From an uncultured bacterium (GTDB taxonomy: Bacteria; Desulfobacterota_D; UBA1144; Nemesobacterales; UBA2774): a stretch of 64,000 nt of DNA. The notes beneath the pieces were generated by a model that searched no databases, was not told the origin of the DNA, and saw nothing but the letters and a program-made list of their open reading frames with translations. The translations under genes and the position numbers were made by a program. The stretch spans positions 768,001 to 832,000 of the forward strand of contig CAWGRW010000009.1 in the NCBI GenBank assembly GCA_963825135.1. Direction: 5' to 3'. Positions 1 to 64,000 of this stretch are shown here, in pieces (within the stretch, counting starts at the first letter, position 1; every line of letters starts with the position of its first letter).

Positions 1-179
1 AGGGGGAATTCGTGGTGCTGACCGGACAGATGGGCGTGTGGGATTCGAAGATCTACCTGACGCCCGCGGATATTTGGCAGTTCGCTTCGATATTCCTGAG
101 GCCCGCCGTTATTTTGTATATACTTAAGATGCCGTTCAGGTCCTTGTTCGGAGACCCGGACGGGAGCGCCGGAAGATAA
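1..179 (+). CDS. 3' end of hypothetical protein (partial, runs off the window)
   Basis: Open frame from position 3 (GEFVVLTGQMGVWDSKIYLTPADIWQF...) to TAA at 177-179; not in the ORF track. Confidence 0.55.
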   Translation, partial: GEFVVLTGQMGVWDSKIYLTPADIWQFASIFLRPAVILYILKMPFRSLFGDPDGSAGR

Positions 180-315
180 AACGGTGGTGTGATTAAGCGG
201 CGCTTGTCACCGTGACGGGCGGTCCGGATGAGCGGGTAATTGAAAAGGGGGCTTGAAACTTAGTAAAGGAATTCTTAGACTTTTATTATACAAATCTGAA
301 AAGGAGGGGCTTAGG

Positions 316-804
316 ATGATAGATAATTTCGATGACTATGATTCCGATATTCCCGTTAACTATCGAGGCTTCGATCTCTCCGATGTGGATTATAACGAAC
401 TACCAGGGCTCATGGAAAAAATAGACACTATCCATGAAGACATGGATAGAATTAAAAACCTCTCCAGTAAATTAATCGGCATCTACGAATCTTCCGAATC
501 GGCCGGAGGCGCCTTGCCGGACAAGAGCAACCCCGTGTACGAGAGGTTCATCGATGAAGGCATAAAAGAATACGGCGAGGACAGGGGCAGAGAGCTGGTC
601 GAGCTTCTCCTGGGCGGCCCCCAGGAATCACCCAAGCATCAGATCGCCAAGGCGAAGGCGCTCCTCATATCATACGAAAGGCTTTTCGAGGACGAAGAGT
701 CCGAGCCGATCAACCCCTCTCAATTCGAGGAGAGCGACATATTCAAGACTATCAAGAAGCTCACGGGGAATAAAAACCTGTTCCCGGCGCTGAACTCGCA
801 GTAA
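316..804 (+). CDS. Hypothetical acidic protein
   Basis: ORF 253..804; ATG at 316 follows AAGGAGG; no recognisable motif. Confidence 0.65.
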   Translation: MIDNFDDYDSDIPVNYRGFDLSDVDYNELPGLMEKIDTIHEDMDRIKNLSSKLIGIYESSESAGGALPDKSNPVYERFIDEGIKEYGEDRGRELVELLLGGPQESPKHQIAKAKALLISYERLFEDEESEPINPSQFEESDIFKTIKKLTGNKNLFPALNSQ

Positions 805-851
805 CAGCGGGGTGATTTCGCGAAGGGGATCCCCCGATAATAAAACAGAGC

Positions 852-1829
852 CTAACCGAGGCGCCCCAGCACTTCAGGGTTGACGAGGTGCATTGGCGTT
901 TTTCCGCCGAGCGCAAGCTCGACGCTTTCGACAGCCATCTCAATCATCCTTATTCTCGTTTCCGCAGACGCGCTCCCTATGTGGGGAAGGAGCACCGTAT
1001 TTTTTAGCTTAAGCAGCTCGGGGCACACATCAGGCTCGCTCTCATATACATCCAGCCCCGCGCCCCATATCATCCCCGCCCCGAGGGCTTCGGCAAGCTC
1101 TCTCTCCTTGATTATCGGACCCCTTCCGACGTTCACAATAATTGAAGAAGGCTTCATTTGCCTGAACTCTTCGAGACCGAACCGCCCCCTCGTTTCCGAA
1201 TTAAGGGGAGAGGAGACTATGATAAAATCAGATTCCTTAAGGAGATTCGGAAAGTCCGTGTAGACAGCCCCCGTTTCCCTCTCGGCCTCCGCGTTCCTTT
1301 TCCTGTTGTTGTATATGATCCTCATCCCGAATCCCGCTGCCCTCCGGGCAGCCGCCGTGCCGATACGCCCCATGCCGAAGATACCGAGGGTCTTGCCGTG
1401 TATATTCTGCCCCAGAAGCAGAGACGGGTGCCAGGATTTGAAATCCCCCCGCCTTACATACGAGTCCGCTTCGATGACCCTCCGGGCAGCCGAAATCATC
1501 AGCGCCCACGCGAGGTCGGCTGTGGTTTCCGTGAGGACATCGGGCGTATTCGTGACCATGACACCCCTCTTAGTCGCGTATGGCACGTCTATGTTCTCAT
1601 ATCCGACGCCGCAGTTGGATACTATCTTAAGGCCCGGAAGAAGGTCGATGAACTCTTTGTCGATTTTATCGGAGACAGTCGAAATGACGGCTATTGAGCC
1701 GGCCGCGCCATCCAGCAGCTCCGCCCTCGTAGGCAGACGCTCCCCCACGAATTCCTGTACAAGGTATTCCGTCCTGAGCCGCTCGAACGCTTTCCCCGGA
1801 TACTGTGCGCTGACATATATTTTTTGCAT
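852..1829 (-). CDS. D-glycerate dehydrogenase / glyoxylate reductase (D-2-hydroxyacid dehydrogenase family)
   Basis: VTNTPDVLT, GMGRIG Rossmann motif, NVGRG, GLDVYE, LPHIGSA motifs. Confidence 0.92.
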   Translation of the reverse strand: MQKIYVSAQYPGKAFERLRTEYLVQEFVGERLPTRAELLDGAAGSIAVISTVSDKIDKEFIDLLPGLKIVSNCGVGYENIDVPYATKRGVMVTNTPDVLTETTADLAWALMISAARRVIEADSYVRRGDFKSWHPSLLLGQNIHGKTLGIFGMGRIGTAAARRAAGFGMRIIYNNRKRNAEAERETGAVYTDFPNLLKESDFIIVSSPLNSETRGRFGLEEFRQMKPSSIIVNVGRGPIIKERELAEALGAGMIWGAGLDVYESEPDVCPELLKLKNTVLLPHIGSASAETRIRMIEMAVESVELALGGKTPMHLVNPEVLGRLG

Positions 1830-1903
1830 TGTATATTTCCCGGCCCCCCCTCCGGCGCGCCGTTAACCCGCCGGCCAACCATCTCCCAAATTTGATACAG
1901 AGG

Positions 1904-3211
1904 CTATTTCTCAAACGGGTCGGGTATTTCCGGGTGCCACAGCTTGAAATGGTTCTTGTGGTTCTCGGTGTAGGCGCCCGGCGGATAGTACTTGTCGTAA
2001 AAATCCAGGTCCAGGTGGTGGGCCTGCACCATGAACCTCAGGAACATTGGGTCCGAGAACGCCGGGAACCTGCCGTACGTATCGTAGACGTAGTTGCAGA
2101 TATCCTTTACCACCTGTATCTCTTCCTTGCTCGGCCTCTCCACTTCCTGGAGCACCCCTTCGGGATTCTTGAACGGCATGGTATGGGACTCCCAGTTTGT
2201 CCACTTCATATCGTTTAACGCCTCGACCGCCTCTCCCATGTCCTTGTAATAGGGGGGACAGAAGGCCTGGAAATGGCCGTCCTTTCCGACCGCGACGGGG
2301 TTCGGATTACCCGTCTCGCCCTTTAGCTGGGGTGTGACGAACCTGAACCCGAGACCCCTGTTAAAGGGAGTGCCGCCCAGCATGAACATGCTCGCGAAAC
2401 CGCTGAAGAGCCATCCGCCGAGTCCGAGCGCCTGGAGCGTAAGCGCCATGTTCTGTCCCATGAACGCCTGCTCGGCTATGTAGCCGTTCGCGAACCTGAG
2501 CTCGGCTTCTATGAGCGGCATCCTCTTCCCGAGGTCGAGGAAGCCCTTTTTCTGCCATTCGGCGGTTCCGGGCGCCCTCATGCCGTGAAGCTCGTCGACG
2601 AAATTAAATCTGTGGTCGGGGCGCATGTAGAAGAAATAAAGATTGATGATGCAGGCGGAGAGGTCCGTTACGGGCATGAACAGCGTCGTACCGGGTTTAT
2701 TCACGTTCCAGAGGTTATGCGCGGCTAGTCCGGGCGGTTTGGAAGGAAGGTCGGCGCGCTTGTCCTCGAGCGTTATCCTGGACTCCCTGAAGAGCTCGAG
2801 TATACGGTCTACCCTCTTCTCCCGGCTAAGGCCTTCGAGACCCCTGAAATCATCTGGCCGCTTGTCGTGGAGCTTTACCATGTACGTGCCTTCGTCGTTG
2901 GTGTAGAAAAGCTCCGTCCTGTGAACGTCGCCTAGCGCGGGGATCGTCCTGCTCGTGAACTGCATCTCGAGATCGAGTCCCACGTGCGGGGGAAAATCCG
3001 AAAGGTTGATGTTTTTTACGCCTAAGCCGTTCCAGACTATTATCGCCTCTTCGAGCTCCGAGAGTGGGACCGGTGCGTGTCCGGATTTGTAGGCGAGCGG
3101 CCCTTTCTCGATCTCCATGCCGAGGCCGAACCTCCTCGACCTCCTCTCAAATACGGCGTCCATGAATTTATAATCGACGGCAACGTCGAGCCCCGGCGGA
3201 TATTTGCCCAT
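1904..3211 (-). CDS. Nitroreductase-superfamily (SagB-like) FMN oxidoreductase, uncharacterised
   Basis: N-terminal RRSRRF, PLSELE, RTIP..G..H..ELF and GQNMALTLQALGLGGW segments resemble the nitroreductase/SagB fold. Confidence 0.55.
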   Translation of the reverse strand: MGKYPPGLDVAVDYKFMDAVFERRSRRFGLGMEIEKGPLAYKSGHAPVPLSELEEAIIVWNGLGVKNINLSDFPPHVGLDLEMQFTSRTIPALGDVHRTELFYTNDEGTYMVKLHDKRPDDFRGLEGLSREKRVDRILELFRESRITLEDKRADLPSKPPGLAAHNLWNVNKPGTTLFMPVTDLSACIINLYFFYMRPDHRFNFVDELHGMRAPGTAEWQKKGFLDLGKRMPLIEAELRFANGYIAEQAFMGQNMALTLQALGLGGWLFSGFASMFMLGGTPFNRGLGFRFVTPQLKGETGNPNPVAVGKDGHFQAFCPPYYKDMGEAVEALNDMKWTNWESHTMPFKNPEGVLQEVERPSKEEIQVVKDICNYVYDTYGRFPAFSDPMFLRFMVQAHHLDLDFYDKYYPPGAYTENHKNHFKLWHPEIPDPFEK

Positions 3212-3371
3212 TTCTCGTGATCCCCCTGTGATTTTTGAAGGTTAGTGTAGCAAAATTGAAAGTTTAATCCAAATCGCGCTGAAAATAGAAAATATATTGA
3301 TAGCCATGCCGTAATTCATCAAATATACTTTCATATGCCCGGTTCGATTTCGAACTCGATACGGCTCGAAC

Positions 3372-4110
3372 ATGAGATACGGTCTCCGAATTGACACGCC
3401 CTTACTTATTGGATTAGTACTGACGATCGTCTTCATCGCGTCATGTTATCCGTCTGGATACAACATCCCCCCGCCGCCCCCTTTTGCTCCTCAGCCGAAT
3501 GTGCAGACGAGCGGGGACAGCGTGAGGATCACGGTTATCCCTTCATACTGGACGGGGTCCCCGGGGAACCTTCAGAATTACGTAACGCCATTTTATATAC
3601 AAATCGAGAACTTTTCCGGTCAAACCATCGGATTCGATTACAGCGATATCGTTTTATTCGACCAGTTCAGGACCCAGTACAGCCCGCTCAACCCGGAGGC
3701 AGTGGCTGACATAGTCAGGTCCTCGGCTCCGGCATACGCCTATCCCGTATATCCGAATGTATCCATAGGCGTAGGGGGCGGGTATTACGGAGGCTTCTAC
3801 AGGGGCGGATGGGGCCCTTACTCGGCCGTACTGGAGGCCGTTCGGGTTCTATGCATTTAACCCGATATGGTACTATCCTCAGCCCGCTTATTATTACGCA
3901 AGGCCCCCCCAGAGCACGAAGGACGTTATCACGGAGGCGCTCGCGCCCGGGACAATCGCCCCGAATGCTTCCATAAGGGGCTATATATTTTTCAAACAGA
4001 TTCCGGGCGGTGTAACAGGGGTCACGCTCGACATAGGTTACGGCATAGAAGGAACGCCCGTATCCCGCACGCTATCGTTCCAGTTCCCGGTGCTTTCGGG
4101 CGGCCAATGA
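3372..4110 (+). pseudogene. Putative lipoprotein interrupted by a +1 frameshift near 3823 (pseudogene or sequencing error)
   Basis: Lipobox FIASC; frame 1 stops at 3860, but the +1 frame continues PYWRPFGFYAFNPIWYYPQPAYYY...GYIFFKQIP...LSGGQ to TGA at 4108-4110. Confidence 0.7.
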
Positions 4111-4190
4111 CCTATCGAGAGTACGCGGTCTATTTTCTTTTGATGAACTAACGGGGTTTCCCGGCTATTCGTTCCCGAGCCGGGCGGGCT

Positions 4191-5279
4191 TCATTTTACC
4201 CTCTCACTTCCGAGCTCTTTCAGCCTGCTGTAAAGCTCTTTTTCTTCGTGAGAGACCTTCTTGGGTATTTCGACCTGAATCCTGACGTACAGGTCGCCGC
4301 GTCTCCCGCTCCTGAAACCCGGAAGCCCCTCGTTAGGTATGCGCATTACAGTACCGGGCTGCGTTCCCGGCGGGACCTTCATCTCGATCTCGCCCGTGAG
4401 CGTAGGGATATCGAGCTTGGTCCCGAGTACGGCATCGGAGACCCGAATTTGCTCCGTCCTGTGGAGGTGTTCCCCTCTCCGCTCGAACCTCGGATCGTCT
4501 TCCGTCCGGATTATGACTATCAAATCCCCGGGCGGGCCCCCCGGCTCGGGGCTCGTATTCCCTCTCCCGGTGACGCGAAGAGCCACGCCCTCCTCTATCC
4601 CCTCGGGAATCTTGATCTTGATCTCGCTCTTTTCGTCAACTTCCCCCCTTCCCCCGCAGGCTGGACAAAATTCCTCTATTATCGAGCCCTTTCCCTTGCA
4701 CCCCGGGCAGATGGCGACCTGCTGGAAAGTCATGCCCTGCTGACGGCTCGTATAGACCTTCTGACCCGCCCCCCCGCACTCGGAACAGGTTTTGGGCTCG
4801 GTCCCGGGTTTCGCCCCCGACCCCTTGCAATCAGGGCAGGCGGCCTTCCGCCCGTATGCCACGGTCTCTTCGCCGCCGGTAAGTATCTTTTTCAGGGGCA
4901 CGGTAATTTCAACCTCTATATCCCTGCCCCTCGCGGGCCCTCTCCTCCTCCCGAATCCGAATATCTCATCGAAAAGGCCTCCCCCTACGCCGCCCCCGCC
5001 GAATATGTCCCCGAAGTTGATTCCGCTGAATATATCCTCGGCGGACATCCCGTCGAGGGCGGAAAACCCTCCCCTGTCATAGCGGGAGCGCTTCTCGGAA
5101 TCGGACAGGACTCCGTAGGCCTCCGAGAGCTCTTTGAATTTCTCCTCGGCGTCGGGCGCGTCGTTGTGATCGGGATGATACTGCATGGCAAGCCTGCGGT
5201 ATGCCTTTTTTATTTCCTGCTGGCTCGCGCCTCTTTCGACGTCAAGTACCTCGTAATAATCTCTTTTTCCATTGGCCAT
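4191..5279 (-). CDS. dnaJ: Molecular chaperone DnaJ
   Basis: J-domain (DYYEVL, HPD), G/F-rich region, four CxxCxGxG zinc-finger repeats, C-terminal substrate-binding domain. Confidence 0.95.
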
Positions 5280-5470
5280 GTGCAAAACCTATAATAGCTC
5301 TTATTTCTTATATAAAAATCATTCCCCTCTTTTCAAGTCAGGATTATACGCAAATCCGGGCTTATTGAGGGCGCGACCCGGTACAGAGCGGGATATTCTA
5401 TACGAAAATAACCGCGAATCCCATATCAAAACGTGGAGATAAATTCAGGGATCGGAAAGAAGGACGCGGG

Positions 5471-8203
5471 CTATGAGGATAAGGATTGCCGTAAGTATCT
5501 GCCGGTGTGAGATTTCCCGGACTTTGAGACCTCTTCCGGAGTCCCTGTGGCAATAACGTATCCCCCCTCGTCCCCGCCCTCGGGACCTAAGTCGAGCACA
5601 TGGTCCGCCGACTTTATTACGTCGAGGTTGTGCTCCACGACCAGCACGGTATTGCCCGCGAGAACGAGCTTGTTAATCACTTCGAGCAGCTTCCTGACGT
5701 CCTCTGCGTGAAGCCCGACTGTAGGCTCGTCGAGTATGTACAGTATGTCCTTGCCGCCTTTTCTCCCGAGCTCTCTGGCTATTTTTATCCTCTGGGCCTC
5801 CCCTCCCGAAAGCGTGGGGGCAGCCTGGCCGAGCCTTACGTAGCTCATGCCCACGTCCTGGAGTATCCGGAGCTTCCTGCCGATAGCCGGCACATCGTAA
5901 AAGAAATTAATAGCCTCGTTGACGGTGAGAGAAAGTATCTCGTCGATGTTCTTGTTCCTGAACTGTACCGAGAGCACCTCCTTGTTAAACCTCTTGCCCC
6001 CGCACTCCTCGCACGTAATGAACACGTCGGCCAGAAAGTGCATCTCTATCTGCTGAACGCCCTCGCCCTCACATGTCTCGCACCTGCCCCCCGGGACGTT
6101 GAATGAAAAATGGGACGGGGTAAGCCCCTTCGATTTCGCCTGCCAGGTCCCGGCCATCGCCTTTCTTATCTCGTCATACGCCTTGATATACGTTACGGGA
6201 TTAGACCTCGAGCTCTTCCCGATCGGGTTCTGATCGAGCATGATCACGTCCGACAAATACTCCGCACCCCTGATCTCCTTGTACCTGCCTACCCTCTCGA
6301 CCTCGCCCCTGAACTTTCTCGCAAGGGCCGAATAAATTACATCGTTCACAAGCGAGCTCTTCCCCGAGCCCGAAACCCCGGTTACGCAGACGAACGTCCT
6401 GAGCGGAAAGGAAACGGTCAGGTTTTTCAGGTTGTTCTCCTCCGCCCCGATGACGGTCAGCGATTTCCCGCTCCCCTTCCGTCTTTTAAGCGGGGCCTCT
6501 ATTTCCGTCTTCCCGGTTATATACCTCTTCGTGAGGGTCTCGACCGGGTTATCGAGCAGCTCTTTCACCTCACCCTGAAAGACGATATCCCCGCCCCTTT
6601 CGCCCGCGAGTGGACCGAGCTCGACTACGTGGTCGGCTGACCTTATCATCTCAAAATCGTGCTCGACCACGACGACCGTATTGTCCCTGTCCCTGAGCTC
6701 CCTGATGAGAGAGATGAGACGGTCGATGTCCCTGGGGTGAAGCCCGATCGACGGCTCGTCCATGATATAAAGCGTGTCCGTAAGCGTAGCCCCCAGCTGG
6801 CACGCGAGGTTCACCCGCTGCGCCTCGCCCCCGGACAGGGTCTTCGAAAGACGGGCGAGCGTGAGGTATTCGAGACCGACCTTGATCAGGAAATCTATCC
6901 TCGATCTAATCTGCTTTAAAATTTCGTGGGCGATGTTTCTTTCATACTCGCTGAGCGTAAGCTCTTCGAAGAACTTTCCGAGCCCGTCTATCGGCAAAAG
7001 CGAAAGCTCGAAGATATTCATGCCCCCTACCTTTACCCAGAGAGCCTCCTTGACGAGCCGCGATCCCCGGCAGTCATCGCACATGAACGCCGATCTGTAC
7101 TTACTGAGAAATACCCTCACGTGCATCTTGTAGTTTTTTTCCTCAAGGTGCCTGAAAATCCCTGCAACACCCGGAAATCCGCCCTCTCCTTCGAAGACGA
7201 GCTCTTTTTCCCTGTCCGTAAGCGCTTCATACGGCTTATCCGTATATATCCCCCTCTCCTCCGCGAAACGGAGGAGCTTTCTCATCTGGGGTTTCAGGGA
7301 CGGCTTGGTCAGGGGCTCTATTGCGCCTCCGGACAGGCTTTTCCCGGGATTCGGAACGACGAGGTCGGGGTCCAGACCGAGTATATTGCCGAACCCCTTG
7401 CAACCAGGACAGGCGCCCTGCGGGCTGTTGAAGGAAAAAAGGAGCGGAGTAGGCTCATTAAACTTCATATGACATTCGGGACATTCGAGGTCCGCCGAGT
7501 ACCTGAGAGTCTCGCCGCCGACTATGCGGACGTTCACATGCCTGCCCTCCTCAAAGGCGAGCTCGAGCGAGCCGACGATCCTGGAGCGGGATTTTTTCTC
7601 TATAACAAGCCTGTCGAGGACGATCTCCGAACCCTTCGGGACCTTCGGCAGGCCCTCGACCTCGATGATTTCGCCTGCTGTTATGATTCTCGTGAAGCCG
7701 TTAGATAACAGCTCGGCAGGGGTAAGATTTAGATTCCCGGGGGGGAACGTGATTAAAGCCCTTTTCCCCTCATGGTCGCTCAACAGTTCCCCGGCTATGT
7801 CCCCGGGGGACCTGTGCCTGACCTCCCTTCCGCATTCGGGGCAGAAGATCCTGCCGACTTTAGCAAAAAGGAGTCTCAGATAATCATATACTTCCGTGGT
7901 CGTCCCCACGGTCGAGCGCGAGTTCCTGACCGTATTCCTGCTCTCGATCGCGACTGCGGGAGGGAGCCCCGATATATCGTCCATATCCGGGCGGTCGACA
8001 CGCTCGAGGAACTGCCTCGCATAGGTCGACAAGCACTCGATGTACCTCCTGAGCCCCTCGGCGTAGAGCGTATCGAGGGCGAGCGAGGACTTTCCCGAGC
8101 CGCTCAATCCGGTTATAACCGTATATCTATGCCAGGGGATGGAAACGGTTACGTTCTTTAGGTTGTTCTCCCTGGCTCCCTCGATCCTTATCTCGCCTTT
8201 CAT
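5471..8203 (-). CDS. uvrA: Excinuclease ABC subunit A (possibly a secondary paralog)
   Basis: Two ABC ATPase modules (GLSGSGKSS, GVSGSGKSS, LSGGEAQR x2), zinc fingers, NSRSTVGT. Confidence 0.93.
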   Translation of the reverse strand: MKGEIRIEGARENNLKNVTVSIPWHRYTVITGLSGSGKSSLALDTLYAEGLRRYIECLSTYARQFLERVDRPDMDDISGLPPAVAIESRNTVRNSRSTVGTTTEVYDYLRLLFAKVGRIFCPECGREVRHRSPGDIAGELLSDHEGKRALITFPPGNLNLTPAELLSNGFTRIITAGEIIEVEGLPKVPKGSEIVLDRLVIEKKSRSRIVGSLELAFEEGRHVNVRIVGGETLRYSADLECPECHMKFNEPTPLLFSFNSPQGACPGCKGFGNILGLDPDLVVPNPGKSLSGGAIEPLTKPSLKPQMRKLLRFAEERGIYTDKPYEALTDREKELVFEGEGGFPGVAGIFRHLEEKNYKMHVRVFLSKYRSAFMCDDCRGSRLVKEALWVKVGGMNIFELSLLPIDGLGKFFEELTLSEYERNIAHEILKQIRSRIDFLIKVGLEYLTLARLSKTLSGGEAQRVNLACQLGATLTDTLYIMDEPSIGLHPRDIDRLISLIRELRDRDNTVVVVEHDFEMIRSADHVVELGPLAGERGGDIVFQGEVKELLDNPVETLTKRYITGKTEIEAPLKRRKGSGKSLTVIGAEENNLKNLTVSFPLRTFVCVTGVSGSGKSSLVNDVIYSALARKFRGEVERVGRYKEIRGAEYLSDVIMLDQNPIGKSSRSNPVTYIKAYDEIRKAMAGTWQAKSKGLTPSHFSFNVPGGRCETCEGEGVQQIEMHFLADVFITCEECGGKRFNKEVLSVQFRNKNIDEILSLTVNEAINFFYDVPAIGRKLRILQDVGMSYVRLGQAAPTLSGGEAQRIKIARELGRKGGKDILYILDEPTVGLHAEDVRKLLEVINKLVLAGNTVLVVEHNLDVIKSADHVLDLGPEGGDEGGYVIATGTPEEVSKSGKSHTGRYLRQSLSS

Positions 8204-8289
8204 GTCTATGCCGATGCCCTTAATCCGATTGTAAGTATGAATAGAAACCGGTCTACCCGGCGGGTCGTGATTACGGTAAATTCTTTGAA

Positions 8290-8997
8290 TTATTCGATCA
8301 GGCCGATTATTTCGGAGAGCTCGCTAACCTCTTTGACTTCGGTATCGTTGAATCTCTTAATTTTTCTGCCGTTATACCATATCACATCCGAGCCCGCATT
8401 TAACGCGCCCATGACGTCCGTCCCGTACATATCGCCCACATGCACCGCTTCACCCGTCGAAATCCCCATCCTGTCGGCGGCGAATTTGAATATGCGCGGG
8501 TCGGGTTTAATCATGTCCAGATTCGTCGAATCGAAAACGAAATCGAAATACTGCCTGATGCCGACTTCCTCGCATTTCTCCGCCGTATAGCCGTCGTTGT
8601 TGGAAATGACTGCGAGCATGTATCCCTTTCCCTTGAGGGAATCGAGCAGTTCCGCGGCGCCCGGCAGCAGGGACCTCGAAAAATCGATCTCGCTCATTAC
8701 CCTTCTTACTTCCTGACGGAATTTATCGATATCGAACGCAGGAGAAAGCGATTCATAGAGAATCGGGAAGAACCATTCACGGTGCTCCATCGGACTGATT
8801 CCGCCCCTCTCCTTGTGTTTTAAAAACAATTTATAGTCCGCTTTGACATACTCGGATTCAAATTCATTATCAGTAATATCGAAACCGGCCTTCCTCATCG
8901 CCATTGCGATTCTGAAGATAAAAGGCGGATCGGTCGATGCGAGCGTATCGCCGAAATCGAAGAAAAATGCTTTTTTGGTGCCCTGTCTGCTCTTCAT
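8290..8997 (-). CDS. HAD-superfamily hydrolase
   Basis: FFDFGDTL motif I, VISN, KPDPRIF, HVGD...DVMGA; start chosen at ATG 8997. Confidence 0.88.
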   Translation of the reverse strand: MKSRQGTKKAFFFDFGDTLASTDPPFIFRIAMAMRKAGFDITDNEFESEYVKADYKLFLKHKERGGISPMEHREWFFPILYESLSPAFDIDKFRQEVRRVMSEIDFSRSLLPGAAELLDSLKGKGYMLAVISNNDGYTAEKCEEVGIRQYFDFVFDSTNLDMIKPDPRIFKFAADRMGISTGEAVHVGDMYGTDVMGALNAGSDVIWYNGRKIKRFNDTEVKEVSELSEIIGLIE

Positions 8998-9228
8998 TTC
9001 CTCAAGGAAAAATTTTCGCCTGCCTCTCGCCTTCCGGCTACAGAAAATGATAGCATAACTGTAAAGTTCCACTAATCCCGATAATGGGGAAAATGAAATT
9101 GGTATTCTTTCGACCGCCTTTTTTCATTCCACCGGAAAGAAAATACTGTATTAATCGGAACGGTTCCGATAAGATTGTTTTTTTTCTTTGCAATGAAATC
9201 ACGGAGGTGTTAAAATATTTTTCCAATT

Positions 9229-10671
9229 ATGAGATGGTACTTAACTCCTATGCTCGCGGTCATGCTCGTCGCCGCTTCAATTCCGACAGCATCGTCAGCA
9301 ACCAGCACAGCCACCGCGTACTCAGCGAAAATTGAAACCCTGCTCCCCAAGGAAGCGAGGAACAACGGCAAACTCGGCGTCCTGGTCAAGTCCCTCACTT
9401 CCGGAGAAACGATCTACGAGCATAATGCGCAGAATCTGTTTATTCCCGCTTCGAATGAAAAAATTATCACCTCCGTCGCGTCTCTCTCGCTTTTGAAACG
9501 AGACTACAGGTTCAAAACCGAATTCTACAGCGGCGGCGGATTATCAAAGGGCGTACTCCACGGCGGCCTGTATGTCAAAGGTTACGGGGACCCTACCCTC
9601 GGTGAACCGCACCTCGGATTCATAGTATATGAAATCAAGAAACGGGGCATAAAGGAGATAAAGGACGGAATAACCGTCGACGACTCCTATTTCAGCGGGA
9701 CCAGGCGGGCGGAAGGATGGAAGGAGGAATGGACAGACGATTTTTACAGCCCCCCGATAAGCGCGCTGTCATTCAACTACAACACTATCGAAGTGAAGGT
9801 CACGGCTTCAAAATCGGGGCAGAAGCCGACTATAACAATTCTGCCCGAAGGTTCTAATATAGCTATCGTTAATGGTGCGGTGACGAGCTCAAAACAGGGA
9901 GTGCTCACGACGACATGGAAAGATGAACAGACGATAATCGTGGGCGGAAGAATCAGATCGAAAGCATCGGTGCTTCTCAAAATCCCCGTACAGAACCCAA
10001 CGCTTCTCACCGGCAATATATTGAAGAACGCTCTTGAGGAAGCCGGGGTCAAGGTTTCCGGACCCGTCGTTATGGGCGAGGTGCCGAAATGGGCCACCAT
10101 TTTCTTCACGCACTACTCAGACCCGCTCTCCTCGATTATCACGGAGTACCTTAAGAACAGCGTCAATATCATAGGTGAAAACCTTATTAAAACCCTCGCG
10201 GCTGAATTTAAAGGCGCGCCGGGGTCCTGGGAAAACGGTTCGTCCGTAATCTCGGAATTTTTAAACAGGATCGGCATCAAAGACGGATTCAGGGTAGTTG
10301 ACGGCTCAGGCCTGTCGCTGCTGAACCGCGTGTCGCCCGAGACCCTGACCGATGTACTGAGCTACGCTTATACGAACAGGGTCATAGCTTCCGACTTTAT
10401 AGATTCGCTTCCGATTGCAGGCGTGGACGGAACGCTGAAGAAGAGATTCAGGCAGTCGGATGTCCAGGGCAGAGTAATGGCGAAGACGGGCTATCTCAAC
10501 AACGTAAGGGCCCTTTCCGGTTACGTTTTCACAAAACAGGGGGATGTGCTGGTATTTTCGATACTCGATAACGGACTCGGGTGGAAGACAAAGGAATTCC
10601 AGAGCAATCTCCTTTCCGAACTCGTCGGATGCTGCGTGGCAGGGGCTATAGGCAATTCAACTGTTAATTAA
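9229..10671 (+). CDS. dacB: D-alanyl-D-alanine carboxypeptidase/endopeptidase (PBP4, peptidase S13)
   Basis: Signal peptide, PASNEK (SxxK), SVN, KTG, DGSGLS, GVDGTL motifs. Confidence 0.93.
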   Translation: MRWYLTPMLAVMLVAASIPTASSATSTATAYSAKIETLLPKEARNNGKLGVLVKSLTSGETIYEHNAQNLFIPASNEKIITSVASLSLLKRDYRFKTEFYSGGGLSKGVLHGGLYVKGYGDPTLGEPHLGFIVYEIKKRGIKEIKDGITVDDSYFSGTRRAEGWKEEWTDDFYSPPISALSFNYNTIEVKVTASKSGQKPTITILPEGSNIAIVNGAVTSSKQGVLTTTWKDEQTIIVGGRIRSKASVLLKIPVQNPTLLTGNILKNALEEAGVKVSGPVVMGEVPKWATIFFTHYSDPLSSIITEYLKNSVNIIGENLIKTLAAEFKGAPGSWENGSSVISEFLNRIGIKDGFRVVDGSGLSLLNRVSPETLTDVLSYAYTNRVIASDFIDSLPIAGVDGTLKKRFRQSDVQGRVMAKTGYLNNVRALSGYVFTKQGDVLVFSILDNGLGWKTKEFQSNLLSELVGCCVAGAIGNSTVN

Positions 10672-10907
10672 CCATCATGATTGTCCGGGTTCCCGGAATT
10701 GATTTTTGGAGAACGAAAAAGTAAAGTGTATTCAGAGGCGGGAATTTCATCCCAAAACCATTGTTTATTGATATTAATAACGCTGCCGCATTTTGATTCT
10801 GTTCAAATACACTGTGTACGAGGTCGGCTATAGCCTCGGCAATAAGGCAATGGGAGACGGCGTTCAGCAACAAAATCTGGAGTATTTCCCGAGAAGGTAA
10901 GTTTTAC

Positions 10908-10936
10908 TTGACAAATAAAGTAGAAAACTTTATTTT
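10908..10936 (+). promoter_or_regulatory. Putative sigma-70 promoter of the gsp operon
   Basis: TTGACA-17 nt-TATTTT upstream of gspC in an AT-rich intergenic region. Confidence 0.45.
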
Positions 10937-10964
10937 TTTAGGTAAATTTAACTATTCTACTTAA

Positions 10965-11900
10965 ATGCTTGCAACGATTTTAAAAAAATATGTCTGGATA
11001 GTCAACTTATGCCTGCTAACGGTACTGGCCTATTTAGCCGCCGTGACTGTAAATCAGAAAATCGGGGGCATGATAAGCTCTCCCCGTGCTGCGGCGTCGC
11101 AAAGATTCCTTTCCGACGAGAAGAGCAACAAACCGGAAGCAAACCCCAAGCACCCCGTAAATTACTATAAAATAATACTCACCAGAAACGTTTTCGGAAT
11201 CTCGAACCTGTCAGACGCGACGCTTCCGGGAGGCAGTCAGGAGGCCCTGCCCGACACGACACTCAATATAGAGCTCCTTGGAACAATCATGAATCACGAT
11301 GCCGCTTCAGTGGCGATCATAAAAAATCCCGACAATAATAAGGTAAGCGGGTACCGCGGCGGGGAGTCAATAGACATTATTGATTCCGACAATGTAAAGC
11401 TCATCGAGGTAATGAGCTGCAGGGCGGTAATAGAACGACAAAAAACCGGCCGCGAAACCATAAAATGTAAAAACCTGAAAGAAATGGTTTCCGCCGGTCC
11501 CGAGACGCCGGCGTCAAGAAAAGCTCATGCATCCGGAACGGGTTCAGGCAGCGATGAGGACTCCTTGGGAACCGAAGGCATAAACAAAATTGGCGAGAAC
11601 GAATATGAGGTCAGCAGGGAGCTGCTCGAAGAGGTCCTCAGCGATCCCACCAACATCGTACAGCAGGCGCGCGTGATACCTCAAGAGGATGGTCTTAGAT
11701 TTTTTGGGATCAGGTCGAATAGTATATTCTGGAAGATAGGAATTAAGAACGGAGATACTCTCCACCGAGTCAACAATGTCGATTTAAACGATGTGGAGAA
11801 AGCCCTGAGCGTATTTGAAGAACTCCGGTCACAGAGCAATTTCACGATCGATTTTACCAGGGCTGGTAAACAGTACACATATGAGTACACTGTTAAATAG
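10965..11900 (+). CDS. gspC: Type II secretion protein C
   Basis: N-terminal TM, HR domain (LNIELLGTI..SVAII), C-terminal PDZ-like (GIKNGDTLHRVN); first gene of the gsp cluster. Confidence 0.85.
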   Translation: MLATILKKYVWIVNLCLLTVLAYLAAVTVNQKIGGMISSPRAAASQRFLSDEKSNKPEANPKHPVNYYKIILTRNVFGISNLSDATLPGGSQEALPDTTLNIELLGTIMNHDAASVAIIKNPDNNKVSGYRGGESIDIIDSDNVKLIEVMSCRAVIERQKTGRETIKCKNLKEMVSAGPETPASRKAHASGTGSGSDEDSLGTEGINKIGENEYEVSRELLEEVLSDPTNIVQQARVIPQEDGLRFFGIRSNSIFWKIGIKNGDTLHRVNNVDLNDVEKALSVFEELRSQSNFTIDFTRAGKQYTYEYTVK

Positions 11901-12012
11901 CTTGCAGTCCGGTTGCTTGGGTTTGTCGTGAAAGTCGTATTAAGTGCTGTATTAAACGCGATTATTCGAACAGAGAAAGTGAAGAGCGCATGCAGAATGT
12001 GAGGACTGAATA

Positions 12013-14778
12013 ATGAGAGGGTTGCTGGTCAGTGTTCTGATTCTGGGTTTCCTGCTGACACTATACGTGTACGTTAATACCGATCACGAAAAAACGATTA
12101 TCAAAGAGAACGCCGCGCAGACTACAGAGCTCGGGAACGAAGAAAGCATAAGCCCTCAGGGGAGAGATGACACGAGTTATCAGGTGCAAGAAGGCGACAC
12201 CCTTTCTCAGATCTCGGAAAAATTTCATGTATCGGTCAAAGAGCTAAAAGAATTCAACGGTCTTACCAAGGACGAGCTGTCCGTCGGAGAATTTATCGAC
12301 ATACCGGCCAAGAACGGGACCGAAAACCCTCAAATCGCCGGTGACGGCACGTATGCTCCATACGGAGATCCGGGCGATTCCCAAACCATGACCCAGGCTC
12401 TGAGCGACGGGACGCAGAACCCTTCATATTCGAATGACGGCGCGACGGATCAGAATACCGCCAACGATCAGCAAACATCCGACAGGCAGGCCGAGATAGA
12501 AAAAAGAAGGCAGGAGCTAATCCAGCAAAAGCAACAGCAACACCGGCAGCTGAATCAGGGACGCCATACGCAACAACCAACCGGCCCCGGAAGAATGCAG
12601 AAGTTTCAGCGGCAAGATACGGGTGCTGAAACAAAGGAAACCACACCGGCGGGGACCGAAGTCAAGGCTAAGGAGGAAAAACCCGAGGTCACGATAACCG
12701 ACGGCGAGGTAGTGAACCTGCAATCGGAAATGGATGTGCAGGACCTGATCCAGACTATCAGCGAAATTACGGGGCAGAACTTCATTCTCGACGAATCCGT
12801 AAAAGGAAAGAAAATCACCGTAATCGCACCGGGGGGATTCAAAAAAGAAAACGCAATGCGGCTCTTTGAAACCATCCTCAGCCTGAACGGGTTCTCGGTG
12901 GTGAAGAAGGACGGAACGAATATCATCGTCCCGAAAAGAGACGTAAAAATAACCAGCATACCTACAGAAGTAGGCACACAGCAGGGAGAGTCCTCCGATA
13001 GTTTTATCACGAGGCTGATTCAGCTGAAAAACATACAGGCGAGTGAGGTAGCGAATATACTGAAGCCTCTTATTTCCCGCGAAGGGGACATCGTGGTCTA
13101 CCCGGCCATGAATACCCTCATCATAATCGAAACCGTGGACAACCTGAACAGAATACTGAAAATCATCCAGAATCTGGATGTAGAGACCGAAATCGAATTC
13201 ATAAAGATACACAACGCAGATGCAGCGGAGGTAGCTACCAAGCTCGTTGAAATATTCGGAGGAACGTCTTCCACGTCATCGGGCCCCGCGGCACAGACGC
13301 AGCAGACGCAAAGGCAGTCTTCTTCCCGCACGAGGAATCTTCCGGGATCTCAGAATAAATCCGAGGCCCCGGCGATAACAGCCCAGTCCACAACGGAGAC
13401 ATCCGCAGTGGGCTTTAAAGTGATCACGGACGAAAGGACGAATTCCTTAATAGTAATCGCCTATCCGGACGACATGAAGAAAATCAAATCCGTTATAGAG
13501 ATACTCGACGTGGAAACAGCCGAGCCCGAAGAGGGTATTTATGTTATCCGCGTCTTGAACGCCGACGCCGAATCGATCGTGGGTGTGCTTGCGGGCCTGT
13601 TCGGGGGGAGCACCGGCGGAACCGGACTCGGAGCCGGCAGGTCGCAGAGAAACTCGAGCTCGACTTTCGGATCCGATCAGGGACTCGGCAACTCGTCATC
13701 CAGTACCGGCTCAAGCTCGGCCTTGTCCAGGCAGACGATTGAAAGGGGAGCGGCGAACGGCGCTGTGGCGGTAGCGGAGACCGACGAGCTCAGGGTCACT
13801 TCGGACCCCTCTACGAATTCAATAATTTTTATCGGGTCCAGAAGGGACTACGAGACCATAAAGGAAGTAATACAGGAGCTTGACGTAAGGAGAAAGCAGG
13901 TATTCGTGGAAGCGGCAATTCTCGAAGTAAGTCTGGACAAAATCAGATCTTTCGGGACCAATCTGAGTATAGGATTTACGGTGAACGGCGATACGCTCGG
14001 ATTCGGCGGCACGGTGCTTCCGGGTGTTCCCAGCCTGCTTGGGGTACAGGCGGATCCCGAAGCCTCCGTGAACGTTCTAGGCAGTCTCTCCGGCTTGTTC
14101 CTGGGCGTAGTGGGTCAGGAAGTGGATCCGGACGGCTCCGGACCGATACCGCCTATCCCTTCCTTCAGCGCACTTTTCCAGGCGCTGACATCTCTTACGG
14201 ATGTTAACGTTTTATCCACGCCCAGCATCATGACTACGGACAACGAGCCCGCCGAAATTATAGTGGCTGACGTCATTCCGTTCCCAACCGGGAGCACCGT
14301 CGGGGACAGCGGCGTCACCGTACAGACTATCCAGCGTGAACCCGTAGGCATAAGACTATCCATAACCCCTCAGATCAGCGAGGGCGACTTCCTGAATCTC
14401 AACATCCTGACGGAGGTCTCGGCAATAAGACAGGCCCCGGTACAGGGATTAAATACCGCCCAGTTCGGTATCGCCACCACGACCAGGACCGCCGACTCCT
14501 CCGTCGTCGTGAAGAACGGGCAGACGATCGTAATAGGCGGACTCGTGCAGGACAGGGAGAGCGTCGTCCAGAACAGGGTGCCGGTGCTCGGCAATATACC
14601 AGTGCTGGGCAACCTGTTTAAATACAAGCAGAGGCAGAGTCAGAAGATCAATCTTATGATACTCCTGACGCCGAGAATCGTCGAGAATGAAGAGGATATG
14701 CGGCGGATACTTGAAGAAAGGCAAAGACGCAATATGCTTTTACAGGAGAGGGGGTTTAACAAGGAGGACAGTAACTGA
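12013..14778 (+). CDS. gspD: Type II secretion secretin GspD with N-terminal LysM domain
   Basis: LysM (YQVQEGDTLSQISEKFHVSVKELKEFNGL), N0-N3 domains, QVFVEAAILEV, VPVLGNIPVLGNLF secretin motif. Confidence 0.93.
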   Translation: MRGLLVSVLILGFLLTLYVYVNTDHEKTIIKENAAQTTELGNEESISPQGRDDTSYQVQEGDTLSQISEKFHVSVKELKEFNGLTKDELSVGEFIDIPAKNGTENPQIAGDGTYAPYGDPGDSQTMTQALSDGTQNPSYSNDGATDQNTANDQQTSDRQAEIEKRRQELIQQKQQQHRQLNQGRHTQQPTGPGRMQKFQRQDTGAETKETTPAGTEVKAKEEKPEVTITDGEVVNLQSEMDVQDLIQTISEITGQNFILDESVKGKKITVIAPGGFKKENAMRLFETILSLNGFSVVKKDGTNIIVPKRDVKITSIPTEVGTQQGESSDSFITRLIQLKNIQASEVANILKPLISREGDIVVYPAMNTLIIIETVDNLNRILKIIQNLDVETEIEFIKIHNADAAEVATKLVEIFGGTSSTSSGPAAQTQQTQRQSSSRTRNLPGSQNKSEAPAITAQSTTETSAVGFKVITDERTNSLIVIAYPDDMKKIKSVIEILDVETAEPEEGIYVIRVLNADAESIVGVLAGLFGGSTGGTGLGAGRSQRNSSSTFGSDQGLGNSSSSTGSSSALSRQTIERGAANGAVAVAETDELRVTSDPSTNSIIFIGSRRDYETIKEVIQELDVRRKQVFVEAAILEVSLDKIRSFGTNLSIGFTVNGDTLGFGGTVLPGVPSLLGVQADPEASVNVLGSLSGLFLGVVGQEVDPDGSGPIPPIPSFSALFQALTSLTDVNVLSTPSIMTTDNEPAEIIVADVIPFPTGSTVGDSGVTVQTIQREPVGIRLSITPQISEGDFLNLNILTEVSAIRQAPVQGLNTAQFGIATTTRTADSSVVVKNGQTIVIGGLVQDRESVVQNRVPVLGNIPVLGNLFKYKQRQSQKINLMILLTPRIVENEEDMRRILEERQRRNMLLQERGFNKEDSN

Positions 14779-14793
14779 TTTTAAGTTATTCCT

Positions 14794-16473
14794 ATGAAAA
14801 GCATTCAGGAAATCATAAGCGAGCGAAATCCGGACGCGCTGGTCAGAATCGATGAATTGCTGTCAAAAAACGGGGAAAGCTTCGAGGAAATATTAATTAA
14901 ATCGAGAGTCCTCGACGAGAAAGAAGTTCTTGAGGTCCTTTCCGAATTCTATGAGTATCCGTATACACTGACAATTTCCGAAAGGGAAATAGATCCCGAG
15001 CTTGTAAAAACACTCCCGATCAGCTTCGCGAAAAAATTCAGACTCATTCCGTTTCAGAGGAAAAACGGGAAGGTTATGATAATCCTTGCGCCCCCCCTCG
15101 ACCTTTACGCCCTCGATGAGATTAGATCACTCTTCGGGTGCGAAATCGAACCCGTGCTGGCGTTGAACCATGTTGTCCTCGAAAGCATCAACCGCGTCTA
15201 TGAGCGCGGCAAGGAGATGACGGAGGGGATAGAAGACGATTCCACAGGCATAACGGAATACGACCTCCAGGAGCCCAAAGACCTCCTCGAGGCCGAAGAC
15301 GAAGCCCCTATTATAAGGTTCGTCAATTCACTCCTTTTTCAGGCCGTAAAGGAAAAAGCGAGCGATATACACCTCGAGTGCTTCGAGAAGGAGCTTTCCG
15401 TAAGGTTCAGAAAAGACGGAATACTGCACGAGATAACCTCGGTCCCCAAAAAGCTTCAGGCATCAATAATCTCAAGGGTTAAAATTATGGCGGAGCTCGA
15501 CATAGCGGAGAAGAGAAAACCCCAGGACGGGAGGATCCGCGTCAAGGTTGCGGGAAGGGACGTAGATGTCCGTATATCCACCGTTCCGACTACCTGGGGC
15601 GAGAGCGTGGTAATGAGAATCCTGGACAGGTCCTCAGTCCTCCTCACTCTGGAGGACCTCGGCCTCGCGGGAGAAAAGCTCCATATCTTCGAAGGCCTGA
15701 TTCTGCGGCCTCACGGCATCATACTGGTCACGGGACCCACCGGCAGCGGTAAAACTACCTCTCTTTACGCAGGTCTTGAGAGGATAAATTCTCCCGATAA
15801 AAAGATCATCACAGTTGAAGACCCCGTTGAATACCAGATTCAGGGGATCAATCAGATACAGGTAAATCCCAAGGTAAACCTCACATTCGCAAACGGGCTC
15901 AGATCGATACTCCGTCAGGACCCCGACGTGATCCTGGTCGGCGAGATCAGGGACAGAGAAACCGCGGATATCGCGATACACGCGTCCCTCACGGGGCATC
16001 TCGTTTTCTCCACCCTCCATACGAACGATTCCGCGAGCGCCATAACGAGACTTATAGATATGGAAATAGAACCATTCCTCGTCGCTTCTTCGCTAATGGC
16101 CGTAATAGCGCAGCGCCTCCTGCGGTTCCTCTGCAACTCCTGCAAAGAACCCTACGAGCCCTATGACGACGAGCTGCTAAAAATCGGCATTGACAGGAAA
16201 CAGCTTCGCGACGGCGTCCTTTACAGGGCCAAGGGGTGCGATAAATGTTTTAATATGGGTTATAGCGGGAGAACCGGGATTTTCGAAATGCTCCTTATCA
16301 ACGACGATATTAGGAACCTTACTCTCAGTCAGGTCGATTCGACAAAAATCAAGAGAAAGGCGATGGAGCACGGAATGACCTCACTCAGAATGGACGGGGC
16401 TGAGAAGGTGGCAAGGGGCTTGACCTCGGTTGACGAGGTCATGAGGGTTACCGAAGAGGAAAGCATAATCTAG
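14794..16473 (+). CDS. gspE: Type II secretion ATPase
   Basis: ASDIH, GPTGSGKTT, LRQDPDVILVGEIRD, TGHLVFSTLHTN, CxxC pairs. Confidence 0.96.
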   Translation: MKSIQEIISERNPDALVRIDELLSKNGESFEEILIKSRVLDEKEVLEVLSEFYEYPYTLTISEREIDPELVKTLPISFAKKFRLIPFQRKNGKVMIILAPPLDLYALDEIRSLFGCEIEPVLALNHVVLESINRVYERGKEMTEGIEDDSTGITEYDLQEPKDLLEAEDEAPIIRFVNSLLFQAVKEKASDIHLECFEKELSVRFRKDGILHEITSVPKKLQASIISRVKIMAELDIAEKRKPQDGRIRVKVAGRDVDVRISTVPTTWGESVVMRILDRSSVLLTLEDLGLAGEKLHIFEGLILRPHGIILVTGPTGSGKTTSLYAGLERINSPDKKIITVEDPVEYQIQGINQIQVNPKVNLTFANGLRSILRQDPDVILVGEIRDRETADIAIHASLTGHLVFSTLHTNDSASAITRLIDMEIEPFLVASSLMAVIAQRLLRFLCNSCKEPYEPYDDELLKIGIDRKQLRDGVLYRAKGCDKCFNMGYSGRTGIFEMLLINDDIRNLTLSQVDSTKIKRKAMEHGMTSLRMDGAEKVARGLTSVDEVMRVTEEESII

Positions 16474-16530
16474 CCCGTCTGAAAGGGTTTACCCCAAATT
16501 TAACAGCCGAGATGAAATTTAAATTAAAAA

Positions 16531-17736
16531 ATGCCCGTATACAAATATAAGGCCATAGACGAGACCGGACGAACCGTCCAGGGAATAGTAGACGCGGAAT
16601 CCCCGAAGGGCGCAACGGACAAGCTCAAGCGTCAGGGGGTATTCCTGTCGTCCCTGAACGAGGTCAAAGAAGGGAAATCGAGAGGCTTTTTTCTCTTCGG
16701 CGGCGTAAAAATCGCGGAGCTGGCGATCACGACGAGACAGTTTTCCACCCTCATTTCGGCGGGACTGCCCCTCGAGGCCTCATTAACGGCCCTTTCGGAG
16801 CAAACGGAGGACGCGAGGCTCGGTCAGATATTAACCCAGGTAAAGGACAGGGTCAGCGAGGGCAGCTCCCTGGCCAGCGCCCTGGGCGAGCACAGGAAGG
16901 TCTTCTCCGATCTCTACATAAATATCGTGAGGGCCGGGGAAGCAAGCGGCACGCTCGATATCGTCCTGCTCAGGCTCGCGGACTTCCTGGAAAAACAGGC
17001 CGCCCTTACTTCCAAGGTGAAGAGCGCTCTCATATACCCCATATTCATGTTTTGCATAGGCGGCGGGGTGCTCTTTTTTACGATGACTTATGTAATACCA
17101 AGAATCGCGAAGATTTTCGAGGACAGCCAGAAGGCCTTACCCGTCATGACGGTTATACTGATAAAGGTGAGCGGCTTTTTTAGTAATAACATTCTGCTGC
17201 TCCTGATCTTGCTACCGGTACTCTTTTTCGTGGCTTACAGGTTTAATAAAACGGACCGCGGCAGGATGTTTTTCGACCGCGTATCCCTGAAATTGCCCGT
17301 ATTCGGAAAAATAAATTCCATGGTTGTGATATCGAGGTTCACGCGCACCCTGGGGACGCTGCTCGCGAGCGGCATACCTCTTCTCGACGCTCTCAAGATA
17401 GGCGAAGCGGTATTGGACAACCGGGTTTACAGCAAAACGCTCGAAGAGGTCAGGTCAAATGTAAGGGAGGGGACAAGTCTTGCGAAACCCCTCAAGGACA
17501 GCGGGGTGTTCCCGCCGCTTGTTACCAGAATGATAGCCGTCGGGGAACAGACGGGGGAAATGGAAGAGATGCTCACGAAGGTGGCGGATATCTATGATCA
17601 ACAGGTCGAAACGATGGTCTCCACACTCACATCTCTGCTCGAGCCCGTCATGATATTAATAATAGGCGCGGTAATGGGGTTCATTGTATTCGCGGTTCTC
17701 CTGCCTATATTTAATTTAACGTCAACTATCGGATAA
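16531..17736 (+). CDS. gspF: Type II secretion inner membrane platform protein
   Basis: Two GspF domains (GEASGTL, GEQTGEM), ALIYP, LEP motifs. Confidence 0.95.
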   Translation: MPVYKYKAIDETGRTVQGIVDAESPKGATDKLKRQGVFLSSLNEVKEGKSRGFFLFGGVKIAELAITTRQFSTLISAGLPLEASLTALSEQTEDARLGQILTQVKDRVSEGSSLASALGEHRKVFSDLYINIVRAGEASGTLDIVLLRLADFLEKQAALTSKVKSALIYPIFMFCIGGGVLFFTMTYVIPRIAKIFEDSQKALPVMTVILIKVSGFFSNNILLLLILLPVLFFVAYRFNKTDRGRMFFDRVSLKLPVFGKINSMVVISRFTRTLGTLLASGIPLLDALKIGEAVLDNRVYSKTLEEVRSNVREGTSLAKPLKDSGVFPPLVTRMIAVGEQTGEMEEMLTKVADIYDQQVETMVSTLTSLLEPVMILIIGAVMGFIVFAVLLPIFNLTSTIG

Positions 17737-17751
17737 AAGGAGGTAGTAGAT

Positions 17752-18180
17752 ATGAGATCTCAAGGCGGTTTCACGCTTATCGAAATCATGGTCGTGCTTC
17801 TGATCATAGCCGGTCTCGCATATATTGTGGGCACGAACGTGATCGGAAGGTTCGGGCAAGCCAAGAAGGAAGAAACCAAAATCCAGATAAAGAACCTTGA
17901 GTCGGCACTTAAGCTCTTTAAGCTGGATAACGGATATTACCCGGAGACGCAACAGGGTCTTCAAGCCCTGATACAGCAGCCTACGAGCGGCAGAGAGCCG
18001 TGCTGCTACGCCAAGGAAGGATATCTGGAAGGCGGCCAGGTCCCGAAGGACGGCTGGAAAAACGATTTCGTATACATAGGCCCCGACCAGACGGGCGACG
18101 GCACGTATGAGATCATCTCCATCGGTGAGGACGCCGTACAGCAGACCGAGGACGATCTCACAAGCCGTACCATACAATGA
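17752..18180 (+). CDS. gspG: Major pseudopilin
   Basis: G|FTLIEIMVV prepilin site; YPETQQGLQAL, KDGWKNDFVY. Confidence 0.93.
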   Translation: MRSQGGFTLIEIMVVLLIIAGLAYIVGTNVIGRFGQAKKEETKIQIKNLESALKLFKLDNGYYPETQQGLQALIQQPTSGREPCCYAKEGYLEGGQVPKDGWKNDFVYIGPDQTGDGTYEIISIGEDAVQQTEDDLTSRTIQ

Positions 18181-18692
18181 AGAAGAGGAACGGCTTTTCA
18201 CTCATAGAACTCCTGGTTGTTATCATGATAATCAGCGCTTTTGTATTCATAGCATTGCCGAAAATCCAGAGCGGGACGGAGATGAATATAAAGAGCGCTT
18301 CCAGGAACCTGAGCGGAACTATAAGATATCTTTATAACGAAGCGGCGTTCAAGAAGAATATTTACAGGCTCGTTTTCGATATCGACAGGGGGGAATACTG
18401 GGTCGAGGTGCTTAACAACAACGAGTACGTAGTGTCAACCGATTACCTGCACAAGAAACGGGTGCTGCCGGCCGGAGTCCATTTCAAGGACGTTATTACC
18501 GAACGCACCCTGGGGAAAAGCTCGCTCGACGATTCAGGCGAATTTATCCTGTTTCTGCCCACGGGTTTTGTAGAACCGGCGGTTATTCATTTGGTTACCG
18601 ACAACGAAGTCAACTACACGCTTGAAACAAAACCTTATACCGGCGGAACCAAGGTATACGACGAATACGTAGAGCCGCAGAGGAATGAATAA
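18177..18692 (+). CDS. gspH: Minor pseudopilin H
   Basis: [10 protein letters not shown] prepilin site; position in operon. Confidence 0.8.
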
Positions 18693-19119
18693 ATTGATCC
18701 CGGCCCAAAACGAGTTCCGCGCGGAAGCGGTGCGGCTCAGATCCGGCGTGCGAACGCGGAAAACCGGGTTTACACTTCTGGAAGTGATCATTGCCGTCGC
18801 GATAATAGGTTCGTCCTTAGCCATATTACTCGGAGCGGTGAACAAAAACCTCATCCTCGCCTCTCAATCGAAGAACCTTACGATCGCTTCATTCCTCGCC
18901 CAGAGGAAGATGGGAGAGATAGAGATAGAGGGGTTTCCGGATTTAGGCGACCGGAATGGGGTTTTCGAGGAGAGTCCCGAGTTCAAATGGTATCTGTCGG
19001 TTCAACCGTATAATATCGAGCAGCTCGGCACCGAGATAAGGATAGTCATATTGACCGTCTCATGGGATGAAGGACACAGGGAGTTTAAAGTTGCAACTGC
19101 GATTTCGAACTACAAATGA
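18685..19119 (+). CDS. gspI: Minor pseudopilin I
   Basis: [13 protein letters not shown]; short; position in operon. Confidence 0.8.
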
Positions 19120-19750
19120 CGGCTTCACCCTTATAGAGGTGCTGCTCGCCGTGTTTATCGGGTCCATCGTGCTCACCGTGCTTTACGCCTCATTTTTCCA
19201 GATAAACAAAGCGAAGGCGAGGATCGAGGAAGAGCTCGAGCTGTATCACGAGGCCAGGGTAGTAATGTCGAAAATCACAGGGGACCTCGCGGACGCGTTT
19301 CCCCGCGGACTGGTTAACTCCGGGCAGACGAATGTTACAACCCCCTTTTTTTACGGGGTTAAAGAGGGAGACAAGAGTCGATTGATCTTCAATTCGTTAT
19401 CGCACGCCCCTACTCAGGATGCGAGAGAATCGGACCAAACCCAGATAAGCTATTTTCTAGAGCCTATAGAGGATTCCGACCTGTTTGCGCTCATGAGAAG
19501 GGATAACCCGACCATGGAATCCGAGACAGGAGGCACTCAATACGCTTTATCGGAACGAGTTTCGGGTTTCAACCTGACTTATCTTGCAAAAAACCCGGAG
19601 AGCGGCGAAACCGGAGAATACCTGACCGAATGGAATTCGAATGATACCTTGTCGCTGCCGGTCGCTGTCAGCGTAAATGTGGCATTGAGGAATCCAAGGG
19701 GCGAGGATGTTCAATTCAGCACCCTGGTGATGATACCGATCATGAATTAA
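19067..19750 (+). CDS. gspJ: Minor pseudopilin J (start uncertain)
   Basis: [11 protein letters not shown]-terminal WNS...LPVAV motif. Confidence 0.82.
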
Positions 19751-19798
19751 TATGTGTAAGCTGTCAATCAAAATGAACGGGAACAAAGTCTTTAGACA

Positions 19799-20908
19799 AT
19801 GAAAAACGGAAATCAGCTTAACAATTCGTCAAGGGATAGAGATCACGAAAAAGGGATAGTCCTGGTTATCGTGATTATAATCATAGCGACACTGATGATA
19901 CTCGTCACGGACCTTATTTATTTCACTCAGATTGATACCGAGATATCCTCGAATACTCGGGATGAAATCAAAGCCCGTTACATAGCCAAATCCGGAGTGC
20001 AAGTGGCGGCGGGAGCGCTTAAAGAAGGACCGCTCGAAGAGCTTACGCAGATCACCGCGGCATACGGCGGGCAAACAGGGAATTCAGACGGCTTCTGGTC
20101 ACTCAACGTACCCTTTTTCCCAGTCGGTGAAGGGAATGTGTCCGTCATCGTCACGGACGAGCGGTCCAAGATCAACCTGAATTCGCTGGTGGGCCGTTCC
20201 ACGAATAAAGTAGATCAGCAGGTCCTGACGGAGCTGAACGAGCTTTTCAGGTACCTCGAAGTCGACGACAACAAATCAGCGAGGTTCATTGCGAGCCTGA
20301 TTAACTGGCTTGACGCTCCGCTCGAAGGCGCTGACAACGATCAGGACTCTAATGGAGCGAACGGGGCTTTTTATTCGAGCCTCGAGAATCCTTACAAAAT
20401 TAAAGACGGTCCTCTGGATACGCTCGAGGAAATCAGGATGATCGACGGCATGGACGCCGAATTTTACAACCAGATAAAGGACTACGTAACGGTCTATCCG
20501 CACGACAAGAAAATAAACTTCAGCACCGCCTCCAAGAAGGTGCTTATGGCAGCCGTTAAAGGCTCGTCGGTTCCCGCAATCGCAGGGCAGGGAAATCCTC
20601 CTGAGGAGGTGGACGACGATGTAGCGGAACAGATCGCCGACCAAATAATAGCGGCCAGGAAGGACACGCCGGTCATAAACCAGCAAAAGGCCAGGGAGAT
20701 CGCGAAGAACGTGGACTCGACTTCGGCGATCAGCGCCGGTCTCGTCGGTGTCACCCTCGGCAGCGGGGAAAGTGAAATCTTCTCGGTCAAATCGGTGGGC
20801 AGCCTGGGAGAGGAGAGTCCCACGAAAAGGATCATCGAAGCCGTCCTTAAGAAAACCAAGCAAGATAATGAAATGATAGTGGACATTGTGACATGGAAAG
20901 AACTCTAG
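19799..20908 (+). CDS. gspK: Minor pseudopilin K
   Basis: G|IVLVIV, DERSKINLN, LEEIRMIDGM, INFSTA motifs. Confidence 0.88.
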   Translation: MKNGNQLNNSSRDRDHEKGIVLVIVIIIIATLMILVTDLIYFTQIDTEISSNTRDEIKARYIAKSGVQVAAGALKEGPLEELTQITAAYGGQTGNSDGFWSLNVPFFPVGEGNVSVIVTDERSKINLNSLVGRSTNKVDQQVLTELNELFRYLEVDDNKSARFIASLINWLDAPLEGADNDQDSNGANGAFYSSLENPYKIKDGPLDTLEEIRMIDGMDAEFYNQIKDYVTVYPHDKKINFSTASKKVLMAAVKGSSVPAIAGQGNPPEEVDDDVAEQIADQIIAARKDTPVINQQKAREIAKNVDSTSAISAGLVGVTLGSGESEIFSVKSVGSLGEESPTKRIIEAVLKKTKQDNEMIVDIVTWKEL

Positions 20909-22044
20909 AAAAAATAAGGAAATTAAGGAGCGATCTAAAAACGCGCTACTTCGAAAGGGACGACGTCATAGACGGCGCGTTCTGCGCTCTCCTTACGGGA
21001 AGCCACATCCTTCTAATCGGTCCGCCGGGGACCGCCAAATCCCAGCTGGCGAATGAAATCTGCCGCAAGATCAGCGGGGCCCGTTATTTTCAGTGGCTTC
21101 TCACCAAGTTCACGACGCCCGAGGAGTTGTTCGGCGCCGTAAGCCTGAGGGGCCTCGAGAACGATGAATACAGGAGGGTCACTTCCGGCAAGCTGCCCGA
21201 AGCGCACATCGCCTTCCTCGACGAGGTATTCAAAGCCAGTTCCTCGATACTCAACACTCTGCTCACGATCATGAACGAGAGAGTTTTTTATAACGGGACC
21301 GAAAAAGTCAGGATCCCTCTCATTTCTCTTTTCGGCGCAAGCAACGAGCTGCCTTCGGAGGAAGACGACCTCGAAGCCCTTTATGACAGGTTCTTGCTGA
21401 GATACGTGGTGGACTATATAAAAGAAGACTTTAGATTTCTTAAGATGCTGAACACGGAGAACGAAATATCCGAAGAAGGGATAATTACATACGAGGAGCT
21501 CGATCACTGCAGGACCGAAACGGAGAAAGTAAAGCTCCCCGCCAACATTTTGAAGCTGATATCGCGGATCAGAAAAGAGCTCGGGAAAAAGGGCGTCGTG
21601 CCTTCCGACAGGAGATATAAACAATCCGTCTCTCTTCTTAAATCGAGGGCGTACCTTGAAGGGAGGAGCGAGGTCACGGAGGACGACCTCCGTTTTCTTG
21701 AAAATATATTATGGAGAGACCCCGGAGAAAAAGCCGAAATCCAGTCAGTCATCCATCAATCCCTCCACGGGTGGAGAGACAGCCTGAGAGAGCTGCTCAT
21801 TCAGGCAAAAGAGCTTGATACTTATTCCAGGCGGGAATGGGAGAGCGAAGAAATGCTTATCAAGGCCAACATCGAAGCCCAGACAAAATTAAAACACATC
21901 GGCGCGAAGCTCGAGGACCTGGTCGAGGAATGCACGGAGAGGGGAAAACCCACGGATGAAATCAAAGCGGCGAGAGAAGAGATAGAGGGCATTCAGAGGG
22001 AGATTCTCGACAGGCTCGTATCGAGCAAGGAAGAAATGGCTTAG
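20893..22044 (+). CDS. MoxR-family AAA+ ATPase, RavA-like
   Basis: GPPGTAKS, TKFTTPEELFG, FLDEVFKASSSILNTLL, ASNELP, ALYDRF, SDRR; overlaps the gspK 3' end by 16 nt. Confidence 0.88.
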   Translation: MERTLEKIRKLRSDLKTRYFERDDVIDGAFCALLTGSHILLIGPPGTAKSQLANEICRKISGARYFQWLLTKFTTPEELFGAVSLRGLENDEYRRVTSGKLPEAHIAFLDEVFKASSSILNTLLTIMNERVFYNGTEKVRIPLISLFGASNELPSEEDDLEALYDRFLLRYVVDYIKEDFRFLKMLNTENEISEEGIITYEELDHCRTETEKVKLPANILKLISRIRKELGKKGVVPSDRRYKQSVSLLKSRAYLEGRSEVTEDDLRFLENILWRDPGEKAEIQSVIHQSLHGWRDSLRELLIQAKELDTYSRREWESEEMLIKANIEAQTKLKHIGAKLEDLVEECTERGKPTDEIKAAREEIEGIQREILDRLVSSKEEMA

Positions 22045-22082
22045 GCCGGTCCGTTTCGTGGGGGAGGTTATATACATTTAAA

Positions 22083-22110
22083 GACGACAGTGCCTCTCGC
22101 AGCTGTCGTT
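22083..22110. terminator. Possible terminator hairpin between convergent genes
   Basis: GACGACAG...CTGTCGTT inverted repeat flanked by A/T runs. Confidence 0.35.
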
Positions 22111-23123
22111 TAAATTCTAAGAAGCACCTTACCTGTGCTCATCCTCGATTCGATGTATTCATGAGCCCGCCGGGCCTCCTCGAGCCCGAATACCCTGTTA
22201 ACGACGGGCCTTATGCCGTGCTCTACCGCAAATCCCCTGAGCTCCTCATAGAGCTCAACCATTTTCCCGGGTTCCCGGTCGAGAAGGTAGCCCAGGTGGG
22301 ATGACATTACGGAGACGGACCTCCGGGCCATCTCACCGACGTCCGCCCTCGGTATATCTTTCCAGGTCCTGAGCCAGGACGCGGGACTCCATTTGTTGAG
22401 GTCGAGGCTCGCGAACCCCGTGACTACCACCCTTCCGAACGGGTTGAGAGAATTCATGCTCTTCTTGAAAATGTCCCCGCCGACCATCTCGATCGCCGCA
22501 TCCACTCCGCCGGTAACGCCGATCAGGTCTTTAAAACAGTCCGGGTCACGGTAGTTAAACGCCCCCGCCGCTCCGAGAGATAAAATTAGTTCCTTCTTTT
22601 CGGGGCTCCCGGCCATGCCGTAAACCCGGCACCCCGCGTGTGACGCCAACTGTATCGCCGCTGTCCCCACGCCCCCGGCGGCCGCCGTGACCAGCACCTT
22701 TTCCCCAGCGCCGACCCTCGCCATTTTGAATAACGCGACCCAGGCGGTCATATAGTTCACGAGGAACGAGGCTGCCTCCTCGTACGTGTACCCGTCTATC
22801 GCCGGGACGGCATTGGTATCGGGGACGACGACGTATTCGGCATAACACCCGTACTTCGCCCCGACCATCACCCTCTCTCCGATCCTCGCCCGGGACACCC
22901 CCCCGCCCGCCTCCTCTATCACGCCCGAACATTCCATCCCCGGTATATACGGTTTTTTAGGCGCCCACCCGTAAATCCCCTTCCTCGATAGTATCTCGGC
23001 ATAATTAATACCCGCAAAGCGGACCGCAACCCTGACCTCCCCCTCCCCCGGCCGGGGTTCTTTGACCTCCTCCGTTTTAAGAACATCCGGGCCGCCGTTT
23101 TTCCTGAGCACAATCGCTTTCAT
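22110..23123 (-). CDS. NADPH:quinone oxidoreductase / VAT-1-like medium-chain dehydrogenase
   Basis: GINYAE, PGMECSG, AAAGGVGTAA, STGKVLL. Confidence 0.88.
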   Translation of the reverse strand: MKAIVLRKNGGPDVLKTEEVKEPRPGEGEVRVAVRFAGINYAEILSRKGIYGWAPKKPYIPGMECSGVIEEAGGGVSRARIGERVMVGAKYGCYAEYVVVPDTNAVPAIDGYTYEEAASFLVNYMTAWVALFKMARVGAGEKVLVTAAAGGVGTAAIQLASHAGCRVYGMAGSPEKKELILSLGAAGAFNYRDPDCFKDLIGVTGGVDAAIEMVGGDIFKKSMNSLNPFGRVVVTGFASLDLNKWSPASWLRTWKDIPRADVGEMARRSVSVMSSHLGYLLDREPGKMVELYEELRGFAVEHGIRPVVNRVFGLEEARRAHEYIESRMSTGKVLLRI

Positions 23124-23238
23124 TTCCCGCACCTCGATTCCCAAATTGAAAATTTACCCATTCTGGCTTATTATGATAAACGAAGCCGGCAAGAATAACC
23201 GTGCGGGCATAAGAAATATATTTTTTGGCGGAGATGAA

Positions 23239-23505
23239 ATGAAAAGATATTTACTCATACCGGCTGTACTCTTCACAATCTTTTCCTGCGGCAACCCGGC
23301 TGTGATCGATCCGCTGCAGCAGCAGTCCGCGGTTCAGATACCGTGCGAGCCCGACATGATAGAGGTAGTAGAGCATAAGATAAATACCGACGGAAGCGAG
23401 AACTGGATGGCTCTCTGCCAGGGCGACACGTACAGCTGCGAGAAGGGAGCGGGCAGCGAGGCGAAAACGACCTGTCAGAAGATGGAATCGCAGATGCCCG
23501 AGTAG
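23239..23505 (+). CDS. Small Cys-containing lipoprotein
   Basis: MKRYLLIPAVLFTIFSC lipobox; GGAG RBS; four further Cys. Confidence 0.7.
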   Translation: MKRYLLIPAVLFTIFSCGNPAVIDPLQQQSAVQIPCEPDMIEVVEHKINTDGSENWMALCQGDTYSCEKGAGSEAKTTCQKMESQMPE

Positions 23506-23574
23506 CGCGGATGTCAATGCCAATAATGAAAATGGATTAATGGAAGCCTTCACTGCAAAATGAGGGGGACGGAT

Positions 23575-24054
23575 TTAGTCCTCCTCGTTTTGCCGCCTTT
23601 CCCTGGACCTGTTTTTCACGCTTTCCCCGATCCTCCAGTATTTCTTGTCCTCTTCGGTGAGGACTTTGAGCGCGGGCACCGGTATGGGCTTTCCCTCAGC
23701 GTCCACGGCGACGAAGACAAGATATCCCCTGCACGTGAACTCGACTCCGGGGCTGAACTTTCCGACTTTGTAAACGTCCACCTTCACGACCATAGACGTA
23801 TGCGCGGTGTAAATTACCCTCGCCTTGACCTCCATGATGTCCCCGACTTTGACGGGCTTCTTGAAATCGACGGCTTCGATAGACGCGGTGACCGTGTCCT
23901 CGCCCGCGAAACGCATCGCCGCCATCGCGCCCGTCATATCCATCAGCTCGAGCACCCTTCCCCCGAATATCGTACCGTAGTGGTTCGTATGCGTCGGGAA
24001 GACAAGCTCCGAATTCGATACCTCGACCGATTCCTTGACCGAATCATTTCCCAT
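23575..24054 (-). CDS. Acyl-CoA thioesterase (hotdog fold, YciA-like)
   Basis: VFPTHTNHYGTIFGG, VTASI..VDFKKPV, VFVAVD. Confidence 0.92.
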   Translation of the reverse strand: MGNDSVKESVEVSNSELVFPTHTNHYGTIFGGRVLELMDMTGAMAAMRFAGEDTVTASIEAVDFKKPVKVGDIMEVKARVIYTAHTSMVVKVDVYKVGKFSPGVEFTCRGYLVFVAVDAEGKPIPVPALKVLTEEDKKYWRIGESVKNRSRERRQNEED

Positions 24055-24256
24055 TTATGCCCTCCTGTGTAATTTGGCCGTGACTTCCCGGGTATGCTCC
24101 GAGATATAGTAGACGAGCGCGGGGGTTTTTCAACCGGACCGCGTTGGCAGCGGGACATTTCACTCGCGGCCTATAATTGGTGTAGATTTACCCGAATATA
24201 TGATGCCGGAAAACCGGCAGAGATATTCGAACGCCGCATAATGAATGGAGGAAATC

Positions 24257-24772
24257 ATGAGTAACCTGAGTTTATTCAGGAGTTGTAAATCGTATGCGTA
24301 TCTGTTTTGTATCTTCTCTTCATTCTTGCTCGCAGTATCCTTCTCCTCAGCCGAGGCGCGGGCCGGCGGAAGCGATAAATATCCGAAGTGTTTCATCGGG
24401 ACTTACCTTGTCGAGGAGGGTAGCGGGACGAAGAGCATATGGAGCCTGGACGCGAGGGGCATAATTCTAATAACCAGCTCGGCTCAGCCCTCCCTTAACT
24501 TCAGCAGCGCCCAGGGGGCATGGATCAGGACCGGAAAGCTCGAAGCGTCGGCAACCTCCCTCGATTTTTCATTTGACGGTCAAAACAGCCTCGCGAGCAT
24601 CGCAAAGATAAATGCGGGGATAAGGTTCACGGACAAGGACTGCCTGGATATGGAAGGTGAGTTCACCGTGTCGTTCTTCGATCCGGGCGTTGACCCGCTT
24701 GACCCCGAATCGGTACCGGAGAACGTGATTTCGGATACGTTTACGGGAAAGCGCGTTGCGGTCGAGCAGTGA
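24257..24772 (+). CDS. Secreted hypothetical protein
   Basis: Signal peptide ending in AEARA; beta-rich mature part; GGAGG RBS. Confidence 0.65.
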   Translation: MSNLSLFRSCKSYAYLFCIFSSFLLAVSFSSAEARAGGSDKYPKCFIGTYLVEEGSGTKSIWSLDARGIILITSSAQPSLNFSSAQGAWIRTGKLEASATSLDFSFDGQNSLASIAKINAGIRFTDKDCLDMEGEFTVSFFDPGVDPLDPESVPENVISDTFTGKRVAVEQ

Positions 24773-24792
24773 CTCCCGCTCCTGCCCCGGCC

Positions 24793-25458
24793 CTAATCAC
24801 GCCTCCCCCATACAATCAGATGCCTGTCGCTTACCTGCCCGATCTCCAGCTCCCCGAGACCGGCCGATTCCAATTGCAGCTTTACTTCACCCGGCTCATA
24901 AGCCGCGAGGAGGGAATGATAGAAATCCCTTTTCAAGATGTCGGGCTCGTCCGGTGAATGAGCCTCTACGATTCTCCGGGCTTCTTCGGCTGTCCCGGGC
25001 CGCATTAAATCCATGACGAAGACCCGGGTCCCGGAAGCCGAGAACCTCTTTAACGCACGCCAGAAGACAGCAGGGTCGGGAATATGGTGGAGGAGGCTGT
25101 TGCTCATGACAAGGTCGTAAATTTTGCCCGGCACGTAGTCCTCTATCCTTCCGTGTATAAAGTGAATCCGGCCGTGAAGCTCAAGCTCGTTTTCGAGCGA
25201 CTCTTTCGCATAATTCAACATCACTGCCGAGCCGTCGATCGCGTCTATATTTGAGCCGTCGAGCGCCCGCGCAACTCTGAACGTTATATCGCCCGCGCCG
25301 CATCCCATGTCGAGAACCGCACCAGCGCCGCGGGGTAAGGGGCAGCGTTCTCCAAGCAGCCTAACGAAGAGTGAATGAGGTTTCTCGAAATCCGCCCTTG
25401 CGTATGCAAGCACCTGCTCCGGGTCCTCCATGAGCTCGGGCTCGGGGATTCTTTTCAT
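24793..25458 (-). CDS. Class I SAM-dependent methyltransferase
   Basis: RIPEPELM N-terminus, LDMGCGAG, SNSLLHH, VMDLMRP. Confidence 0.9.
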   Translation of the reverse strand: MKRIPEPELMEDPEQVLAYARADFEKPHSLFVRLLGERCPLPRGAGAVLDMGCGAGDITFRVARALDGSNIDAIDGSAVMLNYAKESLENELELHGRIHFIHGRIEDYVPGKIYDLVMSNSLLHHIPDPAVFWRALKRFSASGTRVFVMDLMRPGTAEEARRIVEAHSPDEPDILKRDFYHSLLAAYEPGEVKLQLESAGLGELEIGQVSDRHLIVWGRRD

Positions 25459-25544
25459 TTTGGTCCCGCCTGACTATTTTATAGCGCGGTCTTTCCTTTT
25501 TTAAATTCTAATTCATCATTAATACAAAAAACGGAGATGCCAGG

Positions 25545-25769
25545 ATGCCAAAAAAATCAGATTCATTAAGCGCTCTTGAGCTCATGCATATAGGCTTCAA
25601 TGTTTCGATAGACGCCCGGGAGTACGAGAACCATATTGAAGACGTCATTGAAACGGCCAAAATGTTTAATTCAACGATAATCTTGAGGAACATGCCCGAA
25701 TCGATGCTTAACGAGAAGTTCCTTAAGAAATTAAAAGGGCATTCTCATAAAATCGTCATCGAAGTCTGA
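25545..25769 (+). CDS. Small hypothetical protein
   Basis: 74-aa ORF with GGAG RBS filling the intergenic gap. Confidence 0.55.
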   Translation: MPKKSDSLSALELMHIGFNVSIDAREYENHIEDVIETAKMFNSTIILRNMPESMLNEKFLKKLKGHSHKIVIEV

Positions 25770-25812
25770 GGGCGCTCCGCAGGGAGAGTTATCGCGGGCA
25801 AGCTTCCCCCGG

Positions 25813-26481
25813 TCACCCGGGCAGGAGGTCGCAATAATAAAAACGCCCGTCCCTCAATACCACCTCTCCCCTTTTAAACTCCACCCTCTCCCTGAATATG
25901 GGCCCGTCATAAACGAAGGTATGGAACTCCCCGTTTTCCCCGCACCTATCAATTTCAGGCGGAAGATCGGACAAGAAATCGTAGTCGAATTCCCTCCCCG
26001 CGAATCCTCCGTCGAGTAAAGTCGAATCGACGCATACGACGACGGCTTTGAAACCCGCTTCAATGAAGGTCCGGGCGAGCGTTAGAGATTCCCTGCCCCA
26101 GATCGGGAACACGCACCCGAGCCCCAAATTCCCCAATTGCTCCTCCCTGTATTTCCTTATTTCCTCGAGGAATATGTCTCCGTAAATCACTGTACTCACG
26201 CCCGATTTTCTGTATTTCAGGACCGCCGTCTCGAGAGAGCGCTCGTACTCTTCATTCGAAGCGTCCCGCGGGATTATCACCTTTTCGAGACGGAGCCCAA
26301 GCGAATCAGCCTGCTTTTCGAGGAGAGCGTTCCTTACTCCGTGCATACTGACCCTGTCGTATCCCCCGGTAACGGTCGTGAGGAGGGACACGATATCGTA
26401 ACCGCGGTCCCCGAGGACTTCGTAGAGAGCGAGCGCGCTGTCCTTGCCGCCGCTCCAGGAGAAAAGTGCCTTGCCGCCCAT
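25813..26481 (-). CDS. PP-loop ATP-binding protein (DUF71 / diphthine-ammonia ligase-like)
   Basis: SWSGGKDS, YGDIFL, CGENGEFHTFV. Confidence 0.9.
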   Translation of the reverse strand: MGGKALFSWSGGKDSALALYEVLGDRGYDIVSLLTTVTGGYDRVSMHGVRNALLEKQADSLGLRLEKVIIPRDASNEEYERSLETAVLKYRKSGVSTVIYGDIFLEEIRKYREEQLGNLGLGCVFPIWGRESLTLARTFIEAGFKAVVVCVDSTLLDGGFAGREFDYDFLSDLPPEIDRCGENGEFHTFVYDGPIFRERVEFKRGEVVLRDGRFYYCDLLPG

Positions 26482-26598
26482 TTGAACCACCATATTACAC
26501 GTTCCGGAGTAAAATGAATATCCGCTTAAAGTATTTCTAGATGCATGTGCTTTTATATGTTACTTTTTGGAAGCTGAATCAGGAGGCGAGATAGACGA

Positions 26599-27456
26599 AT
26601 GCGCTGGAGGATGGGCAGAAGGAGCACGAATGTAGAGGACAGGAGGGGGGTGAGTCTCCCGGGAAGAGCAGCCGGCGGTGGGATAGGTCTCCTGGTAATA
26701 ATTATAATCGCAATACTTCTCGGCGCCGACCCGGTAAAGCTCTTAAACGATATCACATCCACGCAGGTCGATCCGACTTCGAGCTACGAACGGGCTGCTC
26801 TTTCCGAGGAAGACAGGAAACTCGCCGATTTTGTCTCCGTAGTCCTGGCCGATACGGAGGACACATGGAGTGAATTGTTCGCCGGCAACAACGCCAGGTA
26901 CCGCGAGCCCAGGCTAGTATTATTCTCCGGGGCGGTCGAATCCGCGTGCGGTTTCGCTCAATCCGCCGTGGGTCCGTTTTACTGCCCGGCAGACCAGAAG
27001 GTATATATAGACCTCGACTTCTACAGAGACCTCAGGGAAAGGTTCGGCGCCCCCGGCGATTTCGCCCAGGCATACGTCATTGCGCATGAGGTGGGACACC
27101 ACGTGCAGAACCTGCTCGGGATCTCCGAGCAGGTGCGGAACGCTCAAAGAAAGCTCGGAGAGGCCGGGGCGAACAGGCTCTCCGTCATGCAGGAGCTTCA
27201 GGCGGATTGTTTCGCGGGAGTATGGGCTCATAACGCCGACAGGGCCCGCAGCATACTCGAGCACGGCGACGTAGAGGAGGGCCTGAACGCGGCGAGCAGC
27301 ATAGGGGACGACCGGCTTCAGATGGAAACCCGGGGCCGTGTAACGCCCGATTCATTCACGCACGGGAGCTCGAAACAGAGGGTCACATGGTTTAAAAGGG
27401 GCCTCGATTCGGGAGATATAGAATCCTGCAATACATTTGAGTCAAAGAATCTGTGA
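26599..27456 (+). CDS. Neutral zinc metallopeptidase (YpfJ family)
   Basis: NVEDRRG, GPFYCPAD, AHEVGHH, ELQADC, FTHGSS. Confidence 0.92.
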   Translation: MRWRMGRRSTNVEDRRGVSLPGRAAGGGIGLLVIIIIAILLGADPVKLLNDITSTQVDPTSSYERAALSEEDRKLADFVSVVLADTEDTWSELFAGNNARYREPRLVLFSGAVESACGFAQSAVGPFYCPADQKVYIDLDFYRDLRERFGAPGDFAQAYVIAHEVGHHVQNLLGISEQVRNAQRKLGEAGANRLSVMQELQADCFAGVWAHNADRARSILEHGDVEEGLNAASSIGDDRLQMETRGRVTPDSFTHGSSKQRVTWFKRGLDSGDIESCNTFESKNL

Positions 27457-27504
27457 CTGCCCCCAAGCGCAATACCTCCGGCGCATATACAACATAACCC
27501 CTCC

Positions 27505-28734
27505 TCACACTTTACCCCGGACTCCGCTTTCGTATTTGTCTATAACCGCCGCTCCGACACAGTCCCCCCAGACGTTGACCGTCGTTCTGAAGCGGTCGAG
27601 CAGCCAGTCGATCGCAAGGATGATGCCTATTCCCTCTATAGGAAGACCGACTGACTTGAGCACGAGCACCATGGTCACGAGCCCCGCCTCCGGTATGCCG
27701 GCGGCGCCTATGGACGCGAGCGTCGCGGTAAAGAACACTATGATCATCTGCGGTATGCCCAATTCTATCCCGTAGCTCTGGGCTATGAATATCGCGGCCA
27801 CCGCTTCATAGAGCGCGGTACCGTCCATGTTGACCGTGGCTCCCAGCGGGAGCACGAACCTGCCTACCTTCGGGCTTACACCGGCCTCCTCGATGACGCC
27901 TTCCATTGTGAGAGGCAGCGTCGCGGACGAAGAAGCCGTCGAAAAAGCGGTCAGGAGCGCCTTACCCAGATGCGAGACGTACTCGAGCGGGTTTCGTCCG
28001 GAAAGCACAAAGAGTATCGCAGGCAAAATAATAAACCCGTGTATAAAAAGCCCCAGCACCACGCACAGAAAATACCTGCCGAGCTCGGCCGCGAGCGCGA
28101 TCACATGGCCCCCGCCCCCGGCCGTCCCGATGCGCTCGGCGATCAGGCCGAAAATGCCGAGCGGAGTGAATATCATTATCCAGTGAACTATCTTCATCAC
28201 GGCCTTATCGAGCAGGGAGAACAATTCGACGATCGGCTTGTTCTCCCTCCCGAGAGCCGCAAAAGCAGCGCCGAATAAAATTGATGCGACAATGAGCGGG
28301 AGTATGTCGAATTCCGCAGCCGATTTGAAGAGGTTGGGAGAGACGAATTCCAACAAGAGCACCTCGACGATGCTCATATTCTCCTTCCCCTTTATTATTT
28401 CAGGTATCTCACCCGTGACAACGGCTCCCCCCGAGCCCGGGTGTATTAGAATCACGAGAACTATGCCCAGCGTAACGGCGATGGCGGTAGTCGAAATAAA
28501 GTAGATGAAGGTCTTAAAACCAAGCGACCCCAATCTTTCGACCTTCATGATACTAAGCGTTATCGAGACCAGTATCAGCGGCAGCACTATCATTTTTAAA
28601 GCATTTATAAAAAGTTTGCCGAGAAACCCGACCCTTACGCCCGCCTCCGGATAAAACGATCCCACGAGCCCGCCGAGTATCACGCCCGCGATTATTCCCG
28701 TGATGAGGTAATGGTCTCTAAAAAACTTTTTCAA
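27505..28734 (-). CDS. Dicarboxylate/amino acid:cation symporter (DAACS)
   Basis: TASSSATLP, GATVNMDGTALY, DRFRTTVNVWGD; TTG start. Confidence 0.93.
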   Translation of the reverse strand: MKKFFRDHYLITGIIAGVILGGLVGSFYPEAGVRVGFLGKLFINALKMIVLPLILVSITLSIMKVERLGSLGFKTFIYFISTTAIAVTLGIVLVILIHPGSGGAVVTGEIPEIIKGKENMSIVEVLLLEFVSPNLFKSAAEFDILPLIVASILFGAAFAALGRENKPIVELFSLLDKAVMKIVHWIMIFTPLGIFGLIAERIGTAGGGGHVIALAAELGRYFLCVVLGLFIHGFIILPAILFVLSGRNPLEYVSHLGKALLTAFSTASSSATLPLTMEGVIEEAGVSPKVGRFVLPLGATVNMDGTALYEAVAAIFIAQSYGIELGIPQMIIVFFTATLASIGAAGIPEAGLVTMVLVLKSVGLPIEGIGIILAIDWLLDRFRTTVNVWGDCVGAAVIDKYESGVRGKV

Positions 28735-28847
28735 CTATCGCTCCAATATTGCCGCGGAAACGCTTTGTTACAGGCAATGAGTTGAATTGACATCATAGCA
28801 TCTCTAAACGGATAGTAAAACTTGAGATATAGTATTAACTTCTATAC

Positions 28848-29690
28848 ATGAGAATAGCTATGACCCGATCCCTACGCGGCCGCGGAGATGTCCGCACGGA
28901 TAAAAAAAATATTTCTCGTAATCTAATATTCATCTTATTCGTCGTTCTGCTTATCCCGATTCCCGCGCATCCGATGAGCACGCCCCCCATGAGCAAAAAA
29001 GAGGAGGGCTCCTTTGTCGTCTCCGACAAGGAAGGGGGAACCAGATGGAAAGCGGACTGGACGAGTGAAGAAATCATCGAGAACGGGGAAACCAGAATAA
29101 AAACCGTAGTGCGCGGGCAGGGAATCAAAAACCCTTTTACGAGGGAGATGAGATGGGAGTCCGTATCCGAATGGAAATCGGGCGACTCATTTACTCCGGT
29201 CGTATCATCAACCGAGGTTAGAGATTTGCAGGGCAAGCTGGTCATGACTGACAGAACGACTGTTGATGAAAAGACCGGAGCCGCGTCGTTCATAAGAGAG
29301 GATTATGAAAGCAATGGGTCCGTCAGCAAAACTTACGAGACCGACAGTGACGTTCTGATCGTCGAAGGGCTCGCCCTCGCCCTCCGCTCGCTCCCTTTCG
29401 GCACCGACGACACGGTGAAGGCTCAGTTCCTGACCAACGAGCCCGAACTCTACAATGTCGAGTTCAAACAAAAGGGCGTTGAGACAATAAAGACAGCGGG
29501 CGGGGAGGTCGAATGTTACAAAGTCGAGCTTGTCCCCAAGCTGGGCGCCCTCAACGTATTCAAGGTGTTTTTCCCGAAGACGTACTTCTGGTTCACGGTT
29601 GCTCCCCCTCACAGGTGGGTCAGATACGATGGGTTCGAGAACGGGCGCAATTCACCCGAAGTCGTTATGCAAGCGGTGCCTGCGAATTAG
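28848..29690 (+). CDS. Exported beta-rich protein (DUF3108-like); start uncertain
   Basis: Signal-like hydrophobic stretch; ETIKTAGGEVECYKV motif typical of DUF3108/DUF6134-like proteins. Confidence 0.6.
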   Translation: MRIAMTRSLRGRGDVRTDKKNISRNLIFILFVVLLIPIPAHPMSTPPMSKKEEGSFVVSDKEGGTRWKADWTSEEIIENGETRIKTVVRGQGIKNPFTREMRWESVSEWKSGDSFTPVVSSTEVRDLQGKLVMTDRTTVDEKTGAASFIREDYESNGSVSKTYETDSDVLIVEGLALALRSLPFGTDDTVKAQFLTNEPELYNVEFKQKGVETIKTAGGEVECYKVELVPKLGALNVFKVFFPKTYFWFTVAPPHRWVRYDGFENGRNSPEVVMQAVPAN

Positions 29691-29721
29691 TACGGGAATC
29701 CAATGCACCACCCGCGCCGCC

Positions 29722-31089
29722 CTACTTCAAATTGCTTCCGTCGGCACAGAGCTGGGTGAGGATGCTGCAGGGTTTTTTGCTCCGGTTGCCGCACTCGTCC
29801 TTCGCCGCCTTTACAGCCTCGTCCATGTCGGCATAATAGCCCCATCCGAGAGCGCCGTCCTCACTCCTGGCTACGGCGCCGCAGTCTGTAAACGAAATCC
29901 TCATCTGACAGTTAGGCCCGTACTTCACGCACTCATCGACCGCCGCCTTTTCCGCCTGAACCCGCGTGGGATAGTTCCATGCCGTGCCGTATTGCCCGTT
30001 GTCGGCCGTGGCTATCGCCGCCCATACGTTCACCCGCTTTGTGCTTCCGTCCGAGCATAACTCTATGAACGAAGAGCATACGTCGTTGGTATACTTGTGA
30101 CATTCGCTGACCGCGTTGTTTCTCGCCAGATCGACGGTCGAGTTCGTCGCCCACCCGAAGGCCCCGTCCGGGGCCGTGGCATAAACAGCGCAGGTGTTAA
30201 ACGAGACTTTAATCTCACAGCCCGTATTGAACTGGCTGCACCTTTCGACGGCGTCTTTCTCGGCCGCCTGTTTCGAGGGCATGTTCGTCGAAAATCCATA
30301 TCCGCCGCTCGGCGAAACAGCTATAGATCCCCAGTTCCCTTCGTTGTCGTATGGACCGGGTGGGGACGGAGTATATACGGGGGGCCGGTAATCTTTGTCA
30401 TCGCCGATTATCTTATGGGGTTGATCGTTCTTCTCTCCGTCCTTACCCCCACCGCCGAAAATCAGATAACCGGCCAGTCCTAAAACCACTACTACAGCAA
30501 TTAAACCCCCGAGTTTCTTTTTATCGCCGAGGAAAGACCTTCCGCCGGAATAATCCTTCTTTTCGAGCGGCCTTATGGTTTCCATACGCTGATCCGGTCC
30601 CTGATCGGCTTTTGCCGAACCGGATTGGGACGCCCCGCTTATCCCGGCGGCATTATCATCGGCTTCGGACTCGACGCGCGCTCCCATTCTCGAAAGCAGG
30701 AGCTTGATAGTCGACAGCAGCTGTGCAAGGTGTTTTTCGAGCGGCGGGGTTAGAGCGTCGAGCCAATGCGGAGCGCTTATAAAGTATTCGAGGGATTTAT
30801 TGGGATCGACGTCCTCCACCCTGAACGGAATGACCGGTATGCCTTTGCTTACCGCACGCTCGACTTCCCTGATTATTTGCTGGGACTCATTGGCGTTGGA
30901 CGAGAACACGAGGACCATCACCCGGCTTGAGCTTATGGCGTCGATAATCGCCTCGCCCCACTGCGTGCCGGGCACTATGTCCCTGGGGGCAATCCAGCAT
31001 CTGACGCCGCCTTTTTCCAGAGTCGCGCATACTGCGTCCGCAACGGGTTTGTCTTTCGCCGAGTGACTGATAAAAACATCGTGAGCCAT
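29722..31089 (-). CDS. TIR domain - TM - 2x DUF4189-like membrane protein
   Basis: DVFISHS..D, WIAPRDI.PG, IIREVERA (catalytic Glu position); TM LGGLIAVVVVLGLAGYLIF; two ~97-aa repeats (WGSIAV.../WAAIAT...) with 6 Cys each, ending CSDGS/CADGS. Confidence 0.88.
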   Translation of the reverse strand: MAHDVFISHSAKDKPVADAVCATLEKGGVRCWIAPRDIVPGTQWGEAIIDAISSSRVMVLVFSSNANESQQIIREVERAVSKGIPVIPFRVEDVDPNKSLEYFISAPHWLDALTPPLEKHLAQLLSTIKLLLSRMGARVESEADDNAAGISGASQSGSAKADQGPDQRMETIRPLEKKDYSGGRSFLGDKKKLGGLIAVVVVLGLAGYLIFGGGGKDGEKNDQPHKIIGDDKDYRPPVYTPSPPGPYDNEGNWGSIAVSPSGGYGFSTNMPSKQAAEKDAVERCSQFNTGCEIKVSFNTCAVYATAPDGAFGWATNSTVDLARNNAVSECHKYTNDVCSSFIELCSDGSTKRVNVWAAIATADNGQYGTAWNYPTRVQAEKAAVDECVKYGPNCQMRISFTDCGAVARSEDGALGWGYYADMDEAVKAAKDECGNRSKKPCSILTQLCADGSNLK

Positions 31090-31143
31090 GTATTTTTCCC
31101 CTCTCCTCCAGACGAAATTCTTGAGGATTATAGCTGTGATTGA

Positions 31144-32928
31144 CTACCCAGGCAACACCAAACGCTTGGATTGAAAAACTATTCTCCAGTCCAGGTTTTC
31201 AGAGGTCATAATCTCCGCCGTATTTTCAGCGATGAAGCCGAGAAGCCGGTAGGAGGGAACGAAGTCCGCCTTATCGAGCTCGTTCCTCAGATTCTCCAGA
31301 TGTGCGCTCATGGCATCCGACCTCTTCGCTATGAGCTCGAATTCCCCCTGTGTCCTGATGCTATAGAATGCCGCTCCCAATGCGGGGAAAATAGCGGCGC
31401 AGATCGTGAGCCAGTCCTTGTGAAAATACAGATGGGAAAGGCATGCTATAACCGTGAGCACGAATAGCGCGGAGCCGATGATATGCAGTGTGTCATGGAT
31501 CCTGTGGAAACGGGGAGAGTTGCGCTTGTGATAATTAATCTGCCCGGTGATCTCCTGCTCCGACAAAAAGGCCCTGTATGATCCGAGGTATCCGGCGTCT
31601 ATCTTCGCTTCCACCAATCCGGCCTCCCGAACCACCGCCCTGAAGTGCCAGTTCACCCAGGAGTTCCTGGGGTCTCCGTACGTATCGTGGGCCGGCACCC
31701 TGAACGCCGGCGTCGTCAGACCGAGCGGTGCAAGAAATCTGAGCTGTCTCAGCTGTTCGGACAGGAGCCTGTAATCGATCCACCTCTCGTGCCATCGTTT
31801 TATATTCCCGATGACGGTGATCATTATTATCAGCAGGATCAGAGCGAGCTCGCATGATATCCACAGGTCCTCAAATCTCGTTACAGTCGGAAGCAGCGCG
31901 AAAAAGACCGCCAGCCCGGCCAGCAGGTAGTTAGCCAGAAAGGAGCTCCTGTAAATATTTGAATAGTAATTCGCGAGCTTGTCGGCCCAGGTATAATGCG
32001 TAAGGAATTTTTCGTTTATCTGCTCCTTCACGGAAAGCGGAAAGTCAGGACACGAATCCCATTTCATCCGCCATTCTTCTATTGTCGCTTCATCGAAATT
32101 CCTGACGCTCGCGCCCCCCGTATCTATCCGTTCTCCCGCGAATACATCGCAGAAAGTTTCAAATAGGAATCCCCAAGTCCAGGAAGGCTGTCTTTCCTGA
32201 AAATACGTCCTGCTGAGGTCGGGTCTCCGGGGGGACAGGTGTTTTAAAACCCTCTTCAGCCGCAGCTCGAGCTCGCGCACGCCCACTTTTCTAAACCCTT
32301 CGTATTCTCCGCCCATAAGGACGCTCATATCGTGCGGGGCCGCGGAGTTTATCCAGACCACTGGTATTTCGTTAATGAGCGCTTCCTTCACCACCTGACC
32401 CGTACCCCCCTTCCCTTTCGCGTCCTCCCCGTCCCATATAGCGATCAGCACGTCGCTCTGTGCGAGCACCATGCGTCCTACGGCCTGATAGGACTCGTTC
32501 TCGGCCTCGGGCGTCGATCTCGAACCGTCGAGCTCAAATACGGAGGTGGCTTTGGCGAGCATCGCCCTGTAGTTCTCGATTGACGCGCCGTCCGCAAAAT
32601 CCTTTTCATATTCATAACGGCTGAAAGGAAGCGCACACTGAAGCTCATATCCTTCCTTAAGCGCCTCCTCGGCGACAAGCATGTCGGCCCCCTCTGCGAG
32701 AGGAGATATTACCCTCAGCGCAGGGGGTCCGCCGTCGGCATAGAGGGACTCGGAAGACGACTTTACCTCGTTCGCGACTCCACTTATATGTCTCAGGACT
32801 TCATTGATGCGCGTCCCCAGCATCCCGGTGTCCGCATTCTCGAGTCCGGCGGGACGGTGACCCGTGACGCCGACCCTGACTGCGAGGCGGGCTTTCGGGG
32901 GAGATTTCAATTTCATGCCGGCGTTCAT
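31144..32928 (-). CDS. SLOG (YpsA-like) + tandem SLATT/DUF4231-like membrane effector
   Basis: VGVTGHR, SPLAEGAD, AIWDG..GKGGT SLOG motifs; two 2-TM modules with ADKLANYY, WIDYRLLSEQLR, QINYH, ENLDW. Confidence 0.8.
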   Translation of the reverse strand: MNAGMKLKSPPKARLAVRVGVTGHRPAGLENADTGMLGTRINEVLRHISGVANEVKSSSESLYADGGPPALRVISPLAEGADMLVAEEALKEGYELQCALPFSRYEYEKDFADGASIENYRAMLAKATSVFELDGSRSTPEAENESYQAVGRMVLAQSDVLIAIWDGEDAKGKGGTGQVVKEALINEIPVVWINSAAPHDMSVLMGGEYEGFRKVGVRELELRLKRVLKHLSPRRPDLSRTYFQERQPSWTWGFLFETFCDVFAGERIDTGGASVRNFDEATIEEWRMKWDSCPDFPLSVKEQINEKFLTHYTWADKLANYYSNIYRSSFLANYLLAGLAVFFALLPTVTRFEDLWISCELALILLIIMITVIGNIKRWHERWIDYRLLSEQLRQLRFLAPLGLTTPAFRVPAHDTYGDPRNSWVNWHFRAVVREAGLVEAKIDAGYLGSYRAFLSEQEITGQINYHKRNSPRFHRIHDTLHIIGSALFVLTVIACLSHLYFHKDWLTICAAIFPALGAAFYSIRTQGEFELIAKRSDAMSAHLENLRNELDKADFVPSYRLLGFIAENTAEIMTSENLDWRIVFQSKRLVLPG

Positions 32929-32934
32929 AGCATT

Positions 32935-34788
32935 TTATCCTTTGGGCACCTCTATAGGCACATTCCTGTGAGTCCAGAGCCAGTCGCTGTTCTCAAGAAG
33001 CGCTTCCCTGCCGACCGCGACGAGAACCCTCTCTGCAGGCACTTTCCCTATTTCCAGCTCTCTCCTCGCGGAAGCATAAGTTTGCTGGGCCAGGCTGTAT
33101 CTCCTCTCAAGCTCGTCATAAGCCCTCTTGCTTTTATACGCCTGGGCGGCAACACCCACGGCGGCAATGGCTCCTAAAAGAATCTGAAAATCATTTATAG
33201 CATTGTTGTTACCGACCCCCGCGATCACTACGTACACTCCATACACGAGAGCGATCAGGAGAGTAAACACAAAGGACAGGAAAGTGATATTGCCGAACTG
33301 CCGGGACATGGCCAGGAGCGGTCTTTTTTTTGACCTGAAATAATCGAGCTGAGATTCAATCCAGAGCCTTTTGGTAATATCCAGGAATTGAGCATTCTGC
33401 CGTACCGGTTTAGCGCCGCCGGCTCTCAATGTCATGATCTCGACGCTTCTCACGGCCTTTCTTATCCATGTCAGCAAACCCTCATATTTACTCAGGTAAT
33501 GCGAGGATACGTTCTCGTTTATCCCGGAGAGCGTCCAAAAAAACTGGACCCTGAGGCCCTCCGCGAGCGCCCTGTAGTCGAGGAAGCGGTCCTCTATCCT
33601 TTCCCTCGAGGTCTTTTTCACCAGGAGCGCTATTGCGGGGATGAGACCGATGTAAAACAGAACCAGATAAGAACTCATATCGATCAGCCCGTACAGTACG
33701 ACGGCTATAAAAAATAGTACGTATATCCAGTTGACGAGTCTCGCGGTTTTTTTTTGATAGAACTGCGATAAAACGTCCGCCCCGGAGTAAAGGCGCATAA
33801 TTTTCCCGAGCGTCTCATCCCCCGATATGAGCTCGTTATCATACTCGTCCTGTAACAAATACTTCATGGATTTAACGAGCTCTTTATCACCGTGATCGTC
33901 GAGATAATTTTTTATATCGAGATTAAAACCCTCGATCCTCTCGACGATGCCTATGAAGGGCGTGTGTTCATATCTGTCCCCGGTATCCGCTCCGGCGCGC
34001 TTAAAAAAACGGTCATATAGATTATCGAGGGTATTGCTCACCGATTGAACAAGGCTGAAAAATTTCCGGGAGGCGGCCCTGAGCACGGCGCTCGGAATTC
34101 CGAATTGCCTTCCGGAGACGTTGAGCTCTGCCGAGGAATCTTCCTCGTAAGGAACGGATTCCGCCCTGCTCCGGCGGGTCTGCGGATTTATCGTTATAAT
34201 CATGCTCTTGTCCATATTATCGAGACCGGTCTTATTCTCCCTGAGAGAGTATTCCCGCGTTATGCTGCCTTCGCGTATCCACTTTATTATCTGCGCAGTC
34301 GTATCAGGCTCTTCCATATCGTCATCGGCACATATCGCAAAAAGGATTTCGCTGTGTTCGGCAATAAAGGCGGCGGCGAATCTCTCGGTCAACGCCTGAT
34401 CCCCTATTAAGCCGTCTCTCTCCCCTCCAAGTCGTGATCTAATTTGGGACGAGATGTCTATAGATGACTCGGCCTGTCCGAGAACCCGCCTGAAATCCTC
34501 CCCGTTTTCATCGTCCGCGAGCGCATTTTCATAGCGCCCGAGCGGCATAGGGAGTATCGCAATAAGTCTCGCGTTTAGGTGCTCAATCGCAAGCCTCGCC
34601 GTCAGACGCTCCTCGCTCTCGGCGAGAGAGGATATAACGACGAACGGTGAGTTGGGAAAAGTATTGCGGAGCCGGACCATCTCGGAGATTATAAGACCCG
34701 AGATGCTCTCCTCTTCGGCAATATCGCCTTTCCGGCTGCTCACGCCAATAACAATCGGGATTAGGTAGTCTTCGCTTATCGGTGGCAT
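32935..34788 (-). CDS. Degenerate SLOG + tandem SLATT/DUF4231-like membrane protein
   Basis: Same architecture as the adjacent gene (IGVSSRK, SSLAESEE, ILPM; ADVLSQFY, FLDYRALAEGLR, QLDYF, ENSDW). Confidence 0.75.
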   Translation of the reverse strand: MPPISEDYLIPIVIGVSSRKGDIAEEESISGLIISEMVRLRNTFPNSPFVVISSLAESEERLTARLAIEHLNARLIAILPMPLGRYENALADDENGEDFRRVLGQAESSIDISSQIRSRLGGERDGLIGDQALTERFAAAFIAEHSEILFAICADDDMEEPDTTAQIIKWIREGSITREYSLRENKTGLDNMDKSMIITINPQTRRSRAESVPYEEDSSAELNVSGRQFGIPSAVLRAASRKFFSLVQSVSNTLDNLYDRFFKRAGADTGDRYEHTPFIGIVERIEGFNLDIKNYLDDHGDKELVKSMKYLLQDEYDNELISGDETLGKIMRLYSGADVLSQFYQKKTARLVNWIYVLFFIAVVLYGLIDMSSYLVLFYIGLIPAIALLVKKTSRERIEDRFLDYRALAEGLRVQFFWTLSGINENVSSHYLSKYEGLLTWIRKAVRSVEIMTLRAGGAKPVRQNAQFLDITKRLWIESQLDYFRSKKRPLLAMSRQFGNITFLSFVFTLLIALVYGVYVVIAGVGNNNAINDFQILLGAIAAVGVAAQAYKSKRAYDELERRYSLAQQTYASARRELEIGKVPAERVLVAVGREALLENSDWLWTHRNVPIEVPKG

Positions 34789-35273
34789 GTTCGGGTTTCA
34801 CTGCACATACAGCATCTTACTCCGCGTAACCGGTATCCGTGCGGAAGAAATCAGGCCCGCGAAACCCCAGGCTGGCACTGCCCGGGCGTTGCGAATATCT
34901 CCGGTAACCGTATCGATCTCTTCCATGAATATACGATTGAGCGCTTTAAAGGGCTCAGAACGTCCCGGATTGCGGGAACAGCCCCTCATAGTTTTATGAC
35001 CCATCGTAAACAGATCCCATATATGACCCGGCGATATAACAATTCTAATAATGCGGGAGTAATAATTCAATAACTCCGCAAAGTCGATTGAGATGCGGGT
35101 TCAGGCGATGGGGTATATCACGGTACTGTTTCTTGAACGGTCCCGGATACGACGGGAGCAATAATCGCGATATCAATATTCCTGTTGCGAAAATCGACTC
35201 TCACCGTATATAATTGAATGACTTACGAATCGTGAAGCCGTAAAAGACCATAAAGTCCGGAGGAATCACCGTT

Positions 35274-35672
35274 ATGAAAAAGCAGAAGCTCATGATCCTG
35301 GTACTGTTGGCAGCATGCCCGTTCATATTGACAGGATGCCTGGCCGCCGCCGCCGTAGGCGGGGCCGCCGCCGCCGGAGCAGGTACGGTAGCGTATATAA
35401 AAGGCGAATTGAAGGCCACTGAAGAAGCGACTCTGAACAAGACATGGCAAGCGACGGTCGCCGCGATAGACGGACTCCAGTTTCTGGTCGTCAATAAGAT
35501 AAAGGACAACGTCTCGGCGGAGCTCGAAGCGAAAACCGCCGATAACAAGACCGTGAAGATACAGCTCAAGAGAGTCACCGACAACCTCACCGACATATCT
35601 ATCAGGATCGGCACGTTCGGCGATGAAAGCCTTTCCCGCTATATACTCAGCAAGATAGAGGCCAAGCTCTAG
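35274..35672 (+). CDS. DUF3568-family lipoprotein
   Basis: Lipobox LTGC, Ala/Gly-rich helix, SIRIGTFGDE. Confidence 0.8.
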   Translation: MKKQKLMILVLLAACPFILTGCLAAAAVGGAAAAGAGTVAYIKGELKATEEATLNKTWQATVAAIDGLQFLVVNKIKDNVSAELEAKTADNKTVKIQLKRVTDNLTDISIRIGTFGDESLSRYILSKIEAKL

Positions 35673-35757
35673 AGGCCGGACGCAGCCCGGGTCGGGGTCA
35701 AGGCGAACCCCTATCGACACCGGCCTTCGGGTAAAATCGTTTCCAGGACCTAAAAAT

Positions 35758-36120
35758 ATGATTTCACCCGAAAAAACCGCGCGTATAGCGAAGGACTGGA
35801 TAGATGCCTGGAATAGACACGACCTCGATTCCATACTGTCTCATTATGCCGAGGAGGTGGAATTCACTTCCCCATTCGCGGTAAGACTCATGGGGGAACC
35901 CTCCGGTACAATCAAGGGAAAGGACAGGCTGAGGGAGTATTTCGACAAGGGGCTAAAGGCCTATCCCGATCTCAAATTCGAGCTCTTAAAGGTGTTTACG
36001 GGAGTCGGAAGTCTGACGATTTACTACCGGAGTGTTAAAGGGATGCTGGCCGCTGAGGTCATGTTTCCGGGAAGCGACGGAAGAATAGAGACGGTCATTG
36101 TTCATTATGCGGAAGGATGA
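35758..36120 (+). CDS. SnoaL/NTF2-like protein
   Basis: WIDAWNRHDLDSILSHYAE, GKDRLREYF. Confidence 0.85.
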   Translation: MISPEKTARIAKDWIDAWNRHDLDSILSHYAEEVEFTSPFAVRLMGEPSGTIKGKDRLREYFDKGLKAYPDLKFELLKVFTGVGSLTIYYRSVKGMLAAEVMFPGSDGRIETVIVHYAEG

Positions 36121-36150
36121 ACGGGCATCGCGAAATAACCCGGCCCTTAC

Positions 36151-36774
36151 TCAGAAGGAAGAGCCGGGCTGCTTTAGAAATTCTATCTCCTCGGCAGTGG
36201 ATTCCCTCCCCAGTATACTGTTTCTATGCGGAAACCTGCCGAACCTTTCTATAATTGCATAGTGCCTCTCGGCATAATCACTGTTGCTTGAGAGCATGTC
36301 AGCCAAGGCGGGCGGAGAGGTGAAATCCCTTTGCAGAGCCGAAAAAAGAGCTATCGACCTCGCCTGAATATCCAAATCCTCCGAGTGCATGAATGGCATG
36401 TAGAAGAAAACCCCCATGACCGGGTGGATCTCCCTATCGAACCCTCTTTCAATACCCCTCAGGGATAAATTCAGGGCCCGGGAGTCCTGCGCGAAGGCCT
36501 CGGGCCTGCCCCTGTATATATTCCTCGAGAATTGGTCCATCAGGATAATGAGAGCCAGCGTGCCGCGGGGAGATATTTCCCATACCCCTAGCCTCCCTTC
36601 CCTCGCATTTATCAGATCGGCTTCGAAATTAACCCTTATGAGCTCGTCTGTATTTTCGTCCTTCGCCCACCACATACGGCTCAAATGCTCGGGAGGGATT
36701 CCCCCCTCCTTCAAATCGCCGAACCAGAAATCCAGTATCAGCGCCTGTCTGCTCTCATCGGGTTTGAAATTCAT
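36151..36774 (-). CDS. DUF924 family protein
   Basis: ILDFWF, DQFSRNIYR, YMPFMHSE, FGRFPHRN. Confidence 0.9.
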   Translation of the reverse strand: MNFKPDESRQALILDFWFGDLKEGGIPPEHLSRMWWAKDENTDELIRVNFEADLINAREGRLGVWEISPRGTLALIILMDQFSRNIYRGRPEAFAQDSRALNLSLRGIERGFDREIHPVMGVFFYMPFMHSEDLDIQARSIALFSALQRDFTSPPALADMLSSNSDYAERHYAIIERFGRFPHRNSILGRESTAEEIEFLKQPGSSF

Positions 36775-37107
36775 AAGTAATCCTAATTATATCGTATTTT
36801 ATTGAACACCGCTTTGACGGTATGCCTTTTTCCTCGTAATTTGTAATAAATTCCGACCCGGCTTGCAAAAAAAATTAATAGATGTTACGATGTCCGAACC
36901 TGATTTTTTCTGACCGTTCGGCTTATTCGCCGGCTAATCCGGACACTTCTCGAATAAATCATTATTTATATTCAGTTTGCTCTTTAATAATGTCTCACAA
37001 CTATAATCGGCCTATAATAATTTTCCCCGTGAAAAAATATTTTATATATAAGTTTCTGGATTGACACACTTTTATTTTTTGATTATAAAATCGTGATAAA
37101 TAAACTC

Positions 37108-37161
37108 TTGACAACCACAACATATTGTGGTTCAATCGAAGCATAGCACAACATATTATGC
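37108..37161 (+). promoter_or_regulatory. nrdJ promoter with two NrdR boxes
   Basis: TTGACA at 37108; CCACAACATATTGTGG (37115-37130) and GCACAACATATTATGC (37146-37161), 31 bp apart, matching the NrdR consensus. Confidence 0.85.
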
Positions 37162-37187
37162 AGTGATACTGAAAGGAGGATGTCTAG

Positions 37188-39680
37188 ATGTCTTCGGATA
37201 AGCTCAGCCCGACACACGCAAACGGAAACGGCCATGGGACGAATTTGATAGATAAAGGCCTGGAATCAGAAATCGACGAAACAACCGCTGAAGCTTCTCC
37301 GGAAGAGGAGGAATTTGTAAAGCAAACCGAAGGGGTCATGGACATCCCTGAAAAGACCTTCAATGCATTCGGCGGGGACGAGCTGCGGGCCCGGGTTTTC
37401 TACGAAAAATATGCGCTCAGGGATAAAAACGGCAAGATCGTGGAGCTCGCTCCCGAAGATATGTGGAGGAGGGTCGCAAGAGAGATAGCTTCTCCCGAGA
37501 AGACCAAGGAGTTGAAAAAGGAGTGGGAAGACAATTTCTACTGGCTGCTTTCGAGCTTCAAATTCATCCCGGGGGGAAGGATCCTCTTCGGCGCGGGACA
37601 GAACAGAAGGTCCACGCTCCTGAATTGCTACTTCATGCCTATAAAAGAGGATTCGATCGAGGGCATTTTCGAATGGTGCAAAGAGGCGGCCAGGACGTAT
37701 TCCTTCGGGGGCGGCGTGGGTACCGACATATCCATACTGAGACCCAAAGGCGCGCCCGTTAACAACTCGGCGATTTACTCGACCGGGGCAGTGTCCTTCA
37801 TGGACCTCCTCTCGACTACGACAGGCACGATCGGGCAGGCAGGCAGGCGCGGCGCCCTTATGATAACTATAAACGTAAGCCACCCGGATATAATGGAATT
37901 TATGGACGTTAAAAACGACACGGAAAGGTCTCGCGTCAAGTTCGCCAACATCTCCGTAAAGATCACAGACGACTTCATGAAAGCCGTCGAAGAAGACAAG
38001 GATTATGAGCTCAGGTTCGAAAATGAAAAAGTTAAGTATTCAAAAACCGTCCGCGCGAGGAACGTATGGGAGAAGCTCGTAAAGTCCGCGTGGGCCTCTG
38101 CCGAGCCGGGTGTCATATTCTGGGACGCCGTTAAGAAATATTCCCCCACCGAGTACGGCGGCATGGAGGTAAACGGCGTGAACCCCTGCAGCGAGCAGGC
38201 CCTTGAGGATTACGGCAACTGCTGCCTTGGGAACGTCAATTTGTCCCCTTTTGTCAAAAACGCTTTCACTGAGGAGGCATCGATTGACTGGGAGAGCCTC
38301 GAGAGGGCTTTCAAATACTCGGTCAGGTTCCTCGACAATGTTCTCGATTACAACATGAACAAGCACCCTCTCGTGTATCAGACAAAGTCATCGGCACACT
38401 CCAGACGCATCGGGGTGGGCTTCACCGGATTCGGGGACATGCTCACGAAGCTGAACATAAAATACGACACGCACGAGGCGGTTGAATTCGCCGACAAGAT
38501 GTTCGAGCACATAAAGAACACCGTATACGAGGCGAGTTCCGATCTCGCGGTTGAAAAAGGCAATTTCCCCGCCTATGACAAGGACACTCACCTGTCACGG
38601 CTATTCCTCAAGACAATCGACGAGCGCGTGCTTGGAAAGATTAAGGCGCAGGGGTTGAGGAACGCCTGTATCCTCACCGTCCCGCCCGTCGGCAGCGGCT
38701 CCGTGCTCGCAGGAACGACGAGCGGCGTTGAGCCTATGTTCGCACTATCATACTTCAGGCGCTCAAAGTCGCTCTCGAAAGGTGAATTCAAGGTCTATCA
38801 CCCCCTCGTAGGGGAATATATCGAAAAGTTCGGCCTCGAAAGCGAGAAGGAGCTTCCCGATACGTTCGTAACCTCCCATGAGATAGGACCGGAAATGAGG
38901 GTCCGGATGCAGGCCGCGATACAGAAGCACATCGATTCCTGCATTTCCAGCACCGTGAACCTGCCGGCTGAAATAACACTCGATGAAGTGGAGAAGATCT
39001 ATTTCCTCGCGTGGAAGCTCGGCTGTAAAGGCATTACGGTTTACAGGGAAGGTTCAAGAGAAGGCATACTGGTCACAGAGGAACAGGCAAAGGCCCAACA
39101 ACAGACAAAAGAAGAAATAAAGCTTCCGACCCAGACCCAGGACGAAGGGATGAAAATAACCCATCACCCCAACCCCATCTCATCCCTTCGTCCAACCCAA
39201 ATGCCGGAGATCAAGCCGATAAAGCGGCCTCAGTTCCTGCAGGGGTTTACGGAAGTCATTAAAACGGGATATGGGAACCTCTATGTAACAATCAACACCT
39301 ATGACGGAAGACCGTTCGAGGTCTTCGTACAGATAGGCAAATCGGGATACTCCACCATGGCCGACGCCGAGGCGACCGGAAGACTGGTTTCCCTTGCTCT
39401 CAGGTCCGGTATTAGCGTAAAAGACGTGGTAGAGCAATTAGAAGGAATAGGCGGGTCGTCCCCTGTTTTCTCGGAAGGGAAACTGGTGATGTCGATACCG
39501 GACGCAATCGCGACTGTTCTGAAGAAGCACTTCGGTCAGCCCGCGGAGAACGCGCCGGAATCCTCGAGGCGGACGGTTGATTTAAACCTCGAGCGCTGCC
39601 CTGACTGCGGGGATAGGGCCCTCGCGTTCGAGCAGGGGTGCATGACCTGCAGAAGCTGCGGCTTTTCCAAATGCGACTAA
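37188..39680 (+). CDS. nrdJ: Adenosylcobalamin-dependent ribonucleotide reductase (class II) with C-terminal TSCPD/Zn-ribbon domain
   Basis: PGGRIL, LNCY, GGGVG, RRGA, EPG, NPCSE, CLGNVNL, ISSTVNL, KGITVYREGSR, SIPDAIA, CxxC...CxxC. Confidence 0.93.
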   Translation: MSSDKLSPTHANGNGHGTNLIDKGLESEIDETTAEASPEEEEFVKQTEGVMDIPEKTFNAFGGDELRARVFYEKYALRDKNGKIVELAPEDMWRRVAREIASPEKTKELKKEWEDNFYWLLSSFKFIPGGRILFGAGQNRRSTLLNCYFMPIKEDSIEGIFEWCKEAARTYSFGGGVGTDISILRPKGAPVNNSAIYSTGAVSFMDLLSTTTGTIGQAGRRGALMITINVSHPDIMEFMDVKNDTERSRVKFANISVKITDDFMKAVEEDKDYELRFENEKVKYSKTVRARNVWEKLVKSAWASAEPGVIFWDAVKKYSPTEYGGMEVNGVNPCSEQALEDYGNCCLGNVNLSPFVKNAFTEEASIDWESLERAFKYSVRFLDNVLDYNMNKHPLVYQTKSSAHSRRIGVGFTGFGDMLTKLNIKYDTHEAVEFADKMFEHIKNTVYEASSDLAVEKGNFPAYDKDTHLSRLFLKTIDERVLGKIKAQGLRNACILTVPPVGSGSVLAGTTSGVEPMFALSYFRRSKSLSKGEFKVYHPLVGEYIEKFGLESEKELPDTFVTSHEIGPEMRVRMQAAIQKHIDSCISSTVNLPAEITLDEVEKIYFLAWKLGCKGITVYREGSREGILVTEEQAKAQQQTKEEIKLPTQTQDEGMKITHHPNPISSLRPTQMPEIKPIKRPQFLQGFTEVIKTGYGNLYVTINTYDGRPFEVFVQIGKSGYSTMADAEATGRLVSLALRSGISVKDVVEQLEGIGGSSPVFSEGKLVMSIPDAIATVLKKHFGQPAENAPESSRRTVDLNLERCPDCGDRALAFEQGCMTCRSCGFSKCD

Positions 39681-39715
39681 AGTATTAACAAAACTATAAG
39701 AGGATGATGTTATGC

Positions 39716-39756
39716 AAAGAGCCCGGCCTCCCGAAAGAGGTTGGGCTTTTCGTTTT
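39716..39756 (+). terminator. Rho-independent terminator after nrdJ
   Basis: AGCCCGGCCTC-ccgaaa-GAGGTTGGGCT followed by TTTCGTTTT. Confidence 0.75.
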
Positions 39757-39805
39757 AATAGGATATTTTATATTTCTATACTACGAAGGACTCGGGCGCG
39801 GCTAA

Positions 39806-40129
39806 ATGAGTGAGCAAAAAAAAGGAAGTATAGTGTCGGGGCTCTTCTGGATGCTCATTATCTCGATCCTCCTTTTCTGGATACCCTCCGTAGGACCGCT
39901 TATCGCGGGCATCGTGGGAGGGAAGAAATCAGGGGGTGTCGGGAACGCGATAATCGCCGCATTACTGCCCGCGGCTCTCCTGGGCGGCTTACTCTTCCTA
40001 TTCGGGTCGGCCCTTACGGGAGCCCCGCTGATAGGCTTCGTAGCGGGCGCCGGGGCCTTCGTGCTGGTCGTGTCAAACGTGGGTCCGCTCATCATAGGGG
40101 CAATAATAGGCGGACTCCTCGCCGATTAG
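39806..40129 (+). CDS. Small Gly-rich membrane protein
   Basis: 107-aa hydrophobic ORF with GxxxG repeats. Confidence 0.7.
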   Translation: MSEQKKGSIVSGLFWMLIISILLFWIPSVGPLIAGIVGGKKSGGVGNAIIAALLPAALLGGLLFLFGSALTGAPLIGFVAGAGAFVLVVSNVGPLIIGAIIGGLLAD

Positions 40130-40257
40130 CCGTCAGCTCACGGCCCATACCCCTGATACCCGAATCTTCAGCCGGAAAATGAAAATGTCGGAACGGGACC
40201 TAGACCGCGCACATCCGTCATGTACGTGAAAACGTGTATGTAGAATCTTTCCCCGGA

Positions 40258-41439
40258 TTACCTGAGGAAGCTTTCCAGATGGTCTTTGATGTCCGAATTG
40301 GCGAGCTTGCCGAGGGCGGCCTTCTCAATCTGCCTTATTCTCTCGCGCGTCAGGTTGAACTTTCTGCCGATCTCGTCGAGGGTATAGGTGCTGTGCTGAT
40401 CGATCCCGAACCTGAGCCTTAATATCTCTTCTTCCCTCGGATTGAGAAGCATCAGCGCCTCCCTGAGCTTATCCGTGAGGTCCGATTTGGCGACGAGGGA
40501 ATCCGGGATAACCGTATCATTATCGGCGATAGAATCGAGAAGCGTCGTTTTCTCTCCGTCGAGGATAGGGGTATCGAGACTTATGGCGTCCTTAGTGGAC
40601 CGTAAAATACGTTTTACGACCTCAACCGATATGCCCGATTTACGGGCGATTTCCTTAGGGGTCGGCTTCCTGCCCAGCTTCTTCGCAAGGAGAGCATTCA
40701 CCTTATATACCCTGTTGGCCTGCTCCAGGAGATAAACAGGGACCTTAATCGTCCTCGTCTGGCCCTGAAGAGCCCTCAGAATAGCCTGATGTATCCACCA
40801 TGAAGCGTATGTCGAGAACTTAAAGCCCTTTCTGTGATCGAACCTTTCGACGGCCCTCATCAGCCCCATATTCCCTTCCTGTATGAGGTCCGAAAGCGGG
40901 AGCCCCCTACCCATATACTTTCTGGATATAGTAATAACCAGCCTCAAGTTCGCCTTCACGAACCTCTGTTTATACCTCTTGGCATTTTCCGAATAAACTC
41001 TGATAAAAGCGTTTAAGCTCTTTATGCGCTTTTCGAGATACCCGTTCTTTAGTCCGTTATGTCCGTTCCTGCGTCCGTTAAATCCGTTTATCCTTACCTT
41101 TCCGTCGGCAAGCTTCCCGACGATGCCCACGAGTTCTCTCGACCTCGATTCGCATTTCTTTATCTTTGCCGAAATTTCAACCTCTTCCTGGGCGGTAAAA
41201 AGGGGCTCGACCGACATATCCTTGAAGTAGACGTATAGCAGTCGCAGCTGCTCGTCAGGGGTATCGTCGGTCTTTGACTTCGGGCTTACAGTGCCCGAAT
41301 CGTATTCGCTTTCGTTATTTTCTTCCCTTGCGTAACTATCCTTAAAATTTATGGAAGAAACCTCGTCGACTTCTCTTTCGAACTCTCCATGCTCACTGAC
41401 AGATACAGTTTCATCGAACTCGTTGTATTTTGTTTCCAT
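40258..41439 (-). CDS. RNA polymerase sigma-70 factor, RpoD/RpoS-like alternative sigma
   Basis: ANLRLV, DLIQEGNMGLMRAVERFD, KFSTYASWW, region 4 TLDEIG...TRERIRQIE. Confidence 0.92.
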   Translation of the reverse strand: METKYNEFDETVSVSEHGEFEREVDEVSSINFKDSYAREENNESEYDSGTVSPKSKTDDTPDEQLRLLYVYFKDMSVEPLFTAQEEVEISAKIKKCESRSRELVGIVGKLADGKVRINGFNGRRNGHNGLKNGYLEKRIKSLNAFIRVYSENAKRYKQRFVKANLRLVITISRKYMGRGLPLSDLIQEGNMGLMRAVERFDHRKGFKFSTYASWWIHQAILRALQGQTRTIKVPVYLLEQANRVYKVNALLAKKLGRKPTPKEIARKSGISVEVVKRILRSTKDAISLDTPILDGEKTTLLDSIADNDTVIPDSLVAKSDLTDKLREALMLLNPREEEILRLRFGIDQHSTYTLDEIGRKFNLTRERIRQIEKAALGKLANSDIKDHLESFLR

Positions 41440-41698
41440 ATCTTCTTCCTTTTATCGATATTCAACTGCTGAAACATAAATGAAGATGTTTCCGGGTTTT
41501 ACTTCGCTCGAATAATGTTCGGAAACGAAAGGGGCGGGAAATTACCATTCCTCCTGATACAAACCCTGACACGTAGATAGCTATACTTTTATACAATCCG
41601 TTACCGTAAACTCAGCAATTTCTTCGAAATTTACAAATGTAAAACGTTCTTCCTTCCGGTTACCGCCAATTCTATCAAATTCTAAAAATTATTGCAAC

Positions 41699-42310
41699 CT
41701 ACTTTGCAGCCGCGTAATTCGAAGCGACCTGTTTCCAGTTAACGACGTTCCACCAAGCCGCAACATAGTCGGGCCTTCTGTTCTGATAGTGGAGATAATA
41801 GGCATGTTCCCACACGTCAAGCCCGAGTATGGGGGTGCTCCCCTCCGATAACGGACTATCCTGGTTTGGCGTCGATGTTAAGGCCAGCTTACCCCCTCCA
41901 TCGACCGAGAGCCATGCCCAGCCGCTTCCGAACCTTCCTGCGGCAGCCTTTGAGAACTGGTCCTTAAAGGCATCGAAACCGCCGAATGTCGATTTTATCG
42001 CCCCGGCCAGCTCGCCCGCGGGTTCTCCTCCGGCCTTCGGACCCATAATGGTCCAGAACAGGCTGTGGTTGGCGTGCCCGCCGCCGTTATTCCTGACCGC
42101 GGTCCTTATATCCTCCGGCACGGCGTTCAGATCCCTTATCAGGTCCTCAACGCTCTTCTCCGCGAGCGCGGGGTGCTTTTCAAGCGCGGCGTTTAGATTG
42201 TTAATATATGTCTGATGGTGTTTTGTATAATGAATCTCCATGGTACGGGCATCGATATGAGGCTCCAAGGCATCGTAACCATAAGGAAGCTTGGGTAATT
42301 GGTGCGGCAT
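41699..42310 (-). CDS. sodA: Superoxide dismutase [Mn/Fe]
   Basis: [34 protein letters not shown]. Confidence 0.93.
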
Positions 42311-42548
42311 TGCTTCTCCCCCTAGAACTTAATTTTTTTATGGAGAACCGATGTTTCACATTAAAAAATCGATTAAAATCACGGAAAGCCGACATTAAAA
42401 CCCTCAGGGCTTCCGTCACCCGGTTAACCTACTTATACTAACCTTAAATACTGGTCGTGTCAAAATATTTTCTGCATTACAAAAGCGGCGATTTTTATCT
42501 TCCGGCAGACCTCCGGTATATTAAACAAAGGGTCGGGGCATGCCGAGA

Positions 42549-42624
42549 TTGACAGCGCTTTTCATAACTGGTAATTTCTACCATATAGTAATATGCATAT
42601 TATGGATACATAATATCCATATTA
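42549..42624 (+). promoter_or_regulatory. rrf2-suf promoter and palindromic operator
   Basis: TTGACA at 42549, TAATTT 17 nt later; TAATATGCATATTA (42589-42602) and TAATATCCATATTA (42611-42624). Confidence 0.65.
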
Positions 42625-42634
42625 GGAAATCAAT

Positions 42635-43063
42635 ATGCAGGTAACAAAGACCCTGGACTACGCGGTAAGGTCGTTAACTTATATGGGCAACGAGCCCATA
42701 GGCAAGCACAGTATGAAGGAAATTTCCGAGAACCAGCACATACCATTAAATTATCTTGCCAAGATTATGAGGAGGCTGGTTAAGAAAGGAATCGTCAAAT
42801 CGATGGTCGGGCCCTCGGGAGGATATACACTCCGCAGATCCCCGAGTGACATTAGCTTACGGGACATATATGAAGCTATAGAGGGAGAGATAAGGATAGT
42901 GGACTGCATGGATAGAAACGCTATCTGCCATTTGCACGAAACGTGCCCCCAGCTGCCGGTTTGGGACAGGGTGCAGCTATCGATGGTAAAAATACTGGAA
43001 GAGACGACACTCGCACAGATGCTTACGGAAAGAGGCGTTCGCGGCTTTGCGAGGGTGAACTAA
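42635..43063 (+). CDS. Rrf2-family transcriptional regulator (IscR/SufR-like)
   Basis: DYAVRSL, wHTH, GPSGGY, three Cys (CMDRNAICHLHETC). Confidence 0.9.
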   Translation: MQVTKTLDYAVRSLTYMGNEPIGKHSMKEISENQHIPLNYLAKIMRRLVKKGIVKSMVGPSGGYTLRRSPSDISLRDIYEAIEGEIRIVDCMDRNAICHLHETCPQLPVWDRVQLSMVKILEETTLAQMLTERGVRGFARVN

Positions 43064-43075
43064 GGAGGGTTTTAA

Positions 43076-44512
43076 ATGAGTATCGATTTAGAGAAATTGG
43101 CCGAGCAGGAATATAAATATGGGTTCTTTACGGATATCGAGCAGGAGATCGCCCCGAAAGGGCTCAATGAAGATACTATAAGGCTGATTTCGAGCAAGAA
43201 GGAAGAACCGGAATGGCTCCTCGAATGGAGATTAAAAGCCTATAAACACTGGCTTACGATGAAGGAGCCCAGGTGGGCCCACGTTTCCTTTCCCCCCATA
43301 GATTATCAGAACATAAGCTATTACGCCGCTCCCAAAGTGAAGGAAGGACCCAAGAGTCTGGACGACATAGACCCTGAGATTAGAAAAACGTACGAAAAAT
43401 TAGGCATACCGCTTGACGAGCAGATGATGCTCGCCGGGGTTGCCGTGGATGCGGTATTTGACAGCGTTTCGGTAATTACGACGTTTAAGGAAAAGCTCGC
43501 CGAGGCGGGAGTGATATTCTGCTCCATATCGGAGGCCGTGCGGGAACACCCCGAGCTCGTAAAAAAGTATCTCGGGTTCGTGGTCCCTCAACACGACAAC
43601 TTCTACGCCGCGCTTAACTCGGCGGTATTCACGGACGGCTCGTTCGTTTACATCCCCAGGGGAGTCCGCTGCCCCATGGAGCTCTCGACATACTTCAGAA
43701 TAAACGCAGAAAGCACCGGGCAGTTCGAGAGGACGCTGATAATCGCGGAGGAGGGGAGTTACGTGAGCTACCTCGAGGGGTGCACCGCGCCCAAGAGGGA
43801 CGAGAACCAGCTCCACGCCGCCGTTGTCGAGCTAATAGCCCACAAGGACGCGACGATAAAGTACTCGACTATCCAGAACTGGTATCCGGGCAACGCCGAG
43901 GGCGAGGGCGGTATCTACAACTTCGTCACCAAGAGGGGAAGGTGCGTGGGGCGGAACTCCCGCATCTCCTGGACGCAGGTGGAGACGGGCTCGGCAATCA
44001 CATGGAAATACCCGAGCTGTATACTCGAAGGCGACGATTCCACAGGGGAGTTCTACTCCGTAGCCCTCACGAACAGGCGCCAGCAGGCGGATACGGGGAC
44101 AAAAATGATACACATAGGAAAGAACACGAGCAGCACTATAGTATCGAAAGGCATCTCGGCCGGCCATGGGCAGAACACGTACAGGGGCCTCGTGCAGATC
44201 GGAAAGGATGCCTCGGGCGCGCGCAACTATACGCAGTGCGATTCGATGCTGATCGGGGATAAATGCGGGGCGCACACGTTCCCGTATATAGAGGTAAAGA
44301 ATTCGACCGCTCAGATGGAGCACGAAGCCTCGACCTCGAAGATCGGCGAAGACCAGATATTTTATTGCCAGCAGCGCGGACTATCGGCGGAAAACGCTGT
44401 ATCGCTGATAGTGAACGGCTTCTGCAGGGAGGTCTTCAAGGAGCTCCCGTTCGAGTTCGCCATAGAGGCTGAAAAGCTTCTGAGCATAAGCCTAGAGGGT
44501 AGCGTCGGATAA
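43076..44512 (+). CDS. sufB: Fe-S cluster assembly protein SufB
   Basis: [37 protein letters not shown]. Confidence 0.96.
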
Positions 44513-44564
44513 TAATAGCCGCCCGAAGTTGTTACCTTCAAAGAAAGAACCAAGGAGACTCGAC

Positions 44565-45329
44565 ATGTTGGAAATCAGGAATCTGCACGTAAAAGTTGCG
44601 GATCAGGAAATACTCAAAGGGCTCAATCTGAAAGTGAATGCGGGAGAAGTGCATTCGATCATGGGTCCGAACGGCTCGGGGAAGAGCACCCTGGCGCAGG
44701 TCCTCGCCGGGCGCGCATCATACGAGGTCACGGAGGGGGAAATCATATTCGAAGGGAAAGACCTCCTCGAGCTCGCCCCCGAAGAGAGGGCGTGCGAAGG
44801 GATATTCATGGCGTTTCAGTACCCGGTCGAGATACCGGGCGTAGCGAATACTTATCTCCTGAGAGAGGCGTTGAATTCTATCCGTAAATACAGGGGGCTC
44901 GAGCCTCTCAAACACGTGGAATTCGCGAGATTCGCCAAGGAAAAAATGGGCATGATGGGAATGGCGGACAACCTCCTGAAGCGCTCAGTCAACGAGGGGT
45001 TCTCGGGCGGAGAGAAAAAGAAGAACGAAATATTTCAGATGCAGATACTCGAGCCCAGGCTCGCGATTCTGGACGAGACCGATTCCGGCCTCGATATAGA
45101 CGCCCTTAAAGTGGTGGCCGACGGCGTAAACGCCCTCAGGAGCCCCGAGAGGGCGTTCATAGTGATTACTCATTATCAGAGGCTGCTCGATTACATAGTC
45201 CCTGATTTCGTGCACGTGCTCGTCAACGGACAGATAATCAAGTCGGGCGGAAAGGAGCTCGCCTTCGAGCTTGAGGACAGGGGCTACGGCTGGGTGGAAG
45301 AGGAAGCCAGGAAAGCGGTCAACAATTAA
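44565..45329 (+). CDS. sufC: Fe-S cluster assembly ATPase SufC
   Basis: GPNGSGKST, FQYPVEIPGV, FSGGEKKKNE, LDETDSGLD; ATG at 44565 after AAGGAG. Confidence 0.96.
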   Translation: MLEIRNLHVKVADQEILKGLNLKVNAGEVHSIMGPNGSGKSTLAQVLAGRASYEVTEGEIIFEGKDLLELAPEERACEGIFMAFQYPVEIPGVANTYLLREALNSIRKYRGLEPLKHVEFARFAKEKMGMMGMADNLLKRSVNEGFSGGEKKKNEIFQMQILEPRLAILDETDSGLDIDALKVVADGVNALRSPERAFIVITHYQRLLDYIVPDFVHVLVNGQIIKSGGKELAFELEDRGYGWVEEEARKAVNN

Positions 45330-45343
45330 GGAGAATTAACCAG

Positions 45344-46687
45344 ATGGGCATTAGTATTGGTAAAGAAGACGACGGTTATTCGAAGGGGTTCGAAGAGTTC
45401 AGGAAAGAGGCCCCGGGCAATGAAATGCCGTGGATGGAATCGCTCCGCGAAGAAGGGATCAGGAAATTCGCCGAGCTCGGGTTCCCCACCCCCGAAAATG
45501 AGGACTGGCGGTTCACGAACGTAACCCCCATTGCAAGGACGACTTTCAGCATAGAAAAGAACGGACACGGGCGGGTTACCCCCGGGGACTTAAACAGGTT
45601 TACATTCCCTAAATTGAAAACTATCAGGCTCGTATTCATAGACGGGTCGTATTCCCCCGAGCTGTCCGGTTCGTCGGATGTGCCCGGGGGAGTGAAGGTC
45701 CTGAGCCTGGCTTCGGCTCTGGGGAGCGAAGAAGCGCTGGTGAAAAAATATCTCTCTAAATACGCCGATTTCAGTAACGAAGCGTTCACCGCGCTCAATA
45801 CGGCGTTCATGCAGGACGGAGGGTTCGTATATATACCCCGCGGCACACTGCTTAAAGAGCCCGTGCACCTCCTCTACGTTACGGTAAAGAGCGAGCAGAC
45901 CACGATAACGAACCCGCGGAACCTCATAGTCGTAGAAGACAACTGCGAGGCCGATATCATCGAGCACTATGTATCTCTGGACGAGGGTGTTTATTTTTCG
46001 AACGTGGTGACGGAGCTCATAGTCGGCGAGAACAGCTCGGTCGGCCATTACATGATCGAATGCGAGAGCAGGAAGGCATTTAACGTCTCGACGCTCCGCG
46101 TGGAGCAGGGACGGAGCTCGAATATCCGCTCGCACTCTGTACTCCTGGGCGGAGCGCTCGTCAGAAACAACGTCCACCCGGTGCTTGCCGGGGAGGGATG
46201 CGACTCGCTCATTAACGGGCTCTTTATGTCCACGGGCAGGCAGCACATGGACAACTACATGAAGGTCGAGCACAGAAGCCCGCACTGCGAAAGCAGGCAG
46301 TTCTATAACGGAGTCCTCGACGGCAGGTCGAGGGGGGTGTTCCACGGTCGCATTATAGTGCACAAGGACGCCCAGAAGACGGACGCGAAGCAGACCAACC
46401 GCAACCTCCTGCTCTCCGACAACGCGCAGATCGATACGAAGCCGCAGCTCGAGATCTACGCCGACGACGTAAAATGCACCCACGGTGCGACTATAGGACA
46501 GATGGACGAGAACGCGATATTTTACCTCCGCTCGCGCGGGATTAGCGAGGACGCGGCAAGGGAGATACTCCTTGGCGCGTTCACGAGCGCCACGCTCGAA
46601 AGCATGCGGCTGGAAGAGATCAGACATTACTGTGAAGCGCTGGTATCCGAATGGTTCGACCGGCGAAAACATCCAGAAGCAAATTAA
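45344..46687 (+). CDS. sufD: Fe-S cluster assembly protein SufD
   Basis: EDWRFT, KPQLEIYADDVKCTHGAT, FYLRSRG. Confidence 0.94.
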   Translation: MGISIGKEDDGYSKGFEEFRKEAPGNEMPWMESLREEGIRKFAELGFPTPENEDWRFTNVTPIARTTFSIEKNGHGRVTPGDLNRFTFPKLKTIRLVFIDGSYSPELSGSSDVPGGVKVLSLASALGSEEALVKKYLSKYADFSNEAFTALNTAFMQDGGFVYIPRGTLLKEPVHLLYVTVKSEQTTITNPRNLIVVEDNCEADIIEHYVSLDEGVYFSNVVTELIVGENSSVGHYMIECESRKAFNVSTLRVEQGRSSNIRSHSVLLGGALVRNNVHPVLAGEGCDSLINGLFMSTGRQHMDNYMKVEHRSPHCESRQFYNGVLDGRSRGVFHGRIIVHKDAQKTDAKQTNRNLLLSDNAQIDTKPQLEIYADDVKCTHGATIGQMDENAIFYLRSRGISEDAAREILLGAFTSATLESMRLEEIRHYCEALVSEWFDRRKHPEAN

Positions 46688-46724
46688 AACACAAACTCCA
46701 GAACAAACCCGCGAGACTAATGCG

Positions 46725-47039
46725 ATGGCAGAGTATGAAAAGATAGCAAAGACTTCGGACGTCCCGCCCGGGGAGGTGAGGTCCTTTGCCCTCGGGAGCG
46801 AAACGGTCGCCGTATGCAACGTGGACGGCCGTTTTTACGCGTTCAGGGACGAATGCACGCACCAGGCCTACCCGCTTTCAGACGGCATACTCGAGGGCAG
46901 GAAACTCACCTGCATCTACCACGGGGCCGAGTTCGACGTCGAAACGGGCGATGCCCTCTGCCTCCCCGCGACCGATGCGGTCGAAACATATAGCGTAAAA
47001 GTGGAAGGGGACGATATCTACGTCCTGATCGAGGATTAA
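46725..47039 (+). CDS. Rieske [2Fe-2S] ferredoxin
   Basis: CTH...CIYH Rieske ligands; start chosen at ATG 46725. Confidence 0.9.
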   Translation: MAEYEKIAKTSDVPPGEVRSFALGSETVAVCNVDGRFYAFRDECTHQAYPLSDGILEGRKLTCIYHGAEFDVETGDALCLPATDAVETYSVKVEGDDIYVLIED

Positions 47040-47117
47040 ACTTATTTCAATTCCATTACGCCAATCCCTTTAAGAGTCAGTTTGGTGAGGCATTCTCAAT
47101 ATAAAGCTCCCGAGAAT

Positions 47118-47474
47118 ATGAACATCCGAATAAAACGCGTCTACGATAAACCGGAAGCCGGGGACGGCGTCCGTATATTGGTGGAGAGGCTCTGGCCGAG
47201 AGGGCTGTCGAAGAAAGAGGCTAAAGTGGATATCTGGTTAAAGGAAATAGCGCCTTCGACTGGGCTCCGCAAATGGTTCTCCCACGACCCCGCGAAATGG
47301 GAGGAGTTCAGGAGACGCTACTATAGCGAGCTGGATCAAAACGGGGATGCGGTAAATGAGTTATTAGGGATTACGGAGGGAAGAGACGTCGCTTTCGTCT
47401 ACGGCTCGAGGGAAAAGGTGTATAACAGCGCCATAGCGCTGAAATCATACATTGAGAGGCTTGTTAAAACCTAA
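47118..47474 (+). CDS. DUF488 (YeaO-like) protein
   Basis: IKRVYD, RLWPRG, APSTGLRKWF.HDP. Confidence 0.9.
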   Translation: MNIRIKRVYDKPEAGDGVRILVERLWPRGLSKKEAKVDIWLKEIAPSTGLRKWFSHDPAKWEEFRRRYYSELDQNGDAVNELLGITEGRDVAFVYGSREKVYNSAIALKSYIERLVKT

Positions 47475-48196
47475 ATCGCCTGCTGAGCCGTAAGCTGCAT
47501 GCCCGCTTTGGCTACCTCCCCGAATTCCGAGAACTTCTTCAGGCGAACGCCGTGATTATCAACCGTAACATAATGGCAATGCCTGTCGCTCCAGCAGCCG
47601 GTGTTGAAGTACTCTACCCCGCTCTCCTTGATGTTATCAGCCCGGTGCGTGTGACCGCAGAAAACAAAATCCGCGCCTTTATTCTTAGCGTATTCGATAG
47701 CGCCGTCGGTCACTATGCCGGAGGAGCGCTTCCACGAGCCATTCTCGAAACAGAGGTCGTGGAATATGTCTCTTTCGGTCATGATGTCGATCCTCCTCAG
47801 CGACCTGTACAACCAGCCCGCGCAGGAGGGAAGGAAGTTATTTTCCCTGCAATATTGATCGAACTGATGACCGTGTATGGCGAGGAACCTCTTCCCGTTC
47901 ACTCCCCATTCGAGCTCTTTTACGGCCTCGATGTTCAGGAGGGACGGGATGGTATCGTATAACCCTTCGTCGTGGTTCCCCTCCACCCATATTATCTCGC
48001 TCTGACGGGTCATGCTTCTGATAAGGTCGAGGAAATCCCATTCGTCCTCGCGGAGCCTGACGGCGTGAGACTTATCGAAGAGGTCACCGAGAATTATCAG
48101 CCTGCTGAAACTGACGGACCTCAGGAACGCAGACAATTCTTTTGCCTTATTAAAACTAGACCCCAGGTGTACATCGGAGACTATAAGTGTTGTCAT
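47471..48196 (-). CDS. Calcineurin-like metallophosphoesterase (LpxH/PlcP-like)
   Basis: SDVHLG, GDLFD, GNHD, HGHQFD, GHTH, NTGCW. Confidence 0.85.
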   Translation of the reverse strand: MTTLIVSDVHLGSSFNKAKELSAFLRSVSFSRLIILGDLFDKSHAVRLREDEWDFLDLIRSMTRQSEIIWVEGNHDEGLYDTIPSLLNIEAVKELEWGVNGKRFLAIHGHQFDQYCRENNFLPSCAGWLYRSLRRIDIMTERDIFHDLCFENGSWKRSSGIVTDGAIEYAKNKGADFVFCGHTHRADNIKESGVEYFNTGCWSDRHCHYVTVDNHGVRLKKFSEFGEVAKAGMQLTAQQAI

Positions 48197-48314
48197 AGTG
48201 TATCCATCATCCTCCTTTGAATTGTCGGTATCGGCAGGCGCGGTACCCCGCTCACCGCCGTGTCATCGTCCATATAGTCAAGACCGATCATACTATTGTT
48301 ATAACGGATGTTAT

Positions 48315-48351
48315 TTAAGGGAGTTTTAGGGTTTGTTTAAGGATGTGTTAA
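48315..48351 (-). promoter_or_regulatory. Four 11-bp-spaced direct repeats (Pho/OmpR-family box-like)
   Basis: Minus strand TTAACACATCC TTAAACAAACC CTAAAACTCCC TTAA, followed by a TATAAC -10-like hexamer. Confidence 0.55.
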
Positions 48352-48592
48352 AAAGAGCGATAAATAGAGAAAATACGTGCCGAATTCGAATATTAGCAGC
48401 CGAATTTAATGCAGGATGTAAAGTCTGGAGGAGCTCCGAACAATCCCCGGACTCCTCCGAGAGGGATTTATTAGCGCGTGAGTGGGAGAAGCGGGAGCCG
48501 GGCCTTTATTCGGTGCCGAAGCCCTGTGAGGAGTCAAGCCCGGCGAGCTCAGTGAATACCCTGAAAGAGTATCGGTTATCCCTTTCGGGCAC

Positions 48593-50296
48593 TCAATCCG
48601 TCACCGCGCCTTCCGACGCGGACGATACGAGCTTCGCGTATTTTGCGAGCGCGCCCCTCTCGGCCTTGGGTTTCGGCTTCTTCCACTCAGAGAGACGCCT
48701 TTTTATTTCGCTCTTCGGGATTTCGAGATTTATCTCTCTCTTAATGGCGTCGATCGTTATGGTGTCGCCGTTCTTGATTATGGCAATCGCTCCGCCGTCG
48801 AAGGCTTCAGGGGTAATGTGGCCGACGACAAAACCGTGCGTCCCTCCCGAGAACCTCCCGTCCGTGATCAGGGCCACGTCCTTGCCCAATCCCTTTCCCA
48901 TAGCGGCAGAGGTCGGAGAGAGCATCTCTCTCATTCCGGGACCGCCGCGCGGACCCTCGTACCGGATTACTATCACGTGCCCCTTTTTAACCTTTCCGCC
49001 GAGAATCGCCTTCAATGCATCTTCCTCCGAGTCGAATACTATTGCTTTACCGGTGAACGAAACCCCTTCCTGCCCCGAGATCTTCGCGACCGCGCCCTCG
49101 GCCGCGAGGTTCCCCCTGAGGATCACAATATGGCTGTCTTTCTTGAGGGGATTTCCGACCGGACGGACGATCTCCTGACCCTTCGGATAGCTCCCCGCGT
49201 GCATCAGATTCTCCTTTACCGTTTTCCCCGTTACAGTGAGGCAATCGCCGTGAATGAGCCCCTCGTCGAGAAGCATTTTCATGAGCGGAGTGAGGCCCCC
49301 TATCCTGCAGAAGTCGGCCATCATGAACCTGCCGCTGGGCTTGAGGTCGGCAAGGACCGGCGCCCTTTTCCCTATGCGCGTAAAGTCGTCGATCGAGAGC
49401 CTGACATTCGATGCGTTAGCCATGGCGAGCAGGTGCAGGACGGCGTTCGTCGACCCGCCGAGCGCAATGACGACGGTTATCGCGTTCTCGAAAGCCTTGC
49501 GGGTCATTATGTCTCTCGGGCGTATATTATTCTTTATCATGCTGACCACGGCTGCTCCCGCATTGATACAGTCTTTTTTCTTTTCCTCGGAGATCGCGGC
49601 CTGAGCCGAGCTGTTCGGCAGACTCATCCCCAGGGCCTCGATTGCGGACGCCATCGTATTTGCCGTGTACATGCCGCCGCAGGAGCCCGGACCCGGAATC
49701 GCATGGGTTTCGATACTCCTGAGCTGCCCGTCCGAGATGTCTTTATTCGCGTGTGCGCCGACAGCCTCGAAAACCGATACGATATCGACGGGCTTGCCGT
49801 TATAGAACCCGGGCATTATAGTCCCTCCGTAAACGAATACGGAAGGCCTGTTGAGTCGCGCCATCGCGATCACGCACCCGGGCATGTTTTTATCGCAGCC
49901 GCCTATGGCGACGACGCCGTCGAACCCCTCGGCTCCGGCTACTGTCTCGATAGAATCCGCAATTACCTCTCTTGAAACGAGTGAATACCTCATCCCGGGC
50001 GTACCCATGGATATGCCGTCTGACACGGTTATCGTGTTGAATATGATTGCTTTCCCTCCAGCTTTGTCGGCCCCGTGCGCCGCGTCCAATGCAAGCTTGT
50101 CAATATGCATATTGCACGGGGTCACCATGCTCCATGTAGACGCGATACCGATAACGGGTTTCAGAAAATCCTTGTCCTTAAATCCCACGGCTCTCAACAT
50201 GGAGCGGTTGGGGGCTCTGTCCGCCCCTTCCACGACGATCGAAGAGTACTTCCGCAGCTTATCTGATTTCATATCCGGGCGTGGTTTCTTGTCCAA
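48593..50296 (-). CDS. ilvD: Dihydroxy-acid dehydratase
   Basis: [47 protein letters not shown]. Confidence 0.96.
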
Positions 50297-50513
50297 CTTA
50301 AGCCTCCTGTCTAAGCCATAATGATGATTAAATAATTATCAACGTATTCCTTTTTCATGTCAATTGTGTGCTCCCGGTCAAAAAAAACGTTGAAAGTGCC
50401 CGTACAGACGGGCTATCATCTAAATAGAGACGGGAGGAGGCATGGACGGCCGAGGGTCTCGGAATTGTGCAATAGAACCCGCGGCCGGAGCTCATCTGCG
50501 GAGGGCATGCGCT

Positions 50514-50969
50514 ATGAAAGCATTGATAATAACCGTACTCGCAGGAGTGATCGGGACTGCGGGCATGAGCATTTTAATGTGGGGGATGACCCGCTCCGGA
50601 ATCGCGAATGCTGCAATGATACGGGCAATCGGCAGCCTGTTCACGCAGACCTATGAAGACTCGTTCGGACCCGGTCTCGTAGCCCATTTCGTTGTCGGAA
50701 TTATCATCGCGTTCGTTTATATCGCACTGATAAGTCTCTTCGCGCCGACCTCTCTGGCCGGGACAATTGCGCTCGGAGGAATGATCGGGTTTGCTCACGG
50801 GGTCGCCTTCGGATTTACACTCGTGGTCGCCGTAGCCGAGCACCACCCGCTCGAACAATTCAGGAACGCGGGCCTGGAAGTGGCAGTAGCGCATTTACTC
50901 GGTCATGTCGTATACGGAGTCCTCGTGGGTCTTGTCGTCGGCCTGACTGGCGTCAGGTTCTTCACGTGA
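50514..50969 (+). CDS. Four-TM membrane protein with His in TM helices
   Basis: Hydrophobic helices, AHFVVG, AHLLGHVVYG; start chosen at ATG 50514. Confidence 0.7.
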   Translation: MKALIITVLAGVIGTAGMSILMWGMTRSGIANAAMIRAIGSLFTQTYEDSFGPGLVAHFVVGIIIAFVYIALISLFAPTSLAGTIALGGMIGFAHGVAFGFTLVVAVAEHHPLEQFRNAGLEVAVAHLLGHVVYGVLVGLVVGLTGVRFFT

Positions 50970-50986
50970 AACGAATCGGGACTGAT

Positions 50987-52159
50987 TTAAGAAGATCCTG
51001 CTAAAGCCTTATCCATCGCCCCGAATAGCTTTAAAATCTCCTCTTCGGTATTGTAAAAGTGCGGAGCGATTCTTAACGCTCCCCCTCTGTTATTAACGAC
51101 AATATTCGATTCCCTCAGTTTCTTTTTCATCTGCACCGGATCGAAATTCCCGGAATAGGAGACGATACCGCCCCGTTCGTCCCGCCCCCGCGGGGTCCTG
51201 ACCTGAAATCCCCTGTTCTCGGCCTCGTCCATGATCATATCGCCCAGGTCGTGAACCCTCGCTTCGACATTCCCGATTCCGATTTCGAATAAGAGCTCGA
51301 TTGCTGCGCCTAACGCCGTGATCCCCATTACATTGAAAGAGCCCTCCTCAAACTTGAGCGCATTTTCCTTGAGCGTAAAATTGATATTCTCATAATCATA
51401 GTCGCCCTTTACGGATTTCCATCCGATTAAGTACGGCCTCAATTCCCTGGCGCGCTCCTTCCTGCAATAGAATATGCCTGTCCCTTCCGGGGCAAGGAGC
51501 CATTTGTGGCCGTCGGCGGCGAGGAAATCCGCCCCGGCTTCCCTGACGTCCATGGGAACGACCCCGAGGCTCTGAATAGCATCGACAAAGAAGAGAACCC
51601 CTCTGCGGCGGCAGAGGGCGCCTAATTCCCGGAGGTCTATCTTGAAGCCGTTTAATGACTGTACGGAGCTCATTGAAACCAGCCTGGTCCGCCCGTCCAT
51701 TAGGCCCTCGACATCGTCCATCCTGACACGGTCGTCCCGGAGCGGAATGAACCTGACTTCCACCCCTTTTCTTTCCAGGTCGAGCCAGGGATAGATATTG
51801 GAGGGGAATTCCTTCTCGAAAACCACCACATTGTCACCCTCCTGCCATTCGAGCCCGGCCGAGACGATGGAAATGCCGTGAGAGGTGTTTTTTATAAAAG
51901 CTATCTCCTCCCTTTCCGCTCCAATGAGTCTCGCGGATAGACCCCTTACCGCTTCGACCCTCTCCATCCACCCCTCATAGCTCATTATGGCTCTATCCGT
52001 CGCTTCTTTAAGGAATTTATCTATTTCTCTTACTACCCTAAGCGACACCGGGGCCACACCTGCGTGGTCGAGATATATGCCTGTCTTCACTATAGGGAAT
52101 TCTTCCCTGTAGCTTTCTATGGAGTCCCGATCGATTCCGAGGTGCTGATTATCACCCAT
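50987..52159 (-). CDS. Aminotransferase class V PLP-dependent enzyme
   Basis: YLDHAG, NTSHG, VDAIQ, ADGHKWL, LRIAPHFYN; no SufS persulfide Cys motif. Confidence 0.88.
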   Translation of the reverse strand: MGDNQHLGIDRDSIESYREEFPIVKTGIYLDHAGVAPVSLRVVREIDKFLKEATDRAIMSYEGWMERVEAVRGLSARLIGAEREEIAFIKNTSHGISIVSAGLEWQEGDNVVVFEKEFPSNIYPWLDLERKGVEVRFIPLRDDRVRMDDVEGLMDGRTRLVSMSSVQSLNGFKIDLRELGALCRRRGVLFFVDAIQSLGVVPMDVREAGADFLAADGHKWLLAPEGTGIFYCRKERARELRPYLIGWKSVKGDYDYENINFTLKENALKFEEGSFNVMGITALGAAIELLFEIGIGNVEARVHDLGDMIMDEAENRGFQVRTPRGRDERGGIVSYSGNFDPVQMKKKLRESNIVVNNRGGALRIAPHFYNTEEEILKLFGAMDKALAGSS

Positions 52160-52285
52160 CTCGGGATAAAGCTAACTCATAGAGCGCCGGCTATCAATTA
52201 GATAATTCGAAAATACTATTTGACAAATTTAAAAAAACGTGCAATAGTAACGATTTGAAGTAGATTTTAGGAGGAATAGAGCTTA

Positions 52286-52501
52286 ATGCAGGGTAAAGTA
52301 AAGTGGTTTAATAGCTCCAAAGGTTACGGGTTCATCCAGTCGGATGAAATTGGCAAGGACGTGTTCGTCCACTACAGCGTTATCGAAGGCGACGGATACA
52401 AAAGCCTTGCCGAGGGTGAGTCCGTAGAATTTGACATAACTGAAGGGCCGAAGGGACCCCAGGCAACGAAAGTAGTCAAGTTGAGCTCGGGCCAGGCCTG
52501 A
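52286..52501 (+). CDS. Cold-shock protein
   Basis: [29 protein letters not shown]. Confidence 0.96.
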
Positions 52502-52662
52502 TAGTCATAACGGTTTACGAATAGCAAGCGCGTTCTTTCTCCAAGAGGATTCCACCAAAATTGCTAATCCGGATATCTTTGTCCGTTTTTTTGTACAAAC
52601 AGACAGGGGTGCTCGTGTATTTACTTGACAGAGTAATTTAATGCCCGCAATATTTTAATAGC

Positions 52663-53421
52663 TTGCTTACTAGAAGGGAATTCCTCAGAAACATAATCGC
52701 GGGAACAATCGGAGCCTTGTCTTTCCCACTTCTGGGTCTCTATGAAGGCTCTAAATTCCACTTCGCCCAGCTCCAGTATAACGGGGATTGGGACCCAAGG
52801 CCGAGGGATTACAAGAGGCTCTTAAGCACACTCGAGCTAAGGACAAGTGTAGTCGCCTCTTACGAGAGAAAGGTTATTAGGCTGACCGACGCGGACCTCT
52901 TCAACTTCCCGTTCCTCTACCTTGCCGGCGACGAAGGCTTCGAGCCTTTTGCGGAGGAAGAGAGGAGGAGATTGAGGAAATACCTAAAGCTCGGAGGCAC
53001 CCTCGTAATAGACGACGCCTCGGGCATAGAGGCCTCTCCCTTCGATTCCCGGATACGTGAGGAGCTAAAACAGATGCTGCCGGAGACGCCGCTCGCGCGG
53101 CTGGCGCAAGACCATGTGGTCTATAAGACTTTTTATCTCCTCTACTCGGCGAGCGGAAGGGTGATCATCAACCCGTATCTGGAAGGCGTTACGTTCAGCG
53201 ATGAGGACAGAACCGCGGTCATCTATTCGAGGAACGATCTCGGCGGAGCGTGGTCAGAAGACGAGTTCGGGAAATGGGAATACGAGTGTCTGCCGGGCGG
53301 CGAGTCTCAACGGGAGCTCGCATTCAGACTAGGAATAAATCTCATTCTCTATGCGCTGACCGGCAATTACAAGGAAGACCAGATACATATCCCCTTCATA
53401 AAGAGAAGACAGCTCTTATAA
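52663..53421 (+). CDS. DUF4159 family protein with twin-arginine-like N-terminus
   Basis: TRREFL; FPFLYLAG, YLKLGGTLVIDD, NDLGGAW, LGINLILYALTGNYK.DQ.H; TTG start. Confidence 0.82.
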   Translation: MLTRREFLRNIIAGTIGALSFPLLGLYEGSKFHFAQLQYNGDWDPRPRDYKRLLSTLELRTSVVASYERKVIRLTDADLFNFPFLYLAGDEGFEPFAEEERRRLRKYLKLGGTLVIDDASGIEASPFDSRIREELKQMLPETPLARLAQDHVVYKTFYLLYSASGRVIINPYLEGVTFSDEDRTAVIYSRNDLGGAWSEDEFGKWEYECLPGGESQRELAFRLGINLILYALTGNYKEDQIHIPFIKRRQLL

Positions 53422-53469
53422 CGTATGTACCCGCTGTATTCCGGCCCGTATGCTACGCCCCGCGCACAA

Positions 53470-54255
53470 TTACATCTGTTCGAGTTTTATAACAGCGAAC
53501 GCGGCGCCCTGGGGATCCTTCATCGTGGCAAACCGCCCTACCCCAGGTATATCCATCGGCCCATGCAATAATTCGCCCCCGAGCGACCGGGTTTCAGCGA
53601 CGCATCCGTCACAGTCGTTAACCGCGAAGTAGACCAGCCAGTTTGGGGGAATACCCCTGAAATTCTCATCCATCTTCATCATTCCGGCCGCGGGCTTTTC
53701 GCCGTTCATAAAAACCGTATATATCATCCCGCCCATATCCTGCTCGTTCGCCGTCCATCCGAATAACCCGGAGTAGAATGCGCCTGCCTTAACCGTATCG
53801 TTCGTGAGAAGCTCGTTCCAGCAAAGGGTCCCGTGTTCGCCCAAGACGCGGGCGCCTATGTGCTTCATCGGCTGCCACAGGGACACGACCGCCCCCGTGG
53901 GGTCGGCTATTAAAGCCATTCTGCCAGCATCGAATACATCCATCGGTTCGACTACCACCGCTCCGCCGGACGCCTGGGCTTTTTTCACGGTGTCATCCAC
54001 ACTCGATACCGATACGTAGCCCGCCCAGTGAGTCGGGACGCCGTGGTCCTTCTGCTCGGCCCACATCTGATAAATGGCGCCCGCGTCTTTTCCGTTGATG
54101 GAAGCCATGGAATAGACCTTATCCTCCCCAATCGGCACGTCGGTAATATCCCATCCGAATATTCTCTTATAAAACTCTTTCGCTTTATCGGCGTCCTGCG
54201 CCACTAGCTCCGCCCAGCAGAACGTCCCCGGCGTATATACTTTAATTTCGCTCAT
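53470..54255 (-). CDS. VOC/glyoxalase family protein (two domains)
   Basis: PGTFCWAEL, DPTGAVVSLWQ, LCWNEL, DPQGAAF. Confidence 0.9.
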   Translation of the reverse strand: MSEIKVYTPGTFCWAELVAQDADKAKEFYKRIFGWDITDVPIGEDKVYSMASINGKDAGAIYQMWAEQKDHGVPTHWAGYVSVSSVDDTVKKAQASGGAVVVEPMDVFDAGRMALIADPTGAVVSLWQPMKHIGARVLGEHGTLCWNELLTNDTVKAGAFYSGLFGWTANEQDMGGMIYTVFMNGEKPAAGMMKMDENFRGIPPNWLVYFAVNDCDGCVAETRSLGGELLHGPMDIPGVGRFATMKDPQGAAFAVIKLEQM

Positions 54256-54363
54256 AATATGCCTCCATGACAATACCGAGGGTTATTTTAGCCTGCGCAT
54301 GCAAAACGAAATAATAACACAAATGTCTAAAACTTAGGTGTATACGAGCAGCTATGCCCCCTG

Positions 54364-54401
54364 AAAAAAAGACTGGGGGTGATTTTTCAATCACCCCCAG
54401 T
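54364..54401 (-). terminator. Strong rho-independent terminator (minus strand)
   Basis: Perfect 13-bp stem ACTGGGGGTGATT/AATCACCCCCAGT followed by U7 on the minus strand. Confidence 0.8.
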
Positions 54402-54455
54402 AGCCAAGAAGGACCCAAGGTGTTAGGGAGGGCGTAGGCCCGGATAAGTGGTGGC
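54364..54455 (-). ncRNA. Candidate ~90-nt small RNA (5' end approximate)
   Basis: Lies between a repeat-array promoter element (54479-54515) and a strong terminator; no credible ORF; C/U-rich CCCUCCCU segment. Confidence 0.4.
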
Positions 54456-54478
54456 ATTATCAGTACACCATTCAACAG

Positions 54479-54515
54479 TTAAGGGGATATTTAGAAAAAA
54501 TTAAGGATGTGTTAA
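54479..54515 (-). promoter_or_regulatory. Second Pho/OmpR-box-like array
   Basis: Shares the exact 15-mer TTAAGGATGTGTTAA with 48337-48351; TTAA/TTAG at 54479, 54491, 54501, 54512. Confidence 0.5.
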
Positions 54516-54669
54516 TGTTTGAAATACAGGGCTTGTCTGAAACCAGCGGAATTATGCCTGACGCAGGTATATAAATACGGCAACCGCCGCCGGCACTCCG
54601 TTTGGCGCTGTGCTAAAATTGCCGACGCGTTGGGCGGCTTCCGGGGTGCTCAAGCAAAAGGAGGAGAAT

Positions 54670-55080
54670 ATGGAACGATGGTACATCATGACCGTGCTGG
54701 CTCTTATTTGTTTTTCTCTCGGCAGCTTTTTGGGAAAGGTCGCGTCCATGAAGGACATCCCGTACCGTATCTACTTTTTTGAAGGTGTCGGTACTCTCAC
54801 CGTATTTTCGACATTCGTTTTCTACAACAGAAGCACAATATTCACTAACTTTGCAGTAAATTTCCCGGCCCTTCTGATGGGCCTCAGCTGGGGGATAGGA
54901 ACCGTGCTCTTCATCATCGCTCTCAAGTACGCAAAGCTTTCGGTACTCGTGCCCCTGTCGGCGGTCTATCCGGCGCTCACAGTCGTGCTGGCGTTCATAT
55001 TCCTCGGAGAAAGGCTCGGGCCGAGAGAGATCGCAGGGGTGGCGCTTGCCGTCGTGTCCGCGGCTCTTCTCTCCAAGTAG
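54670..55080 (+). CDS. EamA/DMT family transporter (single repeat)
   Basis: SVLVPLSAVYPALTVVLAFIFLGERL; GAGGAG RBS. Confidence 0.85.
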   Translation: MERWYIMTVLALICFSLGSFLGKVASMKDIPYRIYFFEGVGTLTVFSTFVFYNRSTIFTNFAVNFPALLMGLSWGIGTVLFIIALKYAKLSVLVPLSAVYPALTVVLAFIFLGERLGPREIAGVALAVVSAALLSK

Positions 55081-55164
55081 AGATCTTCGCTGCGCCGAAG
55101 GATGTGTTACCAGAGGTGGAATATTCTTCGGCGGCAAAATATCATGGATGCCGTACCTTATTCG

Positions 55165-55863
55165 TCAGATTAAATCCGGCTTATTCGTAACAATCCCGCT
55201 TACCCCCATCCCCCTCAGCCTTTCCGCCTTATCCCTGTCGTCGACTGTCCAGGTGAATAGATGCATCCCGATTTTGCGGGCTCTTTCGGCGAGGCCCCTC
55301 GTGATAAACCACCTGAACGGCGCGACCGCATCGGCCCCGCAGCTTGCCGCGCTCTTTAGAGGGTCGGCGGCCGCAAAGAGTATGAGGCCCGTTTTTAAAC
55401 CCGGCTCGCGCTCCTTTATCGCCCTCAGCCTGAGCGGCTTGAACGAGACGACGAATAAATCCTCAACAAGTCCGTAATACCTGATGAGCTCGATGACCCG
55501 CTCTTCGAGTCCGTCCTCTTTAAGCTCAATCACGAGCTTCGTCCTGCCCGCCGCTAATTCGAGAACCTCTTCGAGCGTCGGTATGCGTTCCCCCATGCCC
55601 GCGTCCAGATCCCTGAGCTCGGCGAGGGACTTAGCCCGTACGAGCCCCCTGCCGTTCGTCGTCCGGTCCACTTTGTCGTCGTGAATGACGACCAGCCGGC
55701 CGTCGAGGGATCTTCTCACGTCGAGCTCGATCATATCCGCCCCGAGTTCCATTGCCCTCGTGAATGAGCGAATAGTATTTTCCGGCTCATAAGCGCTCGC
55801 TCCTCTATGTGCGATCTTTACAAAGAAAGATTCCGGTGACCTGACCATAAATGTAATATACAC
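55165..55863 (-). CDS. Glycerophosphodiester phosphodiesterase
   Basis: IAHRGAS, PENT, IELDV, VIHD, WTVDD, IVTNKP. Confidence 0.92.
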   Translation of the reverse strand: MYITFMVRSPESFFVKIAHRGASAYEPENTIRSFTRAMELGADMIELDVRRSLDGRLVVIHDDKVDRTTNGRGLVRAKSLAELRDLDAGMGERIPTLEEVLELAAGRTKLVIELKEDGLEERVIELIRYYGLVEDLFVVSFKPLRLRAIKEREPGLKTGLILFAAADPLKSAASCGADAVAPFRWFITRGLAERARKIGMHLFTWTVDDRDKAERLRGMGVSGIVTNKPDLI

Positions 55864-55914
55864 ATTAATAATAAGTCTTTGCTAATACTCCGAAAAATAG
55901 TAGAATTCTAGGGA

Positions 55915-56796
55915 ATGCCGCCCTTTTTTAAAGATATTGCACATACCCTGAGGCCCCAGCAATGGGTGAAGAACTTCCTGGTCCTGGCGCCGCCTTTTTT
56001 CGGCGGCGCACTTTTCACAAGCACAGAGATGTTCTTCAAAATGTTTCTCGCTTTCGTCGCATTCTCGCTCGCTTCATCGACTGCCTATATCGTAAACGAT
56101 ATCACGGACATCGAGTTCGACCGTCTTCACCCTAAAAAGAAAGAGAGGCCTCTGACTTCAGGGAGGATAAACGTATTCACGGCGGTAGTATTGGGAATAG
56201 CGACTCTCGCCTTGTCGCTGGCGGCTTCCTTTTCAATCGGCATCGAGTACCTCATCATTACGGTGCTATATCTCTTACTCTCACTCTCATATTCGTATTA
56301 TCTTCAGAAAGTAGAGATAATCGACGTGTTTTGCATCGCTATCGGCTTTGTCCTGAGGATCGAAGCCGGCGGAATAGCATCCGGAATAGAAGTTTCCAAC
56401 TGGCTTCTGCTTACGACATTCCTCCTCTCGCTGCTGCTCGCATTCGGGAAGCGCCGCCACGAACTCGCCCTGCACAATGACATGCCAAATTCTTTCAGGG
56501 AAGTGCTCTACAGGTATAACACTAATTTTTTGGATACCACGCTCAGCATCTTCGCGACTACGGCAATAGTTACCTATGCCATATATACGGTCGAAGTCGA
56601 ATCGAAGATCTTTCTCATGACCGTCCCTCTTGCGATCTTCGGAGTGCTCAGATACATGTACCTTGTTCAAACCGATACGAGGGGAGACCCGACGGAGTCC
56701 CTTTATAAGGATAGACCGTTATTGATTACGGTACTGCTGTGGTTCGTGATCACTACCGCCATTATCTATTTCAAGAATATCACGGGCTTCTTTTAG
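55915..56796 (+). CDS. UbiA-family prenyltransferase, decaprenyl-phosphate phosphoribosyltransferase-like
   Basis: RPQQWVKN, YIVNDITD...DRLHPKKKERP, GFVLR, KRRHE. Confidence 0.88.
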   Translation: MPPFFKDIAHTLRPQQWVKNFLVLAPPFFGGALFTSTEMFFKMFLAFVAFSLASSTAYIVNDITDIEFDRLHPKKKERPLTSGRINVFTAVVLGIATLALSLAASFSIGIEYLIITVLYLLLSLSYSYYLQKVEIIDVFCIAIGFVLRIEAGGIASGIEVSNWLLLTTFLLSLLLAFGKRRHELALHNDMPNSFREVLYRYNTNFLDTTLSIFATTAIVTYAIYTVEVESKIFLMTVPLAIFGVLRYMYLVQTDTRGDPTESLYKDRPLLITVLLWFVITTAIIYFKNITGFF

Positions 56797-58539
56797 CAAG
56801 CCTTTCGGCAGGCCGATCGCGATAGCGTTTTGGGCCTCTTTTTTGGCTTTATCGGTATCGCCCGTTCGCATATATATCTTCGCGAGGAGAAGGTTCGCCC
56901 GTCCGTAGTATTTATAACGCTTCATTGTTTCCTTTACATATCGTTCGGCCTGCGCGTAGCTATCGGCCGAATTCGTCAGCTCGCCGTGAATGTAGTAAAT
57001 TAGCCCCAGGTGGTAATAAGTCTTCCCGTAACCCGGGTCGTATTCGAGGGCCCTGCGAAGCCAGATTTCGGCTTTTTCGTACTCTTCTTTCTCAAGATAG
57101 ACGAGCGCCAGGTTATTGGCGGTAACCGCTTTCCCCCTTGCGGTGTCGTTCATCTCGGGAGATAGCGCGATCAGAAACTCTCTTATAGCCTCATTCTGAT
57201 CGCCGGCATTCGACAGGGCAAGCCCGTAATTCGAATGCGGCAGCGGATGGTACGGGGACTTAAAAGACGCGTCCCTCCAGAGAGAGAGATCGTCTTTCCA
57301 CACAGCCTCTCTTTGATACGTAGCAAACACATACGCGGCAACAAGAATGACCCCGAACCCCCAGGCGGCTTTCCTCAGACGGGCGCTGTTTCCGGTTTGT
57401 ATCACAAAATGCCCGACGACGAGACAAAACCCTGCTGACGGTATATAAAGGTAGCGTTCGGCCAGGGGGGTTGAAGCGATTGTGAATAACGCTATCAGCG
57501 CCGAAGGCCCGAGTGTGAAAAGTATCCAGAGTATCCCGAATGCCGTTACGTTCTCTTTCTTCTTAGCCGATATAAAGACCAGCACCGCAAGCGCTGCGAT
57601 AATAATAGGCGCGGAAATGAGGTGCGCGGCTTCCTTTGGGACCTTCGTGATAAAAGCATTGAAATCGAAAGGAAGAACTAGCTTATTCAGGTAATAGAGG
57701 TACGAGCCCAGGAGAACTTTAAGGAGCTCGAGATACCGCGATACGGCCGATATATGTTCGCCTCCGATCAGGGCGCGGCCTGCCCCTTCACCGGATATCT
57801 CGTGAGTCACCTGAGGGATGTTTACGAACGCCCTGCTCCTCAGATAAAAATAGACGAGGAGAATCAAGAGATAGAGGCCGTACTTGATTATATTCCTCCG
57901 GTCGAGGAACCGCCTGCCGAGGAGATCGAAGACCAGCGCAAGGAAGGGAAATACGACCGCTACCTCTTTCGACATTAACGATAGGGAAAACCCGAGCGCT
58001 GTGATCCCGAGAAGCCACAGATTCCTGGAGGAGAGCACGTGAAAGATGAGGGCGAGAAAAAGAAACAGGGCGCAAAGTACGTCCGACCTTCCCGCAATCC
58101 ACGATACCGATTCCACGTGCATCGGATGAAGAGCAAAGAGAATCGAGGAAAATAACGCGCAGGCTTCTTTCCCTCTCGCGCCGAATTCTCCGAGCACGAG
58201 GAGAGCCATGAAATAGAAAAGCACTACCGAGACGGAATTGAACAGCAGATTGGTCAGATGGAATCCGAACGACGATACCCCCCAGACCGCCTTGTCCGCC
58301 ACGTAGGACGTATAAATCGCCGGGCGGTAATAGCTCGCGTTCTTATTCTTGTAAACATCGGTTACTACGACGCTGGTTATGTATGAGGCGTCGAATGAAA
58401 TGTTACTCTTGGTTATTACCTCGACATCGTCCCAGACGAAATCATTTTTCAGCGAGGGCGAGTAGAGGGCGAAGGAAACGAGAAACAGAAGGAGGGCCGA
58501 TAGCGGCCTGCTGGCTATTAGTTTGGATAGTAATTCCAT
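56719..58539 (-). CDS. TMTC-like membrane glycosyltransferase (GT-C) with C-terminal TPRs
   Basis: FVWDD, YYRP, FHLTN, HPMHVESVSWIAGR, SKE, AERYLYIP, W.DDLSLW, TPR repeats. Confidence 0.82.
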   Translation of the reverse strand: MELLSKLIASRPLSALLLFLVSFALYSPSLKNDFVWDDVEVITKSNISFDASYITSVVVTDVYKNKNASYYRPAIYTSYVADKAVWGVSSFGFHLTNLLFNSVSVVLFYFMALLVLGEFGARGKEACALFSSILFALHPMHVESVSWIAGRSDVLCALFLFLALIFHVLSSRNLWLLGITALGFSLSLMSKEVAVVFPFLALVFDLLGRRFLDRRNIIKYGLYLLILLVYFYLRSRAFVNIPQVTHEISGEGAGRALIGGEHISAVSRYLELLKVLLGSYLYYLNKLVLPFDFNAFITKVPKEAAHLISAPIIIAALAVLVFISAKKKENVTAFGILWILFTLGPSALIALFTIASTPLAERYLYIPSAGFCLVVGHFVIQTGNSARLRKAAWGFGVILVAAYVFATYQREAVWKDDLSLWRDASFKSPYHPLPHSNYGLALSNAGDQNEAIREFLIALSPEMNDTARGKAVTANNLALVYLEKEEYEKAEIWLRRALEYDPGYGKTYYHLGLIYYIHGELTNSADSYAQAERYVKETMKRYKYYGRANLLLAKIYMRTGDTDKAKKEAQNAIAIGLPKGLLKEARDILEIDNGGSDHEPQQYRNQ

Positions 58540-58640
58540 GAGCTGACTAAATTATATCACCCGGATACACGTTATTCCCCCGGCCCCGGCCGGAATTTCC
58601 GTGACGGCGCCCCGCCCCGTCAGCGGGCGCAAAATCGGCG

Positions 58641-59420
58641 TCAACGGAAGAGATCGTCTTCAGGGTTCCTTATAATCTCCCTGGCGCTTCCGCTCCCCTT
58701 TTCAAAGCTGTACCCCCGGACAATCACGACGGGCACCGAGTCCGCTTTTTCCATGACGAGCCCGGCCGCCGAAGCTATCTCGTCGGCAACGGCCATTACC
58801 GTCGCGCTCAGGACGAGCCCCTTCGAATCCTCCCTGCCCCTGTAATCCCTGAGCGGTTTTATTCCCGAGCACCCAATCGCTATATCCACCAGCCCTTCCC
58901 TCCACGGCCTTCCGACGGTGTCCGTGATAATGACCGCTATGTCCAGAGCGGTCTCTTTTTTGAACCCCAGCGCGAGGTTTTGAGCGGACAGGTCAGAATC
59001 CACGGGCAGGAGCGTCACCGAATCCCCGCCAGACACGTTCGAGGCGTCAACACCGGCGTTTGCCGATATAACCCCTCCCCGGGTCTCCACTATAAGCCTT
59101 CCCTTTTCAGGCTTCCGCTGATCCATCCTTATGATTTTCGTGGTTTCGCCGAGTATGACTTCAATCAGGCGCGGGTCCTTGCTCACTTCCCTTGACAGCG
59201 TCAGAGCGAAGGGCGAGGGCTCCACCTCGCTCAATTTAACAATACGGTTCTCAGCCTTGGATATTATCTTCTGCGCGAAAACCACTATATCCCCGTCGAG
59301 GATAGAAAGCCCCCGGTCTTTTACTGCGCCGGACACGATCCCCACGAGGTCGTCCCCGGGCATGATTTCCGGGATGCCCCTTACGGGGATGATAGAAATT
59401 GTGTCAGGGGTGTCCGCCAT
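58641..59420 (-). CDS. cofE: Coenzyme F420-0:L-glutamate ligase
   Basis: GIPEIMPGDDL, KIISKAE, ANAGVDASN, TDTVGRPWREG, ADEIASAAGLVM, DLFR. Confidence 0.88.
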   Translation of the reverse strand: MADTPDTISIIPVRGIPEIMPGDDLVGIVSGAVKDRGLSILDGDIVVFAQKIISKAENRIVKLSEVEPSPFALTLSREVSKDPRLIEVILGETTKIIRMDQRKPEKGRLIVETRGGVISANAGVDASNVSGGDSVTLLPVDSDLSAQNLALGFKKETALDIAVIITDTVGRPWREGLVDIAIGCSGIKPLRDYRGREDSKGLVLSATVMAVADEIASAAGLVMEKADSVPVVIVRGYSFEKGSGSAREIIRNPEDDLFR

Positions 59421-59624
59421 ATTGTTCCCGCCAAAAATCTACGCTATCAAGCAAAGATAATAGTATAGAGCGAAACTTATGCAAGGAGACAGCCGGGAAT
59501 ATTTTTTACAGATACTCTAGCCGGCGGCAGCCCGGAGAAGGGTTCGGGATATTTGCACTCCTATCCGTTATACTTGGGTATTCGGCAATTTGTCACTTGA
59601 CCGGAAGGTCTTCATATACCGAAA

Positions 59625-60056
59625 ATGAAAGCCCTGAAATTGATACATTCGATAGAGCAGCTGGTTAAGCTTGCGGATAAGGAATTCTATTACAGGGAGA
59701 ATAATCTGCAGTTGAGATTCTCTTCCCGGGATTCCGTCTTCGTAATAGGGACGAGGGAAGACGGCACGGTTTACCTGTCCGTTTATTACGGCTCCGAGAT
59801 GGGGTTTAAATTCTACATGGAAAAGGACGGCACGCTGCTCATGGAGGAGGGGAGCATGCCCGGCCTGCTCGAGCACTCGGGCCCGGAGCAGATATTGACC
59901 CTGATCGACGACTCGGGTGAGTCCCTTCTCGGCTTCGGAGCAGAAGCCATTGAATGGGGAAACTACGAATTCAAAACGATGGACCAGGTCACGGAAGAAT
60001 TCGAAAAAATTAAGCAGGCGGATAAGAAGAACGACGGGGACCCGGAGCTGCATTAG
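59625..60056 (+). CDS. Hypothetical protein
   Basis: 143-aa ORF with protein-like composition; the opposite-strand ORF looks like a shadow. Confidence 0.55.
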   Translation: MKALKLIHSIEQLVKLADKEFYYRENNLQLRFSSRDSVFVIGTREDGTVYLSVYYGSEMGFKFYMEKDGTLLMEEGSMPGLLEHSGPEQILTLIDDSGESLLGFGAEAIEWGNYEFKTMDQVTEEFEKIKQADKKNDGDPELH

Positions 60057-60239
60057 ATCGGCAGGGTTTCGATATCCGGGACCGGCGCCTGCAGTGTGAA
60101 GACCTGAGGCTTTTGATGGTTAATCAGCATTGATGCCCGACCTCGGCATCCCGCGGCGCACCGAAAAAAAACCTTTCATTCCGGCCTGCAAATCGGTTAA
60201 TATTGTATGTGCAATTCAATTCACAGGAGGCAATATAAA

Positions 60240-60881
60240 ATGATCAGGAGCAATATCGTGAAGTCCATATTATTTTCGATTTTAGTAGTTTGTATGTCGA
60301 TAGGCGCGGGGGCGGCCCGGGTATTCGCGCAGGACAATAATGCGCCCGCCAAGACGGACGCCATGGATAAAATGCATCAGGAGATGATGGCCAAATGGCA
60401 GGCATACGCGATGCCCGGTGAAGGTCATAAAGCCCTCGAGCCGCTCGTCGGCAACTGGGATTATACAATCTCATGGTGGGAAACTCCGGACTCTCAGCCT
60501 CAGAAATCGACGGGGACGAGCGAAGTGAAATGGATTCTGGGCGGCCGGTTCCTCGAGCAGACGGCCAAAGGCACCGCTATGGGCCAGGAATTTGAGGGTA
60601 TGGGAATTATGGGTTACGACAATATGAAAAAAGTGTATACCGGCATCTGGATGGATAACATGGGGACGGGAATGATGACGAGCACCGGCTCTTATGACCC
60701 TTCCGCGAAATCTTTTACCGAAACCGGTTCCTTTTCCTGCCCTCAGGAAGGGGGAGATAAATCATTCCGCGGGGTAACGACTTTCGTGAACCCGGATAAA
60801 TACACTTATGAGATGTTCGCCGCCGACAAAGACGGAAAAGAATCCCGCATGATGGAAATCGTATATACGAGAACGAAGTAA
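60240..60881 (+). CDS. DUF1579 family exported protein
   Basis: Signal peptide; PGEGHKAL..LVGNW, GGRFL, GYDN, WMDNMGT; AGGAGG RBS. Confidence 0.85.
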   Translation: MIRSNIVKSILFSILVVCMSIGAGAARVFAQDNNAPAKTDAMDKMHQEMMAKWQAYAMPGEGHKALEPLVGNWDYTISWWETPDSQPQKSTGTSEVKWILGGRFLEQTAKGTAMGQEFEGMGIMGYDNMKKVYTGIWMDNMGTGMMTSTGSYDPSAKSFTETGSFSCPQEGGDKSFRGVTTFVNPDKYTYEMFAADKDGKESRMMEIVYTRTK

Positions 60882-60894
60882 TTTAAGACGGGTC

Positions 60895-61779
60895 TTAACG
60901 CCTATTCCGGTATTTATGCCAGACGAATGGGGCCGCCAGCTGGCCGAGGAACGCTTTGGGCATTTCTTCCTTGATGCCCAGCGGGCCTACATGGCGGTCC
61001 TTGGGATGATAGTACGTCCCGAAGAGTATATCGAATATCACGAGGTTCTCTCCGTAATTATTGTTCCCTTCCTCAACTTTCCTGGAGTGGTGCCATCTAT
61101 GGACATTGGGGGTGATGAAAAGATAATTCAGAACGCCGCCGTGCATGTATACGTTGCAATGCGTGAGCAGCCCCACGAACGCGGTGATGGAGCTGAAGTA
61201 TATAAACACATCCCCCGGGACACCCATTATAAACAGAAGAGGTATGCTGAACAGGAGGCTGCAGAACGTATCCACGAAATGGAACCTCCCGGTGTTGAAG
61301 AACCAGAGCTTCTCGACGCTGTGGTGCACCGAATGGAAACGCCACATAAAATCCCATGTATGAGCCAGACGGTGCTTCCAGTATAGACCGAATTCGCTCA
61401 CGACCATTGCTATTAAGACCTGTACCACTTTAGGGAGCCCTGACGGCCAGAAAGAGTAGGCGGATTTATGGCCCATCGTCTCTATAATCCCGCTGATAAG
61501 CAATAGGAACAATGCCAATTGAATCAAACCCTTGTTGAGAATCGTATGTGCGAAGTCAGGGAACTCCTGCCCGTCCGACCTTACCCACTCTTCACGGTAC
61601 GGCATGACCCTCTCAAGTATGAAGAGCGACACCGCGAGGCTCAAATATGCTATGTTGAAGTAAAGAGTCGGCCTGTCCCCCTTTATCCCGAGATAAACCA
61701 CGTATATGGGGACGCCCAGCAGGAGCGGCCAGAGGATATATGAAAGTATCTCTTTAGCTATATTCCTTACCATCCGCAA
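60895..61779 (-). CDS. Sterol desaturase / fatty acid hydroxylase family
   Basis: HRLAH, HSVHH, HRWHH His boxes; NNYG. Confidence 0.88.
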   Translation of the reverse strand: MRMVRNIAKEILSYILWPLLLGVPIYVVYLGIKGDRPTLYFNIAYLSLAVSLFILERVMPYREEWVRSDGQEFPDFAHTILNKGLIQLALFLLLISGIIETMGHKSAYSFWPSGLPKVVQVLIAMVVSEFGLYWKHRLAHTWDFMWRFHSVHHSVEKLWFFNTGRFHFVDTFCSLLFSIPLLFIMGVPGDVFIYFSSITAFVGLLTHCNVYMHGGVLNYLFITPNVHRWHHSRKVEEGNNNYGENLVIFDILFGTYYHPKDRHVGPLGIKEEMPKAFLGQLAAPFVWHKYRNRR

Positions 61780-62003
61780 TTCCTCTTCTCTCTCATTATG
61801 CCCTACAATAATTCTAAATCAAAAAGCCGGGTGCGGTTAAAACGAGTTCCCGGAACCGCCGCAACTATTAATCATACACCGGCTTTTTTAGGATTATGTG
61901 AAGATTCCCTGCACCAAGGCTTGAACGCTGTCGATTCGCCCCGGAAGAAAACAAACTCTCTGCAAGCCATGCAGCTACCCGTATTTACGGATACCGCCAT
62001 AGA

Positions 62004-62558
62004 CTATTTCCACTTGATATTACATCCGATGCTCGGGACCTGGTCCTCGCCTACGGGCTCACCCTTTAAAATCCTGTCGAGCGCTTCCCTTATATTCTTG
62101 CCCGTTACGGGCTTCCCGCTCCCCGGCCTCGAATCGTCCATCTGCCCCCTGTACGCCAGTTTCAGACCCGCATCGAACACGTAAAAGTCAGGCGTGCATG
62201 CGGCATCGTACGCCCTCGCCACTTCCTGAGTATCGTCGAAGAGGTAGGGGAAAGCATAGCCGAGGCTGAGAGCGACACGCTTCATGTTGGCGGGCGAATC
62301 CTCGGGATACTTCTCAACGTCGTTCGAGTTTACGGCGATGAATGATACGCCTTTCGATATGTAGTCGTTCGCGAGCTCGACGAGTCCCTTCTGTACATGC
62401 TTTACATAGGGACAGTGGTTACATATGAACATCACGACTGTGGCCTTGTCCGACTTTAGCTCGTCGAGACTGTATTCTTTTTCGTTAACCGCGCACCAGA
62501 GCCTGAAATGCGGGGCTTTCGTGCCCAGTGGCAGCATGTTTGAAGGCGTAAGAGCCAA
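62004..62558 (-). CDS. Thioredoxin-fold AhpC/TSA family protein
   Basis: FICNHCPYV, AACTPDF, YRGQMDDSRP, SIGCNIKW; TTG start. Confidence 0.9.
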   Translation of the reverse strand: MALTPSNMLPLGTKAPHFRLWCAVNEKEYSLDELKSDKATVVMFICNHCPYVKHVQKGLVELANDYISKGVSFIAVNSNDVEKYPEDSPANMKRVALSLGYAFPYLFDDTQEVARAYDAACTPDFYVFDAGLKLAYRGQMDDSRPGSGKPVTGKNIREALDRILKGEPVGEDQVPSIGCNIKWK

Positions 62559-62577
62559 GTCTTATACTCCTTTGAAT

Positions 62578-62994
62578 TCAGTTCTTTTCGTCATTAAAAC
62601 TTATAGCCTTGTGCGAGCGATCACAGAAGGGCTTGTTGCCGGACGCACCGCACCTGCAAAGATAATATGGCTCGTCGAGAGACAGGTTCATCGGGTCAGC
62701 GACGTCCAATAAACACCCGCGTACTTCGTACGGACCGTTTCTCGATGCCTTTATTTCCTTCGTGCGCTCGGGGCCGGATGGTGCTGCCGGAGCGCCTCCG
62801 TCGACCCTGCTTGAGAAGCCGATCTTTTTATGCGAGCCGTCGCAATAAGGTTTATTCTCCGAAGCCCCGCACCTGCAGAGCGCCAGCTTTTTTCTGACTT
62901 CGAGCTCGTCACCCCTTGAGTTGTCCAGCTTATCGAGCCCTTCAGCCATTAGCGGGCCGTCGTCACGGACATAGATGCGGCAGACCTCACTCAT
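62578..62994 (-). CDS. CDGSH iron-sulfur domain protein (two domains)
   Basis: LCRCGASENKPYCDGSH and LCRCGASGNKPFCDRSH; ATG at 62994 after AGGAGG. Confidence 0.9.
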   Translation of the reverse strand: MSEVCRIYVRDDGPLMAEGLDKLDNSRGDELEVRKKLALCRCGASENKPYCDGSHKKIGFSSRVDGGAPAAPSGPERTKEIKASRNGPYEVRGCLLDVADPMNLSLDEPYYLCRCGASGNKPFCDRSHKAISFNDEKN

Positions 62995-63568
62995 AGCGCC
63001 CTCCTGAAAGTCTATAATTAATAACTGCGAGTAGTAATATTCCCTCAATTGTCACGTGTCTCTATTCTACATAGAACGCTCGCATAATCCTAACGGACGC
63101 CTCGTTTCGCAGTGCCCGAACTATAATTATTATTCTTGTTTTCAGACAAAACTATCGGCCCGATCCGAATCCGGACGAACTCAGGGCCGTGTGGAAACGT
63201 TATGATCAGGAGCTGATCGATTTTCCATAAGCCCCGTTCATTGCGTGCGGGATGATTATGCCCGCCTCCAGCCTATTTTCTCGCTTACCGCCCGGCTCGA
63301 CTCATCATTTGCGACGTAGTTCCGAATGAGAATTCAGAGTATCGCTCGACAGGCCGGCCTGTCCGGTATGGCATATCAATGTATAAGAAGTTGTGTCCAT
63401 ACACAGCCTGGTCCTGGATGGATCCATGACAGACTGGTAAAATTACAATAATATCTCGCCATCGGGGCACACTGTCGAGACTATAGAGAAACTCTTACAA
63501 TAATAATTTTGAGGGAAGAAAAAGAGACTAGTCCGTCTGAATAAAACCTTTAAGGAGGAATGTTAACA

Positions 63569-64000
63569 ATGTGCGGCACATGCAACACTAATATCGACCA
63601 GGCAAAATCGGATCAGTTTGCCGAAAAAATGTTCTCCGTCCTTAATCACGGCGCACTGACCATAATGATTTCTATCGGGCACAGGACCGGCCTATTCGAC
63701 TCGATGGGCGAGCTGCCGCCTTCGACGAGCATCGAGATCGCAGGTGCGGCGGGACTTAACGAGCGTTATGTGCGCGAATGGCTGGGGGCAATGGTAACGG
63801 GCGGCATCGTCGAGTACGATCCGCAAAACGGGACCTACCGCCTGCCCGCCGAGCACGCGACCTGGCTCACCAGAAAGGCGACGCCCAACAATTTCGCGGT
63901 ATCGACCCAGTGGTTCTCCATAGCGGGGTCGGTCGAAGACAAGATCGTCGAGTGCTTCAGAAATGGGGGAGGAGTCCCTTATGAGGAATTCAGACGTTTC
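63569..64000 (+). CDS. wHTH + SAM-dependent methyltransferase (Rv2258c-like), 5' part, runs off the window
   Basis: AAGGAGG RBS; MCGTCNT...SIGHRTGLFD...GLNERYVREWLG...FRNGGGVPYEEF; not in the ORF track because the frame is open at the window end. Confidence 0.85.
   Translation, partial: MCGTCNTNIDQAKSDQFAEKMFSVLNHGALTIMISIGHRTGLFDSMGELPPSTSIEIAGAAGLNERYVREWLGAMVTGGIVEYDPQNGTYRLPAEHATWLTRKATPNNFAVSTQWFSIAGSVEDKIVECFRNGGGVPYEEFRRF

Follow-up and report, generated by a model that had tools for sequence, protein, structure and literature searches.

A putative envelope-facing TIR receptor encoded beside two SLOG-SLATT membrane proteins in an uncultured bacterium

The receptor gene and its cluster

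The stretch of DNA analysed here (the window) covers 64,000 nucleotides from the genome of an uncultured bacterium and contains a three-gene cluster on a single strand, in the order N2 - N1 - TIR receptor. The receptor gene is the last of the three (29722..31089, minus strand, stop included) and was recognised from the open reading frame list, its translation and its Pfam matches. It starts with ATG, has GGAGGAGAGGGG ahead of this start and encodes a protein of 455 amino acids. From its N-terminus this protein consists of a TIR domain (aa 1-131, 30697..31089), a variable low-complexity linker that ends in KKK (aa 132-192, 30514..30696), one transmembrane helix (aa 193-211, 30457..30513), a Gly/Pro-rich stalk with the sequence DYRPPVYTPSPPGPYDNEGN (aa 212-250, 30340..30456) and two DUF4189 repeats with six invariant Cys each (repeat 1, aa 251-352, 30034..30339; repeat 2, aa 353-455, 29725..30033), all on the minus strand.

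Each element that an earlier note had described in this reading frame was found at the position assigned to it. The TIR domain, which the note had placed at about aa 1-130 with a Glu in IIREVERA, matches Pfam TIR_2 (PF13676) over aa 5-124 (E 8.4e-23, 81.6 bits against a cut-off of 28) and also TIR PF01582 (6.5e-9); the Glu is E75. The low-complexity linker has a mean identity of 46% among relatives and a dN/dS of 0.24. The Pro-rich stalk is visible in the translation (40% mean identity, low pLDDT), and the two repeats are indeed homologous. This architecture is far above chance expectation.

The receptor gene is represented by about 21 full-length protein clusters at 57-96% identity, and every segment of it is under purifying selection. 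The linker, the helix and the stalk show 40-52% identity and pLDDT values below 50 (aa 136-239 in the model). As these segments are variable and are modelled as disordered, they suit a receptor that is switched on when its molecules come together or cluster, not one that relays a conformational change rigidly.

Only one set of 19-residue Kyte-Doolittle windows exceeded 1.6 (aa 191-198 onward), and the peak of 2.54 at aa 193-211 coincides with the KKK-preceded 19-residue helix of the earlier note (30457-30513). The helix is preceded by D-K-K-K, and there are five Lys or Arg in the 15 residues before it and three after it. The same bias was found in 62 single-helix members of the family, where the mean number of Lys and Arg was 2.89 before the helix and 1.66 after it; the N-terminal side had more in 41 members, the two sides were equal in 14 and the N-terminal side had fewer in seven. 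The receptor has no N-terminal signal peptide because the TIR domain begins at residue 1. The claim that the TIR domain is inside and the repeats outside held up: the positive-inside bias of the receptor and of these 62 members, with one helix in each, supports a predicted topology in which the TIR domain would be cytoplasmic and the DUF4189 pair periplasmic. VKOR and DsbA-like proteins are encoded in the source genome.

N1 (31144..32928, minus strand) is a membrane protein of 594 amino acids, separated from the TIR gene by 54 nt. Its N-terminal domain (aa 1-222, 32263..32928, minus strand) has the Rossmann-like fold and the Gly-rich nucleotide loop of YpsA-like SLOG domains, with the motifs TGHR, EGAD, LP, DF, WDG and GGT. 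Two tandem 2TM SLATT domains follow at about aa 308-399 and 460-581 (31186..32007, minus strand), as seen in the NCBIfam and Pfam stretches: NCBIfam SLATT_1 matches in two stretches (58.7 bits against a cut-off of 41), Pfam DUF4231 matches as well, and four hydrophobic helices lie at aa 331, 355, 480 and 506. N1 is predicted to be a signal-gated pore effector.

The stop codon of N2 lies 6 nt before the start of N1. N2 (32935..34788, minus strand) is an N1 paralogue of 617 amino acids; its SLOG domain is degenerate and its C-terminal half is SLATT-like, with weak matches to SLATT_1 (score 23.8, under the cut-off of 41) and to DUF4231. The SLOG profile still matches it at 3e-53, and the SLOG motifs are missing in all three N2-type rows of the alignment. 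N2 is predicted to be ligand-blind.

Other searches of the cluster returned little. No meaningful match came from Pfam when the N-terminal domains of N1 and N2 were run with E values up to 10, or from the PDB when its sequences were searched with the SLOG profile. A phage collection searched with N1 yielded only a DprA-like SLOG protein of one Streptomyces phage. PADLOC lacks a model of N1 and N2 and matched neither; the receptor was matched weakly, at the TIR level. Scans of 29400-35400 were uninformative: the five promoter-like sites found compare with an expectation of 4.4, and the 11 terminator-like sites with one of 6.0.

The TIR domain, the ectodomain and the wider family

We aligned 17 full-length relatives of the receptor and, separately, 32 TIR domains from many phyla. 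The TIR domain is nearly invariant among the full-length relatives (dN/dS 0.017), and TIR domains across phyla share 60-73% identity with that of the window. E75 is invariant in both sets (17/17 and 32/32). At the level of sequence it occupies the place of the catalytic Glu of NADase TIRs, at the start of helix alpha-C. In the predicted structure it lies within helix 70-81, after strand 57-62. Its counterparts in the alignment are the Glu of the 'YEL' motif in TLRs and that of the 'FEM' motif in TIR-STING. Judging by a shared S-x-W-x-x-x-E motif, it is probably equivalent to E100 of RUN1 and E208 of AbTir. The other marks of the domain are S69, Gln71 and Box 2 (R36-D37-x-x-P40-G41). The latter, RDxxPG, lies in the BB loop as P35-R36-D37-I-V-P40-G41, and its R36 and D37 are invariant in all 32 domains.

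Foldseek matched the model of the receptor TIR with PdTIR, TIR-STING, MAL, RUN1 and AbTir (E 5e-5 to 5e-4). By sequence, the solved structures that it matched best were animal TIRs: oyster TIR-STING (9.6e-10), Hydra TRR-2 (3.4e-8) and TLR6, TLR2 and TLR1 (about 1e-5), whereas bacterial PdTIR reached only 1.7e-3.

Gln71, four positions before E75, is invariant in the 17 full-length relatives and conserved in at least 90% of the 32 TIR domains, and it is aligned with a Trp in TLR2, TLR6 and TIR-STING. In the account given by 10.1101/2022.05.07.491051, an aromatic residue at this position (W204 in AbTir) was present in 12 of 12 cyclic-ADPR-producing TIRs and was required for cyclisation. The receptor TIR lacks this aromatic residue of cyclase-type TIRs. 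The replacement by Gln makes a signal of the cADPR type doubtful; an active site with Gln in place of Trp predicts a product other than the known cADPR isomers.

It is also conceivable that the TIR domain is not an enzyme but, as in animal Toll-like receptors, a scaffold for assembly. Once clustered, TIR domains would then directly engage another TIR protein or the SLOG domain of N1, to which they are structurally related, and protein contact in place of a diffusible signal would gate the SLATT pore. The animal-type Box 2 with its invariant R36 and D37, the animal TIRs among the best solved-structure sequence matches and the Gln in place of the active-site aromatic would all agree with such a scaffold, and the extreme conservation over the whole TIR surface would suit several binding interfaces. 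Additionally, all the partners share one membrane, and the source genome encodes a second TIR_2 protein. However, the Glu at the catalytic position is invariant across the 32 domains, YpsA-clade SLOG domains are described as small-molecule sensors in PMC9503650, and direct contact between TIR and SLOG domains is known in no system. We consider gating by contact to be unlikely and favour a TIR domain that makes a signal.

The ectodomain matches Pfam DUF4189 (PF13827) in two stretches (E 1.5e-40, 138 bits against a cut-off of 25), of which that of repeat 1 covers aa 253-345. The two repeats are 36% identical over 100 residues without a gap (E 2e-25). Their Cys residues are at 284, 291, 300, 330, 338 and 345 and at 387, 394, 403, 433, 441 and 448, and all 12 are invariant in 17 of 17 relatives. 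Repeat 1 was modelled with pLDDT 80-90. Repeat 2 resembles Rv1813c (7nhz) both in sequence (E 7.4e-5) and, by Foldseek, in fold (E 3.5e-4, rmsd 4.0 over 104 columns), so that the description of the repeats as DUF4189-like in the earlier note was well founded.

DUF4189 proteins are described as periplasmic or secreted, with three disulfides, in the XAC2611 preprint (10.64898/2026.05.09.723464), which also describes one member that binds VirB5, a protein of a foreign machine. XAC2611 (Tpf) of Xanthomonas citri and Rv1813c of Mycobacterium tuberculosis have the same Cys-rich fold with three conserved disulfides and the same extracytoplasmic placing as is predicted for the receptor repeats. These two are small proteins that have signal peptides and occur free, either secreted or in the periplasm, whereas the receptor carries two copies fused through a transmembrane helix to a TIR domain. 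A free periplasmic DUF4189 protein of the Tpf/XAC2611 type is encoded with an X-T4SS; the receptor is fused and has no signal peptide, and a VirB4-type T4SS gene (VirB4 family PF03135) was not found in the source genome, which is 94% complete. Because of the fusion and the absence of VirB4, we rejected the idea that the DUF4189 pair guards against the cell's own X-T4SS, as XAC2611 does.

The receptor belongs to a very large family that is built of a TIR domain, a transmembrane helix and then a variable outer domain. This family comprises at least 5178 proteins at E<=0.001 among 8000 scored, and at least 596 confirmed stretches were found in species-representative genomes. The outer domains include DUF4185, Sel1, TPR, BNR/sortilin propeller, FGE-sulfatase, trypsin, caspase and PQQ propeller domains. 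The outer domain is freely swapped while the TIR domain stays almost constant, which is the pattern of a variable sensor and not of a mere anchor. The family is a ready-made series of outer domains joined to one conserved TIR and would be handy for domain swaps.

A sensor could also face the cytoplasm. The TIR domain or the linker may detect a cytoplasmic cue, such as a phage protein, as ThsB does, and the helix and the DUF4189 pair may serve only to anchor the protein or to position it beside the SLATT effectors. Known Thoeris TIRs are described as detecting infection in the cytoplasm (10.64898/2025.12.03.692087), and a Caballeronia system with an N1 homologue consists of a soluble TIR and a cytoplasmic STAND NTPase. 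Selection on the ectodomain is purifying (dN/dS 0.09-0.12), and nothing points to diversification; on these values we rejected a fast arms race at the ectodomain. Conversely, a transmembrane helix alone would be enough for anchoring, and the exchange of outer domains on an almost unchanged TIR speaks against sensing from the inside. We give this reading a low probability and prefer an outer domain that senses.

Linkage of TIR and SLOG-SLATT genes

The source genome has a single TIR of the receptor family and only two such SLOG domains, and all of them are in this cluster. Among 41 related genomes, the ectodomain and N1 were present in the same 12 and were adjacent there; as these relatives are kin, the co-occurrence is not independent evidence. 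Searches of other genera in the same taxonomic family did not turn up the module.

Outside the lineage, in other phyla, a homologue of N1 or N2 was found within 8 kb at 18 of 76 TIR-family loci, and at 10 of these 18 the two genes were on the same strand and less than about 100 nt apart. As a control, eight other genes of the window matched between 0 and 2 of the same 76 loci. Seen from the effector side, 27 of 78 loci with an N1 homologue had a TIR of the receptor family within 6 kb and seven more had another TIR_2 protein (45 of 194 neighbouring ORFs were scanned with Pfam); at least 44 of the 78 had no TIR detected nearby among the part of the neighbours that was scanned. A Caballeronia plasmid encodes an N1 homologue and, after it, both a soluble TIR protein and one of the nSTAND1-WD40 type. 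Thus, the pairing of TIR and SLOG-SLATT genes recurs across phyla.

These counts bear on a reading in which the TIR domain itself is the effector. Ligand-induced clustering would deplete NAD+, as in the earlier note, and the SLOG-SLATT genes would be separate or accessory. Many bacterial TIRs are described as depleting NAD+ (10.64898/2025.12.03.692087), and most loci of the TIR-TM family, 58 of 80, have no N1 or N2 homologue within 8 kb. However, the three genes are co-inherited in the lineage, the genome has no further copies of them, TIR and SLOG-SLATT genes are paired in other phyla too, and an intact SLOG sensor, joined as it is to a pore domain, must be fed by some signal. We find it very unlikely that the TIR domain acts alone. 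The two SLOG-2xSLATT genes upstream, which the earlier note had overlooked, are the likely output of the TIR domain, and with N1 and N2 the module reads as a Thoeris-like signal-and-effector system, not as a self-contained NAD depleter.

The cluster is flanked by genes for an SDF symporter, a Zn peptidase, Diphthami_syn_2, a methyltransferase, a thioesterase, SnoaL and DUF924. These housekeeping flanks are syntenic in relatives, across two genera at 57-86% identity, and no defence-island or mobile-element genes were seen in the flanks examined. Such a setting would be expected if the same parts served a resident function outside immunity, in envelope-state or cell-cell signalling (envelope stress, kin recognition or programmed lysis), and the single copy and the purifying selection on the ectodomain would also agree with this. 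But the TIR + SLATT and TIR + SLOG systems tested so far are anti-phage, as described in 10.64898/2025.12.03.692087, and homologous pairs elsewhere are on a mobilizable plasmid and beside STAND NTPases and an integrase. Additionally, the absence of the module from the other genera searched is the patchy pattern of an accessory gene. A non-immune role therefore seems to us quite improbable, and we discuss the module as a candidate defence system below.

A model for signalling and its relation to known systems

Since the receptor is encoded in one predicted operon with two membrane proteins of the pore type, its signal probably passes from the cell envelope to an effector that breaches the membrane. 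We propose that an envelope-facing sensor clusters the TIR domain, which makes an NAD-derived signal that SLOG reads and that opens the SLATT pore, much as in Thoeris type VII; we give this model about an even chance. Against it count the Gln at the cyclisation position, the many loci at which only one of the two partners was found, the housekeeping flanks, the lack of a PADLOC model for N1 and N2, and the purifying selection on the ectodomain, which differs from what a fast arms race would impose on a receptor. In it, the TIR domain would sit on a flexible cytoplasmic tether, with one helix through the inner membrane and two disulfide-bonded DUF4189 domains on a Pro-rich periplasmic stalk. 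A ligand on the envelope side would bind the DUF4189 pair and gather receptor molecules. Candidate ligands are invader proteins, for instance a piece of a phage or the tip of a secretion system, and envelope components that are exposed or damaged. The tethered TIR domains may then assemble into an active oligomer and convert NAD+ into a small molecule derived from ADP-ribose.

The second part of our model concerns how this molecule could act. We infer that it would be read by the YpsA-like SLOG domain of N1, and that the SLATT pair of N1, probably with the ligand-blind N2, would open or disrupt the inner membrane, so that the attacked cell stops growing or dies. YpsA-clade SLOG domains are described as sensing cADPR variants, and SLATT is predicted to be a membrane effector gated by ADPr derivatives (PMC9503650); the YpsA paper PMC6459960 mentions neither SLATT nor TIR. 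A SLOG and double-SLATT effector with a ligand-blind paralogue would be a simple system in which to study the opening of SLATT pores by nucleotide signals.

A wider reading is possible, but we hold it only tentatively and think it less probable than the model above. Bacteria and some archaea may have a very large, undescribed class of transmembrane TIR receptors, with a near-invariant N-terminal TIR domain that carries an animal-type Box 2, one transmembrane helix and an exchangeable extracytoplasmic recognition domain. Such receptors would signal from outside to inside, and a subset would gate SLOG-SLATT pores. As the cyclisation residue is Gln, the class would use a non-cyclic or new NAD-derived signal or direct contact between TIR and SLOG. 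It could be the closest prokaryotic relative of the TIRs of animal Toll-like receptors. Word searches of the literature returned no paper describing a receptor-like bacterial TIR class of this kind, in a library that is incomplete and leaves absence unproven.

The bacterial TIR systems known so far, among them Thoeris, CBASS-TIR, SPARTA and Avs, do their sensing inside the cell. If the TIR sensor described here does face the periplasm, a bacterium could react before or during the crossing of its envelope by a phage tail, a secretion-system tip or a toxin. Thoeris type I combines the TIR protein ThsB with the SIR2-SLOG protein ThsA, and its signal is 3'cADPR. The closer likeness is to Thoeris type VII, which is described as ThsB with the SLATT effector ThsH and canonical cADPR as the signal (10.64898/2025.12.03.692087). 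Here too the TIR gene adjoins the gene for a SLATT-domain membrane effector, N1, and is linked to an effector with a signal-binding domain in one predicted operon (same strand, gaps of 54 nt and 6 nt); the expected logic, from a TIR-made NAD derivative to a membrane breach, is the same. In contrast to soluble ThsB, the TIR protein here is predicted to be held in the membrane and to expose its two DUF4189 repeats to the periplasm. On the effector side, an N-terminal SLOG domain of the YpsA-like kind precedes the two SLATT domains, and there are two paralogues, of which one has a dead SLOG; on the TIR side, Gln occupies the cyclisation position. ThsH is compared here by description. The defence-island or mobile setting of Thoeris was not seen at this locus, and homologous pairs elsewhere are on a plasmid.

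Burroughs, Aravind and colleagues reportedly predicted SLOG-SLATT and TIR-SLATT conflict systems in NAR in 2015. SLATT is by definition a SLOG/SMODS-associated 2TM effector, and both TIR-SLATT neighbourhoods and the logic of a nucleotide-gated pore are already predicted in the accounts of PMC9503650 and PMC7159879.

The last comparison is with animal Toll-like receptors and Hydra TRR-2, which the receptor resembles in its single pass, its cytoplasmic TIR, its outer recognition domain and its Box 2 RDxxPG, and whose TIRs its profile matched better than the solved bacterial ones. The animal-type Box 2 is said in PMC7075850 to be typically absent from prokaryotic TIRs. Toll-like receptors have the type I order of N-terminal LRR, TM and C-terminal TIR. 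The receptor has the reverse order (TIR N-terminal; N-in, C-out), no LRRs and DUF4189 outside; no MyD88-like adaptor pathway is known, and its output is probably a nucleotide signal and a pore. Sensing by a TIR protein on the envelope side would be the design principle of animal Toll-like receptors, and no demonstration of it in bacteria was found in the literature searched. The 'Toll-like-receptor logic' of the earlier note is therefore an analogy of design, with Box 2 present, and does not stand for a common descent of the architecture, given the reversed domain order, the SLOG-2xSLATT partners and Gln71.

The receptor and its TIR family

The receptor gene (29722..31089, minus strand) encodes 455 residues from an ATG preceded by a good ribosome-binding site. 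Pfam placed TIR_2 at residues 5-124 (E 8.4e-23) and DUF4189 in two stretches of the C-terminal part (E 1.5e-40). In a pairwise comparison the two C-terminal repeats were 36% identical, ungapped (E 2e-25); each carries six cysteines, and all 12 are invariant in an alignment of 17 full-length relatives. The sole hydrophobic segment, residues 193-211 (30457-30513; Kyte-Doolittle 2.54), has D-K-K-K directly before it and is the same segment that the earlier note had picked out as the TM helix. Every detail of the architecture proposed there was borne out. Repeat 2 resembles the solved DUF4189 protein Rv1813c (7nhz) by sequence (7.4e-5), and the AlphaFold model of the receptor also has a match to the 7nhz fold (E 3.5e-4, rmsd 4.0 over 104 columns); the pLDDT of this model is 80-92 in the ectodomain, 50-78 in the TIR and below 50 at residues 136-239.

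An N-in, C-out orientation of the receptor is well supported, though not proven. First, the TIR starts at residue 1, so that there is no signal peptide. Second, five Lys or Arg lie in the 15 residues before the TM helix and three after it. Sixty-two family members with one post-TIR TM helix averaged 2.89 such residues before it versus 1.66 after, and the bias was to the N-terminal side in 41, absent in 14 and reversed in 7; these proteins are mutually related, which overstates the significance of the bias. Third, DUF4189 proteins are described as periplasmic or secreted, with three disulfides (XAC2611 preprint). Last, the genome encodes a VKOR homologue and two DsbA-like thioredoxins; no DsbB was found in this assembly, which is 94% complete. 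This is the topology suggested earlier, with the TIR inside and the repeats outside.

The receptor belongs to a very large class of proteins that join a TIR and a TM helix to a variable outer domain. A search with the receptor protein returned at least 5178 proteins at E<=0.001 among 8000 candidates scored. We base this class on the varied C-terminal domains of the family (FGE-sulfatase, trypsin, caspase+DUF4384, PQQ propeller, BioY, DUF4190, TPR, DUF4185, Sel1, MFS and BNR/sortilin) and on the presence of at least one post-TIR hydrophobic segment in 71 of the 77 complete proteins from 80 loci found with the receptor alignment.

The TIR (residues 1-131; 30697-31089, minus strand) is nearly invariant among relatives with ectodomains only 57-86% identical, and shares 60-73% identity with TIRs from many phyla. 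Across nine orthologues, dN/dS was 0.017 for the TIR, 0.24 for the linker, 0.38 for the TM helix, 0.24 for the stalk, and 0.09 and 0.12 for DUF4189 repeats 1 and 2. Residue E75, at the start of helix alpha-C, is invariant across the TIR alignment and shares a column with the Glu in the 'YEL' motif of TLRs and the 'FEM' motif of TIR-STING; H108-W109-L110-D111 is also invariant. The BB loop, P-R-D-I-V-P-G, conforms to RDxxPG, the Box 2 motif of the TLR, IL-1R, TIRAP and MyD88 TIRs. Among solved structures, the family profile matched animal TIRs best: oyster TIR-STING (9.6e-10), Hydra TRR-2 (3.4e-8) and TLR6, TLR2 and TLR1 (6.5e-6 to 8e-5), followed by bacterial Cat1 (2.1e-4) and PdTIR (1.7e-3).

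Gln71, four residues before E75, stands where TLRs and TIR-STING have Trp. An aromatic residue at this E-4 position was reported in 12 of 12 TIRs with a cyclic-ADPR product and as required for cyclisation (10.1101/2022.05.07.491051). With Gln at the cyclisation position, a cyclic signal appears doubtful, and the sequence would leave room for a linear or new TIR product or for a TIR that serves as a scaffold and not as an enzyme. If the receptor TIR is a scaffold, the other TIR_2 proteins of the genome are possible partners. One, of another family, lies on contig C7 (5616-5897, plus strand; 57.4 bits, 245-aa open frame), and a weak third match lies on contig C10 (167979-168317, plus strand).

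The upstream partners N1 and N2

Two open reading frames lie upstream on the same strand: N1 (31144..32928, minus strand; 594 aa), 54 nt from the receptor gene, and N2 (32935..34788, minus strand; 617 aa), 6 nt from N1. N1 scored 58.7 bits against NCBIfam SLATT_1 (cut-off 41) in two stretches and has four hydrophobic helices arranged as two pairs. Its first 222 residues had no Pfam match and no PDB sequence match; their confidently predicted fold (pLDDT 88.2) is a SLOG domain. The structural matches, with two scores for each, were YpsA 2nx2 (4.1e-8, 18.3; rmsd 2.3 over 158 residues), DprA (2.5e-5, 13.5), ShosA (7.0e-5, 12.2), LOG (3.6e-3, 11.3) and the 3'cADPR-binding SLOG of BcThsA (1.3e-3, 8.2).

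The SLOG motifs TGHR, EGAD, WDG and GGT are kept in 20 of 20 N1-type rows and absent from the three N2-type rows (window 32935-34788, minus strand; L003:1860-3713; L005:4224-6125), and the SLATT score of N2 falls below the NCBIfam cut-off. N2 is a paralogue of N1, the putative SLOG-2xSLATT effector, duplicated in this lineage only, and looks like a ligand-blind partner subunit. On the other side of the receptor gene, a DUF3108 protein (28848-29690, plus strand) is convergent with it, 31 nt from its stop codon, and this synteny is kept in 4 of 4 related loci.

Linkage of the TIR and N1 across genomes

In the window's own genome, the receptor TIR profile matched in one place only and the N1-type SLOG profile in two, all within the N2-N1-receptor cluster. 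The ectodomain and N1 occurred in the same 12 of 41 related genomes, adjoining on the same contigs; the pair was present in eight of nine other genomes of the genus and in all three from a second genus. The remaining genera searched yielded just one distant N1-like gene and a single small, free-standing DUF4189 open reading frame. As these genomes are kin, this shows co-inheritance, not independent association.

Pairing in other phyla is independent evidence for one system. When species-representative genomes were scanned with the receptor alignment, 80 loci were kept from at least 596 confirmed stretches; four of these loci held the same receptor, in Dadabacteria/Thermodesulfobacteriota MAGs. 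An N1/N2 homologue lay within 8 kb of the TIR in 18 of the 76 loci outside the receptor's own lineage (Acidobacteriota, Chloroflexota, Armatimonadota, Gemmatimonadota and one Methanobacteriota archaeon), and in 10 of the 18 it was on the same strand and less than about 100 nt away. Eight control genes from the window had 0 to 2 matches each among the same 76 loci.

In the reverse direction, a scan with N1 retained 78 loci, 27 of them with a TIR of the receptor's family within 6 kb. In the remainder, 45 of 194 neighbouring open reading frames were run against Pfam, which identified seven more TIR_2 proteins (TIR-NB-ARC, TIR-PNP, DUF4062-TIR, TIR-SPOR, TIR-TPR and two plain TIR_2) as well as nSTAND1 NTPases. 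In six of six tested Acidobacteriaceae loci (L092, L094, L096, L110, L117 and L121; about 7790-9880 in each), a TrkA_N (NAD-binding/RCK) protein of about 680-710 aa follows the N1 homologue on the same strand, and it may be a second, channel-type output. In the related loci L098, L111, L112, L132 and L138, a TIR-TM gene is convergent just past the TrkA_N protein.

The plasmid pSBC2-4 of Caballeronia sp. SBC2 (L161, 7046-14446) encodes an N1 homologue (32% identity, 96% coverage) with a soluble TIR protein after it, followed in turn by an nSTAND1-WD40 NTPase. This plasmid is mobilizable, and the system offers a cultured, tractable relative with a cytoplasmic sensor. A Methanobacteriota MAG (L081, 8001-10481) holds a 273-aa family TIR with two hydrophobic segments, directly convergent with an N1 homologue; if its binning is right, the pairing is not limited to bacteria. 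In sum, a TIR and a SLOG-2xSLATT protein recur as the core pair, and the sensing part varies. The pairing is not universal: in the flanks examined, 58 of the 80 TIR loci showed no N1/N2 partner and at least 44 of the 78 N1 loci showed no TIR partner.

A model for the module and its relation to known systems

We propose the following as the best-supported chain of events. The periplasmic DUF4189 pair would bind some ligand and the receptors would cluster; the tethered TIRs would then assemble and act on NAD+. The intact SLOG of N1 may read the TIR product, and N1, through its SLATT domains and probably together with ligand-blind N2, would permeabilise the inner membrane. The steps have precedent. 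In Thoeris type VII the effector beside the TIR is a SLATT protein and the signal is canonical cADPR, and in type I 3'cADPR is read via a SLOG domain (10.64898/2025.12.03.692087). For YpsA-clade SLOG domains, sensing of cADPR variants is reported, and SLATT is predicted to be an effector gated by ADPr derivatives (PMC9503650). In the periplasm, a DUF4189 protein has been described to bind VirB5, which sits at the tip of a type IV secretion system (XAC2611 preprint).

On either side of the membrane the tether is disordered and fast-evolving, which argues for activation by proximity and not by a rigid relay, in line with the clustering first suggested. That the ectodomain is under purifying selection points to a conserved ligand and away from a fast arms race. 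Of the interpretation first put forward, the architecture and topology stand and clustering is plausible, but the picture of a self-contained NADase is probably incomplete because of N1 and N2.

Word searches with incomplete literature coverage turned up no description of receptor-like bacterial TIR proteins, and the large class to which the receptor belongs is apparently undescribed. The receptor is like Toll-like receptors in design only, since its domains come in the opposite order and it lacks LRRs. The module would work like Thoeris, with a TIR signal and an effector, and is closest to type VII by effector domain; unlike in that type, the effector has an extra SLOG domain and a doubled SLATT. 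It also departs from Thoeris in having a membrane TIR protein instead of a soluble one, in the lack of the cyclisation residue, and in its flanks of syntenic housekeeping genes instead of the usual defence-island setting.

Follow-up and report, generated by a model that had tools for sequence, protein, structure and literature searches.

SLOG-SLATT associations were reportedly predicted through comparative genomics by Burroughs et al. in 2015, and the name of the SLATT domain itself records its association with SLOG. Moreover, TIR-SLATT gene neighborhoods have been described, and the role predicted for SLATT is that of a membrane effector under the control of ADP-ribose derivatives (Iyer et al. 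2022, PMC9503650). Signaling of this type has been validated for type VII Thoeris, which consists of a TIR protein (ThsB) and the SLATT effector ThsH and employs canonical cADPR as its signal, and the SLOG domain of type I Thoeris binds 3'cADPR (bioRxiv 10.64898/2025.12.03.692087). In the PCTM systems, a ParA protein with a C-terminal transmembrane (TM) segment and a periplasmic TPR- or SPOR-like domain is combined with a SLATT or caspase effector encoded upstream, and such ParA-TM-periplasmic-domain proteins with SLATT partners have been proposed to be sensors of periplasmic perturbation (bioRxiv 10.64898/2026.10.19.760177).

This paper describes the three-gene locus A-B-C in the window, i.e., the whole stretch of 64,000 nucleotides that was analyzed. 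A sequence-only reading had recognized a gene trio with SLOG, SLATT, and TIR domains, an observation that was confirmed by ORF, domain, and fold comparisons. We lean, with moderate confidence, towards reading the A-B-C operon as a receptor-type, Thoeris-like second-messenger pathway.

Operon organization and genomic context

The ORF list of the window contains A, B, and C as three co-oriented minus-strand genes, separated by 6 nt (A-B) and 54 nt (B-C), exactly as in the sequence-only reading, and bounded by one divergent and one convergent gene. The small gaps, the shared strand, and the orientation of the bounding genes argue for a single A-B-C operon.

32935..34788, minus strand: gene A, 617 aa (ORF)
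31144..32928, minus strand: gene B, 594 aa (ORF)
29722..31089, minus strand: gene C, 455 aa (ORF)
34789..35273, no strand: divergent intergenic region between A (minus) and 35274-35672 (plus), presumed A-B-C promoter region

The intergenic region is adjoined, divergently from A, by a conserved lipoprotein-like gene (35274-35672, plus strand), the ORF of which shows 96% identity in the related locus L002 and 67% in L004. Minus-strand ORFs inside the region are shadows, and the one at 34798-35070 is poorly conserved. Promoter-like matches in this region were not above shuffle expectation (7 versus a mean of 5.3). The flanks of A-B-C consist of housekeeping genes that are syntenic in relatives, no defense or mobile genes are located nearby, and PADLOC yielded no match for A or B and no system call for the locus. 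Since A-B-C does not lie in a defense island and A and B lack a PADLOC match, the candidate immune role that had been suggested is not backed by context.

B combines a SLOG-fold domain with two SLATT modules

On basis of Pfam, NCBIfam, AlphaFold2/Foldseek, and hydropathy analyses, B is composed of an N-terminal SLOG-fold domain followed by two 2-TM SLATT modules.

32284..32886, minus strand: SLOG-fold domain of B, about aa 15-215 (Foldseek YpsA/DprA, probability 1.00; invariant columns)
31732..32007, minus strand: first SLATT/DUF4231 2-TM module of B, aa 308-399 (Pfam DUF4231, NCBIfam SLATT_1)
31186..31551, minus strand: second SLATT 2-TM module of B, aa 460-581 (Pfam SLATT_1, E 0.0025, sub-threshold)

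The AlphaFold2 model of B (pLDDT 88.9, pTM 0.88) was matched best in the PDB by YpsA (2nx2; probability 1.00, TM-target 0.60) and DprA (probability 1.00), with TRPM4 also listed. YpsA, DprA, the MoCo carrier protein, and the TRPM N-terminal domain are taken here to be members of the SLOG superfamily, a membership that was reportedly described by Burroughs et al. in 2015. Among 30 sequences, residues G20, G23, H24, R25, A78, G80, D82, W165, G175, and T176 of the SLOG domain are invariant, and the loops GVTGHR, AEGAD, and WDG...GGTG are conserved without exception in 30 relatives with identities down to 40%. The family of this domain comprises 6209 representatives at E<=1e-3. No Pfam model covers the domain in B, and the Pfam SLOG families, including the Thoeris-associated one, gave no match to B or its 30 relatives at E<=1, so that fold and motif conservation make up the case for ligand binding; weak Nuc_deoxyrib_tr matches were found in 2 of these 30 relatives.

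For the membrane part, Pfam DUF4231 (residues 314-397, 29.8 bits, cut-off 24.7) and NCBIfam SLATT_1 (58.7 bits, cut-off 41, in two stretches, one of which is 308-399) scored above their cut-offs, thereby substantiating the two 2-TM SLATT/DUF4231 modules that had been proposed for B. SLATT_1 matches 23 of 30 B-family members, and the four hydrophobic segments of B are arranged in two pairs (331-373 and 477-524). Relatives of B are numerous (842 at E<=1e-3 among 8000 scored candidates; 566 confirmed genomic matches), and B is thus a widely conserved membrane protein, which is predicted to act as a signal-gated effector.

A is a divergent paralog of B

A likewise contains an N-terminal SLOG-fold domain and two 2-TM SLATT-like modules and can be aligned end-to-end with B. 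In agreement with the sequence-only reading, the full-length paralogy of these approximately 600-aa proteins was established by BLASTP (E 2e-6, 21% identity across 577 columns) and by profile-profile comparison with the B family in hhalign (probability 99.8%, E 1e-28, 543 columns).

34144..34767, minus strand: SLOG-fold domain of A, about aa 8-215 (secondary-structure order as in B)
33544..33792, minus strand: first SLATT/DUF4231-like 2-TM module of A, about aa 333-415 (sub-threshold; aligned to module 1 of B)
33037..33360, minus strand: second SLATT-like 2-TM module of A, about aa 477-584 (sub-threshold; aligned to module 2 of B)

Taken alone, A gave only sub-threshold SLATT/DUF4231 matches in Pfam and NCBIfam, namely Pfam DUF4231 (347-415, E 0.0065) and NCBIfam SLATT_3 (333-411, E 0.0026) for module 1, and Pfam SLATT_1 (477-579, E 0.0025) and NCBIfam SLATT_1 (495-584, E 3.4e-5) for module 2; its four hydrophobic segments are located at 351-390 and 504-548. 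The AlphaFold2 model of A has an overall pLDDT of 67.2, with N-terminal blocks mostly at 70-90, and its fold matches are headed by YpsA (probability 1.00, TM-target 0.60), followed by DprA, the MoCo carrier protein, and TRPM channels. The N-termini of both A and B, formerly called SLOG-like, can thus be assigned the SLOG fold.

The hhalign alignment and the A-family consensus revealed that the glycine loops of A are degenerate, reading GVSSRKG, AESEE, and DTTA where B has GVTGHR, AEGAD, and GGTG. A was present at 4 of 79 loci, all of them close relatives, only 26 relatives were found in a set of 5.8 billion proteins, and a quick tree placed A on a long branch, far from all sampled B proteins. 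The absence of the invariant GHR, AEGAD, and WDG...GGTG loops renders the notion of two equivalent effectors doubtful, and A is a lineage-specific paralog that most likely co-assembles with or modulates B and is not a second equivalent sensor. In complex predictions, the membrane halves of A and B scored 0.34 versus 0.00 for the best of three controls; of 157 solved complexes, 116 reach the mark for this score, as do 2 of 215 mismatches, but at scores of 0.60 or under only 18 of the solved complexes do so, along with both of these mismatches. Runs agreed in at least 76% of contacts, with a partner pLDDT of at least 70. This result lends weak computational support to the two-subunit channel that had been envisaged.

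C is a membrane-anchored TIR protein

Pfam and a hydropathy scan revealed a TIR domain, a single membrane segment, and two DUF4189 domains in C, bearing out the TIR-TM-2xDUF4189 architecture read earlier (TIR_2 and DUF4189 in Pfam).

30718..31086, minus strand: TIR domain of C, predicted cytoplasmic, aa 2-124 (Pfam TIR_2, residues 5-124, E 8.4e-23)
30457..30513, minus strand: single transmembrane segment of C, aa 193-211 (Kyte-Doolittle scan, score 2.54)
30055..30333, minus strand: DUF4189 domain 1 of C, aa 253-345 (best Pfam stretch 253-345; six Cys)
29746..30024, minus strand: DUF4189 domain 2 of C, about aa 356-448 (second Pfam stretch; six Cys)

Glu75 of C occupies the conserved catalytic column of TIR domains, which holds Glu in 50 of 51 B-linked TIRs, and aligns with the Glu of the 'WDELE' stretch of Cat1. 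Glu in this column is presumably the NADase catalytic residue of TIR domains. The motif DKKK precedes the transmembrane segment, and C is predicted to be an N-in/C-out single-pass membrane receptor, the topology of C and of the partner TIRs being derived from a crude hydropathy scan. The two DUF4189 stretches (E 1.5e-40) harbor 12 Cys in two sets of six that are offset by exactly 103 residues (284, 291, 300, 330, 338, and 345 in domain 1; 387, 394, 403, 433, 441, and 448 in domain 2), and residues 356-426 are matched by Rv1813c (PDB 7nhz, E 7.4e-5). A DUF4189 protein described elsewhere resides in the periplasm, where it is a binding partner of a T4SS pilus-tip protein, and contains three disulfides (bioRxiv 10.64898/2026.05.09.723464).

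Genomic coupling of B with TIR genes

From the 566 confirmed genomic matches of B, 79 loci were kept, which together with the window amount to 80. A TIR ORF was located within 5 kb of the B homolog in 43 of these loci, within 3 kb in 40, and within 300 bp in 18, and the density of TIR ORFs per 100 kb dropped from 17.3 within the first kb next to B to 0-0.9 at 5-8 kb. This proximity favors the functional link between TIR and SLOG-SLATT genes that the sequence-only reading had assumed. The DNA examined at 37 of the 80 loci contained no TIR; where B was flanked by 3 kb or more in either direction (60 loci), a TIR was present within 3 kb in 32 cases and absent within that distance in 28, and B can thus exist without an adjacent TIR. 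The pairing of B with a TIR protein recurs elsewhere, but the trio including A does not extend beyond one lineage, and the conserved unit is therefore the B-TIR pair and not A-B-C as a whole.

Most of the coupled TIRs are membrane-anchored: 32 of 51 B-linked TIR ORFs encode one hydrophobic segment after the TIR domain and none before it, followed by 80-470 residues, and 11 lack a hydrophobic segment. The outer parts of the TM-type partners include DUF4189, FGE-sulfatase, TPR, PDZ, SPOR, and BNR domains; other domains in partner TIRs are WD40, AAA_35, TPR, SIR2_2, and PNP_UDP_1. The recurrent TIR-single TM-outer domain layout indirectly supports the idea of an outside-in receptor, and the many partner architectures in several phyla argue for repeated selection of the B-TIR pairing. 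In one TIR subfamily, identity to the TIR of C is 53-67% across phyla, with 35-43% for the adjacent B proteins. Other recurring neighbors at B loci, i.e., a 2TM-TrkA_N(-RyR) channel-like protein, patatin, and DUF4062-STAND proteins, suggest alternative or additional partners.

Proposed mechanism and alternative explanations

In the proposed pathway, C would be an inner-membrane sensor and signal generator, with a cytoplasmic TIR domain and, on the periplasmic side, two DUF4189 domains rich in disulfides. A periplasmic or envelope cue would gather C molecules, upon which the TIR domains would associate with one another and turn NAD+ into an ADP-ribose-derived messenger, for example a cyclic ADPR isomer. 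This nucleotide signal, which is probably read by A and B, would bind the cytoplasmic SLOG domain of B, and the tandem SLATT four-helix membrane module may then open or oligomerize, with membrane permeabilization or ion flux leading to growth arrest or death as the possible outcome. A, with a SLOG pocket devoid of the glycine loops of B, may act as a regulatory or structural subunit that co-assembles with or modulates B. From the mechanism sketched in the sequence-only reading, the domain calls and the TIR/SLOG-SLATT link are retained; the trio as a unit, the equivalence of the effectors, immunity, and the unrecognized nature of the combination are not.

Alternatively, the locus could encode a type VII-like Thoeris system for abortive infection that senses in the cytoplasm, in which the TIR protein detects an intracellular phage component, as ThsB does, and the TM segment and DUF4189 domains provide an anchor, or a location beside the membrane effector, and no signal. 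TIR and SLATT operons do defend against phage via cADPR (bioRxiv 10.64898/2025.12.03.692087), and the 11 of 51 B-linked TIRs without hydrophobic segment, together with the cytoplasm-type WD40, TPR, and AAA_35 sensors in others, imply that an extracytoplasmic cue is not universal for the family. However, the 80-470 residues beyond a single TM segment in 32 of 51 partners, often DUF4189, SPOR, PDZ, FGE-sulfatase, or BNR, are at odds with a mere anchor, and the syntenic core DNA, the lack of defense or mobile genes nearby, and the lack of a PADLOC system call render this explanation unlikely. A physiological module that serves neither immunity nor suicide would fit the stable vertical inheritance and housekeeping neighborhood (with B of relatives down to 59% identity), the peptidoglycan- or envelope-related SPOR and PDZ outer domains, the recurrence of the 2TM and TrkA_N channel-like protein, and the appearance of TRPM channels in the fold comparisons of both A and B. 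The membrane TIR would then report on the condition of the envelope or cell wall, with the SLOG-SLATT proteins serving as regulated ion or solute conduits, analogous to the ADPR-gated TRPM2 of animals. The TRPM matches have low TM-scores from whole-protein alignments, however, B loci show no consistent co-transcription with metabolic or transport genes, and the available literature describes SLATT/TIR signaling pairs only in conflict or defense; hence, we regard such a role as rather improbable.

That the genes are uncoupled or have reversed roles appears very improbable. The TIR would then be an NAD+-depleting toxin, as some bacterial TIRs are effectors and not signal makers (bioRxiv 10.64898/2025.12.03.692087), and the SLOG proteins would be either LOG-like nucleotide hydrolases, compatible with the weak Nuc_deoxyrib_tr matches in 2 of the 30 relatives of B, or unrelated membrane proteins adjacent by chance. 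Related TIR, DrHyd, and SLOG domains can indeed serve as sensors or effectors or generate the signal (bioRxiv 10.64898/2026.10.19.760177), but the B-TIR adjacency is far beyond chance and involves many TIR architectures in several phyla, and the 6- and 54-nt gaps on one strand between divergent and convergent genes point to one operon.

Comparison with known systems

The receptor-type second-messenger pathway proposed for A-B-C recalls type VII Thoeris, in which a TIR gene also adjoins a SLATT membrane protein and the TIR product is proposed to act on a membrane effector. The combination had been considered unrecognized, but the same logic has been predicted for TIR-SLATT (PMC9503650) and validated for type VII Thoeris (bioRxiv 10.64898/2025.12.03.692087). 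By its description, ThsH differs in being a SLATT protein the ligand pockets of which lie between protomers; SLOG is not mentioned in the available text. In contrast, B carries a SLOG-fold sensor and two SLATT modules in one chain, a second, degenerate paralog (A) is present, the TIR of C is membrane-anchored with predicted periplasmic DUF4189 domains, and the locus lies outside a defense island. With type I ThsA (SIR2-SLOG) and type III Thoeris (several TIRs and a SLOG effector), A-B-C shares a SLOG fold that presumably receives an ADPR derivative made by a TIR, but the output of B is a tandem SLATT membrane module and not SIR2, there is no match to a Pfam SLOG family, the Thoeris-associated one included, and the NCBIfam model for type III ThcB4 gave 17.4 bits versus a cut-off of 220.

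In the predicted SLOG-SLATT and TIR-SLATT associations, SLATT is a nucleotide-responsive 2-TM pore effector accompanied by SLOG or TIR (PMC9503650; Kaur et al. 2020, PMC7159879); the SLOG subfamily of B, its tandem-SLATT fusion, and its TM TIR partners with periplasmic domains are undescribed in these predictions as far as available, and the 2015 work of Burroughs et al. may cover part of them. PCTM systems resemble the locus in that they couple a SLATT effector to a single-pass sensor of type II, the periplasmic domain of which varies, but employ a cytoplasmic ParA NTPase where C has a TIR, and their available description does not mention SLOG (bioRxiv 10.64898/2026.10.19.760177).

Among animal proteins, A and B are reminiscent of TRPM2-type channels (TRPM4, TRPM8, and TRPM2 are among their fold matches) in the fusion of a cytoplasmic SLOG fold to a membrane module, but their SLATT 2-TM hairpins are unrelated to the 6-TM channel. 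TRPM2 is an animal cation channel that is gated by ADPR and has an N-terminal SLOG-like domain. C parallels Toll-like receptors in spanning the membrane once and in joining a TIR domain to a sensor that faces outward, but in reversed order, the TIR being N-terminal in C. Both resemblances are of logic and not of demonstrated descent. A-B-C is a receptor-like variant of known Thoeris-type signaling, not a wholly new system, and its new points are the receptor-like membrane TIR and the effector in which SLOG and tandem SLATT are fused.

Organization and genomic setting of the locus

The locus comprises three co-oriented ORFs on the minus strand, designated A (617 aa), B (594 aa), and C (455 aa), which are separated by gaps of 6 and 54 nt and have exactly the coordinates assigned to them in the sequence-only reading of this DNA:

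32935-34788, minus strand, gene A
31144-32928, minus strand, gene B
29722-31089, minus strand, gene C
35274-35672, plus strand, conserved lipoprotein-like gene of 132 aa with a signal peptide ending in LTGC, divergent from the operon

The operon is taken to consist of these three genes because the divergent lipoprotein-like gene lies upstream of A and a convergent DUF3108 gene lies downstream of C. The lipoprotein-like ORF (35274-35672, plus strand) displayed 96% identity in L002 and 67% identity in L004, two of the loci with B homologs that were used for comparison. An additional gene upstream of A (ORF 34798-35070, 90 aa) was rejected for its poor conservation (46% over 50 aa, in one of four loci), and the minus-strand ORFs at 35223-35834 and 35201-35614 were discarded as shadows of the plus-strand lipoprotein-like gene. 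Scanning of the locus for promoters and terminators yielded counts near, and not above, the shuffle expectation.

The gene content of the window includes DnaJ, a UvrA-like gene, a type II secretion cluster, Suf genes, IlvD, SOD, a class II RNR, and a sigma factor, and genes for an integrase or a transposase are missing from these 64 kb, as are recognised defence genes. A tRNA scan and an Rfam scan of the window gave no match, and the locus therefore has neither an RNA element nor an integration site on its flanks. In PADLOC, A and B received 0 families and C obtained partial TIR matches only, and the proposed check for an already named system thus ended without a system call at A-B-C. Enrichment in a defence island and recognition by the PADLOC defence models were both absent, the flanks being of housekeeping type and syntenic.

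Among the other genes of the window, the type II secretion cluster (10965-22044, plus strand) encodes T2SS C, a secretin with a LysM domain, E, F, pseudopilins, J, and K, and it is followed, with an overlap, by a gene for a MoxR-type AAA ATPase (bpMoxR, E 3.6e-59) of a type known from MoxR-vWA-beta-propeller ternary systems. The UvrA-like ABC ATPase (5471-8203, minus strand, 910 aa) contains the UvrA DNA-binding and interaction domains.

C encodes a TIR domain, a membrane segment, and two DUF4189 stretches

The description of C as a TIR protein with a transmembrane segment and two DUF4189 domains was borne out by Pfam and a hydropathy scan. TIR_2 was detected at residues 5-124 (E 8.4e-23, 81.6 bits versus a cut-off of 28), the Pfam TIR model scored 36.3 bits versus a cut-off of 21.3, and DUF4189 was matched in two stretches (E 1.5e-40, 138.1 bits versus a cut-off of 25), while the single hydrophobic segment was located at 193-211, just after the residues DKKK. 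Because TIR, one hydrophobic segment, and DUF4189 follow each other in this order, the layout implies a predicted topology with the TIR domain inside and DUF4189 outside. Glu75 of C occupies the conserved TIR glutamate position, which we take to be the catalytic residue; it aligns with the Glu of WDELE in Cat1, and the glutamate is kept in 50 of the 51 B-linked TIR domains.

The 12 cysteines of C form two groups of six, each cysteine of the second group lying 103 residues after its counterpart in the first, and C matched Rv1813c in the PDB (E 7.4e-5). A recent preprint describes the DUF4189 family as a periplasmic fold with three disulfides per domain (bioRxiv 10.64898/2026.05.09.723464), and the six-cysteine sets of C match the pattern as described there.

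B combines a SLOG fold with two SLATT modules

B contains two SLATT/DUF4231 modules, which appear as two hydrophobic hairpins and were recognised by Pfam DUF4231 (29.8 bits versus a cut-off of 24.7) and NCBIfam SLATT_1 (58.7 versus 41). Its AlphaFold2 model (pLDDT 88.9, pTM 0.88) was compared with known structures by Foldseek, in which the N-terminal domain had YpsA (prob 1.00, TM-target 0.60) and DprA (prob 1.00) as best fold matches, TRPM4 also being listed. The loops GVTGHR, AEGAD, and WDG...GGTG of this domain are invariant in 30 relatives, and B carries the glycine-rich nucleotide loops (invariant GxxGHR and GGTG) expected of a SLOG fold.

None of the Pfam SLOG models matched A, B, or the 30 B relatives at E ≤ 1, or 19 further relatives of unusual length at E ≤ 1e-3, and no extra fused domains were found in these 30 and 19 proteins. 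Because no Pfam SLOG family matches A, B, or these relatives, the N-terminal domain of A and B is placed in the SLOG fold class outside any modelled family; by Pfam models it belongs to none of the named SLOG families (YpsA, LOG, DprA, Thoeris-associated, and TRPM-type). Of the Pfam families anticipated for the operon, TIR_2, DUF4189, and SLATT/DUF4231 were thus found, but SLOG/YpsA was not, the SLOG domain being seen by its fold. NCBIfam and PADLOC likewise returned no SLOG family for A, B, or C. The Protein Atlas returned only YpsA-type clusters for residues 1-235 of B, with values of 0.79-0.83 that are below the level that counts and serve as a lead only, and a PDB sequence search with B gave one chance-level match only (E = 1).

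Stand-alone copies of the SLOG domain of B (approximately 220-290 aa) were encountered in L058 (7980-8654), L059 (8001-8663), L062 (7980-8651), L065, L066, and L075. The lone SLOG gene is located directly upstream of a full-length B in L058, L059, and L062 (Thermoanaerobaculia/Acidobacteriota), and Thermomicrobiales loci contain lone SLOG copies without the SLATT part in the match. Many of the best 150 relatives of the domain are proteins of 200-300 aa.

A is a degenerate paralog of B

A is collinear with B (BLASTP E 2e-6; hhalign prob 99.8%, E 1e-28, 543 columns); its SLATT matches alone are sub-threshold, and the homology to B runs from end to end. The model of A had YpsA as first fold match, with prob 1.00 in Foldseek for YpsA as well as DprA. 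The SLOG fold is kept in A and the glycine loops are degenerate, GVTGHR, AEGAD, and WDG...GGTG of B being replaced by GVS(G/S)RKG, A(G/E)xE(D/E), and ...DTTA. A and B represent a natural case of a predicted active subunit beside a subunit with a degenerated binding pocket.

With residues 1-330 of A as query, 26 relatives were found in a large protein set. In a quick, midpoint-drawn tree, A (6 rows) branches off outside the whole set of 30 B rows, on a long branch. This topology shows no recent duplication of the local B as the origin of A, and it speaks neither for nor against a fast-evolving duplicate. The only distant relative of the N-terminal half of A outside its close family is P0147, a database protein of 587 aa (28% identity, E 1.8e-12); in the quick tree it clusters with A, at the end of a very long branch.

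Complex prediction for the membrane halves of A and B gave a score of 0.34 versus 0.00 for the best control; in the range up to 0.60, to which this score belongs, the passing mark was reached by only 18 of 157 solved complexes and by both mismatches that passed. A probably acts as a partner of B in an accessory or structural role, to which this prediction lends weak support.

B and TIR genes are neighbours in many genomes

The B family is large and outside the coverage of PADLOC 2023: the genomic search gave at least 566 confirmed matches among at least 600 pattern matches, from which 79 loci were kept, B relatives accounted for 842 matches among 8000 scored candidates, and the SLOG domain family of B has 6209 representatives (E ≤ 1e-3). 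Little-studied soil and sediment phyla contain most of the family. The expectation that the trio would be a conserved neighbourhood did not hold: A-B-C together occurs only in L001-L004 among the compared loci, all Dadabacteria or Thermodesulfobacteriota MAGs whose entire neighbourhood is syntenic with the window, and the recurring unit is the pair of B and a TIR gene.

Using a TIR search profile built from 20 Pfam-confirmed domains, a TIR ORF was detected near B in 43 of the 80 loci (the 79 and the window) within 5 kb, in 40 within 3 kb, and in 18 within 300 bp, and TIR ORF density per 100 kb was 17.3 in the first kilobase from B and 0-0.9 at a distance of 5-8 kb. No TIR ORF was present in the DNA compared for 37 of the 80 loci, and of the 60 loci in which B has 3 kb or more of DNA on either side, 28 lack a TIR ORF within 3 kb; these absences are results against a strict link between B and TIR.

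Pfam scans of B neighbours (74 and 64 proteins) showed partner TIR domains fused to outer-domain types including DUF4189, FGE-sulfatase, TPR, PDZ, SPOR, and BNR, and in other cases to WD40, AAA_35, SIR2_2, PNP_UDP_1, or nothing recognisable. By a crude hydropathy scan, 32 of the 51 partner TIR ORFs have one hydrophobic segment after the TIR domain and none before, 11 lack a hydrophobic segment, and 8 have other patterns. One TIR subfamily, 53-67% identical to the TIR domain of C, occurs in Acidobacteriaceae, Planctomycetaceae, Methylococcales, and other lineages, and the B proteins beside it are only 35-43% identical.

Several further neighbours of B were observed. Two tandem transmembrane TIR genes, both encoding TIR domains 56-67% identical to that of the window, lie directly upstream of B in L034 (5060-7986; one with TPR repeats, the other with an FGE-sulfatase domain) and L051 (4993-7969). 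A protein of approximately 600-720 aa with two N-terminal hydrophobic segments, TrkA_N (RCK, NAD-binding type), and sometimes RyR is encoded directly after B, often with a 3-nt gap, and before a TIR gene (L012:9792-11843, L018:2058-4139, L047:9798-11765, L020:6144-7943, L041:5398-7209, and approximately 20 Acidobacteriaceae loci); by its appearance it would be an additional effector of B loci, of a channel-like type. Three unrelated loci (L026:1145-2311, L042:7191-8573, L060:9818-11641) carry a gene for a patatin-like phospholipase beside B, on the other strand. DUF4062 proteins are encoded beside B in four loci (L020:2757-5963, L025:10561-13599, L009:9946-12237, L063:6425-6714), and two of these proteins also have parts of STAND/NACHT-type ATPase and TPR character; the DUF4062 proteins may take the place of the TIR proteins as partners.

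Proposed mechanism

A Thoeris-like relay is the best-supported reading of the operon, and it builds on the observed architecture, fold, conserved motifs, and gene coupling. The membrane TIR protein C would make an NAD+-derived messenger, the cytoplasmic SLOG domain of B would read it, upon which the SLATT module would be gated or assembled, and the trigger would come from the periplasmic domains. For the enzyme activity, the ligand, and the pore, the reading follows what established knowledge of the families would predict. What the sequence-only reading had observed was confirmed, and its interpretation, an external cue relayed via TIR and SLOG to a SLATT pore, only in part.

A far more inclusive reading, which we consider rather unlikely, would regard B-type proteins and their partners as a large unnamed class of bacterial transmembrane TIR receptors with a Toll-like-receptor-like layout and interchangeable periplasmic sensor domains. 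These would convert envelope-level events (candidates being phage tail or pilus penetration, contact-dependent attack, and cell-wall damage) into a cytoplasmic NAD+-derived messenger that would gate a SLOG-coupled membrane conduit, in this locus a hetero-oligomer of active B and pocket-degenerate A, accompanied in some lineages by a 2TM-RCK-RyR channel-like protein in the same locus. Such a class would give ADPR/cADPR-gated TRPM- and RyR-type signalling a counterpart in prokaryotes, which might also be its antecedent.

If the TIR proteins of B loci are triggered from outside the cytoplasmic membrane, they would be bacterial TIR receptors that signal from the outside in by way of a nucleotide second messenger, and would offer a clean test case for TIR clustering controlled by a ligand-binding ectodomain, as well as a tractable single-chain model for the step from SLOG to membrane effector.

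Comparison with known systems

The arrangement characteristic of Thoeris, a TIR signal generator beside an effector with a ligand-sensing domain, is present in the operon and, as a pair, in 43 of the 80 loci. Models for ThcB of type III Thoeris did not recognise the locus (NCBIfam ThcB4 17.4 bits versus a cut-off of 220). In published work, TIR-SLATT neighbourhoods are described, with SLATT as a predicted membrane effector regulated by ADP-ribose derivatives (PMC9503650; PMC7159879). A Thoeris survey reports TIR with SLATT as validated type VII Thoeris with canonical cADPR as signal, names SLOG as the sensor of types I and III, and retained TIR clusters only where they were enriched in the vicinity of defence genes (bioRxiv 10.64898/2025.12.03.692087); unlike the clusters as described there, the A-B-C locus of the window is not near defence genes. 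A further preprint proposes an analogue built on ParA, in which sensing is periplasmic and the effectors are SLATT proteins (bioRxiv 10.64898/2026.10.19.760177).

The combination had been put forward as unrecognised. The literature searched provided no description of transmembrane TIR receptors that have a fusion of SLOG with tandem SLATT as their partner, although preprint supplements may contain one; the exact arrangement is in that sense new, but TIR with SLATT already is type VII Thoeris. Known Thoeris systems are described as sensing phage inside the cell and employing small TIR proteins. Distinctive of the system described here are the receptor-type class of TIR partners, the single-chain SLOG-SLATT-SLATT effector family that is modelled by neither Pfam nor PADLOC, the pair of predicted active and degenerate paralogs, B and A, and the core-genome setting.
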